The position numbers and the translations under genes were made by a program. A model generated the notes under the pieces. It was not told the origin of the DNA. It saw only the letters and a program-made list of their open reading frames with translations, and did no database searches. 32,000 nucleotides of DNA from Horticoccus luteus (GTDB taxonomy: Bacteria > Verrucomicrobiota > Verrucomicrobiia > Opitutales > Opitutaceae), in NCBI RefSeq assembly GCF_019464535.1, contig NZ_CP080507.1, positions 2,100,001-2,132,000 of the forward strand, given 5' to 3'. Below are positions 1-32,000 of the stretch, in pieces. Position 1 is the first letter of the stretch; every line of letters starts with the position of its first letter.

Positions 1-1151
1 GCCTGAAAGCCGTCGAATCGTCCGCGATTCCCGGGCCGGGCTCCTGCGGCGGCATGTACACCGCCAACACCATGGCGACCGCCATCGAAGCCCTCGGCCT
101 GAGCCTGCCGAACAGCAGCGCCCAGCTCGCCATCGGCAAGGAGAAGCGCGAGGACTGCGAGCGCGCCGGTGCTGCCGTCATGCACATGCTCAAAACGGGC
201 CTGCGCCCGCGCGACATCCTCACCCGCCACGCTTTCGAAAACGCGATCACCGTCTGCCTCGCTCTCGGCGGTTCCACCAACCTCATTCTCCACCTCCTCG
301 CCATCGCTCATTGCGCGGAAGTGCCGCTCACCATCGATGACTTCAAGGTCATTGGAGACCGCGTGCCGCTCCTCGCCGACCTCAAGCCGTTCGGCAAATA
401 CAACATGGCGCACCTCGTTCGCATCGGCGGCATCCGCCCGATGATGAAGGTGCTGCTCGATCGCGGCCTGCTCCACGGCGAGTGCCTCACGGTCACCGGC
501 GAAACCATCGCCGAAACGCTGCGCGACGTGCAGCCCTACGGCGCTTACCCGGCGGAACAGGACATCATTCGTCCGTGGGATCAGCCGATCAAAAAAGACA
601 CCCATCTCCGCGTGCTGCGCGGCAACCTCGCTCCGACCGGTGCCATCGGCAAAATCACCGGCAAGGAAGGCGTTTACTTCAAGGGCACCGCCAAAGTTTA
701 CGAGGGCGAGGAAGACGCGCTCAAAGGCATCCTCCGCGGCGACGTGGTGAAGGGCGACATCGTCGTTATCCGCAACGAAGGTCCCGTGGGCGGCCCTGGC
801 ATGCGCGAAATGCTTTCGCCCACCAGCGCAGTCGCCGGCCGCGGCTTGATCAAAGATGTCGCGCTCATCACCGACGGACGTTTCTCCGGCGGCAGCCACG
901 GATTCGACGTCGGCCACATCACTCCGGAAGCCGCCTGTGGCGGCCCCATCGGCATCGTGCGCAACGGCGACATCATCGAGATCGACGCGGTTAAAAACAC
1001 GATCGACCTTCGGATTCCCGACGCCGAATTCGCGGCACGCATGGCCGCCAACGCGCCGCGCCCGCCGCGGGAGAAACGCGGCGTCCTCGCCAAATACGCG
1101 AAACTCGTCGCCAGCGCCTCCGAGGGCGCCGTGACAGACAAACATTTGTGA
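1..1151 (+). CDS. ilvD: IlvD/Edd-family dehydratase (dihydroxy-acid dehydratase-like), 5'-truncated by the window edge
   Basis: Frame 3 is open from nt 3. Translation reads ...PGPGSCGGMYTANTM..., GGSTNLILHL and ITDGRFSGGSHG, which are hallmark IlvD/Edd motifs. Stop at 1149-1151. Confidence 0.9.
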   Translation, partial: LKAVESSAIPGPGSCGGMYTANTMATAIEALGLSLPNSSAQLAIGKEKREDCERAGAAVMHMLKTGLRPRDILTRHAFENAITVCLALGGSTNLILHLLAIAHCAEVPLTIDDFKVIGDRVPLLADLKPFGKYNMAHLVRIGGIRPMMKVLLDRGLLHGECLTVTGETIAETLRDVQPYGAYPAEQDIIRPWDQPIKKDTHLRVLRGNLAPTGAIGKITGKEGVYFKGTAKVYEGEEDALKGILRGDVVKGDIVVIRNEGPVGGPGMREMLSPTSAVAGRGLIKDVALITDGRFSGGSHGFDVGHITPEAACGGPIGIVRNGDIIEIDAVKNTIDLRIPDAEFAARMAANAPRPPREKRGVLAKYAKLVASASEGAVTDKHL

Positions 1152-1303
1152 GCTGGCGTCTCCGCTCACCACGCTGCGTCTGATCTCTTCAACGTCGCGC
1201 CCGCCGGCGTCATGCGCCAGTGGGCGCCCGGCGAGGCTGGCGTTTCGTCTGTGCTGTTGAACGGGCCGGCTCAGGTCGTGCCCAGGAACGCCGATTACGC
1301 CCG

Positions 1304-2380
1304 TCAATCGCTCCCGCGGACGCCGCTGGCCAGACGTTGCAGGACTTGCTCCGTCACCTTGCGCACGAGCGTATCCATCTGCGCGCCAGTGAACGCTTCA
1401 TTGGCACCGATCGCCGGCTTGATCGCCGCGCCTTTGAACGGGCCCGGATCACACAAATCGCACCCCGCCCGATCGCCGCGCGCATCGTCCATGCCGAGTT
1501 TCTTCCGGATCGCGATCAGGTCGCGCAGCTTGTCCGAGCCAAAGGAGTGCAACCCGCTGCCCAGCTGCGAAGCGATCCACACCGTTTTGCAGTAGGCGTC
1601 GATGTTCTCCATCTTCCAATACGCATCCTCTACGTCGCTGCCCCACGCGATCACGCCGTGATTTTCCATCAGCACGACCTGGTGGTTGACGCCGATCTGG
1701 CCGACGGAATTGGCCACGTCCGGCGACCCCGGCGTTTGGTAAGGCGCCAGGCCGATCTCGCCGATAAACACTTCCGCTTCGGGGATGAGGCACGGCGGTG
1801 GGACCACCGAGGCGATCGCAAACGCCGTGGCGTGCGGCGGGTGCGCATGCACGCACGCGCGCGCTTTCGGCTGACGCTTCATGATGCCCAAATGCGTCAA
1901 CGCCTCGCTCGTGCGCTTCTTCTCCCCGGCCAACTGTCGCCCCTCCAGATCGATCAGGCACATGTCTGACGGCTTCATGAAGCCCTTCGAAATGAGCGTG
2001 GGCGTGCAGAGCACGAGATCGTCGGTCACTCGCACCGTGATATTGCCGCCATTGCCGTCGACGTAGTCCTTCTCCCACATCCGGCGACCGATATCGCACA
2101 GCTTCACTTTCAGGGCCTCGATTTCCGGCGAATGGAAAAACGCCTGCACCGCCGCCGCATTTGTCACGTCGACGGAGTGTTTGCATCCACAGTTCCCCGG
2201 CTTCGCTTTGCTTTTCGGTTCCTCGCGCGCGGATGCAGTCCCGGGGCGTGCCGGCAACTTTCGGCTGCGCAACAAATCGCGCGCTGACGGCGTAAGCAAG
2301 GCGTCGGCCGGGAGGGCTTCCTCGCCCCGCCCTGCGCGCAGCAGTTGGGCGACATCTTCAGCGGTGATGACTGGGCGCAT
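1304..2380 (-). CDS. Class II (fuculose/rhamnulose-phosphate-type) aldolase, microcompartment-associated, with N- and C-terminal extensions
   Basis: An internal ATG at 2380 (MRPVITAEDV...) was chosen over the Arg/Gly-rich upstream extension of the 431-aa ORF. The core has DGNGGNITVR, THLGIMKRQP, ACVHAHPPHATAF and LMENHGVIAWG, typical of the class II aldolase/adducin fold. It is the last gene of the BMC shell operon. Confidence 0.85.
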   Translation of the reverse strand: MRPVITAEDVAQLLRAGRGEEALPADALLTPSARDLLRSRKLPARPGTASAREEPKSKAKPGNCGCKHSVDVTNAAAVQAFFHSPEIEALKVKLCDIGRRMWEKDYVDGNGGNITVRVTDDLVLCTPTLISKGFMKPSDMCLIDLEGRQLAGEKKRTSEALTHLGIMKRQPKARACVHAHPPHATAFAIASVVPPPCLIPEAEVFIGEIGLAPYQTPGSPDVANSVGQIGVNHQVVLMENHGVIAWGSDVEDAYWKMENIDAYCKTVWIASQLGSGLHSFGSDKLRDLIAIRKKLGMDDARGDRAGCDLCDPGPFKGAAIKPAIGANEAFTGAQMDTLVRKVTEQVLQRLASGVRGSD

Positions 2381-2388
2381 GAGCAGAA

Positions 2389-2685
2389 TTATTTCGGCGG
2401 TTGATAGTAAACGTCGTCGACGATCGCCGCGCAGTAGGCGTCGACCGGCGTTGGTTCGGCGAACGGCCGCGCTGCTTCCGAGCCCTCCGTGAATCCAACC
2501 ACGTGCCCGACTCCAGCGCCGAGCCGGTCGTAAACCACGAGCGCCGCGCCCGCCGCCAAGAGCTCCCCTGTCGGCGCGGCGAACTGGGCGGCCGTCCACG
2601 GTTGCACGAGCAGAAAGCGTCCGCCGCGATAGGCCGGCTCCTGCCGGCTCAGCGTGACGGTGCCGATGACGTGTCCGAGGCGCAT
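2389..2685 (-). CDS. BMC-P pentameric vertex protein (EutN/CcmL family), paralog 1
   Basis: 98 aa with an ATG start verified at 2683-2685. N-terminus MRLGHVIGTVTLSRQ...RFLLVQP is the typical EutN/CcmL signature. Confidence 0.85.
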   Translation of the reverse strand: MRLGHVIGTVTLSRQEPAYRGGRFLLVQPWTAAQFAAPTGELLAAGAALVVYDRLGAGVGHVVGFTEGSEAARPFAEPTPVDAYCAAIVDDVYYQPPK

Positions 2686-2688
2686 GGC

Positions 2689-2952
2689 TCAGGCCGCGGA
2701 ATCGAGCACCGCGATGATCATGTTGCGCAGCGGCGAGTGCTCGTCGCCGACTCGCGCCCGGGTCGCGCCGCCGTCGGTCGACACGAGCACGTGTTGATGT
2801 TGCCCTGCGCCGTGCGGATCGAGCGCGAGCACCGGCGCGCCCTCGGCGTCGCCGCGCTCATCAAGCGGCTGGCAGATCACGGTGCGGCAACCGTGCAAAC
2901 TCGGATGCGCCACCGTTGTCACGATGACTCCGTCGATGCGGGCGCGGATCAT
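2689..2952 (-). CDS. BMC-P pentameric vertex protein (EutN/CcmL family), paralog 2
   Basis: An internal ATG at 2952 gives MIRARIDGVIVTTVAHPSLHG...VICQPLD, which is EutN-like, at 87 aa. The longer ORF start adds non-protein-like residues. Confidence 0.8.
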   Translation of the reverse strand: MIRARIDGVIVTTVAHPSLHGCRTVICQPLDERGDAEGAPVLALDPHGAGQHQHVLVSTDGGATRARVGDEHSPLRNMIIAVLDSAA

Positions 2953-2965
2953 GGCTGGGCGACGC

Positions 2966-3286
2966 TCACTTCTTTTCCGCCGCGCGCGGATGGACGGTTT
3001 GTCGCTGCACCTCGACTGTATCGACAATGCCCACAATCACGGCATCGACCGGCAGCGACTGCATCCCTTGCGCCTGCCGCGCGGAGCTGCCTTGGCAAAA
3101 CATCACCGTCTCGCCTTCGCCAGCACCGAGCGGATCGACCGCCACGACGGTGTTGCCCGCAGGCTTCAGTTGGACGGGCGAACTGTCGTCCACCACCAGC
3201 GGACGAAGGAGCAAAAGTTTTTGCCCCGTCATCGCCGCCTCCTTTTGCGTGGCGACGACGTGGCCGATGACGCGTGCGAGCAGCAT
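2966..3286 (-). CDS. BMC-P pentameric vertex protein (EutN/CcmL family), paralog 3
   Basis: 106 aa. MLLARVIGHVVATQKEAAMTGQKLLLLRPL is EutN/CcmL-like. ATG verified at 3284-3286. Confidence 0.85.
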   Translation of the reverse strand: MLLARVIGHVVATQKEAAMTGQKLLLLRPLVVDDSSPVQLKPAGNTVVAVDPLGAGEGETVMFCQGSSARQAQGMQSLPVDAVIVGIVDTVEVQRQTVHPRAAEKK

Positions 3287-3293
3287 GGCGGAA

Positions 3294-3593
3294 TTATTTC
3301 CCCGTCTTGGCCGTCGCGCGCTTGGGCAGCACCATCGCCACTTCCTCGTGCGGCCGTGGGATCACCTGCACACTCACCACTTCGCCCGCGGCCCGGGCCG
3401 CCTGTGCGCCGGCATCCGTGGCGGCTTTCACGGCGGCGACATCGCCGACGACAACCGCGCTCACGAGACCGTGGCCGATTTGTTTCACGGGACCGGCGAG
3501 CGTGACGTTGGCGGATTTCAACATCGCATCGGTGCCGGCGACGAGCGCGACGAGGCCGCGCGTTTCAAGTAGACCAATGGCTTTGGGAGGCAT
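3294..3593 (-). CDS. BMC-H hexameric shell protein (PduA/EutM-like, Pfam00936-type)
   Basis: 99 aa. [26 protein letters not shown]...[16 protein letters not shown]...[10 protein letters not shown] is the canonical BMC domain pattern. Confidence 0.9.
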
Positions 3594-3613
3594 GGGGAAA
3601 GGAGAGATTGAGG

Positions 3614-3904
3614 TTACGCCGCCGGGCTGCCGATCCAGGGACCGAGTTGCCCTAATTCTTCGTGCGGCCGGGGAATCACCTGGATAGCGACCACCTCGCC
3701 GACTTTGGCGGCGGTTTCAGCCGCTGCATCGAGCGCCGCTTTCACCGCAGCGACATCGCCCCGGAAAAACGCCGTGACGTAGCCGCCGCCGGTTTGCTGC
3801 CAGCCGTTCATCGTCACGCCCGCCGCTTTCAACGCGGCGTCGGAGGCTTCAATCAACGCGCACAGACCGCGCGTTTCAATCATGCCGAGTGCTTCTTGTC
3901 TCAT
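3614..3904 (-). CDS. BMC-H hexameric shell protein
   Basis: 96 aa. [26 protein letters not shown]...[15 protein letters not shown]...[10 protein letters not shown]. Confidence 0.9.
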
Positions 3905-3923
3905 GGTGCGAAGGGTTGAGGGG

Positions 3924-4193
3924 TCAGACGCCGAGCTGTTTCAACAAATCAGGATGAGGGCGCGCGATCACGTGCGAACACACGAGTTCGCCCGCGCGTT
4001 TCGCGGCATCGGCGCCCGCATCGACCGCGGCTTTCACACTGCCGACATCGCCGCGCACGATCACGGTGACGAAGCCGCCGCCAATTTCGAACTGCCGCGC
4101 CAACGATACGTTGGCGGCCTTCACCATGGCGTCGCTGGCCTCGATGCTGCCGACGTAGCCGCGGGTTTCTACCATTCCGATGGAGTCATTCAT
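3924..4193 (-). CDS. BMC-H hexameric shell protein
   Basis: [26 protein letters not shown]...[15 protein letters not shown]...HVIARPH. The track ORF start at 4238 is a TTG codon. The first ATG (4193, MNDSIGMVE...) gives the normal BMC-H N-terminus, though the TTG start cannot be excluded. Confidence 0.85.
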
Positions 4194-4234
4194 AAAACGA
4201 GTGGGTGGAGTGCTGGGAAAAATTGATGCGCTGT

Positions 4235-4879
4235 TCAAAGGCGCGTGAGGATGCGCCCCACGCCGTCACTCGGCCGGGCGATCACATGCGCGGAAATGAG
4301 TTTGCCCACGGACTCCGCCGCCGCGCGGCCTGCCGCGACCGCGGCCGTGACGCCCGCGACATCGCCTTCGAAGATCACCGTGATGTAACCGCCGCCGAGT
4401 TTCTCCTTCGCGATGAGCCGCACATTCGCGGCCTTGCACGCGGCATCCGCCGCCGCGGTGACCGCGGTGAAGCCTTGAGTTTCGATGAGGCCAATCGCCT
4501 CGGAAGGTGAAGAGGAATCAGCCATGGTGGGAGAAGGACGCGGGCGAGGGATGAAAACGACTTCCTGATCGAGCAACGGTTGAAACTCCGACGCGGCTTC
4601 GATCACCGGCCACGCGCCGGCATCGGGAGCTGACAACGCCCGCGCGGTAAACGCGACCTTCATCGCCTGCGCCGTCGCGCACGCTGCTTCGACCGTCAGA
4701 CGCACCGAGGCCACGTCCCCCGTGAGTTTCAGAAACAGCCCGTAGTAATCGTTGAGCTCCGCCTGCAAGACTTGCACGAACGCCGCTTTCTCCACGCGAT
4801 CGAGCACGACCAGCGCCGCGCCGAGCGAGTGAATCTCGAGCAGCGCGACAGCGGGCGGTCTTTCGGTGCGTGCAGGCAT
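4235..4879 (-). CDS. BMC-T-like tandem BMC-domain shell protein
   Basis: 214 aa with two BMC-like halves. The divergent first half reads [23 protein letters not shown]...[15 protein letters not shown]. The canonical second half reads [26 protein letters not shown]...[15 protein letters not shown]...HVIARP. Confidence 0.8.
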
Positions 4880-4888
4880 GGTGCATGA

Positions 4889-5734
4889 TCACAGGGTCGC
4901 CGCCTGCGCGCGGAGAAAATTCCGCAACAGCATCGTCTCGGAAATGTTGTCGCTCTCGTTGCAGTGCTCCCAATCGATCCAGACGTATTCCACGCCCACC
5001 CAGCCGCGATACTTCGCGGCTTTCATCGCTGCGAGGACGCGCGCGTAGTCGATCGTGTTTTGTTTAAAGTTGCACTGCAACCGGCCGCGGCACGCTCCGC
5101 GCGCATGAAAATGGCTCGCGTGCGCGATAAGCGGTTCGACGCGTTTGTCCGCAATGCCCGCCCGCGTGAAATGCGTGTAGTCGAGCGTCAGCGTCAGGCC
5201 CGGCGCGCGTCGCACGAGGTCGAGCGTCTCTTCGGGCGTCGTCGCGATCGAGCCGACATGCGCCTCCGTGCCAAACACCAGTCCCGCCGCGCTCGCCTGC
5301 TCGACCCGCCACTGCAACTCCGCCGCGGCCCGCGCGAGCGAGGCATCGCGCCCTTCCTCGGGAAACGCGATCCCCGGTAGCGTGGTCACATGCTGGCAGC
5401 CGAGCGCATCCGCAAAATCAAGCGTCCGCAAAAACCAGTCGCGCGCCTTGCGCCGCGCGCCGGCGTTCGGCTGGTTGATCGCGAACGGCGCGAAGTCCGG
5501 CGCCATCTGCAGAAACACATCGGCCGCCTTCAGCCCGCGCGCGGTCAGCGCCCGGCGCAACCTGCGCGCGCTCGATCGCGGTTGTTTCAACTCGCGCGAC
5601 GGCCACAGGTGCGAACGCGATTCGAACAACCCAATATCCACACCTCGGAAACCCATCATCGAGATGAGCTCCAGCGCATGCAGATGGCTGAGCAACGGAA
5701 ACGTGAAGTCGGCGCAGGCGAATTTTGCGTTCAT
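4889..5734 (-). CDS. Sugar phosphate isomerase/epimerase (xylose isomerase-like TIM barrel) family protein
   Basis: 281 aa with a pattern of alternating strand/helix segments. Conserved-looking acidic/His positions occur at FGTEAHVG, TLDYTHF and GVEYVW, typical of the AP-endonuclease-2/xylose-isomerase-like fold. ATG verified. Confidence 0.7.
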   Translation of the reverse strand: MNAKFACADFTFPLLSHLHALELISMMGFRGVDIGLFESRSHLWPSRELKQPRSSARRLRRALTARGLKAADVFLQMAPDFAPFAINQPNAGARRKARDWFLRTLDFADALGCQHVTTLPGIAFPEEGRDASLARAAAELQWRVEQASAAGLVFGTEAHVGSIATTPEETLDLVRRAPGLTLTLDYTHFTRAGIADKRVEPLIAHASHFHARGACRGRLQCNFKQNTIDYARVLAAMKAAKYRGWVGVEYVWIDWEHCNESDNISETMLLRNFLRAQAATL

Positions 5735-5740
5735 GGGACG

Positions 5741-6580
5741 TTAGAGATTCTCCTGAAAAGCTGTCGCGCCGGTGCATTGCCACTCCGCCGCCGTGAGATA
5801 GCCGCAGTCGATCGTCACCGACGTGCCCGTGATGCCCGCCGAGTCTTCGCAGCTGAAGTAGAGAATCGATTTTGCCACATCCAGCGGCGAGAGCGGCACG
5901 CCCATCGGCACGCGTCGCAACCGCTCGGCGAGCGCCGCCTGCGGATCCGGCCGCACATTGAGATGCTCCCACAACATCGGCGTATCGGTGATGCCCGGGC
6001 AGACGCAGTTGCACCGCACACCCTCCGCCGCGTAGTCGAGCGCGATGGACCGCGTGAGCCCGAGGATCGCGTGCTTCGATGTGGTATAAACCGGCGTGCG
6101 CGCTTGTCCGACGAAGCTGCTGATCGAGCCCACGTTCACCACGTAGCCGCGCCGCGCCGCGCGCAGGTGCGGATACGCATGTTTAAAAGCGAAGAACATC
6201 GACTTCACGTTCACGTCCATCACGCGATCCCATTGCTCCGCCGAATACTCGTGCAGATCGCGCACTTCGACCATGCCGGCGTTGTTCACGAGAATATCGA
6301 GCCGCCCGAAGCGCTCCACCGTCGCCGCAATCGAACGCTGCACGTCCGCCTCGCGACTCACATCGGCCTCGATCGCGAATGCCGCTCCACCCGCCGCCGC
6401 GATCCGTTCGACGAGCGCCCGCCCGAGATCGCCGCGCCGTCCGATCACCGCCACGCGGGCGCCTTCGCGCGCAAACAGCTCCGCCGCCGCCGCGCCGATA
6501 CCCGACGTGGCCCCGCTGATCCATGCGACCCGCCCGGCCAGGCGGCCGTGGGTCGAAGAAGATGTTGCGTCGCTGTTCAT
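5741..6580 (-). CDS. Short-chain dehydrogenase/reductase (SDR)
   Basis: An internal ATG at 6580 gives MNSDATSS...GRVAWISGATSGIGAAAA (the TGxxxGIG Rossmann motif). NNAG and the YTTSK (YxxxK) catalytic motif are both present. The upstream extension of the track ORF is Arg-rich junk. Confidence 0.9.
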   Translation of the reverse strand: MNSDATSSSTHGRLAGRVAWISGATSGIGAAAAELFAREGARVAVIGRRGDLGRALVERIAAAGGAAFAIEADVSREADVQRSIAATVERFGRLDILVNNAGMVEVRDLHEYSAEQWDRVMDVNVKSMFFAFKHAYPHLRAARRGYVVNVGSISSFVGQARTPVYTTSKHAILGLTRSIALDYAAEGVRCNCVCPGITDTPMLWEHLNVRPDPQAALAERLRRVPMGVPLSPLDVAKSILYFSCEDSAGITGTSVTIDCGYLTAAEWQCTGATAFQENL

Positions 6581-6603
6581 GAAAATTTGGGTCGCGCGCT
6601 GGT

Positions 6604-7644
6604 TCAGTCGCCGCGGACTCGCCGCCACTTCGCTTGAAACGACGGTTTCTCGAATACCGCCGGATTCACTACGCCGCGCGGCTGACGGCCGAGTGAAAGA
6701 TCGATCATCCCTTGGCAGGCGGTCCGGCCGATGTCGCGGAATAGTTCGTTCGTCCAGGCGATGCTGTGAGGCGCGAGCAGCACGTTGTCCAGATTGGCGA
6801 ACGGATGGCCCGCCGCGACCGGCTCTGTGGCGAAACAATCCAGCGCCGCGCCAGCGATGCGACCAGCCTCCAGCGCGTCACGCAGCGCTGCTTCGTCGAC
6901 AATGCCGCCGCGCGCGGTGTTCAGCAGATACGCCGTCGACTTCATCAGCCCGATTTGCTCTGCGCCGATGAGCCCGCGCGTCTGCGGACTCAGCGGGCAA
7001 TGCACCGAAACGAAATCCGCTTCGCGCATCAGCTCGTCCAGCGAAACCAGTCGCGCGCCCGCCTGCGCCGCCGCTTCGGGCGTCATGAAGGGATCGAACG
7101 CGAGCGGCGGTTTCATGCCCCAACCCGCCAGCAGTTTGATCACCGTGCGGGCAATGCCACCGAGCCCGATCACGCCGAGCGTGCGATCGCGCAATTCTGC
7201 ACCCATGAACCGCGAACGCGCGTCCCACTCTCCCGTGCGCGCGAGGCGGTCCTTCACGCGCATGTGATGCGTCAACGCAATCATCCAGCCGACCGTAGCC
7301 TCCGCCACCGGCCGGTCCACCGCGCCCGTCGTGATAAATACCGCCACATCCGCCGCCGTGCACGCCGCGACATCGACGGAATCGTAGCCCACGCCAAAGC
7401 GACCTACGGCAATCAAGTCACCGGCCTGCGCTACACTTTGAGCCGTCACCTTGGGCGTTAAAACGATGACGCCGTTGGCGCCCGCGAGTTGTTCAGGTGC
7501 GATCTCCGGCCGGTGTTCGGCAAACGCCGACGTCGTGATGTGCGGTGCCTCGGCGAGCACGGACAGCCCGATGTCGGCATACTTGCCCCGTCCGGCGGCA
7601 TCGAAAAAATCCGCCGTTAACTTGAGGTTGAAAGGAGCAGTCAT
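6604..7644 (-). CDS. D-isomer-specific 2-hydroxyacid dehydrogenase family protein (NAD-binding)
   Basis: GVIGLGGIARTV (the GxGxxG motif), ADFVSVHCPL, LLNTARGGIVDE and LLAPHSIAWT are classic D-2-HADH motifs. The track start at 7650 is TTG, and the first ATG is at 7644. Confidence 0.85.
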   Translation of the reverse strand: MTAPFNLKLTADFFDAAGRGKYADIGLSVLAEAPHITTSAFAEHRPEIAPEQLAGANGVIVLTPKVTAQSVAQAGDLIAVGRFGVGYDSVDVAACTAADVAVFITTGAVDRPVAEATVGWMIALTHHMRVKDRLARTGEWDARSRFMGAELRDRTLGVIGLGGIARTVIKLLAGWGMKPPLAFDPFMTPEAAAQAGARLVSLDELMREADFVSVHCPLSPQTRGLIGAEQIGLMKSTAYLLNTARGGIVDEAALRDALEAGRIAGAALDCFATEPVAAGHPFANLDNVLLAPHSIAWTNELFRDIGRTACQGMIDLSLGRQPRGVVNPAVFEKPSFQAKWRRVRGD

Positions 7645-7656
7645 ACGCAAAGCAGA

Positions 7657-9324
7657 TCAGGCGTTCCACGCGACGGCGGGTTCGACCGCACAACGTTCGT
7701 CGACGACAATGCGCTCCGGCTGCGGGCCCGCGTAAACCCAGATCATCGCCATCGGTGCGGGCGTTTCATTGATGAAATAGTGGATGCGTCCGCGTGGCTG
7801 CAGCGCCGTCGCGAGGTTCTCCATCGAGTAGCGCCGCCCTTCGACGATGCAGGTCGCGCGGCCCGTCACGATGCAGATCGATTCGTCGAAATCATGCAGG
7901 TGCGCCGGCAGCCGTCCGCCCTGCTGAAACAGTCCGTAGCCGCCGCTCATTTCCAGCCCAGGAATCAGGTCGGCGTTGAAGTAGTCGACGAAAGCGGCGT
8001 TCGCGCCCGGCGAGTAGCGCGTCGCACTGCGTTGATACGTCGCACGCTCCCCGCCCGGCTGCGTTTGCGTGATTTCCGACATCGTGCGCCGCGGCAAAAT
8101 GCGATCCACCAGCTCACGCGTCGGGTCGTGCGAAGCCATCGCGATGTGAAAGACCGCCGGCGCGGACCGCGAAAGATTCGACACGCGATGCGCCAGGCCG
8201 CGCGGAATCGTCACGTTGTCGAGCGGACCGACTTCGTAGAGGCGCCCCTCGACGTCCACCAAGGCGCGACCCTGGAGCAACGTCACCGATTCGCCGAACG
8301 TGTGCCGGTGCATCGGCAGCACTGCGCCCGGCGCAAACGTCACGAGTCCGGTGGTGAGGTTGCGGGCGTGGTTGTGCGCGCCGACCATGCAATCGAAGGT
8401 CACGCCTCGCGTGATCTCCAACTGCGGACCGCTCCCGCGCGCGTTCATCACCTCGGCGCGATCGGGCCGCATGTTCGGCGGCGCGCACGCCACCGCCTGC
8501 TCCTTCGCCAGCGCGACCGCATCATTTTCCAACGTAAAGCTGGCGCGGATCTGCCGGTCGCGCCCCTGCGAACCGAGCGCCGCGTGCAAACTGCGCAACA
8601 ACAGTCCCGCGTCGAGTCCCAGGCCGAGCATGCCGAAACCTTGTTCGCGGCGCTCCGTCAGATTCTGTTCGCTGGTCGCGACGACGCCGCAGTGCTTGCC
8701 CGCGCGCCGCAGCGCCGTCCTCGCCTTCGCAATCATCTCGGGCACGCCCGGTCCCTCCCACTTGCCCGGATAACCCGCCGTCGACGACAAGTCGGCCGGC
8801 CCGAAAAAATAGGCCTCCACGCCTTCGACCGCCGCGAGTTGTTCGATGTTTTCCACCGCGCGCACCGTCTCGATGATCGGCACCACGAGCACATTCACAT
8901 CCGCTTCCGCGGCGTGCTCGACGAAACAGTTGCCCCAGCATGTCGCGCGTTCGGCGCCGATGCCGCGCACGCCACCCGGCGGATACGTCGCCGCCGCCAC
9001 CGCCGCTTCGAGTTGCGCGACGGTTTCGATCCACGGAAGGACCACGCCATCGGCACCGACATCGAGTGCGCGTTTGATGAGCGCGGGAGAATTTTCGGCG
9101 AGCCGCACAAGCACCACCGTTTCGCTGCGCACCGCCGCGCGCACGTGTTCGACGATCTCCTTCCAATCGAGATGCCCGTGTTCCGCGTCGATCGTCACCC
9201 AATCGAGGCCGAGCGCGACCGCCATTTCACAAATGCTGGGCGACTCCAACGTGATCCACAGGCCGTAAACCGGCTGGGAGGAACGCAACTTGGCACGCAG
9301 GCGTTGGAGGGCGGGGACTTTCAT
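7657..9324 (-). CDS. Fusion protein: HpcH/HpaI-family (2-keto-3-deoxy-sugar-acid) aldolase N-domain plus C-terminal bicupin
   Basis: The ATG at 9324 gives MKVPALQRLRAKLRSSQPVYGLWI...VTIDAEHGH...VRL...VVLPWIET...IIETV...FFGPADLS, the HpcH/HpaI pattern. Two cupin HxH...E metal motifs follow (PMHRHTFGE and PAHLHDFDE). 555 aa. Confidence 0.8.
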   Translation of the reverse strand: MKVPALQRLRAKLRSSQPVYGLWITLESPSICEMAVALGLDWVTIDAEHGHLDWKEIVEHVRAAVRSETVVLVRLAENSPALIKRALDVGADGVVLPWIETVAQLEAAVAAATYPPGGVRGIGAERATCWGNCFVEHAAEADVNVLVVPIIETVRAVENIEQLAAVEGVEAYFFGPADLSSTAGYPGKWEGPGVPEMIAKARTALRRAGKHCGVVATSEQNLTERREQGFGMLGLGLDAGLLLRSLHAALGSQGRDRQIRASFTLENDAVALAKEQAVACAPPNMRPDRAEVMNARGSGPQLEITRGVTFDCMVGAHNHARNLTTGLVTFAPGAVLPMHRHTFGESVTLLQGRALVDVEGRLYEVGPLDNVTIPRGLAHRVSNLSRSAPAVFHIAMASHDPTRELVDRILPRRTMSEITQTQPGGERATYQRSATRYSPGANAAFVDYFNADLIPGLEMSGGYGLFQQGGRLPAHLHDFDESICIVTGRATCIVEGRRYSMENLATALQPRGRIHYFINETPAPMAMIWVYAGPQPERIVVDERCAVEPAVAWNA

Positions 9325-9445
9325 GCAAGCGGAGGCGCAGCGGGCGCCTGAGCGGTGAAGGGGATGCGCCGACAATAGCGGGTTGCCACGTTTGCGCCCA
9401 TGCACAGTCTGAGCGTTCTCTTGCGTTTTTTGAGCGGCCCCCACC
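9325..9445. promoter_or_regulatory. Divergent intergenic control region between the AraC regulator and the BMC/sugar-acid operon
   Basis: A 121-nt gap between divergently oriented starts at 9324 (-) and 9446 (+), the classic AraC-family regulator/target arrangement. No individual boxes were assigned. Confidence 0.4.
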
Positions 9446-10354
9446 ATGAGCGACGCCCCGAAAAGTTTCTATCGTTACCTGCTCGCCGACTCGAAAGACC
9501 GCGACTGGGGCATCTACGCCACGTCCGCCGGCTACGTTGATATCGCGCCCGGCGCGCCCTACCCGCCGGCCGGCCATCCCAAGCGCTACACGTTCCAATG
9601 GGCCAATGGCCGCGAGCTCGATGAGGTGCAGCTCCACTTCATCACGCGCGGCAGCGGCGTGCTCGAAACGGGCCGGGCCGCCCCGCGCCAGCAGACGATC
9701 GCCCCCGGCCAGGCGTTCATGCTCTTTCCCCACGTCTGGCACCGCTACGCTCCGCGAATGGAAACCGGCTGGTTCGAATACTGGCTCGGCTTGAAAGGCG
9801 ACTACGTTGAACGGCTGCTGGAACGGACGTTTTTCACGCCCGACGAACCGGTCTTTGCTCCGGCGAACACCGATCCTTTGCTCCGCCTGTTCTCTGAAGT
9901 GGTGGCGTGTCTCCGCCGTCATCCCGAAGGGACCTCGCGCATCCTTGGCTCGCTCGCGAGCCTCATCCTGGCGGAACTTCACGTGGGCACCACGACCTCG
10001 CCCGCTGGCGAAAATCGCACCGAGCAACTCGTCCACGAGGCCAAAGGCATGCTGGCGCAGCACTTGGAATTGGAACTCGACCTCGAACTCCTCGCGGGAA
10101 AATTACGCGTCGGCTACCACTGGTTGCGACGCGCCTTCAAACAAGAGACTGGGCAATCGCTGCATCAATATCGCCTGCAACTGCGGATGAACCGGGCGAA
10201 GTTTCTGCTGAAGAAGTCGGATATCACGATCGAGCAGATCGCGCTGCAAACCGGTTTCGAGAGCCCGTATTACTTCTCGCAAATCTTCAAGCGCAAGACC
10301 GGCTGCTCCCCCCGCGACTGGCGCCGCGAAGATGTGCCCATCATCGCGCACTAG
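9446..10354 (+). CDS. AraC-family transcriptional regulator (cupin-like sensor domain plus C-terminal HTH)
   Basis: 302 aa. The C-terminus IEQIALQTGFESPYYFSQIFKRKTGCSPRDWR is the canonical AraC HTH_18 signature. The N-terminal half is cupin-like. Confidence 0.9.
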   Translation: MSDAPKSFYRYLLADSKDRDWGIYATSAGYVDIAPGAPYPPAGHPKRYTFQWANGRELDEVQLHFITRGSGVLETGRAAPRQQTIAPGQAFMLFPHVWHRYAPRMETGWFEYWLGLKGDYVERLLERTFFTPDEPVFAPANTDPLLRLFSEVVACLRRHPEGTSRILGSLASLILAELHVGTTTSPAGENRTEQLVHEAKGMLAQHLELELDLELLAGKLRVGYHWLRRAFKQETGQSLHQYRLQLRMNRAKFLLKKSDITIEQIALQTGFESPYYFSQIFKRKTGCSPRDWRREDVPIIAH

Positions 10355-10472
10355 TTTCGGCCGGCAAAGGCCTGGTCCTGCCCACCTATGAGAATGGCGC
10401 CCTCACGGGGTTTCGACTTGCCTCGCATCATAGATGGCAAATTTAGCAACGTTAAGGTTTGTAAAGCCTCGT

Positions 10473-10490
10473 TTGTTCCCTTTTGTTCCC
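10473..10490 (+). repeat. Tandem direct repeat TTGTTCCC (2 copies, 10-nt phase) immediately upstream of the integrase start
   Basis: ttgttccc at 10473-10480 and again at 10483-10490. Function unknown. Confidence 0.5.
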
Positions 10491-10493
10491 TGC

Positions 10494-11750
10494 ATGACGA
10501 CGAAGACGAAGCGGCCTCGCGGGCGGGCTCGTTGGCCACAAACCGTGACCGCCGGAAGCGTGAGCGTGAAGATTTACGAGGTGCGGCACTCCACCAACAA
10601 AACCGGCAAGGCCTACGTCTTGGCGTGGCATGGACTTCATGGGCGCATGACGAAGAAATTTGCCGCCTCAGGCGATGCGCTTGCAGAGGCTAGAATCAAA
10701 GTTGCGCAGCTGGCGTCCGGCCGCATCGAAGGCGCCGACATGTCGGTGGGCGATCGCGACGAATTGCAGGCGGCTCGCGAACTCGTGAAGGACGTTCCCT
10801 TGCTCACCGCGCTTCAGGAGTGGCTGCGGGCACGCGACATCACCGACGGCAACTTACTCCCTGCCGCGGAAGCCTGGGCGGCGCGCAACGGCACTGCCTA
10901 TCGCCGCGTGAAGGTCAGTGCGGCAGTTAAAGAGTTTCTTACGGCCAAGAGCGCAGCGGGAAAGAATCTCGCGAAAAATCACGCGTCGACGTTCGAGCAA
11001 ATCGTGAACGACCTGGGCGAGCTGTTTCTCGATGCTGTTCCCGCCAAGCAACTCGATGCGTGGCTCGCGAAGTGGGACAATCCGGTTACGCGAAACACCA
11101 AGCGGAAACGTATCGTGAGCCTTTGGCGCTGGGCCCAACGCAAGGGCTATTTACCGCGTGATGCGCGCACGGAGGCCGAAATGACCGATGCAGCCCACGA
11201 GCCGGCGCCGGTGATCGGCATAATTGGCGTGGAGACTTGGACGGCCCTGTTGCGATATTTCGCCGAAAACCATCCCGATCTTCTGCCTGCGTTGGTGCTC
11301 GCGGGCTTTTGCGGTCTGCGCCGCTCAGAAATCCATGCGCAGCGGTGGGAAGATGTCAGCCTCACCCGCAAAAATCTTCGCATCACGAGCGCCAAGCGTG
11401 GCACCCCCGCCCGCCGCATGGTGCCGTTGTGCGATGCGGCCGTGGCGTGGCTCGCTCCCCTCGCTCAGGCAAAGGGATTCGCATGTCCGACCACCGGTGA
11501 CGGCGCGGATGCGACACCCACACTGGCGATGGACGCCATCCGCCGGCTCGCCCGCGAAGCGAAGCTGCCCGACCTCCCGGAAAATTGCTTTCGCCACAGC
11601 TACATCTCCCACCGAGTCGCCGCAACGGGTGACATCGCCCGCGTGTCGCTTGACGCTGGCAACTCGCCTAAGGAGATCAATCGCCACTACCGCGAGCTGG
11701 TCAGTGAGGAAGAAGGAAAAGCTTGGTTTGAGGTAGGGCCAACTGGATGA
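10494..11750 (+). CDS. Tyrosine recombinase / phage-type integrase
   Basis: GLRRSEIHAQRWEDV (catalytic Arg box), CFRHSYISHRVA (the H-x-x-R box) and EINRHYRE (the catalytic Tyr region). The alternative ATG at 10434 would add 20 hydrophobic residues. Confidence 0.9.
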   Translation: MTTKTKRPRGRARWPQTVTAGSVSVKIYEVRHSTNKTGKAYVLAWHGLHGRMTKKFAASGDALAEARIKVAQLASGRIEGADMSVGDRDELQAARELVKDVPLLTALQEWLRARDITDGNLLPAAEAWAARNGTAYRRVKVSAAVKEFLTAKSAAGKNLAKNHASTFEQIVNDLGELFLDAVPAKQLDAWLAKWDNPVTRNTKRKRIVSLWRWAQRKGYLPRDARTEAEMTDAAHEPAPVIGIIGVETWTALLRYFAENHPDLLPALVLAGFCGLRRSEIHAQRWEDVSLTRKNLRITSAKRGTPARRMVPLCDAAVAWLAPLAQAKGFACPTTGDGADATPTLAMDAIRRLAREAKLPDLPENCFRHSYISHRVAATGDIARVSLDAGNSPKEINRHYRELVSEEEGKAWFEVGPTG

Positions 11751-11787
11751 ATTTGGCCACCCGTAGTATATTTTTCACCTGTAGCTC

Positions 11788-11817
11788 TGGACAAAGCTGT
11801 ATTTACCATTATGTAAT
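11788..11817 (+). promoter_or_regulatory. Candidate sigma70-like promoter for the xis-primase-helicase operon
   Basis: TGGACA (11788-11793), a 16-nt spacer, then TATGTA (11810-11815), all within the AT-richest patch of the island. Pattern match only. Confidence 0.25.
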
Positions 11818-11859
11818 GCTCCGTGATAACACACCTCGAAATAAAGAGCAGCAGAATGG

Positions 11860-12060
11860 CTGCGTGAAAAGTTAGGTTACAGGGCGGAGCAACGCTCGGC
11901 CTTTTGGCAGTTCATCAAGGCGAACCAGGTTCCCTACATCCGAACGGGGCGCCGGAAAATACAGTTCAGTGAGCAGGCAGTGCTCGACTGGCTTGACCAG
12001 CGAGACTCCCGCGGTTCCCGCGCCGCGTTGCGGACCAGGAAAGAAGGAGGGCGGTCATGA
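11860..12060 (+). CDS. Excisionase/AlpA-like helix-turn-helix protein with no canonical start codon in frame
   Basis: The frame is open from 11845 to the TGA at 12058-12060. Translation ...WLREKLGYRAEQRSAFWQFIKANQVPYIRTGRRKIQFSEQAVLDWLDQR resembles the Xis/MerR-type HTH (xPYIRxGRRxxxFxxxxVxxWL). The stop overlaps the next gene's ATG (ATGA). The only in-frame early start-like codon is CTG at 11860. Confidence 0.55.
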   Translation: MREKLGYRAEQRSAFWQFIKANQVPYIRTGRRKIQFSEQAVLDWLDQRDSRGSRAALRTRKEGGRS

Positions 12061-12956
12061 GCACCCTCTCTCGTGTGGCGGCTTTTCCACCCTTCCTGCG
12101 CGACATGCTCTCATCGCCGCCGCGGCGCGGTGAGGGCCTACACCGATGGCTCTTCTGCGTAGCTCGGCACCTGCACGTGCACCTGCCCGCAGACGAGATC
12201 GTCAAACTGCTCAAGCAAGTCGCGGCGCACTCCGGCTACAGGCGTGGAGAGATCGAGGAAGCGGTCGAAAGCTCCAAGCGATGCGCCTGGGGCAAACCGC
12301 AACTTCCCGGCACCCTTTATCGTGCTCGTCCCGCGTGGCCTCAGCACGATCCTGTCCGGCGCGCTGAACTCGTAAAATCCGGCGGCGGAGTCGGTGGACT
12401 GCTTGACGCCTCGCCCGTGAATCTGGCGGGCATTAAAGCCGACACTGAGGACCTCATTGACCAGTTAATGCCAGGCAACCGTCTCCTGTGCTGCGGCCAA
12501 TCGCCGCGACTGATCCAGACCAAACCCCGAGAAGAGTGGCGCGGCCAACTCGCACGGCAACAGTTCATCGTGCCCTCGCCTATGCGCGCGACGCATGGGC
12601 TGACGCAGCAGGGGAAGCGGTCGGAGCGTTGTTCGGAAATCGTCGGACCTCGCCAATACATCGTCGTGGAGTTCGACGGTAGTTCAAAAGACGACCAAGC
12701 AACCCTCCATCTGCATCTGGCGTGTCACGCACCTCTGGTGATGGTCGTGGACTCTGGCAACGAAAGCCTGCATGGATGGTTTCACTGCGGAGGGGCGACC
12801 ATAGAGGAAATCTGCCGATTTTTCGCCTACGCGGTGCGGCTCGGGGCAGATCCCGCCACATTCACGGCATGTCAACTCGTGCGAATGCCAGGAGGCACAC
12901 GTGACACCGGTCAACTGCAACGGGTTTTGTTCTTCAACCCGGCTAAAATCCGATGA
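12057..12956 (+). CDS. Archaeo-eukaryotic primase (AEP/PrimPol)-like replication protein
   Basis: 299 aa. Three motifs appear in the AEP motif I/II/III order: YIVVEFDG (acidic motif), VVDSGNESLHGWF (sGxxxxH motif) and GADPATFTACQLVRMPGG (D...R.PG motif). ATGA overlaps occur at both ends. Confidence 0.6.
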   Translation: MSTLSRVAAFPPFLRDMLSSPPRRGEGLHRWLFCVARHLHVHLPADEIVKLLKQVAAHSGYRRGEIEEAVESSKRCAWGKPQLPGTLYRARPAWPQHDPVRRAELVKSGGGVGGLLDASPVNLAGIKADTEDLIDQLMPGNRLLCCGQSPRLIQTKPREEWRGQLARQQFIVPSPMRATHGLTQQGKRSERCSEIVGPRQYIVVEFDGSSKDDQATLHLHLACHAPLVMVVDSGNESLHGWFHCGGATIEEICRFFAYAVRLGADPATFTACQLVRMPGGTRDTGQLQRVLFFNPAKIR

Positions 12957-14302
12957 GCGCCCTCGAACTGACCGCAGAATGGATCCCGGTCGATGACGCT
13001 GCGCTGGGGATCGTGCCTCCACCATCTCCTCCCCTCGCGTTTTTCGACCCACCACGAAACGCCTACTGGTTCCAGAACTCCCGCGGTGGCTGGATTACAC
13101 TGCCAGAAGCTGCGCTCAAGCGACAGCTCCGGCCGTATCTGAGCAACAAAGCAGCCGAGACGGCACGTCTCTCTCCGCTCGACGAGCACATCAACAAGCT
13201 CCAAACCGAGTGCGACGTCGCCTATGCTGGGCCTCTGGCCGGCGCGCCGCCGGGGCTCAGGGAGTATGAGAGCCGGCGGCTCCTGATAACCGAAGGTCCA
13301 CAGATTATCGAGCCGGTGCCGGGTGAGTGGCCGGTGCTCAGTCTCGTGTTGGAAAACCTCCTCGTCGACGAGCGCGGAGATCAGCGGCCATACTTCTACG
13401 GATGGCTGAAAATCGCCCGCGAGTCACTGATCGCTCAGGTTCACCGCCCGGGCCAAGCGCTCGTGTTGGCTGGTCAGCACGACAGCGGCAAATCTCTCGT
13501 TCAGAACTTGATCACACCGCTCTTGGGCGGCCGCGCAGCGAAGCCCTACGGATGGATGACCGGAGCCACCGACTTCAACGCCGAGCTATTCGGCGCCGAG
13601 CATCTCGTGATCGAAGACGAGTTCGCCAGCACGGACATCCGCGCGCGTCGCAACTTCGGCGCCCAGATCAAAAGCGTAACCGTTAACAGTCTTCAGAAAT
13701 GCCATCAGAAGAACCGGACGGCGCTCTCTCTCGAGCCGTTTTGGCGCGTGACAATCACGGTAAACGATGAGCCCGAGAACTTGATGGTGCTACCCCCGTT
13801 CGACGACAGCGTGGCGGATAAAATCATCCTGTTGCGCGCCAACAAGCGTCCCATGCCGATGCCGACCGCCACCTACGAGGAGCGTAAGGCCTTTATGGCA
13901 ACGTTGACGGCAGAGCTGCCGGCGTTCTGCCACTTTCTATCGGCATACGCCATCCCGGCCGAACACGTCTCTCACCGATTCGGCATCACGCACTATCACC
14001 ATCCTGACCTGCTAAACGCGCTCGACGAGCTCGCTCCTGAAACACGACTGCTGCAGCTCTTGGAAACCGCCATCACCGAAAGTTGGACAGGGAGTCAGGC
14101 GCAGTTGGAAGCGCTGCTTACCGGACCGGATGCCGAGACAGCATACGAAGCGCGGCGGCTGTTTTCATTCCCGAACGCCTGCGGGGTCTACTTGGCGCGT
14201 CTGGCGAAGAAACGTCCGGATGCGGTGCGATACCGCCGCACGGGGACAAGTCGGACGTGGACGATCTGGCCGGACCGTGAACCCGCGCAGGGGCCCTACT
14301 GA
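12953..14302 (+). CDS. SF3 (D5/P4-family C-terminal type) P-loop helicase
   Basis: 449 aa. Walker A is LAGQHDSGKS, Walker B is HLVIEDEF, and the motif C-like segment is VTITVNDEP. The layout is typical of phage/plasmid primase-associated SF3 helicases. Confidence 0.8.
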   Translation: MSALELTAEWIPVDDAALGIVPPPSPPLAFFDPPRNAYWFQNSRGGWITLPEAALKRQLRPYLSNKAAETARLSPLDEHINKLQTECDVAYAGPLAGAPPGLREYESRRLLITEGPQIIEPVPGEWPVLSLVLENLLVDERGDQRPYFYGWLKIARESLIAQVHRPGQALVLAGQHDSGKSLVQNLITPLLGGRAAKPYGWMTGATDFNAELFGAEHLVIEDEFASTDIRARRNFGAQIKSVTVNSLQKCHQKNRTALSLEPFWRVTITVNDEPENLMVLPPFDDSVADKIILLRANKRPMPMPTATYEERKAFMATLTAELPAFCHFLSAYAIPAEHVSHRFGITHYHHPDLLNALDELAPETRLLQLLETAITESWTGSQAQLEALLTGPDAETAYEARRLFSFPNACGVYLARLAKKRPDAVRYRRTGTSRTWTIWPDREPAQGPY

Positions 14303-14408
14303 CGGTGACGGGGTGACGGGTGACTGCGGTTTCCTACGGTCAAGGGGACGGAAGGCTGCCTTCCAGCTGATTTTCGTTGCGGCAGAAAACACCCCGTCAC
14401 CCCGTCAT
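14300..14408. repeat. TGACGG(G/GG) repeat cluster forming a perfect 15-bp inverted repeat around a 72-nt spacer
   Basis: Direct copies of TGAC start at 14300, 14306, 14314 and 14321. Two inverted copies (CCCCGTCA) lie at 14392-14407. 14306-14320 (tgacggggtgacggg) is the exact reverse complement of 14393-14407. An inner hairpin ggaagg-ctg-ccttcc sits at 14350-14364. Confidence 0.85.
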
Positions 14409-14470
14409 GCCTGCGGGAAGGCTCAGAATATACGTGCGGGTCCCCTTCTCTAGTCGACTGAAACCGTGTT

Positions 14471-14500
14471 TTCCCCCTCCCCGGGGGGGACAATATTTTT
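14471..14500 (+). terminator. Candidate intrinsic terminator for the plus-strand replication operon
   Basis: A C-rich/G-rich stem ttccccc..(tccccgg)..ggggga is followed by caatattttt (T5 run at 14496-14500). The stem geometry is imperfect. Confidence 0.35.
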
Positions 14501-14759
14501 GAGTTTCAATAGAACCGATCTCCCTCAGCCGAGGAGCCCGGGCCAAGGTCCTAAGATCCTCAAACCCACTCCGCCTGGTGGCATAGTTAACCTACTGTAT
14601 ATGCTACGCTTAGCAAATCCACCAGAAGTAGCTCATGCTGTCGGAGGCAAGCTATCCCAAGTTGTCGCACCGACACGCTACCAGCGGTCACTGCGCCGAG
14701 ACTCTGTTCGCGCAGAGTGCCTTGTGTGAGCGCACAAGACGGCAGCGAAATGTCTTCGA

Positions 14760-15402
14760 GCCTTCGGACCGCGGACACTGAGGCTCTGTCACGCCAGTCG
14801 CTCACGCGGTGCGCTTCGCCCACTCCGTTCGCTGCCTGTCGCGCCCGAGCCTCAGCGACCGCTCGCCCTGTCGCCCGCGGCCACCTCAGCCATTCGGACA
14901 GCGTGGAATCGCGCTCAGCTCCTCCCGTCGCCTCTCTACGTTCGGCGCGAGTCCGCTTCGCACGCCTCCACCCGGCCTGTTCTTGGAAGGACTCGCCTTC
15001 GGCTCGGCGTCACTGCCCCCCCCGGCTCACGACAGCGCCCAAGTTTCTTGGGCCTCAGGCTCTGCGTCGCTTCCAATCCCCGGCCGGTGAGCACCAACCG
15101 CCTTCGCACCGCAGGCGCCCATGTCCGACCGACCTGCGTTCCGCTACGCGCGTCCGCTCCGCCCGGCCGTCTCCGTGCAGCGACGGTCCGGCCGGCTGGT
15201 CCTCTCCCCTTGTTCCTCAGACTCGTGCCGAGACTGAGGAACCTCGCTCCGCGAACAGGGCTGCGCTCCAGCCGGCTTTTTCGGCCCGACGCCGCCCTTC
15301 GCCTGCCTGGCTCCGCTCCCGCACTTCGCTCCTCTCCGGCCGTTCGGCCCTGCGCGCCTGCTCGCCTGATCGCCGGTGCAGCGCAGACCCCGAATTCGCC
15401 AG
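14760..15402. other. ORF-poor, very GC-rich, strongly strand-skewed segment (C much greater than G, A nearly absent on the + strand)
   Basis: Hand counts on two 60-nt lines (14821-14880 and 15301-15360) give C 29-30, G 16-17, T 10-13 and A 1-4. CTTCGC recurs 5 times. All + frames translate to Arg/Ser/Pro junk. Minus frames are open only because T is rare and also read as junk. Confidence 0.7.
15212..15242. other. Strong hairpin (13 bp plus one A-A mismatch, 3-nt loop) with no U-tract
   Basis: gttcctcagactcg-tgc-cgagactgaggaac lies about 160 nt downstream of the Sel1-repeat gene stop. It is possibly a tail-less terminator or an RNA processing element. Confidence 0.5.
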
Positions 15403-16746
15403 TCAGCTCGTTTTCGATGAGGTCTTCTCGTCCGTCAGCTCCGCCTCGATCTGCTCACAAGCACCGAAGCTCATCCGGTGAAACTCGTCCTCCAATCGCT
15501 CCATTTCATCGAACCTCTCTCGCAAAGCCGTCTTCTCCGCCGACGACGTGCAACGTCCATCCAACTCCATGAAGGCACCTCGTGCGAGACTTCGCGCCAA
15601 GGAAATCTGTTGCATCATGCGAACGTAATACAGGGCTGCATCTCGCGCCGTGATCTTCGCCAAACCGCTCACCCGCTCCTCTTCCCACTTCATCGGGTTT
15701 CTGCACCCCGCCAGCAACGGTAGCGTTGAGAATTGCTGCTCACCCGCCTTGGGATGATCAACCGGCTCCAGTAGGCCATCATACCACGCCAGCAGGTCCT
15801 GGGCGGCTTTGCGAAACCTGGGCGAGATGGCGGCCCGTGGTGCAATCGGAGGCCCCTCCGCCGGAGCTGTTGTATTCCGAAGAGCCACGGGAGGCGCCAG
15901 CGTCAGATTCTTCACCGAATCGCTTATCTCTTGGCTCCGCTGCTGTGCTTGGAGTGCCAGTTGCCTGCCGACATCCTTCTCCATTTGTTCGCGGAGCGCA
16001 ACGAACTCAGGGTAGCCCGCAGCCGCCGCGACGTTCATCCATGCAAGCCCCTCCACTTCGTTCTTCGGCACCCCTAGTCCCTGCGAATAGGCAATGCCGA
16101 TCAAGCCGATCCCCGCCGCGTCTCCCGCTTTGGCCGCCGTGAAGCTGTGCGCCAGGCCGGCGTGATAATTTTTCCGCACCCCCTGCCCTTCGAAATACAT
16201 CAGACCTACGGTCGCCTCCGCCCGCATATCGCCCAACTCAGCCGCCTTCGTATACCATTCCAGAGCCGTCTCAAAACTTCGGGTGACATCCTTGCCGGAA
16301 TAATAAGCGTCGCCGACCATCCTTCCGTATTTCCGCTGAAAATCGACGTGACCCATCTGGCAAAAGCGCTGCGCCCAACGCACCGCTTCGGCGTGATTTT
16401 TATCCAGCAAGTTGCCGGAGAGATGGCTTTCAACCAGAACAACCTGGGCCAGCGCGTAGCCCTGCAAAGCCGACTTGCTTATCCACGATACTGCGGCTCG
16501 CACGTCCTTTTCCACCCGCTCCCCCCGGGCGTAGATACATCCCAAAAGGAACTGTGCACTGGCGTCGCCCGCTTCTGCATCAGCGACGATGTCCGCCGGC
16601 AGGCCGGAGCGCTCTGAATCAACACCGGATGAACTGCGGCCTGTCGAGCTCGCAACAATGAGTCCGACCGCAATCCAGATTATCCTCCATCCAAGACGTG
16701 GCGCGAAGACCGTATTCAGCAATGTCCCGCTTGTAGATCTTCGCAT
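15403..16746 (-). CDS. Sel1-like repeat (SLR/TPR-type) protein with an N-terminal transmembrane/signal segment and a C-terminal domain of unknown function
   Basis: The ATG at 16746 gives MRRSTSG...GWRIIWIAVGLIVASS, a hydrophobic helix. Repeated SLR units follow: AQFLLGCIYARGERVEKDVRAAVSWISKSALQGYALAQ, ALEWYTKAAELGDMRAEATVGLMYFEGQGVRKN and GIAYSQGLGVPKNEVEGLAWMNVAAAAG. The last 170 aa or so were not recognised. Confidence 0.75.
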   Translation of the reverse strand: MRRSTSGTLLNTVFAPRLGWRIIWIAVGLIVASSTGRSSSGVDSERSGLPADIVADAEAGDASAQFLLGCIYARGERVEKDVRAAVSWISKSALQGYALAQVVLVESHLSGNLLDKNHAEAVRWAQRFCQMGHVDFQRKYGRMVGDAYYSGKDVTRSFETALEWYTKAAELGDMRAEATVGLMYFEGQGVRKNYHAGLAHSFTAAKAGDAAGIGLIGIAYSQGLGVPKNEVEGLAWMNVAAAAGYPEFVALREQMEKDVGRQLALQAQQRSQEISDSVKNLTLAPPVALRNTTAPAEGPPIAPRAAISPRFRKAAQDLLAWYDGLLEPVDHPKAGEQQFSTLPLLAGCRNPMKWEEERVSGLAKITARDAALYYVRMMQQISLARSLARGAFMELDGRCTSSAEKTALRERFDEMERLEDEFHRMSFGACEQIEAELTDEKTSSKTS

Positions 16747-16798
16747 GTTTAGAGGGCGGAGGGCCACACCGAGTGGCACACGCAACCCGCTACTTACG

Positions 16799-17047
16799 TC
16801 ACGCGTTATGCTTATGCGCAAGTTCCGAAATCTGGCGGCGTGTCCCTCGTCGCCGCACTCTCCGCCAACGTTCGTCGCGCGCGCTTAGAATTCTAAGGGT
16901 CGGCTCGTAGAGGACATACTCGCTGAACGCCTCGTTCATTTCACAAGCAGCCAGGTAACTGACGTAGCCACATAGCCCACGCTGAATTCGAAAGAGCACA
17001 TCTCGGGGTTCATTCCCAATACCCGGTTCCGACGCGTTTTGTTTCAT
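16799..17047 (-). CDS. Hypothetical small protein (82 aa) directly downstream of the short pAgo
   Basis: The track ORF starts with TTG at 17065 and the first ATG is at 17047. The central part (RDVLFRIQRGLCGYVSYLAACEMNEAFSEYVLYEPTLRIL) looks protein-like, while the C-terminal tail is Arg-rich. Coding status is uncertain. Confidence 0.3.
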   Translation of the reverse strand: MKQNASEPGIGNEPRDVLFRIQRGLCGYVSYLAACEMNEAFSEYVLYEPTLRILSARDERWRRVRRRGTRRQISELAHKHNA

Positions 17048-17087
17048 GTGGGTTACGGAGTTCAAGGAGAGCCATCATCGAAACCAC

Positions 17088-18692
17088 TTACATGTAAAAC
17101 TTATACTTGGTTTCGGCCTGAGTTCCCTTAGGTAGCTCAGTCAGAATTTTGCCCACGTCGCGCGCGAACCGAATGGTGATCGGAACGCTGCTGGCGAAGG
17201 AACAGCTATTCCAATTGAGCTTGGTAAGAGCCAAGACTTCTTGGCAGACCGTCTCGGCTGGAGAGACGCCGTGGTGTTCAAGAATCTCCAGCGGCCGAGG
17301 AATGCGCTTTCCTGGATAAGCGCGAAGGTAAGGCACGTATCCATTCCCGAAAAGCAGGTAGTTACCCTCCCCCAGCGTTACCACGGTGCCCCGCAGCGGG
17401 GGACGTCGGCCGATGCGCATGAAGCGCACGTCGCTGGTTTCCAGCGCAAGGAAATCGAAATGGTAAACGTCACCCAGCGCCGCCTTGAACCCCTCTATTT
17501 CTTCCGGCCAGTAGCGTGACGTTTTGTGAATCACCACGCGTTTCGGGGCCAGGGTATGCTGAAGTTTGTATTGCGCGATAGCTCGTTCAAGCAGGCTGCG
17601 CGCACCAGCCTCGCTCAAATGAGCCTTTCGGTCGCGCTTCTTGTCGAAGATTGCTTTCTCGCCCCGGATTACGATGCCTTCGCCGGCGCCGAACACTTGA
17701 GCAAGGCTCGTCTGCATGTCGGCCGCTCCGGCAGGACTCTCCTTGAAGAACGAGATGCCGACAAAACAGGTTTGATCCGGAAGCGACTGCAACCGCCAAG
17801 GGCTGTTACCGGCCTTGTAGTAAAGCGCCGTGAGGAGGTTCCAAGCGATGGATGCGGGATTGGAGTCCCCGAATGTCCGTTCCCACGCGAGTTGGGTTGG
17901 TAACCCTGATTTCATGGCGTGCGCCTTCAGGGCATGATGGATGTTAAAAAATCCGCTCGGCGAAGTATCGCGGTCTGGGTCATCGAATTCCAGTCCCAGA
18001 AACGACTGCCCAGTAACCTCCTGTTCTTTCGTCAATTTGTTCTGGAGTCGTTGCAATGGTGTCAGACGAACCTTCTGCCGTGCAAACGGAACGCCGATGG
18101 AGGCGCATTCGTCCTCCACGTCGGGCGGCAAGACGAGAACGACGACATCCGGGGCATCCTCCAGCGCAGCGATCGCGTCGATCTGCTTAACCGCTAGATC
18201 GACGACCTGCTTGATCTTCTCTTGGTCCTTGGGGGTCGCCAGCGCCTGCCGGAAGAAGTCCGGCGGAATAATCCGCTGATGAGAGGCATTGTCGGCGACA
18301 AAATTGGCGCGAAATGTCGCGGTCTCCGCGCAGCCGGGAAAATCTGGGAAGGTGTGAGGGTCGAGGGGCTTGTTCCGCTTGTTCAGTCCTGGCGACAGGC
18401 GGCCGTGAGCCCGACGGAGAAAGTCTTTGAACGTCTGGATGCCGGTCCCCGTGCCCACGAGTCCGATTTTAATGACACGCCCCGGTTGGAAGCCGTAGGG
18501 ACCGTGATCGTTGAGGCCGGCCTTGGGATCGACGGACACGCCGCCGTTGGCGAACACCAGCTTCGGCTCCTCGAGATGGAACGCGCGAAAAACAGGCGGC
18601 TGCCGGCGGATCAGCTCCTCGGTCAATGGGGGCTGGCTGACGGCACTCTGGTGCGGGCGGCGCCTATTCGAACGGTTTCTCATCGTCATCAT
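17088..18692 (-). CDS. Short prokaryotic Argonaute (MID-PIWI only), SPARTA-type partner
   Basis: About 534 aa, too short to hold N/PAZ domains. The N-terminus FHLEEPKLVFANGG...GPYG and the PIWI-region ALYYKAGNSPWRL are typical of short pAgos. It lies immediately downstream of a TIR-APAZ gene and overlaps it. Three ATGs (18692, 18689, 18683) are possible starts. Confidence 0.85.
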   Translation of the reverse strand: MMTMRNRSNRRRPHQSAVSQPPLTEELIRRQPPVFRAFHLEEPKLVFANGGVSVDPKAGLNDHGPYGFQPGRVIKIGLVGTGTGIQTFKDFLRRAHGRLSPGLNKRNKPLDPHTFPDFPGCAETATFRANFVADNASHQRIIPPDFFRQALATPKDQEKIKQVVDLAVKQIDAIAALEDAPDVVVLVLPPDVEDECASIGVPFARQKVRLTPLQRLQNKLTKEQEVTGQSFLGLEFDDPDRDTSPSGFFNIHHALKAHAMKSGLPTQLAWERTFGDSNPASIAWNLLTALYYKAGNSPWRLQSLPDQTCFVGISFFKESPAGAADMQTSLAQVFGAGEGIVIRGEKAIFDKKRDRKAHLSEAGARSLLERAIAQYKLQHTLAPKRVVIHKTSRYWPEEIEGFKAALGDVYHFDFLALETSDVRFMRIGRRPPLRGTVVTLGEGNYLLFGNGYVPYLRAYPGKRIPRPLEILEHHGVSPAETVCQEVLALTKLNWNSCSFASSVPITIRFARDVGKILTELPKGTQAETKYKFYM

Positions 18693-20100
18693 CGGGTTCG
18701 TCGCGGGGACCCGCGAATTCAGCGTTCGCCGCTGCGGCGGCCAAGTCGTCGTCCTGCTTGTCGAACAGCGACGCAAAGCGAATCTCATCAAAAGCTACAC
18801 CGACATCGAGCTGGCTCGTGGCCGGAATTCGGGCCACGACAATCTGCTCTCCGCCGGTGTCGACGCGGATCTCGCGGTGATTTTTCGCCATCACGAAACC
18901 CCAGAAGAGAATGTTGCGAAGAATGTCTGGGTTTTGCTGCTTCCCACCCCAGATGGTCGCCAGTTTGCCAGCACTCTTGCCGTCCACGCTGATATTGCCG
19001 TCGAGGGTAAAAAGGTAGTGGGGTTCGATCGAGACGTAGAGGTTATTGCCGACGCGCTTGAAGCAGAGCGACGCGCCGTGGTGGACCCAGAAGGTAGAAA
19101 TGCCGTCTTTCGCGGTCTTTTTCGCTGCGACCGCCACTCCCGTTTTCCTGCCCAGCATCGGCCATCGCCGATCACCGCCGTTCATCTCGGGCATGAAAAT
19201 GAAACGACCCTTGCCATCGCTCTTGATCCGAAGGGTGCGCATGTGGGAATTGAGCGCGGTGTTGAGCAGCGCCATCAGCCAAAGCCGCTTGTCCGGATGG
19301 ATGAACCAATCGTGGCGCGACTCCGGTGCGATCGTCTTCGGGTCGATCACCGCCCGCAGAGCCGTCGAGGACTGATTCAAATCGGCAAACGTATAGATGC
19401 GCTTTTCACGTAGCACGAAGGGCTCGGTTGACGGTGCCTTTGCCCAAACGTCCTTCTTCTCCCGGCAATCCGTGGCCGCGCCCCAAATGCGGGCCGGAAG
19501 GGCGGTAACCCGGAGGAGATTTGAGATCAGCACGTCCTGGACCCGGTCCGGCAACCACGAGACTTCGGGGCGCAATGGGGTTGGCAGGACGGGCGCGGTC
19601 GAAGCAAGCGGTGCCAGACGACGTCCGCGCTCCGCGGGCTGATTGCGAATCCGCCGCATCAATTCCACGAAGCTGCGGCGAAACTCCGCAGGCTTCCTGA
19701 AATCGATGTAACGCAAGTCCCGAAAGGGTGCGTAGAGATCGATGCGCTCGACTCCGCCCTTCGCGAGGTCACGGAGCAGGATCGGAATGAGCACGCCGCG
19801 CGAGTTGTTCGGGTCCGCAGCGACGATGTGCTTCCACTCGAATCGCGGCCAGTCCGCCTTGAGAAACTCCGGCGAAAGCACGGCAACCACGTGGCGCGCC
19901 GCTTTCATCCCAGCGTTCATCCGGTCGATGAGGCTTTGCCCGGCCTCGATGTCCCATTTATCGAAGAACACGCTCAGGCTGCGGGACTCCTTGCTGCCGT
20001 CTATCGTCTCGGACTCCACTTGCTCGGACAACGAGCGCACGAAATCGAGGTCTGCTCCGTTGTAGCAGATGTAGGCGTCCTTCTGTTCGATGATCGTCAT
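18664..20100 (-). CDS. TIR-APAZ protein (NADase effector partner of the short pAgo)
   Basis: 478 aa. The N-terminal TIR pattern is AYICYNGADLDFV...SVFFDKWDIEAGQSL (putative catalytic Glu in WDIEAG)...VVAVLSPEFLKADWPRFEW. A domain of about 300 aa sits in the APAZ position, and the C-terminal tail is acidic (EPDDDDEKPFE). Confidence 0.85.
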   Translation of the reverse strand: MTIIEQKDAYICYNGADLDFVRSLSEQVESETIDGSKESRSLSVFFDKWDIEAGQSLIDRMNAGMKAARHVVAVLSPEFLKADWPRFEWKHIVAADPNNSRGVLIPILLRDLAKGGVERIDLYAPFRDLRYIDFRKPAEFRRSFVELMRRIRNQPAERGRRLAPLASTAPVLPTPLRPEVSWLPDRVQDVLISNLLRVTALPARIWGAATDCREKKDVWAKAPSTEPFVLREKRIYTFADLNQSSTALRAVIDPKTIAPESRHDWFIHPDKRLWLMALLNTALNSHMRTLRIKSDGKGRFIFMPEMNGGDRRWPMLGRKTGVAVAAKKTAKDGISTFWVHHGASLCFKRVGNNLYVSIEPHYLFTLDGNISVDGKSAGKLATIWGGKQQNPDILRNILFWGFVMAKNHREIRVDTGGEQIVVARIPATSQLDVGVAFDEIRFASLFDKQDDDLAAAAANAEFAGPRDEPDDDDEKPFE

Positions 20101-20139
20101 GGCTGGAACCTCGATAGCTGCGCGTGGGTGATTCTCCCA

Positions 20140-21867
20140 TTAGCTGGCGGCGATTTCGGCCGCTGGCATGATCCGCAACGACTCGGAGATTAGCACCGGC
20201 TCGGTCAGTACTTTGCCGCCGCTATCGACGCCAAGCTTGAGCACGCGCTCGCCGCTCGGCCGCACCGAGCGATCAAAGCTGCCAACGGCATCGTTGTAGG
20301 CGTTGGTTGCCTTCTCCAGCCCGCTTCGGATGCTGTCAAAATGGCGAGTGAACGTCGCCACCCGCGAGAAAAGCTCAGATGCAGCTTCGGCGATCTCGCG
20401 GGCATTGACCGTCTGTTCGTGGTGCAACCAACTCGCGCTCACGGAACGCAACAACGCGATGAGTGATGCCGGCGTCGCCAGCGTGACTCGGCGCTGGGCA
20501 GCCCAAACGATCAAATCGCGGTCACCTTCCAACGCCGCGCTGAAGAGCGATTCTGCCGGCAAGAAAAGGACCACGTGGTCCAGCGCCTTGGGGAACTGGC
20601 TCGGATAATCACGCTCTGCCAGAGCCTTGATCGTTCCGCGGAGTTTGTCCGAGTGGGCCTTCAACAGTTCGCCACGCTTCAACTCATCCGTCACGCTGAG
20701 AGCGTTAAGGAAGTCGAGGTCGGGCACCTTCGAATCGACAATGATGACCCGGTCTCCCGGCAGTTTGACGACGAGGTCCGGCTTACCGTCCTCGGCTCGC
20801 TCCTGTTCGACGAAGTCGCAGTGCGCGCTCATTCCTGCGGCCTCGACGACCCGCCGCAGTGTCTCCTCGCCCCAACGACCACGCGCCTGTCCTGAACTCA
20901 GCACACGCCGGAGCTGAATCGTCTCCGTGGAAAGCGTCGTGCTGTGCTGCGCGAGCGTGGTGAGGTGTTTCGAAACCTCACCCATCATCGTCGCTTGGGT
21001 GGTCTCGCTCTGAGCCAACCGTTGCTGATAAACTTTCAGCTGTTCCTCCAGCGGCTTAACCAACGTCGCAATGGCCGCTTGTCGCTGCGCCAAGTCCCCT
21101 TTCGCACCTTCGTTGAACTTGGCGAGCGTCTCGTTCGCGAGCTGAAGAAACTCCGGCTGCAATTGCTTCAACGCGTCGGAGCTCATCGCGGCGAACGCCT
21201 CCCGAAGATCGCGCAGCGCTTTTTCGTGCCCTTCCTTCAGTTCGCGGAACTGTTCACTATTTGCGCGGTGCTGTTCGGCGTTCCGCTCATTGGCCGCATT
21301 CAGATTTGCTTCCGCCGTGGCCAGTGCCGTGGTCAAGGATTCCGCGCGTGCTTGCGCCGTCTTGAGGTCGGCCGCCGTAGCCGACAGCTCAGTTTTGGCC
21401 GCGGATAGCGCCTCGTTACCGCGATTTTCGGTGAGCTTGATCCGTTGGTCTAACGCCTCCGTCTGGAGGGTCGCGGCCTTCAGATTGGCGTTGGCCGTGG
21501 CGAGCGCCGCAGTCGTTTCACTTACGCGCTCCTGCGCCGCTCTCAGATCCGATACGGCCGTGGCTAACTCTGCTTTGATGGTCGCGGCCGTTTCGTCCCC
21601 ACGGGTCTCGGTCGATTTAACCTCAACTTCCAACTCCCGCGCGCGAGCCACCGCCGCTTGCAGGCTCGCGTCCGCGGCCGATCGTGCGGCCTCCGCCTGC
21701 AACCGCGCCGCCTGACACTGCTCCAGGTCAGCTTTCAGTGCTTCGGCTTGCTGGCGCAACTCGTCTTCGAGACGCGAATCAGCGGGAGCGTCCTTCGACG
21801 CGCGAAAGATCCAACCAATCGCGAGGCCCGCGATTAAGCAGACGAGGATCAGAAAAAGGGTATTCAT
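20140..21867 (-). CDS. rmuC: RmuC-family DNA recombination/nuclease protein with an N-terminal TM helix and an expanded coiled coil
   Basis: The ATG at 21867 gives MNTLFLILVCLIAGLAIGWIF, a TM helix. A long Ala/Glu/Gln-rich coiled coil follows. The C-terminal segment RGRWGEETLRRVVEAAGMSAHCDFVEQ...PDLVVKLPGDRVIIVDSKVP is the RmuC nuclease-fold signature. Confidence 0.85.
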   Translation of the reverse strand: MNTLFLILVCLIAGLAIGWIFRASKDAPADSRLEDELRQQAEALKADLEQCQAARLQAEAARSAADASLQAAVARARELEVEVKSTETRGDETAATIKAELATAVSDLRAAQERVSETTAALATANANLKAATLQTEALDQRIKLTENRGNEALSAAKTELSATAADLKTAQARAESLTTALATAEANLNAANERNAEQHRANSEQFRELKEGHEKALRDLREAFAAMSSDALKQLQPEFLQLANETLAKFNEGAKGDLAQRQAAIATLVKPLEEQLKVYQQRLAQSETTQATMMGEVSKHLTTLAQHSTTLSTETIQLRRVLSSGQARGRWGEETLRRVVEAAGMSAHCDFVEQERAEDGKPDLVVKLPGDRVIIVDSKVPDLDFLNALSVTDELKRGELLKAHSDKLRGTIKALAERDYPSQFPKALDHVVLFLPAESLFSAALEGDRDLIVWAAQRRVTLATPASLIALLRSVSASWLHHEQTVNAREIAEAASELFSRVATFTRHFDSIRSGLEKATNAYNDAVGSFDRSVRPSGERVLKLGVDSGGKVLTEPVLISESLRIMPAAEIAAS

Positions 21868-22073
21868 GTGATTTTCGGGATAAGCGTTCAGGTCCTGGAT
21901 GGCGTGCCTACCGCGCACGCTAACACGCGGGGTGGGACAAATTCGGTCCCATCTGGATTTCCGTGCTGTGGAGCACGGGGCGAAAGCGGGGGCTAGTCTT
22001 CATTCGACCACACTATCTCATCCGCGGAAACACGCTGGCCCAACGTGGTCGAGGCAGCTAACGTTTGTGTGAG
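21868..22073. promoter_or_regulatory. Divergent intergenic region between the LysR-like regulator and the RmuC-SPARTA gene string
   Basis: A 206-nt gap between divergent starts at 21867 (-) and 22074 (+), the arrangement typical of LysR-type regulators and their targets. No boxes were assigned. Confidence 0.3.
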
Positions 22074-23075
22074 ATGGCGCTCGATCAACTCTTCAAGCAG
22101 AAGGTCCCCACTCCTCGCCAACTGCACGCGCTGGTTAAGTTCGTCGAGCACGGCTCGCTTTCGGCTGCATTCGGGAGCGGCAAGAGCGCTCAGGGAGCCG
22201 CAACCCAGCAATTGGGCCGGATTGACCGGTGCCTCGGCATTCGCACGCGCAAGAGTGCCGGGGTGGTCAAGGTGCCGACCGATGAAGCCATCCAGCTCGC
22301 TGAGTTTTGTCGCGATTTCTTCCAGCGACTCGCTGATTTCAAAACGGGCGCCGAAGGAAAACCGAACAACTTTGTAGTCGGCGCGGGCGACAGCCTAATG
22401 TTCTACCTGCTCTTGCCAGCTCTGAGAACCACGGGGGCCTGGCGATCGTCCGTGGAATTGCACCTGCAGAATTTGCGGAGCCGCGAAATCGTCCATGGGG
22501 TTCTCGACGGTTCAGTTGATGTCGGGCTGGTGCGAGCCACGGCCGTGGAAGACGAACTCACCGACCGAAAGCGCCTGAAGGTAGAGCCGGTATGCCAACT
22601 GGGCTACGCGTTCTACGTTCGAACCGAGTTGCTGAAATCTTATCGAGGGAACATCGCCGACTCGCTCGCGCTGGTTAAATGGGGTAAGGCGAATCTGCCG
22701 TTGGCCACGTTTTGGGCCGAACACAGCACATACACGGAGGCCTTGGGCAGAGCGAAATTGGGCTGGCCGGCCCGCCTTCGCTGCGAGTCCTTCCCGCAGG
22801 TCGAACGCGCGATAATTGCCGCCGACTATTGCGGGATACTTCCACGCATCGCGTTCAGCAACATTCCGCCGGAGATCACCGAATTTGGCGTCGATCTACT
22901 TGCGCCGGTTTCGAGGAGCATCGGCCTCGTTTGGAGCTCAACCCTCACCCAGCGTCGTGCTGGCGGCGAAATCGCCCTGCGCGAATTGCGTTCAGCTCTG
23001 AAGACGGTCTGTGCTGGGCCAACGTTCAGCCACGAAGGTCGTCCAGAAACTCCGACGCGGGGTCGACGCAAGTGA
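22074..23075 (+). CDS. LysR-type transcriptional regulator-like protein (divergent HTH plus periplasmic-binding-fold effector domain)
   Basis: The first ATG is at 22074 (the track start at 22065 is TTG). LHALVKFVEHGSLSAAF...AATQQLGRIDRCLG matches the LysR HTH pattern loosely. The downstream alternating beta/alpha region (FVVGAGDSLMFYLLLPAL...VDVGLVR) resembles a LysR substrate-binding domain. Confidence 0.55.
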   Translation: MALDQLFKQKVPTPRQLHALVKFVEHGSLSAAFGSGKSAQGAATQQLGRIDRCLGIRTRKSAGVVKVPTDEAIQLAEFCRDFFQRLADFKTGAEGKPNNFVVGAGDSLMFYLLLPALRTTGAWRSSVELHLQNLRSREIVHGVLDGSVDVGLVRATAVEDELTDRKRLKVEPVCQLGYAFYVRTELLKSYRGNIADSLALVKWGKANLPLATFWAEHSTYTEALGRAKLGWPARLRCESFPQVERAIIAADYCGILPRIAFSNIPPEITEFGVDLLAPVSRSIGLVWSSTLTQRRAGGEIALRELRSALKTVCAGPTFSHEGRPETPTRGRRK

Positions 23076-25098
23076 CGAGCAGTTCGTCCCGCGCCCGCGT
23101 GCAGGCCACATAGAGCAACTGACGCTCGGTATCATAGATTTCCTGCAGGTCGGACCCTTCACCGGCGCTCTGGATTCGCTGCTGCAATGGCACGACATCA
23201 TCATCGCAGGCCATCACCGCTACGGCGCGAAACTCCAAGCCTTTCGCCAGGTGCATCGTGCTGATGGCAACTTGGCCGCCGGTCGTTTCGAGATGCTCAT
23301 CGAGAATCTTGCCCGAGAGTTTTGCCGACTTCACCGCCATCTCGGCCCGGCTTACCTCGGCCGGTGAACGGACAATCACACCGATTTCGTGAGGTAGAAC
23401 TCCTTTGCTGATTTGGCGGGTCAGCCATTCGCCGACGGCCGACGCTTCCCGACTTTCGCTCGGAAGAATTTGAATTTCTGCGGGTGGGCCATTGAAGACC
23501 GATATGGTATCATGGCGGGTTTCTCGGTTGCCGTCTACGTCCACCATTTCGGCGCCGAGCAAACGATCCGCCTGCTCGCGAATCTGGTGCGACGTTCGAT
23601 AATTTATCCGGAGTGTTCGGGAGCGGCCGCGAACGTCCACGCCGAGCGACTTCCACGAAAACGGCTGCTGAAAGATTCGTTGCCCAAGATCACCGGCGAA
23701 GAAAAGGGCATTGGCGCGACCTCCGCCGAGCGCAGCAAAAAACCGCAACTGCGACACGGTGATGTCCTGCGCTTCATCAACAACAGCGAAGTCAAAGGGC
23801 GGACGTTTCGTTTCGAGGGTGTGTGCGGTGAGTCGGGAAAAAACAGATGCCAGAGTCTTGAGCCCACGTTCGGTCAGCCCCGCGCGAACGCGCTCAAAGA
23901 TCGACCAGAGCAATGCACGTTGTGCTTCTGGCAATCGGGTCTTTCTGCCGAGACGCGCCACGTCACGATATGCTTCCCACGTCGATAGGTCCCACGCATC
24001 GACGACTTGCTCCCACTCGGTCAGCAGGAAACGCAGGTGGAATTTGTGGCCGGGAACTGCCGTTGCGGCTGCCTGAATCAGATTTCTCACGTCCTCGGCC
24101 GGCGCCAGTTTCACGGGACCGATCTGCGACCGATAGAGGCGCAATCCGAGCATCTCCGAGGAGTAAACGTCGATTCGTTCGGCCAGGCGCGGCTCGTTTC
24201 CGATCAAGCGCCTCAGCTTCGTCCGCAGCGCAAATGCCAGCGTGTCGGAGAAAGTAACCAGCAATACTCGCGCATCTGGATTTCTGCGCGCGAGCTGCAC
24301 TGCGCGATGGAGCGCCACGACCGTCTTTCCCGTGCCCGCCGATCCCGCAACGCGCGCCGGGCCGGAGTAGTCTCGCTCCACCAGCTCGCGCTGCTCGGGA
24401 TGCAAGAAGATGGTCCACTTCTCCCAGGGGAATTCCAAGGCGCGTTTCAGATCGTCGACATTCGTTAGCAGCCGGAAACGACGCTGGGCGTCGGGATGCT
24501 CGAACGGGCTCGACGCAGCCGGGACCGGCTCGGCTGTCCGCGGCTTCCCGCCAGTGGCAAGTTCAAGGAGCGCTTCAGCGGCCTCGCCCGGCAGGCGCTC
24601 GGCGAGCACGAGCAGACTTTCTTCATTCACCTGCCGCACGTCGTCCAACCATTCCTCGGGCACACCGTAGCCAAGAAGCTCCTCATTGGTTTTGCTCGCG
24701 AAGAGCGGCGGTTTCACGGCGGTGGACTCTTCGGCCACGACGTAGGACGGAATGATTACTTCTTTGACCGTTTCCCGTATCTCCACGAATTGGGCCGCTC
24801 CTGTCTTCGGGTGTGTTTCCAACTTGCGCCGTTCTGCCCAGGCATAGGCCTTGTCGTGGTGATCGACATAACACAGCAGAAGGCTGCCAGCCGTTCGATG
24901 GACGATCAGGCGGATGTCCGAGTTGACGCGCACCGACCAGAAGTTCTTGTCCCGCGAACCATCGACGCGATGAAACTGCATTCCCGGGTTAGCGGGGTTG
25001 AGTTGGAGATCGAACGCCGTCGTCTTCGCGGCCTTCTGCTCGTCGCCGGTAAGCCTGGCTAGACTGTCGGTGAATGTGTCGGCGATGCGAAAATCCAT
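23026..25098 (-). CDS. UvrD/Rep-type SF1 helicase with an N-terminal RelE/ParE-like domain
   Basis: 690 aa. Walker A is VAGSAGTGKTVVAL, motif II is FAVVDEAQD, and the C-terminal motifs are ISTMHLAKGLEFRAV and LLYVACTRARDELLV. The N-terminal 100 aa or so (FWSVRVNSDIRLIVHRTAGSLLLCYVDHHDKAYAWA) resembles RelE/ParE-fold toxins. Confidence 0.8.
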   Translation of the reverse strand: MDFRIADTFTDSLARLTGDEQKAAKTTAFDLQLNPANPGMQFHRVDGSRDKNFWSVRVNSDIRLIVHRTAGSLLLCYVDHHDKAYAWAERRKLETHPKTGAAQFVEIRETVKEVIIPSYVVAEESTAVKPPLFASKTNEELLGYGVPEEWLDDVRQVNEESLLVLAERLPGEAAEALLELATGGKPRTAEPVPAASSPFEHPDAQRRFRLLTNVDDLKRALEFPWEKWTIFLHPEQRELVERDYSGPARVAGSAGTGKTVVALHRAVQLARRNPDARVLLVTFSDTLAFALRTKLRRLIGNEPRLAERIDVYSSEMLGLRLYRSQIGPVKLAPAEDVRNLIQAAATAVPGHKFHLRFLLTEWEQVVDAWDLSTWEAYRDVARLGRKTRLPEAQRALLWSIFERVRAGLTERGLKTLASVFSRLTAHTLETKRPPFDFAVVDEAQDITVSQLRFFAALGGGRANALFFAGDLGQRIFQQPFSWKSLGVDVRGRSRTLRINYRTSHQIREQADRLLGAEMVDVDGNRETRHDTISVFNGPPAEIQILPSESREASAVGEWLTRQISKGVLPHEIGVIVRSPAEVSRAEMAVKSAKLSGKILDEHLETTGGQVAISTMHLAKGLEFRAVAVMACDDDVVPLQQRIQSAGEGSDLQEIYDTERQLLYVACTRARDELLVTCVDPASEFLDDLRG

Positions 25099-25101
25099 TG
25101 G

Positions 25102-25738
25102 CTACGAATCGAGGTATGAAGTCGCCCGGATGAGTATGCCGCGTCGCGCGTGGGTCCGATGCAACAGGTCTTCCACGCCTTGGGGAGTGGGCGAGCTGAT
25201 CGCTCGGTCACCAATCAGGCATGCAAGATGATCTTCGAAAAACTTCTGAGCCTTGTGCCGCTTCACGGCGTCAAGATTGCCGCCCGCGGCTACGACAGAA
25301 TTGGCCGAGACGACGAAAACTCCACGTGATTCGTAGAGGAAGACGTATGATACCGGACTGAGTTCGAGCATGCGCTCGCATTGAGAAACCAGCTCCCGCA
25401 GGTCCAACACTCCCCATCTGCGAATCAGTTTCGCCTGGGCGAGAAACCCCTTCAACCGAGTATCCAGGAACGCTGACTTCGAGCACGCCCATGAAGTCGG
25501 CACCTGCCTTCGATTCCTGCGCGTATCGGCCACGATCTGTGAGGGTTTTTGCCCTCCAAAGGATCCCGTTGGTCTCGACACCAGTCAAAGCCTGTTCGAT
25601 TCGTCCGAGCATTCTATCCGTCATCGCGGGCTCCTGCTCCACTTGCCCGTCCAGCAACGAGGTCTCTGCACCCGTTATGGCGGCACCAATAACCTTGGCT
25701 ACCTTTCGCACCGACGCTTTGTAACAGGTCGGACGCAT
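25102..25738 (-). pseudogene. Frameshifted small gene (PD-(D/E)XK-like) between mod and the helicase: a pseudogene, a sequencing error, or a recoding site
   Basis: Two overlapping ORFs occupy the slot. The 25738 ATG overlaps the mod stop (TGATG), and the 25102 stop lies 3 nt before the helicase ATG. The span is 637 nt (3n+1). Sense-looking sequence switches frame near 25450-25480 (...QESKAGADFMGVLEVS | FLDTRLKGFLAQAKLIRRWG...). Confidence 0.65.
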
Positions 25739-28476
25739 CAGACTCGAAACACCTTCATCACCTCATCGCCGAGGTGGTTGATGACTTTGACGGCGATTCG
25801 GCCTGACTTGGGTTTGTCGAAGGGGCGGCTGGTGTCGCTGTTGAGGGTGGCCCAGGCCTCGGGGTTGATCTCCGCCTTCAGGCTCGTCTTGAGCGCGTTG
25901 TAGGGATCGTTCGCGCCGAGGAAGTAGGCGTGGCGGACGAAGAAGCTTTCCTCGTTGTAGTCGGTGTCGATGAACCAGCAGGCGATGCCGTCGGCGTTGT
26001 CGCTCACGACTTCACCAGTCTGGGGCTTGAAGACATCCACGCCGTTCACTTTCACGCGCAGGCGTCCGTCCTTTTCCCTGAGCAGGGTCACGTCGGGCTC
26101 GCCGAATATGACGAAGAGGTTGCCCTTGCCGGTGTTCTTCAGGTCTTCGGCCATGTGGAGGTCCGCGTTCATGCGGGCCTTCAGCACCGGGATGCGGCCG
26201 AGCTTGTTGAACTCGGTGGTGTGCGCCTCGTAGTTGAACGCGCACGCGATGAGGACATCGAAGGCGGCGTCCCCGGCTTCTCGTGCTGCGGCAACGAGGT
26301 CGGCGCGCTGCACGGTGCCGAATTCGGGACCGATAAAAATGGCAGCGCGCTTTTCGGTGTTGCCCTCCATGTAGCGGCCCTCGCCGCAGACGAGTTGACC
26401 GGGCCAAGCCGTGAGTGATGTGAAGGCAATCCGGTCCTCCTTGTGGGCCTGCTGGACGCCGGCGGCCTTGAGGTTTTCCAGGATCATTTGCGGAAAGCTC
26501 TGCTTCGCGCCATAGTCGTCGTCGCCCTCGTTTACGGCGGGATCGATCAGATTGTCGTTCTCATCGACGCCAAGCACGCGATGAGGACTGAGACTCTCGA
26601 CGGTGAATGGACCTGCGACACGGACGGACTTCTTGTTTTCGTAAGGCTTGTCGTAGAGGTATTCGAATTCGGCCTTTGCGGCGATGCTGGCATCGATCTC
26701 TTTCTGCCGGGCAATCCGCGCGTGCCACCATTCGGCGTGGAGGTTCTTCACGGTGTCAGACCACTTGGCGTCGGCCTCGCGGGGAATTTCCCACTGCTGC
26801 CATTGCTGCTTGAGCGCGGCGTTCAGCTTTTTCCGCAGCGGTTCGAGCGTTTGCTGCCACTTGTCCCAGATGACGTCGATCTCGGCATTGTTGGCGATGG
26901 ATTTGAGGGTGATGTGCGGCACGCGCTCATAGACGAAGCCGTGGCGAAGGTTGCCGTGGACGGGCTGGCTGCTCGGCGCGGTGCGGGTGACTTCCGCTTC
27001 CTTCTGCTGGCCCTCGCGTGAATCAGCCAGCAGGTAAAAGGGATAACGTGCGCCCATGATGCGGGCACGGGCCAGCGCGAGCGCGACACGCGATGTGTCG
27101 ATGGTGATCCAGCGGCGGCCCCATTGCTCGGCGACGGTGGCCGTGGTGCCGGAGCCGCAGGTCGGGTCGAGCACGAGGTCGCCGGGGTCGGTGGCCATGA
27201 GCAGGCAGCGCTGAATGACTTTCGTGGAAGTCTGCACGACGTAAACCTTCGGGTCGGCATAACCAGAAACAATTGTGTCGTCCCACGAATTAGAAAACGT
27301 CACGACAGGATAGTCGTCTGCGTAGCGCCTGTAGCGAAGGCGTTGGCCGATACCGATCAATCTTCCCGACATTGCCAAGCGCGGCATGCCCGCGCGGGAC
27401 GCCTTCCAATGCGTGTTGGGCGGGAGATTGAACTCTTGGCCCTGATACGAGAAAGGATACGTGCCAGCTTCGCTTGCTCCCTGAGAACTCATGTCACCGG
27501 CCATGAATCGCGGGTCCTTATGCTGTGCGACCTCTCGAAGCTCGTCGGTCCCCGTGTATTGCGTTTCCAAGAGCGAAGCGCCTTTCTCAGCAAGCGGCTG
27601 TCGATACTTCAGCCGCGAAAGGTCTTTCGCATACCAGAGAGCATAGTCGTAGATGTTCTCCAAGTAGTTCGAGCCAGTGCCAGATGTTTTCTTGAACGCG
27701 ATGGAGGACACGAGATTTGTCTCCCCGAACACCTCGTCCATCACCGCCCGGACGCGGTGGACATTCTCATCGCCGATCTGGACGAAGATGGAGCCGGAAT
27801 CGGTGAGGAGGTCACGGGCGACGGTGAGGCGGTCGCGCAGGTAGGTGAGGTAGCTGTGGATGCCGTCGCGCCAGGTGTCGCGGAAGGCTTTGACCTGCTC
27901 GGGCTCGCGGGTAATGTGGCCGGCGTTGCCGTCCTTCACGTCGCGGCTGGTGGTGGACCACTGGAAGTTGCTGTTGAATTTGATGCCGTAGGGCGGATCG
28001 AAGTAGATGCACTGCACCTTGCCGCGCAGGCCCTCGCGCTCGGCGAGGCTGGCCATGACCTGGAGGGAGTCGCCGAGGATCATGCGGTTGCTCCAGTTTT
28101 GGTCGTGCTGGTAGAACTCGGTCTTGTCGGCGCCCTTCGGCAGACCATTGAAATCGTGGAAAAGGTCGAACTGGGCCTCAGGTGCGGCTTCCTGCGATTG
28201 GCGGAGAAGGTCGTCGATGAGGGCCTTCGGGTGGACCTTTTCCTGGATGTAAAGCGGCGGAGCATGAACGACGAGGTCACTCCAGTCCTGTTGGTCCTTG
28301 CCGCGCCAAACGAGTTGCGGGTCGAGATCGGGATTGCGCGGATACTTCACCTGCCGGGGCTGCTCGTGCTCCTTCTGAACGATCGATTGCTGCTCAGCGG
28401 ACGGGATGTTCTTCCGCTTCGCGTCTTCGTGAGTGAAATTTGTGACACTCTTGGGCGTGGAGGCTTTTTTTGCCAT
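25738..28476 (-). CDS. Type III-like (beta-class) N6-adenine/N4-cytosine DNA methyltransferase, Mod-like, with a long C-terminal extension
   Basis: The ATG at 28476 gives MAKKASTPKS.... Motif IV (IYFDPPYG) precedes motif I (VLDPTCGSGTTATVAEQWGRRWITID), which is the beta permutation typical of type III Mod. 912 aa, with about 350 aa beyond the catalytic core. Confidence 0.85.
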   Translation of the reverse strand: MAKKASTPKSVTNFTHEDAKRKNIPSAEQQSIVQKEHEQPRQVKYPRNPDLDPQLVWRGKDQQDWSDLVVHAPPLYIQEKVHPKALIDDLLRQSQEAAPEAQFDLFHDFNGLPKGADKTEFYQHDQNWSNRMILGDSLQVMASLAEREGLRGKVQCIYFDPPYGIKFNSNFQWSTTSRDVKDGNAGHITREPEQVKAFRDTWRDGIHSYLTYLRDRLTVARDLLTDSGSIFVQIGDENVHRVRAVMDEVFGETNLVSSIAFKKTSGTGSNYLENIYDYALWYAKDLSRLKYRQPLAEKGASLLETQYTGTDELREVAQHKDPRFMAGDMSSQGASEAGTYPFSYQGQEFNLPPNTHWKASRAGMPRLAMSGRLIGIGQRLRYRRYADDYPVVTFSNSWDDTIVSGYADPKVYVVQTSTKVIQRCLLMATDPGDLVLDPTCGSGTTATVAEQWGRRWITIDTSRVALALARARIMGARYPFYLLADSREGQQKEAEVTRTAPSSQPVHGNLRHGFVYERVPHITLKSIANNAEIDVIWDKWQQTLEPLRKKLNAALKQQWQQWEIPREADAKWSDTVKNLHAEWWHARIARQKEIDASIAAKAEFEYLYDKPYENKKSVRVAGPFTVESLSPHRVLGVDENDNLIDPAVNEGDDDYGAKQSFPQMILENLKAAGVQQAHKEDRIAFTSLTAWPGQLVCGEGRYMEGNTEKRAAIFIGPEFGTVQRADLVAAAREAGDAAFDVLIACAFNYEAHTTEFNKLGRIPVLKARMNADLHMAEDLKNTGKGNLFVIFGEPDVTLLREKDGRLRVKVNGVDVFKPQTGEVVSDNADGIACWFIDTDYNEESFFVRHAYFLGANDPYNALKTSLKAEINPEAWATLNSDTSRPFDKPKSGRIAVKVINHLGDEVMKVFRV

Positions 28477-28478
28477 GA

Positions 28479-29108
28479 CTAAGTTGTGGACGAGCCGCGC
28501 TCGACGAAAAGGTTGCAACCAACGTGACTCACCTGAAGGTGCACGCCTGAGTGGTGGGCGTGCTTGGAGAGAAATGACCACTTATGCAGATGGTCAGTAG
28601 TTTCGCCCTGCTGGTCACAGGGGAGCTCTGCATTCATTTGCTCGCGAATCTTGGCAAGTAGCCCGGCGATGTTCTTCTTTCGAACATAGGCGATCAGAAT
28701 CCCACGACCTTCGCGGCCGGTTGCATAGCGCTGTAGTAGCTGAACGAGTCCCCCAATGTGATAAACGGGGCCATTGTAGATTTTCGCCTCTCCAAGCTTC
28801 CGACGAACCGGCACGCAGTGCTCCGCTTCGATGGTCAAGTCGACGTGTCCGTTGGAATGCTTCTCTTGCGATACGGCTAGACCGGGAATCGAAAGACTTG
28901 CGCAAAGCACGGCGGAAAGTCCCTCTTCATCAAGTTCCATGTAGTTCAGCTTGTTTGTTTCGAGATGAGCAATCGCTGGACCGAGCAATGCCTCGAACGC
29001 CGCGTCAAACTCTTCGTCCGTGCTCGCGGTCAATAAGTCCAGGTATTCTGGAGCTTTGCGCCTGATGAGTTCCACAAGGCGTGCGGCGCTATCAATAGGG
29101 GGACTCAT
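28479..29108 (-). CDS. Small PD-(D/E)XK-like hypothetical protein between res and mod
   Basis: The ATG at 29108 overlaps the res stop (ATGA), and the stop lies 2 nt before the mod ATG. QEKHSNGHVDLTIEAEHCVPVRRKLGEAKIY fits an E...D...ExK nuclease-fold pattern. No family was recognised. Confidence 0.6.
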   Translation of the reverse strand: MSPPIDSAARLVELIRRKAPEYLDLLTASTDEEFDAAFEALLGPAIAHLETNKLNYMELDEEGLSAVLCASLSIPGLAVSQEKHSNGHVDLTIEAEHCVPVRRKLGEAKIYNGPVYHIGGLVQLLQRYATGREGRGILIAYVRKKNIAGLLAKIREQMNAELPCDQQGETTDHLHKWSFLSKHAHHSGVHLQVSHVGCNLFVERGSSTT

Positions 29109-32000
29109 GATGTGAAATTCACTCCCGAACGCGTCGTCCAACTGACGTTAACGCCCGAAGCCCATTGCGCCCATTCGGTGTCGGATATCTCTTTCTGGCG
29201 CCACCATTGCCGAAGCTTCGCCGCAAACTGATCAGACGCGATCACCTCATCCTGGCCGGCAGAACGAAATTCCATCTGAAGAACGCCCGCAGTGGGCGAT
29301 GCAAGGATGCCCAACGTGGCAAGCACATCGTCTAGCCGCGAGCCGCCGTGCTTAGCTAGATCAACCACGTCGCCAAGACTAATCCGACCATTGCTTCCGG
29401 CTGCTTTCTCCCAAATGGAGTTACCGATCTGGATCAATGTCGGGAGCCCACCGCAATGCGCATGAATGAACTCCACCGCAGGATTTCCGCGCGGTGACTT
29501 TGATGCACCCGCGACCGCTGCAATCATCTCTTCGAACGCATTTCTCACCTTTGCGGCAAAGTTAGCTTCGATTTGGTAGATTTCTGTGAACTCGGCGAAG
29601 GCCCAACGTCCATGTTTCCCGAGATGGTTTACACCGGGAACCCAATAGGTCTCGATCGTGGACTTCTTCTCCTTCGCGTCCTCCCGGCGGTAACCTTTGA
29701 TCTCGACTACAAGGTGCAGGAAGTCGGGGGATCCGTCGGCTCGTGGCGGTTTGCCGTCGTCGACCAGCACAACGAAGTCCGGAAGGTATTTTCGCATTTC
29801 GGAACCGAACCGATATGGCACTTCCAAACCGAGGTTGTGATTCTTCACGTAGGCCCGAACCCGAGGATGCGATTCAGCGACGCGGCAGAACTCGGCTTCC
29901 CAATCACTATCGAGCACAACCCAGTTCACATGACAGCGATCAGCGCGCGTCTCCCAGCGATCGGGGCGAGAGGTATTGAAGCGGACGTAGGAGGTCGAGC
30001 CGACGGGGTTATACGGATCGAGGATTGCCTTGATCGGCCGCTCGCCGAGGAAATGGCGGGTGATGCCAGCCGCAATGCGTTCGCACGCCATGTTGGCGAG
30101 CTGCTGATACATGAGCTGCGCGGGGTAGGTGCCGCCCTTGCAGACGAGGCAGGTGTCGAGCCACTGCTTGGCGATGCGCTTGAGTTGGCCGAACAGATGA
30201 AGTTCAGGTTCGGCCCCGGGATCACGAAATTTCGTGTAGAGGAGATGCTTGGTCAGGTTGAAGAGGACCGTCGATGGCCGCTCCTTCTCCAAGTGCTCCA
30301 GCGTCATGTTCACCGACTCGCCAATAATGCCCGAATTCTGATTGATGCTCGGGCCCACGAGGTCCGGCGTGAGTTCGAGGACTGAGTCGTCGTTGAAGTC
30401 AGCAGCGAGGTGCTCCTCGGGCAAATCAACCCGGTAGCCGACGACACGGGGGAAGCGGATTTCGAGCGCGTCACGATCGGGACGAACCGCTTTGACGACG
30501 ACTGTTTCACGCGGTGGCTGTGGTGGCGCAACAACCGGCTTGGCCGTGAAATCAAATGGGATACCGAAGATGTCGGCATACTCGACGTTGAACAGGCCCT
30601 CTTCGTTCAACTCGTAGGACTGGCGACGGAGAGCGCGACCAATAACCTGCTCGCAGAGGAGCTGAGTGCCAAAGGCGCGAATACCGAGCACGTGAGTGAC
30701 GGTGTTGGCGTCCCATCCTTCCGTGAGCATCGAGACCGACACAACACAGCGGATCTGTTCGCCGAGGGTGCCATACTTGCCCACAGTGTTCATCACCTCG
30801 CGCAAGATCTCATTGTCCGCGAGGTTTTCGCCGGCTCGGAGATCGCCGGTGCGCTCAACGATCTCGCGGCGGAACCGTTCCAACTCATCCGCGGCCATTG
30901 CGCGGAAATTATCGTCCAGGGCATCCCCTGCTTCGAGCTGCTCGCTATCGATCAACAGTGTGTTCGGACGAGCCAAGGGATTGCCGGTCACGTCATCGAA
31001 GTTACGAAAGAGCGGAGCACGTCCTTGGACGAGCGTTTGAGTGCCGTCAGGGTTCTTGCGGTAGAAGCCGCTCACAAAATCGTAAACCAGCTTTGAGATA
31101 GCTGTGTTTTGGCAGACGATGATAAAGCAGGGAGGCACCCTGATCCCGTTGGCGCGCCAAAGCTCAAAGGTCTTCTCGTAGTGTCCGTAGAGCGCTTCGA
31201 TGGCGGTTTGTAGCTTCGTGGGCAGCGAGAGTGGATCGAGTTCTTGGTCTGATCCGCGCCCTTTCTTCGGCATGTCCTTACGGATGTTCTCCCAGAGATC
31301 GCGGAACATCGGCATGTCTTTGCCGGCAATGTTCTCCGCCACGGGCACGCGTGGAAGCTTCACGATGCCGCACTCGATGGCGTCCATGAGCGAGAAGTCG
31401 CTCACGGTCCAATGGAACATCGTGCCCTCGGCATAGCCAGACCCGCGCAAGAAGAACGGCGTCGCAGAAAGGTCGACCACGCGGAGGACGCCCAACTTGC
31501 GATTTACGGCTTCGAGGCCGGAAATCCAAAGGCGTGCGGCTTCGTTGTTCTTCTCGGCTTCCTGCCTATCGTCACCCCTCAAAACCTCGTCGTCTTCCTC
31601 CGGTGGCTTTTCGCGGTAACAATGATGCGCCTCGTCGTTCAGAACCAAGATATTCTTCAGGCCCATGAGGTCGGGCATGACGCGCTGAATCATCTGCCCT
31701 TCAGTTTCGAGGGTGTTCAGTTCCTCGCCCCCGCGCCCCTGAAGGAGGGCCCGCCCGCCCGCGGAGAGTTCGACACGCTCGCGCAGTTTGAAGGCGTGAA
31801 AGTTGGTGATAACGATCTTCGCTCGCTGGAGGTCCTCCAGCATGTCTTGCGGCACCAACTCACGTTGCGCGTAGTAACTGTCGGGGTCATGCGGTTGAAG
31901 CACGCGCAATCGGTCTTTGATTGTCAGCCCAGGGGCGACGACGAGAAAGCCGCGAGAGAAGTTTCTTCTGCTCGGTCGCCGGACAGCGTTGATCGTCTGC
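29105..32000 (-). CDS. Type III restriction enzyme Res-like subunit (SF2 DEAH helicase plus C-terminal PD-ExK endonuclease), 5'-truncated by the window edge
   Basis: The frame stays open to nt 32000 (...GFLVVAPGLTIKDRLRVL...), and the track 'start' at 31909 is an internal TTG. The DEAH box is LNDEAHHCY, a helicase C-terminal motif is VSMLTEGWDANTVTHVLG, and the nuclease motif is LPDFVVLV...LHLVVEIKGY. Confidence 0.85.
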   Translation of the reverse strand, partial: QTINAVRRPSRRNFSRGFLVVAPGLTIKDRLRVLQPHDPDSYYAQRELVPQDMLEDLQRAKIVITNFHAFKLRERVELSAGGRALLQGRGGEELNTLETEGQMIQRVMPDLMGLKNILVLNDEAHHCYREKPPEEDDEVLRGDDRQEAEKNNEAARLWISGLEAVNRKLGVLRVVDLSATPFFLRGSGYAEGTMFHWTVSDFSLMDAIECGIVKLPRVPVAENIAGKDMPMFRDLWENIRKDMPKKGRGSDQELDPLSLPTKLQTAIEALYGHYEKTFELWRANGIRVPPCFIIVCQNTAISKLVYDFVSGFYRKNPDGTQTLVQGRAPLFRNFDDVTGNPLARPNTLLIDSEQLEAGDALDDNFRAMAADELERFRREIVERTGDLRAGENLADNEILREVMNTVGKYGTLGEQIRCVVSVSMLTEGWDANTVTHVLGIRAFGTQLLCEQVIGRALRRQSYELNEEGLFNVEYADIFGIPFDFTAKPVVAPPQPPRETVVVKAVRPDRDALEIRFPRVVGYRVDLPEEHLAADFNDDSVLELTPDLVGPSINQNSGIIGESVNMTLEHLEKERPSTVLFNLTKHLLYTKFRDPGAEPELHLFGQLKRIAKQWLDTCLVCKGGTYPAQLMYQQLANMACERIAAGITRHFLGERPIKAILDPYNPVGSTSYVRFNTSRPDRWETRADRCHVNWVVLDSDWEAEFCRVAESHPRVRAYVKNHNLGLEVPYRFGSEMRKYLPDFVVLVDDGKPPRADGSPDFLHLVVEIKGYRREDAKEKKSTIETYWVPGVNHLGKHGRWAFAEFTEIYQIEANFAAKVRNAFEEMIAAVAGASKSPRGNPAVEFIHAHCGGLPTLIQIGNSIWEKAAGSNGRISLGDVVDLAKHGGSRLDDVLATLGILASPTAGVLQMEFRSAGQDEVIASDQFAAKLRQWWRQKEISDTEWAQWASGVNVSWTTRSGVNFTS

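What the first reader, a model, noticed from the sequence alone, without database searches (positions are those of the whole stretch)
17088..20100. SPARTA-type short Argonaute system (TIR-APAZ plus short pAgo)
Two overlapping minus-strand genes encode the system. The first has an N-terminal TIR domain (FFDKWDIEAG with the expected catalytic Glu), an APAZ-sized region and an acidic tail. The second is a protein of about 534 aa with only MID-PIWI-like content. This matches the established architecture of short pAgo/TIR-APAZ (SPARTA) abortive-infection systems, which deplete NAD(P)+ on guide-RNA-directed detection of invading DNA. It sits in a lower-GC island next to mobile-element genes, consistent with horizontal acquisition. 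It is the clearest immune module in the window.
Basis: partly seen in the sequence, partly recalled or inferred. Interest (0 to 1): 0.75.

Follow-up and report, generated by a model that had tools for sequence, protein, structure and literature searches.

The report
Divergent TIR-Argonaute defence gene pair
Two overlapping genes in a Horticoccus luteus defence island encode a short Argonaute and a TIR-APAZ partner that look like the known SPARTA anti-plasmid/phage suicide system, but they belong to a different, experimentally unstudied lineage (clade S2B) whose TIR enzyme appears to have been recruited separately.

Summary
18664-20100(-) encodes a 478-aa TIR + APAZ protein with an acidic tail. 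17088-18683/18692(-) encodes a 531/534-aa MID-PIWI-only Argonaute, and the genes overlap by 20-29 nt. The SPARTA-type architecture holds, but membership in the SPARTA clade (S2A) does not.

- **APAZ:** its profile matches the HNH-APAZ of SPARHA (5e-43) and the DREN-APAZ of SPARDA (1e-12 to 5e-17). It barely matches canonical SPARTA TIR-APAZ (~1e-3).
- **TIR:** it matches AbTIR/TcpB-type TIRs and not the SPARTA TIR.
- **pAgo:** in an 84-sequence tree it nests among S2B pAgos (S2A|rest 100%; family 99-100%).

All 11 pAgos at 44% identity or above with an intact partner carry this TIR-APAZ. The SPARDA preprint already mentions "a subgroup of TIR effectors" in S2B, but I found no experimental study of one.

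The invariant catalytic Glu is E88, in a W84-x3-E88 motif. Canonical SPARTA has Gly at the W position and makes only ADPR, so this TIR may make cyclic ADPR.

Most likely mechanism: guide-RNA/target-DNA recognition triggers oligomerisation, TIR NADase activity and abortive infection. This is inferred from homologues and was not shown here.

Verdict: a new variant of a known kind, of moderate interest.

The parts
18664..20100 (-). TIR-APAZ gene, 478 aa (WP_220166262.1, annotated only as 'TIR domain-containing protein')
   Evidence: ORF; Pfam TIR_2 5.2e-21; PADLOC APAZ models; 100% identical to the H. luteus protein
19648..20085 (-). TIR domain (residues ~6-151)
   Evidence: Pfam TIR_2 over residues 10-143; AlphaFold secondary structure E7-12 to H137-151; profile hits to AbTIR, BtTir, TcpB and PdTIR at 4e-14 to 3e-9
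19939..19968 (-). G54 is conserved and E52 is variable.
   Evidence: pLDDT <50 at residues 49-53; E52 is D28/E20/A20/G16 in the close family and G54 is 134/144; aligns with the AbTIR BB-loop region
19837..19851 (-). alphaC motif W84-P-R-F-E88: catalytic Glu E88 plus the aromatic residue equivalent to AbTIR W204
   Evidence: E88 is invariant in 144/144 and W84 is W139/F5 of 144; aligned to AbTIR W204/E208; E88 aligns to the canonical SPARTA Glu by hhalign
19549..19647 (-). Flexible TIR-APAZ linker (residues ~152-184)
   Evidence: pLDDT <50 at residues 160-180
18766..19548 (-). APAZ domain (residues ~185-445), S2B type
   Evidence: PADLOC SIR2-/REase-APAZ models 8e-32 to 1e-26 against TIR-APAZ models ~1e-7; 9om4_A HNH-APAZ 2e-23 by sequence and 5e-43 by profile; Foldseek TM 0.81, rmsd 3.4 A, 25% identity to 9om4_A; pLDDT >90
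18667..18765 (-). Acidic C-terminal tail (residues ~446-478), probably an autoinhibitory mimic of nucleic acid
   Evidence: 40% D/E in the last 30 residues, family mean 39%; disordered in the model; role taken from the BabSPARTA and XauSPARDA studies (PMC10899771; 10.1101/2025.04.08.647717)
18664..18692 (-). Gene overlap: the TIR-APAZ stop at 18664-18666 lies inside the 5' end of the pAgo gene (starts at 18692, 18689 or 18683)
   Evidence: Sequence; the annotated start at 18683 gives the 531-aa protein that is in the public collection; family loci have junctions of -34 to +65 nt
17088..18692 (-). Short pAgo gene, 534 aa from the first ATG (531 aa as annotated, WP_220166260.1 'hypothetical protein')
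   Evidence: PADLOC pAgo_I 2.1e-139; PDB short pAgos 1e-71 to 1e-44; Foldseek TM 0.75-0.89 to SPARDA, SPARHA and SPARTA pAgos
18588..18692 (-). Basic N-terminal extension (residues 1-35) that solved short pAgos lack; ends in the conserved D/E-x-L-I-x4-P-x-F
   Evidence: PDB alignments start at query residue 35-40; family alignment A3; residues 1-17 disordered and helix at 23-30
17808..18587 (-). MID region (residues ~36-295, boundaries approximate), including the long MID-PIWI linker (193-247)
   Evidence: Alignment to solved short pAgos; linker of 53-59 residues shared with the SLFN, unkB, long-TIR and canonical SPARTA pAgos, and short in the DREN/HNH/SMEK pAgos
17814..17939 (-). Guide 5'-end binding pocket residues H252, H253, K256, Q267, K293
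   Evidence: Invariant in family alignment A3; aligned to the R/H-x3-K...Q...K pocket of SPARDA, SPARHA and SPARTA pAgos
17091..17807 (-). PIWI region (residues ~296-534), catalytically dead
   Evidence: The aligned catalytic-equivalent positions S314, K390 and R511 are never acidic in the family. Koopal et al. report that all short pAgos lack the DEDX tetrad (PMC9097488)

Best explanation
This is a two-gene, self-contained short-Argonaute abortive-infection module of the S2B lineage that carries a TIR effector. It is an 'S2B-type SPARTA', convergent in architecture with canonical SPARTA but not orthologous to it. The proposed mechanism has five steps. (1) The TIR-APAZ protein and the short pAgo form a 1:1 heterodimer, with APAZ supplying the missing N-terminal lobe. 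This is inferred from solved homologues, from the gene overlap and from tight co-variation. (2) The MID pocket (H252/H253-K256-Q267-K293) binds the 5' end of a small guide RNA derived from invader transcripts. This is inferred because every characterised S2 system (SPARTA, SPARDA, SPARHA) uses RNA guides and DNA targets. (3) Pairing with complementary invader ssDNA expels the acidic C-terminal tail from the nucleic-acid channel and moves the PIWI sensor loops, exposing Ago-Ago interfaces (inferred). (4) The complexes oligomerise, either as tetramers like SPARTA or as filaments like their closer relatives SPARDA and SPARHA. This brings TIR domains head-to-tail through the BB-loop (G54) so that a composite active site forms around E88 (inferred). 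(5) The TIR cleaves NAD(P)+, and the infected or transformed cell dies or arrests. The conserved W84-x3-E88 motif corresponds to the position that AbTIR needs for ADPR cyclisation and where canonical SPARTA has Gly. So the product is predicted to include a cyclic ADPR isomer as well as ADPR and nicotinamide (prediction). What is shown here is domain content, lineage placement, residue conservation and the conservation of the two-gene module. No step of the mechanism was shown experimentally.
For: Domains: TIR_2 5.2e-21; APAZ and pAgo PADLOC models. Lineage, APAZ: the family profile scores 9om4_A HNH-APAZ at 5e-43, DREN-APAZ chains at 5e-17 to 2e-12, and canonical SPARTA TIR-APAZ chains at only 1e-3 to 7e-3, in the APAZ part alone. 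BLASTP against canonical SPARTA from L011 gives TIR E=7.4, APAZ E=0.035, pAgo 26% identity. An exhaustive APAZ search returns relatives that carry TIR, Schlafen, DUF4365, Mrr/SIR2, HNH, EAD7 and HSDR_N effectors. Lineage, pAgo: NJ tree of 84 sequences with 100 bootstraps gives S2A|rest 100, the window's family 99-100, and the family nested with the HNH, DREN, SMEK, unkB and long-TIR clades to the exclusion of the SLFN clade at 80. Foldseek ranks SPARDA and SPARHA pAgos (28-32% identity) above SPARTA pAgos (22-26%). Module: 11 of 11 pAgos at 44% identity or above with an intact partner carry this TIR-APAZ; neighbours are not conserved; Mantel r=0.94 with 0/5000 permutations as high. Enzyme competence: E88 144/144, W84 aromatic 144/144, G54 134/144. 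The fold is TIR + APAZ, colinear with SPARTA TIR-APAZ over ~470 columns (hhalign). Literature: an S2B 'subgroup of TIR effectors' is noted (10.1101/2023.06.08.544223); the acidic tail is autoinhibitory in S2A and S2B (PMC10899771); SPARDA and SPARHA form filaments; W204 is needed for cyclisation and CrtSPARTA has G73 there.
Against: There are no biochemical data for this or any S2B-TIR system. The trees are neighbour-joining on p-distance-derived distances, rooted on S2A without an S1 or long-pAgo outgroup. The grouping of the family with the unkB and long-TIR clades has only 37% support, and a four-group test with few references was unresolved. An aromatic residue at the W204 position is associated with cyclase activity but does not guarantee it; the AbTir study reports weaker conservation at this position among non-cyclising TIRs, not absence. 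Pfam's Piwi model does not hit this pAgo. The oligomeric state cannot be predicted from sequence. The MID pocket is H-type like SPARTA, whereas most other S2B clades in the sample have RRKQK, so guide-end preference may differ from SPARDA and SPARHA.
Confidence: 0.8

Rival explanations
1. It is an ordinary, merely divergent member of canonical SPARTA (clade S2A). On this reading the TIR-APAZ is orthologous to MapTIR-APAZ and CrtTIR-APAZ, activation is by tetramerisation, and the only product is ADPR.
For: The domain order, gene order and acidic tail are the same. The SPARTA TIR-APAZ chains are the only solved structures that align over both domains. hhalign is colinear over 388 columns. The MID pocket is H-x3-K and the long MID-PIWI linker is present, both as in SPARTA pAgos.
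Against: The APAZ profile scores SPARHA and SPARDA partners 10-40 orders of magnitude better than SPARTA partners. There is no TIR-TIR sequence similarity. The pAgo is separated from S2A by splits with 100% and 80% bootstrap support. The alphaC residue is Trp where SPARTA has Gly. The long linker is also present in the SLFN, unkB and long-TIR S2B clades, so it does not indicate S2A.
Confidence: 0.05
2. The TIR is a signal generator and not a depleting enzyme. On target recognition it makes a cyclic ADPR isomer that activates a separate effector encoded elsewhere, in the manner of Thoeris.
For: The W84-x3-E88 motif is typical of cyclase-competent TIRs. The TIR is closest to AbTIR, BtTir and TcpB-type TIRs. 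There are weak PADLOC hits to ThsB.
Against: No third gene is conserved next to the pair in the window, L001 or L002. Koopal et al. report that only the APAZ protein associates specifically with short pAgos (PMC9097488). No SLOG, Macro or SIR2-type receptor gene appeared in the scans of the ORFs above 150 aa. AbTIR-type enzymes also deplete NAD+.
Confidence: 0.07
3. The pair is a decaying or non-defensive remnant, for example a regulatory nucleic-acid-binding complex whose TIR is a scaffold.
For: The pAgo is annotated as hypothetical and Pfam's Piwi model misses it. There is no expression or phenotype evidence.
Against: Both ORFs are intact and full length relative to about 100 homologues. The catalytic Glu, BB-loop Gly and MID pocket residues are invariant or nearly so. 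The partners co-vary. The pair sits among other defence genes in all three loci examined.
Confidence: 0.04

Closest known systems
SPARTA (short prokaryotic Argonaute/TIR-APAZ; clade S2A; MapSPARTA, CrtSPARTA, BabSPARTA; e.g. PDB 8FEX, 8ISY, 8QLO)
   Same: Two-gene operon with TIR-APAZ upstream of a MID-PIWI-only, catalytically dead pAgo. Acidic C-terminal tail. TIR with a catalytic Glu. H-x3-K MID pocket and long MID-PIWI linker. TIR-APAZ fold colinear over both domains. Presumed guide-RNA/target-DNA-triggered NAD(P)+ depletion.
   Different: pAgo only 22-29% identical. APAZ barely detectable (E ~1e-3 by profile, 0.035 by BLASTP). TIR not detectable by sequence. Different clade in the pAgo tree. 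Trp instead of Gly at the alphaC cyclisation position. The pAgo has a basic N-terminal extension.
SPARHA (short pAgo + HNH-APAZ; clade S2B; Acidithiobacillus caldus, PDB 9OM4)
   Same: Closest solved APAZ: 2e-23 by sequence, 5e-43 by profile, TM 0.81, rmsd 3.4 A, 25% identity. pAgo 35% identical. Acidic tail. Same broad clade.
   Different: The effector is an HNH nuclease that degrades DNA in a filament, not a TIR NADase. Short MID-PIWI linker and RRKQK MID pocket.
SPARDA (short pAgo + DREN/DUF4365-APAZ; clade S2B; Xanthobacter autotrophicus, Enhydrobacter aerosaccus and Novosphingopyxis baekryungensis; PDB 9QBQ, 9QBP, 9JSB)
   Same: Best-scoring solved pAgos: 1e-71 to 1e-60, 34-36% identity, top Foldseek hits. 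APAZ profile hits at 5e-17 to 2e-12. Acidic autoinhibitory tail.
   Different: The effector is a PD-(D/E)XK nuclease activated in filaments. Shorter MID-PIWI linker.
The 'subgroup of TIR effectors' in APAZ clade S2B, noted by Prostova et al. (10.1101/2023.06.08.544223)
   Same: The description fits: a TIR fused to an S2B-type APAZ, which suggests effector exchange between short pAgo systems.
   Different: It is mentioned only in a phylogenetic survey. I could not check whether this exact family is in their tree. No biochemical or structural work on any member turned up in the searched literature.
AbTir/BtTir/TcpB/PdTIR-type bacterial TIR NADases (PDB 7UWG, 7UXU, 8G83, 7UXR, 4LZP, 3H16)
   Same: Closest solved TIR domains by sequence (1e-7 single sequence; 4e-14 to 3e-9 by profile). 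They share the W-x3-E alphaC motif and the BB-loop Gly.
   Different: They are stand-alone or coiled-coil-fused TIRs, not fused to APAZ and not controlled by an Argonaute.

Membership tests
Short pAgo system (any clade) | Argonaute with MID and PIWI only (no N or PAZ domains) | tested here: met
   531/534 aa; full-length match to PADLOC pAgo_I (455-position model) at 2.1e-139; aligns end to end with 471-507-aa solved short pAgos
Short pAgo system (any clade) | PIWI lacks the DEDX catalytic tetrad | tested here: met
   The aligned positions S314, K390 and R511 are never acidic in the family. Caveat: these positions were assigned by motif alignment, not against an active Argonaute structure
Short pAgo system (any clade) | Adjacent gene encodes an APAZ-domain protein fused to an effector | tested here: met
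   PADLOC APAZ models; PDB HNH-APAZ and DREN-APAZ hits; fold; genes overlap
SPARTA in the architectural sense (short pAgo + TIR-APAZ) | The effector domain on APAZ is a TIR with a catalytic Glu | tested here: met
   TIR_2 5.2e-21; E88 invariant in 144/144
SPARTA in the architectural sense (short pAgo + TIR-APAZ) | Heterodimer whose NAD(P)ase activity is triggered by guide RNA plus target ssDNA | not testable with these tools
   Needs purification and enzyme assays; only co-variation (Mantel r 0.94) and gene overlap support complex formation
SPARTA in the phylogenetic sense (clade S2A) | APAZ groups with S2A TIR-APAZ proteins | tested here: not met
   Profile E-values are 5e-43 (SPARHA) and 5e-17 to 2e-12 (SPARDA) against 1e-3 to 7e-3 (SPARTA); BLASTP 0.035; the nearest non-TIR APAZ relatives are of S2B effector types
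SPARTA in the phylogenetic sense (clade S2A) | pAgo groups with S2A pAgos | tested here: not met
   NJ tree: S2A|rest 100%, family nested with S2B clades at 80%; 26-29% identity to SPARTA pAgos against 34-36% to SPARDA and SPARHA
SPARTA in the phylogenetic sense (clade S2A) | TIR of the SPARTA type (non-aromatic alphaC position, G73 in CrtSPARTA; ADPR-only product) | tested here: not met
   W84 (W139/F5 of 144) at that position; no sequence similarity to the SPARTA TIR; the product itself was not testable
Clade S2B short pAgo systems | APAZ and pAgo nested among systems with diverse effectors (DREN, HNH, Mrr/SMEK, SIR2, TIR subgroup) | tested here: met
   Caveat: NJ trees without an S1 outgroup
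Clade S2A/S2B short pAgo systems | Acidic C-terminal extension on the APAZ protein | tested here: met
   40% D/E in the last 30 residues; the feature is described in PMC10899771
Enzymatic TIR NADases | Catalytic Glu on alphaC and a Gly-containing BB-loop for the BE interface | tested here: met
   E88 144/144 and G54 134/144; aligned to AbTIR E208
Cyclase-competent TIRs (2'cADPR/3'cADPR producers) | Aromatic residue four positions before the catalytic Glu (AbTIR W204) | tested here: met
   W84; significance from 10.1101/2022.05.07.491051. This residue is associated with cyclase activity but is not proof of it; product analysis is needed

The most novel reading that the evidence does not exclude
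This lineage is an independently assembled 'second SPARTA'. On this reading an S2B-type Argonaute sensor, like its relatives SPARDA and SPARHA, polymerises into target-induced filaments. Those filaments drive an AbTIR-like TIR that cyclises ADPR, producing 2'cADPR or 3'cADPR. That would be an Argonaute-controlled TIR cyclase whose product might also act as a signal, in contrast to the tetrameric, ADPR-only canonical SPARTA.
Probability: 0.2. Interest if true: 0.65.

Novelty: new variant of a known kind. Interest (0 to 1): 0.45.

Why it matters
SPARTA is the model for Argonaute-controlled NAD+ depletion and is being developed as a nucleic-acid detection tool. This locus represents a populous lineage, with about 100 clusters of the close TIR-APAZ family plus a second TIR-bearing S2B clade. 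In it the same architecture arose on a different Argonaute/APAZ chassis with a different TIR. That makes it a natural test of three questions: how modular the sensor-effector coupling in short pAgos is, whether oligomer geometry (tetramer or filament) follows the sensor or the effector, and whether Argonaute systems can emit cyclic-ADPR products. It is also a practical warning that annotating every 'TIR-APAZ + pAgo' pair as SPARTA merges two non-orthologous systems.

Tried and rejected
- **Pfam Piwi/MID scan of the pAgo:** no hit even at E<=1. I relied on PADLOC, PDB and fold matches instead.
- **Single-protein scan of genome contigs:** A mixed alignment (A2) worked for the viral and metagenome collections.
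- **Small four-group pAgo tree** (family, SPARDA, SPARHA, one SPARTA): unresolved, with splits at 44/36/20%. Replaced by the 84-sequence tree.
- **Hypothesis that residues 193-247 of the pAgo are a family-specific insert**: rejected. The long linker is shared with the SLFN, unkB, long-TIR and canonical SPARTA pAgos, and the DREN, HNH and SMEK pAgos have a shorter one.
- **Comparison of the N-terminal extension across metagenomic loci:** unreliable, because start codons were chosen heuristically. I claim only its absence from solved short pAgos and from plasmid hits.
- **RmuC (39 nt upstream, same strand) or the Sel1 protein as a third component:** rejected, because neither is conserved next to homologous pairs.
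- **att-like direct repeats, tRNA or tmRNA at the island border:** none found.
- **Promoter and terminator scan around the operon:** nothing above the shuffled expectation.
- **Rfam on the window and on 14250-15450:** nothing.
- **Plasmid collection:** no member of the window's pAgo family; the nearest are 27-34% identical SPARDA, SMEK or SIR2-type systems.
- **Literature search for an experimentally studied S2B-TIR system or a cADPR-producing short pAgo:** none found in the held library. Subscription-only papers could have been missed.

Full report

Yes. The window holds two minus-strand ORFs at the stated coordinates.

- **TIR-APAZ, 18664-20100(-), 478 aa.** Pfam TIR_2 matches at 5.2e-21 over residues 10-143. 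PADLOC Argonaute-associated APAZ models (named 'PNTD1-PNTD2') match at 8e-32 to 1e-26 over residues ~182-457. The last 30 residues are 40% Asp/Glu.
- **pAgo, 17088-18692(-), 534 aa.** It matches the PADLOC pAgo_I model end to end at 2.1e-139. It also matches solved short Argonautes at 1e-71 to 1e-44.
- **Source.** The TIR-APAZ is 100% identical to a *Horticoccus luteus* protein (Verrucomicrobiota, Opitutaceae): WP_220166262.1, annotated 'TIR domain-containing protein'. The pAgo with its start at 18683 (531 aa) is WP_220166260.1, annotated 'hypothetical protein'.
- **Junction.** The genes overlap by 20-29 nt, depending on which of three ATGs is used.
- **Setting.** The pair is 59.3% GC. It lies in a 60% GC island that begins near 9.5 kb, after 65% GC core metabolism. 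The island starts with a tyrosine integrase and a P4-type primase-like gene. It also holds RmuC, a UvrD-like helicase, a type III-like methylase and a BPTD_3080-family endonuclease.

**2.

Pfam's Piwi model does not hit this pAgo.

The Glu in 'FFDKWDIEAG' (E52) is not catalytic. It lies in the BB-loop, which is a low-confidence segment of the model. It is D/E/A/G/V/K across relatives. The invariant Glu is E88 in 'DWPRFEW' (144 of 144 sequences). E88 aligns with AbTIR E208 and with the Glu of a canonical SPARTA TIR by hhalign.

**3. What is it? Architecture versus lineage**

The architecture is exactly TIR-APAZ plus short pAgo. The lineage is not the SPARTA lineage. Five lines of evidence agree.

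*(a) APAZ, by sequence.* The only solved partner hit by the single sequence is the HNH-APAZ of *Acidithiobacillus caldus* SPARHA (9om4_A, 2e-23). No SPARTA TIR-APAZ chain is hit. A 35-sequence family profile gives this ranking:

| Solved partner | Profile E-value |
|---|---|
| HNH-APAZ (SPARHA, 9om4_A) | 5e-43 |
| DREN-APAZ (SPARDA: 9qbp_A, 9qbl_A, 9qbq_A, 9jsb_D) | 5e-17 to 2e-12 |
| Canonical SPARTA TIR-APAZ (8ifk_A, 8z92_E, 8j8h_B, 8qlo_A) | 1e-3 to 7e-3, part of APAZ only |

*(b) TIR.* The same profile hits AbTIR, BtTir, TcpB, PdTIR and even MyD88 TIRs (4e-14 to 1e-6). It does not hit the SPARTA TIR. BLASTP of the window's TIR against a canonical SPARTA TIR recovered from viral contigs (L011) gives E=7.4.

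*(c) APAZ, exhaustive search.* A search of 1.84 billion representatives with the APAZ part alone found 585 relatives. Among the best 150, the N-terminal effectors are TIR (56), Schlafen/AlbA_2 (14), DUF4365/DREN (11), a mixed Mrr/SIR2/Metallophos cluster (10), HNH (4), EAD7, HSDR_N, and two groups with no Pfam hit. This assortment is how the literature describes clade S2B.

*(d) pAgo tree.* A metagenome scan with a mixed pAgo alignment returned 80 loci graded from 81% to 32% identity. Labelling each upstream partner gives:

| pAgo identity to the window | Partner |
|---|---|
| 44% or above, intact partner (11 of 11) | This TIR-APAZ |
| 36-40% | Mostly a ~590-aa TIR-APAZ with the same TIR type, or an unknown domain (unkB) |
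| 32-37% | DUF4365, Schlafen, HNH, SMEK |
| 26% | Canonical SPARTA |

In an NJ tree (84 pAgos, 455 columns, 100 bootstraps, rooted on canonical SPARTA) the S2A|rest split has 100% support and the window's family has 99-100%. The family is nested with the HNH (SPARHA), DREN (SPARDA), SMEK, unkB and long-TIR clades, to the exclusion of the Schlafen clade, at 80%.

*(e) Fold.* The AlphaFold models are usable: TIR-APAZ pLDDT 77.5 with the APAZ core above 90, and pAgo pLDDT 82 with pTM 0.80. Foldseek finds only short-pAgo partners for the TIR-APAZ. SPARTA TIR-APAZ chains align over both domains at 12-15% identity. The best local superposition is the SPARHA APAZ (TM 0.81, rmsd 3.4 Å, 25% identity). 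For the pAgo, SPARDA and SPARHA chains (28-32% identity) rank above SPARTA chains (22-26%).

hhalign shows the two TIR-APAZ types are colinear but only weakly related (probability 59%, 20% identity).

Conclusion: an S2B-type Argonaute/APAZ chassis carrying a TIR that is not the SPARTA TIR. This most simply reflects an independent recruitment or an exchange of effector.

**4. A self-contained module**

In the two closest genome loci the neighbours are different: a DEAD/ResIII helicase and an integrase in one, an AbiEii-type ATPase and a type I S subunit in the other. Neither RmuC nor the Sel1 protein recurs. Across 12 loci, pairwise identities of pAgo and partner co-vary (Mantel r=0.94; 0 of 5000 permutations as high), and the gene junction is -34 to +65 nt. 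This agrees with Koopal et al., who found that only the APAZ protein specifically associates with short pAgos.

**5. Family-specific features**

- **MID pocket.** It is H252-H253-K256-Q267-K293, invariant in the family. Most other S2B clades in the sample have RRKQK, and canonical SPARTA has HN/HD-KQK.
- **N-terminal extension.** The pAgo has a basic extension of about 35 residues that solved short pAgos and plasmid-borne relatives lack. It is disordered up to residue 17 and then has a short conserved helix.
- **MID-PIWI linker.** I first took the 193-247 linker for a family insert. It is not: the Schlafen, unkB, long-TIR and canonical SPARTA pAgos have it too, and the DREN, HNH and SMEK pAgos have a shorter one.
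- **PIWI.** The catalytic-equivalent positions are S314, K390 and R511, and none is acidic in the family.

**6. Most likely mechanism**

This is inferred from homologues and nothing here is experimental.

1. The two proteins form a heterodimer.
2. The MID pocket binds the 5' end of a small guide RNA.
3. Pairing with invader ssDNA displaces the acidic tail, which is an autoinhibitory element in BabSPARTA and XauSPARDA. It also shifts the PIWI sensor loops.
4. The complexes oligomerise, which brings TIR domains together through the BB-loop.
5. E88 then cleaves NAD(P)+, and the cell arrests or dies.

Two points are open and make the system worth testing.

- **Oligomer geometry.** Canonical SPARTA forms tetramers. 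The closer relatives SPARDA and SPARHA form filaments.
- **Product.** The position four residues before the catalytic Glu is Trp (W139/F5 of 144). In AbTIR this residue (W204) is needed for cyclisation of ADPR, and it is aromatic in all tested cyclase TIRs. CrtSPARTA has Gly there, which its authors link to ADPR-only output. So this enzyme may make a cyclic ADPR isomer.

**7. Comparison with what is known, and novelty**

The SPARDA preprint by Prostova et al. already states that S2B 'includes ... a subgroup of TIR effectors' and suggests effector exchange. So the existence of such systems is not new.

I found no biochemical or structural study of any of them in the searchable literature. Public annotation does not recognise this pair as an Argonaute system. 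I therefore rate it a new variant of a known kind. It works like SPARTA, but it fails the phylogenetic membership tests for SPARTA (S2A) and passes those for S2B.

**8. Caveats**

- The trees are neighbour-joining without S1 or long-pAgo outgroups.
- The relationship of the family to the unkB and long-TIR clades is weakly supported (37%).
- The PDB reference pAgo sequences were rebuilt from printed alignments and lack short unaligned segments.
- An aromatic alphaC residue is associated with cyclase activity but does not prove it.

Noticed in passing
window 20140-21918 (-): An RmuC-family gene lies 39 nt upstream of the TIR-APAZ on the same strand (Pfam RmuC 5.5e-79; PADLOC 'RTasRmuC' 2.6e-44). 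Its N-terminal half is Ala/Glu/Leu/Thr-rich and looks, by eye, like an internally duplicated coiled coil. It is not found next to homologous TIR-APAZ/pAgo pairs in L001 or L002, so it is probably not part of the system, though it may be co-transcribed here.
   Followed up: partly
window 23026-25098 (-): A 690-aa UvrD/PcrA-like helicase with a weak N-terminal HigB/RelE-like toxin match (6e-4). PADLOC's best hits are 'NERD+UvrD' and GajB models, and no GajA-like partner was seen. It may be a stand-alone defence helicase.
   Followed up: partly
window 25738-31909 (-): A type III-like restriction-modification module. It has a 947-aa methylase (PADLOC MTase_III E=0), a 220-aa ORF (weak PDC-S54 hit), and a 934-aa BPTD_3080-family restriction endonuclease (NCBIfam 1052 bits, cut-off 800). 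The endonuclease match covers model positions 206-969 only, so its N-terminus may be missing, split, or encoded from a start that was not recognised near the window end.
   Followed up: partly
window ~9450-14302: Left border of the island. GC drops from 0.65 to 0.60 after an AraC-family regulator (9446-10354). A tyrosine integrase (10434-11750), a 299-aa protein with no family hit (12057-12956) and a DUF5906/P4-primase-C-terminal-like protein (12953-14302) follow. This resembles a P4-like integrative element. No tRNA and no flanking direct repeats were found in the window.
   Followed up: partly
window 14303-15402: A 1.1-kb stretch with no convincing ORF and strong strand asymmetry (GC skew about -0.2, AT skew about -0.15). 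There is no tRNA or tmRNA, no Rfam match even at E<=1, and no plasmid similarity. The only long ORF (14717-15481, +) is Pro/Ser/Arg/Ala-rich and overlaps the 3' end of the Sel1 gene. Unexplained.
   Followed up: partly
window 15403-16821 (-): A 472-aa Sel1-repeat protein lies immediately downstream of the pAgo. It is not conserved next to homologous pairs.
   Followed up: partly
window 1-9447: The core region encodes a bacterial-microcompartment shell protein (4235-4879), a class II aldolase, a sugar-phosphate isomerase-like TIM barrel, an SDR, a 2-hydroxyacid dehydrogenase and an HpcH/cupin protein. This may be a sugar-catabolic microcompartment locus.
   Followed up: no
proteins P0275, P0255, P0356, P0224, P0245 group, P0250 group: APAZ modules related to the window's carry effectors that I did not see listed for short pAgos in the papers read: calcineurin-like phosphoesterase (P0275), EAD7 (P0255), HSDR_N (P0356), and two N-terminal domains with no Pfam hit. 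The Mrr-APAZ protein P0224 has an APAZ 41% identical to the window's, closer than many TIR-APAZ proteins, which points to a recent effector swap.
   Followed up: partly
loci L033, L034, L036, L040-L043, L045 (upstream genes): A second TIR-bearing S2B clade. The partners are about 530-600 aa, with about 77 extra residues before the same type of TIR. They pair with pAgos that are 36-40% identical to the window's and have an RRKQK MID pocket.
   Followed up: partly
pAgo alignment, window residues 189-250 (17943-18128): The MID-PIWI linker is 53-59 residues in the TIR, unkB, Schlafen and canonical SPARTA pAgos. It is only 22-29 residues in the DREN, HNH and SMEK pAgos. That may be a shared deletion marking the nuclease-coupled clade whose studied members (SPARDA, SPARHA) form filaments.
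   Followed up: partly

Follow-up and report, generated by a model that had tools for sequence, protein, structure and literature searches.

In classical type III restriction-modification (R-M) systems such as EcoP1I and EcoP15I, a beta-class methyltransferase, Mod, carries the recognition segment, and an SF2 ATPase, Res, bears a C-terminal PD-(D/E)xK nuclease. The asymmetric target site is hemimethylated, and cleavage requires ATP together with two inversely oriented unmethylated sites. We analyzed a window of 32,000 nucleotides from Horticoccus luteus (NZ_CP080507.1:2100001-2132000), in which an earlier note had described a five-component operon of type III-like genes. Mod of this locus shares these features of its classical counterpart and Res appears to do so, but res precedes mod, a third gene encoding an SF1 helicase is conserved, and the slots between the genes hold cargo. 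Members of the family have a Mod of ~920 aa and a Res of ~1030-1150 aa that matches classical models at E ~1e-4. Instead of the two-gene mod-res order that characterizes type III systems, the order here is res-(Small1)-mod-(Small2)-uvrD, Small1 and Small2 being two small genes, and in relatives it is res-mod-uvrD. Our analysis suggests that the locus probably represents a widespread type III-like R-M family with a translationally coupled res-mod-uvrD core, the junctions of which act as insertion slots.

Several other described systems resemble this locus in part. UvrD-Cas4 fusions encoded beside type III Mod and Res have been put forward as ancillary components of defence (Hudaiberdiev et al. 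2017, PMC5704561); there, as here, a UvrD-like SF1 helicase is repeatedly encoded next to type III Mod and Res, whereas the helicase in our locus lacks a Cas4/RecB nuclease and has a possibly RelE-like N-terminal domain instead, with nuclease-like function predicted only for separate small genes. PrrC in EcoPrrI, BrxU in BREX, and TgvAB in the type I locus of V. cholerae VPI-2 are likewise unrelated defence genes situated between subunit genes, but our locus has a type III-like trio as host, in which the two slots are defined, occupancy is high, and diversity is extreme. In Gabija (GajA-GajB), a UvrD-type helicase partners a nuclease, and the PADLOC GajB model matches the helicase found here (6e-23, partial). 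However, Gabija has no methyltransferase, the GajB matches span only parts of the helicase core, and no OLD-family GajA is present in the window, OLD/AriA-like ATPases being found only as cargo at other loci. MADS and DISARM also combine a methyltransferase and helicases in one operon, but only mad2 and mad8 of the eight MADS genes (mad1-mad8) gave weak domain matches here (1e-9 and 2e-7), while DrmA, DrmB, and DrmC of DISARM are absent and a DrmD-like SNF2 protein occurs only as cargo in one relative (L019). As partner genes are missing by PADLOC, membership in Gabija, MADS, DISARM, or BREX was ruled out. A literature search (type III restriction, UvrD, embedded/hotspot) found no description of the trio or of a slot platform, no experiment on any family member, and no paper naming BPTD_3080.

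Organization of the H. luteus locus

Between 23026 and 32000 on the minus strand, five co-oriented genes overlap or almost abut, and all five open reading frames were found at the positions previously proposed for them. Direct reading of the sequence also bore out the four junctions: the stop codon of Res overlaps the start of Small1 in ATGA (29108-29105), Small1 and Mod are separated by 2 nt (TAG, 2 nt, ATG; 28481-28474), Mod and Small2 overlap in TGATG (25740-25736), and Small2 and UvrD are separated by 3 nt (TAG, 3 nt, ATG; 25104-25096). The proposal that these genes form a single, tightly coupled unit is supported. We found no sigma-70-like promoter in 21800-32000, and the 13 terminator-like sites in the same interval are not an enrichment over shuffled sequences (10.9 ± 3.4). 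Each gene has hundreds of homologues, and therefore none is a chance open reading frame. Current pipelines annotate each gene on its own, as 'restriction endonuclease', 'site-specific DNA-methyltransferase', '3'-5' exonuclease', and 'hypothetical protein', and thus the unit has been overlooked. The locus is set in an integrase-bearing island, with a short pAgo/TIR-APAZ system adjoining.

The core of Res (29524-32000, minus strand) appears to be an SF2 helicase-like ATPase with a C-terminal PD-(D/E)xK nuclease, as a DEAH motif II and the nuclease motif (PDF...VVEIKG) are visible. It matches NCBIfam NF046055, the "BPTD_3080 family restriction endonuclease" (equivalog), at 1109 bits against a cutoff of 800, and PGAP gives the Res genes of related plasmid loci this name too. 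The gene is incomplete: the frame is open up to base 32000 and runs past the window end, and as residues 1-817 align to positions 176-969 of the 970-position profile, ~175 residues at the N-terminus, helicase motif I among them, lie beyond the window. Pfam RE_endonuc scored 18.8 bits on residues 663-748, below its threshold of 23.4, the PADLOC REase_III model matched weakly (E=9e-5), and Res had no sequence match in the PDB. Mod (25738-28476, minus strand; 912 aa) is a beta-class N6/N4 DNA methyltransferase with a large C-terminal region, matched by Pfam PF01555 (2e-33, residues 154-467) and PADLOC MTase_III (PDLC03632, 1425 bits). In its translation DPPY precedes DPTCGSGTT, placing motif IV before motif I in the beta-class order, and the segment between the motifs is the part that cannot be aligned: this variable target-recognition segment (~27255-27690) is unalignable with that of L069, a relative lacking Small1, as are the corresponding segments of L005 and L006 with each other. 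Like type III Mod proteins, it is therefore a beta-class enzyme with an internal recognition segment.

The terminal gene (23026-25098, minus strand) encodes a 690-aa UvrD-type SF1 helicase with Walker A GSAGTGKT, motif II VDEAQD, and a C-terminal motif VI. Pfam places UvrD-helicase at 232-477 and UvrD_C at 600-677, sequence matches in the PDB include UvrD and PcrA, and the protein ends at motif VI, with no nuclease domain detected by Pfam. The N-terminal ~100 aa (24799-25098, minus strand) resemble Pfam HigB-like_toxin PF05015 at a sub-threshold level (E=1e-4, 20.6-23 bits, below the 27-bit cutoff), and a RelE/HigB-like fold is only a lead. This domain is conserved as strongly as the helicase motifs, with mean identities of 72-77% over residues 1-100 and 37-78% elsewhere, and 2426 cluster representatives match it at E<=1e-3, up to 90% identical. 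No relatives of the helicase (E<=1e-20) were found in 50,697 phage records.

Res, Mod, and UvrD form the conserved core

The conserved core of this system is three genes, res-mod-uvrD, not a fixed set of five. Of the metagenome loci, 39 extend at least 6 kb upstream of a close UvrD relative, and every one of them has Mod there; Res lies upstream of Mod in all 31 loci with enough room. UvrD was found downstream in 17 of the 18 assessable species-representative genomes carrying Res-Small1-Mod, the exception (L037) having no UvrD within 7 kb of Mod. On plasmids, seven of eight inspected UvrD homologues of at least 47% identity adjoin Res and Mod, and a Pseudomonas avellanae plasmid carries a bare Res-Mod-UvrD operon of exactly three genes with overlapping stops and starts. 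Across the trio, which spans at least 10 phyla and also plasmids, the proteins diverge in parallel, with identities of 53-79% for Res, 56-84% for Mod, and 47-74% for UvrD. Homologues of all three genes that the earlier note regarded as additions to a type III system co-occur with Res and Mod elsewhere, and its suggestion of a distinct architecture is upheld in that having res first and an SF1 helicase last is a conserved, widespread, type III-like arrangement and not an accident of neighbouring genes. Its five-component reading is not, as the core comprises only Res-Mod-UvrD and the two small genes are optional and mutually unrelated.

The same arrangement could arise if independent systems were packed together, namely a two-gene type III R-M system and a separate downstream helicase defence gene, with or without Small2. 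Some UvrD homologues, at 32-49% identity, do exist without Res or Mod, in contexts that include a RecB-like nuclease with DUF4011, a giant methyltransferase with a DEAD helicase, and BrxL with a RecQ-like gene, and thus the helicase may be an accessory of general use and not a subunit dedicated to this system. It moreover receives PADLOC scores from candidate models for GajB and NERD+UvrD, and in Tistrella the helicase lies on the strand opposite Mod-Res. Against this, both metagenome associations hold without exception in close relatives, even the bare trio has overlapping start and stop codons, all three proteins diverge in parallel, the window contains no GajA-like partner, and no close relative with sufficient flanking sequence showed the helicase on its own. 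We consider such packing quite improbable.

The gene junctions are cargo slots

Both the Res|Mod and the Mod|UvrD junctions are cargo slots. The Mod|UvrD slot is occupied in 48 of 65 loci (74%) and empty in the other 17, and 12 of 38 loci have the Res|Mod slot filled. The cargo is highly variable, comprising 129 proteins in 81 clusters, 61 of which were seen once; families of defence type (GmrSD, SIR2, SIR2-HerA, ABC-3C, OLD/AriA-like ATPases, HNH, and HamA) are present alongside many clusters without a family assignment, and the cargo reading frames run in the direction of the operon and take up 73-100% of the gaps. Two Desulfuromonas contigs with identical flanks reveal mosaic exchange, a 1269-aa SIR2 protein being encoded on one and an ABC-3C cassette on the other. 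The pair is 98.5% identical to approximately Mod codon 258, unalignable across the recognition segment, and 84% identical over the remainder of Mod, and UvrD returns to ~100% identity past its first 300 nt. GmrSD-family cargo recurs, as it does among defence genes embedded in R-M/BREX operons.

In H. luteus, the Mod|UvrD slot holds Small2 (25102-25738, minus strand), a frameshifted copy of a 207-214-aa family with 413 intact homologues, the best of which is 83% identical, and with invariant residues E75, D81, and Q101-x-K103. The frameshift noticed earlier is genuinely present in this sequence: the reading frame breaks at ~25453/25454 (GTT|GAAGGGG), where homologues read V-(K/S)-K-G-F-L, and the defect fits a 2-nt loss or a 1-nt gain relative to them. 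It reflects either a mutation or a sequencing error, and this copy, judging from its sequence, is probably an inactive pseudogene. Programmed frameshifting and phase variation were ruled out, as there is neither a slippery heptamer nor a long simple repeat and the site looks like a -2/+1 indel. The order Mod-Small2-UvrD was found in six of six contexts examined and the family was seen only between these two genes; it was present in none of 80 metagenome loci sampled via UvrD.

The frameshift could alternatively mark a decaying locus from which the system is being lost, or the methyltransferase could serve epigenetic regulation rather than defence. A close relative (L068) has a UvrD split into 403 and 290 aa, and in some pathogens mod genes of type III systems are known to act as regulators. 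However, Res (within the window), Small1, Mod, and UvrD are undamaged and keep their catalytic motifs, the frameshift has no simple-sequence repeat of the phase-variation type, and the island bears an integrase and adjoins a short pAgo/TIR-APAZ system, and we regard decay or a non-defence role as highly improbable.

A C-terminal extension of Res is linked to Small1

The Res|Mod slot holds Small1 (28479-29108, minus strand; 209 aa), a candidate PD-(D/E)xK nuclease with 798 homologues, no Pfam or NCBIfam family, and a weak match to PADLOC PDC-S54. Proteins of the PD-(D/E)xK fold have an alpha-beta-beta-beta-alpha-beta core with D...(D/E)xK catalytic residues on the second and third strands; Small1 is predicted to have a helical N-terminal region followed by a beta-beta-beta-alpha-beta core, and its invariant residues are E82, D90, and E107-x-K109. 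Fold matches to its AF2 model (pLDDT 86, pTM 0.82) were weak (EndoMS, MspJI, PaqCI, and HamA), with nothing at E<=1e-3 in the PDB and viral models, and those to the Small2 model (pLDDT 73) were also weak (BbvCI, Cas4, RecU, and CinB), with nothing at this level in the PDB. For both proteins the best Foldseek matches in the PDB had E>=2.5e-3 and included nucleases but not exclusively, while the predicted topology fits PD-(D/E)xK. The nuclease fold previously assigned to both is thus plausible from motifs and topology but finds no significant structural match. Small1 and Small2 were ruled out as paralogues, with a profile-profile hhalign probability of 0.9%.

Following its core, Res has an extension of ~130-140 aa (CTD; 29105-29523, minus strand) that lies outside the NCBIfam profile. 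DNA homology with L069 ends at 29523 and restarts at the start of Mod; relative to this locus, the CTD and Small1 constitute a discrete insert of ~1 kb. The CTD and Small1 are linked: the CTD is present in every Res preceding Small1 and absent from every Res without it, in which tblastn matches stop at query residue 814-847 of 964. The same CTD terminates type I HsdR, type ISP, and other Res proteins upstream of Small1, including Res of classical-order type III systems, and Small1 was present in 2 of 80 metagenome loci sampled via UvrD. Small1 is thus not specific to this system. A CTD profile search of a 5.8-billion-protein collection returned one match, a 157-aa protein, and the distribution of the domain is therefore drawn from 46 loci. 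We propose that the CTD is a docking or partner domain for Small1. On small plasmids, CTD-like and Small1-like gene pairs stand alone and resemble toxin-partner pairs, although the CTD homology is weak: the standalone proteins upstream of the plasmid Small1-like genes gave hhalign probabilities of 23%, 56%, and 1% against the CTD, with a shared motif ...ALLTHP..FLQLEY, making their homology a lead.

Res-Mod-UvrD might alternatively act as a sensor, with the slot genes (here Small1 and Small2) as dependent effectors that would respond to the firing of restriction or to its inhibition by a phage. The cargo lies within the operon and is translationally coupled, Small1 is accompanied by a dedicated domain fused to the restriction motor in four enzyme classes, and the plasmid pairs have a toxin-partner-like character; PrrC, located within a type Ic locus and triggered upon EcoPrrI blockage, is an established precedent (PMC12707154). 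In contrast, TgvAB functions independently inside a type I locus (PMC11411939), and many of the cargo types are known to act alone (GmrSD/BrxU, SIR2-HerA, ABC-3C, and OLD-type ATPases). The empty Mod|UvrD slots further indicate that the core does not require cargo, and the cargo is too heterogeneous for a single coupling mechanism. We think it unlikely that the slot genes generally depend on the core in this way.

Proposed mechanism and significance

For the type III-like family with a three-gene core that we favour, we infer the biochemical steps, including restriction activity, the role of the helicase, and the docking and nuclease activity of Small1, as follows. Mod, an adenine/cytosine-N methyltransferase with its own target-recognition segment, would mark host DNA and provide sequence recognition, and would load Res at unmethylated sites for cleavage of the EcoP15I type. 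The SF1 helicase would be an obligatory third partner, tethered or regulated via its RelE-like N-terminal domain, and may act during or after restriction by unwinding or processing ends or by clearing stalled complexes. Other defence genes would ride in the junction slots, co-transcribed with the core and swapped through recombination in the conserved mod and uvrD. In H. luteus, the plug-in of the Res|Mod slot would consist of the ~130-aa Res extension and Small1, a putative PD-(D/E)xK nuclease that probably docks on this extension, while the occupant of the Mod|UvrD slot would be Small2, a putative nuclease specific to that slot, frameshifted here and probably dead. A bolder version, which we find rather doubtful, holds that the helicase is an integral subunit of a distinct class of ATP-dependent restriction enzyme, that the slot occupants are functionally wired to it, and that CTD-Small1 is a universal plug-in nuclease or guard on type I, type ISP, and type III motors, firing upon stalling of the motor or upon its inhibition by anti-restriction proteins of phages.

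Should the helicase prove to be a genuine third subunit, the textbook two-gene type III system (mod-res) would gain a common three-gene relative. The operon-internal slots offer a cheap, high-yield route to new defence genes, and CTD-Small1 is a testable portable accessory common to several classes of ATP-dependent restriction enzyme, which could account for the acquisition of a back-up or guard function by such enzymes.

Operon organization and core enzymes

Five co-oriented open reading frames lie on the minus strand of the window between 23026 and 32000, just where the earlier note had placed them, and encode, from 5' to 3', Res, a 209-aa protein (Small1), Mod, a frameshifted small protein (Small2), and a UvrD-type SF1 helicase. 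The four tight junctions reported there could all be read directly from the minus strand: Res and Small1 overlap at ATGA (29108-29105), Small1 and Mod meet as TAG, 2 nt, ATG (28481-28474), Mod and Small2 share TGATG (25740-25736), and Small2 and the helicase meet as TAG, 3 nt, ATG (25104-25096). As no sigma-70-like promoters were found in the operon region and terminator-like hairpins were not enriched there, this arrangement would fit a single transcript. The Res frame stays open up to base 32000, where its first residue in the window corresponds to position 176 of the family profile, indicating that approximately 175 N-terminal residues fall outside the window.

Res matches the NCBIfam profile NF046055, "BPTD_3080 family restriction endonuclease", with 1109 bits (cutoff 800) and carries a DEAH motif and the nuclease motif PDF...VVEIKG; classical type III Res models match it at E ~1e-4 only, and the PDB contains no sequence relative. 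Mod is a PF01555 methyltransferase (2e-33) that scores 1425 bits against the PADLOC type III model, and was assigned to the beta class because its DPPY motif lies upstream of the AdoMet motif. The last gene encodes an SF1 helicase of the UvrD/PcrA type in which Walker A (GSAGTGKT), motif II, and motif VI are all intact; it has no nuclease domain. Its first ~100 residues, which show a below-threshold likeness to HigB/RelE toxins, are conserved on par with the helicase motifs (mean identity 72-77%), and this N-terminal domain was found in 2426 cluster representatives.

Res, Mod, and the helicase form a conserved three-gene core

Related loci were collected in samples biased towards close relatives, and genes in them were called by us as longest ORFs. 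A scan based on Small1 that sampled each species by a single genome gave 46 loci. In 22 of these the order is Res-Small1-Mod, at 53-80% identity to the window, and the helicase follows in 17 of the 18 that extend far enough. A metagenome scan based on the helicase yielded at least 595 relatives, and in the best 80, which were surveyed, Mod is on the same strand in 39/39 loci with at least 6 kb upstream of the helicase, and Res lies upstream of Mod in all 31 with room for it. On plasmids, eight helicase homologues sharing at least 47% identity were inspected, and Res and Mod adjoin seven of them. The trio stands alone on a P. avellanae plasmid (NZ_CP091148, 18967-27027), with overlapping stops and starts, where PGAP names its members "BPTD_3080 family restriction endonuclease", "site-specific DNA-methyltransferase", and "3'-5' exonuclease". 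The proposal of a distinct architecture is partly borne out, in that the order res-mod-uvrD recurs, although the conserved unit comprises three genes rather than five.

At 32-49% identity, the more distant homologues of the helicase are found alongside other large genes encoding helicases, nucleases, or methyltransferases. On an E. coli IncF plasmid (L061; NZ_CP026578, 27245-40607), a 32% identical homologue directly follows genes for a 1636-aa SAM-dependent DNA methyltransferase and a 2113-aa DEAD/DEAH helicase. This methyltransferase/SF2 motor/SF1 helicase triad occurs on 15 E. coli plasmids and could serve as a tractable model.

Two junctions of the core act as cargo slots

Of 65 metagenome loci, 17 have an empty Mod|UvrD junction (≤100 nt) and the other 48 hold an insert of 0.4-5.2 kb there; at Res|Mod, 12 of 38 loci carry an insert. 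Cargo ORFs run in the same direction as the operon and take up 73-100% of the gap, and BLAST grouped the 129 cargo proteins into 81 clusters, 61 of which have a single member. Among those identified are GmrSD, a 1269-aa SIR2 protein, SIR2 with HerA, an ABC-3C cassette (CTD12, MC8, DUF2326), OLD/AriA-like AAA_15/AAA_21 ATPases, an HNH type IV-like enzyme, a DrmD-like SNF2 helicase, an AAA protein with an S8 peptidase, HamA, YhcG/DUF1016, DACNG/DACNH, AEP-TOTE, a C5 methylase, and pAgo-like proteins.

Two Desulfuromonas contigs, L005 and L006, have identical flanks and carry SIR2 in one and ABC-3C in the other. They are 98.5% identical as far as approximately Mod codon 258, cannot be aligned across the recognition segment (codons ~258-440), are 84% identical over the remainder of Mod, and return to ~100% identity past the first 300 nt of uvrD. 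This pattern indicates that cargo and Mod specificity are swapped jointly, through recombination within the conserved genes, such that a single event between near-identical strains seems to alter the restriction specificity along with the embedded defence gene.

Small1 and a Res extension form a portable module

Every protein encoded immediately upstream of Small1 carries the same ~130-aa terminal domain (CTD; ...AVLxLLSxP...WWxxK..S...W..WA..V.V.W.P), which is missing from NF046055 and from every Res without Small1, where tblastn matches end at residue 814-847 of 964. DNA homology between the window and L069, a relative lacking Small1, ends at 29523 and restarts at the Mod start, indicating that the CTD and Small1 make up a discrete ~1 kb insert. 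Small1 is one half of a portable module with the CTD. Besides the BPTD_3080 Res family, its hosts include classical-order Mod-Res systems (six loci), type I HsdR (confirmed through Pfam in L034 and L048, and five further loci are laid out alike), a type ISP enzyme of 1612 aa, a pair made up of an Eco57I-type methylase and ResIII, and a protein following a MORC-like ATPase. One type I locus (L041), whose HsdR also carries the CTD followed by Small1, has a DarT/Macro (DarTG) pair at 4878-6598 between hsdS and hsdR, another case of nesting within a restriction-modification operon.

On small plasmids, Small1-like genes overlap an upstream 126-149-aa gene whose product is weakly similar to the CTD and shares its central motif. 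These free-standing pairs, found on a 6.1-kb K. pneumoniae Col plasmid (L073, 1132-2186) and in L070 (7466-8537) and L071 (7534-8642), retain the GH.D...LGEAK motif in the Small1-like protein; they resemble a toxin-partner pair and may represent the free-standing ancestor of the module.

Small1 and Small2 are unrelated proteins of plausible nuclease fold

Small1 matches no Pfam or NCBIfam family, and its 798 homologues (60-71% identity), found across phyla, share invariant E82, D90, and E107-x-K109. Intact members of the Small2 family number 413 and are 207-214 aa long; the best match shares 83% identity with the window copy, and E75, D81, and Q101-x-K103 are invariant. The window copy loses its frame exactly at a conserved V-K-K-G-F-L site, which could be a sequencing error. 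Predicted structures of Small1 (pLDDT 86) and Small2 (pLDDT 73) both have a helical N-terminus and a beta-beta-beta-alpha-beta core. This topology agrees with the earlier assignment of both to a nuclease fold, but neither model gave a Foldseek match at E≤1e-3, and weaker matches include EndoMS, MspJI, PaqCI, and HamA for Small1 and BbvCI, Cas4, RecU, HincII, and CinB for Small2; we therefore regard the predicted fold as plausible. No relationship between Small1 and Small2 was detectable.

Intact Small2 homologues lie between Mod and UvrD in 6/6 recovered contexts, with a Res that lacks the CTD and without Small1; Small2 is, as judged from these contexts, slot-specific. Among the best 80 of the at least 595 helicase relatives, Small2 was found in none and Small1 in two, making the window unusual in having both add-ons, one of them broken. 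The closest relative of its Small2-UvrD segment, L068 (848-2938), has an intact Small2 and a helicase gene split into 403 and 290 aa, so that members of this sub-lineage are broken in different components.

The operon lies in an integrated island with further defence genes

At the operon's 3' end, a LysR-type regulator (22065-23075, plus strand) converges on the helicase gene, with a 50-nt overlap at the helicase 3' end, and is transcribed divergently from minus-strand genes for an RmuC-family protein (20140-21918) and, following it, a TIR/pAgo pair (17088-20100). The short pAgo (PADLOC pAgo_I, 463 bits) immediately follows its APAZ-type partner, which has a TIR domain (Pfam TIR_2, 5e-21; PADLOC Aga PNTD models), and the two overlapping ORFs encode a SPARTA-like pair. 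Two metagenome loci hold pAgo-like proteins, one of 1124 aa, inside the Mod|UvrD slot (L110, 2876-6250; L076, ~782), placing Argonaute systems both within and just outside this operon family.

The layout of helicase, convergent LysR, and divergent pAgo recurs in L068 and in the contig of P0125, and DNA homology between the window and L068 continues through LysR. In another locus, L054, a LysR gene and a ubiquitin-like (E2/JAB/ThiF) cassette are divergently oriented. LysR-linked genes may constitute a second variable defence module. At ~10 kb the G+C content of the window falls from ~0.65 to ~0.59-0.61, and genes follow for a tyrosine-integrase-like protein (10434-11750), a DUF5906 helicase/primase-like protein (12953-14302), and a Sel1-repeat protein (15403-16821), so that the restriction operon and pAgo system reside in an integrated island. 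No tRNA genes were found within the window.

Proposed mechanism and relation to known systems

EcoP15I-type enzymes provide a model for recognition and self-marking by Mod and for ATP-driven motion and cleavage by Res. We infer the functions of all operon components, and by this analogy Mod would recognize and self-mark DNA while Res would move and cleave. Its constant presence, coupled translation, and parallel divergence suggest that the helicase would be a working partner of Res and Mod, with its conserved N-terminal domain likely to serve as the surface for contact or regulation. Small1 would probably dock on the CTD, as an auxiliary nuclease or guard, and most other cargo probably acts independently, gaining from co-expression and co-transfer.

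Defence genes embedded in type I and BREX loci are already known. TgvAB, inside a type I locus, was shown to act on its own (PMC11411939), whereas PrrC in EcoPrrI is a coupled precedent (PMC12707154). The closest precedent in the literature is the finding that genes for UvrD-Cas4 fusions commonly lie next to type III Mod and Res (PMC5704561), although the helicase in the window lacks that nuclease. Literature searches found no paper on the trio, the slots, or the CTD-Small1 pair, while the curated NCBI model for the Res family means that the genes themselves are already catalogued. The family is of interest mainly because it offers a restriction system of three genes that can be tested, along with a rich supply of candidate defence genes.
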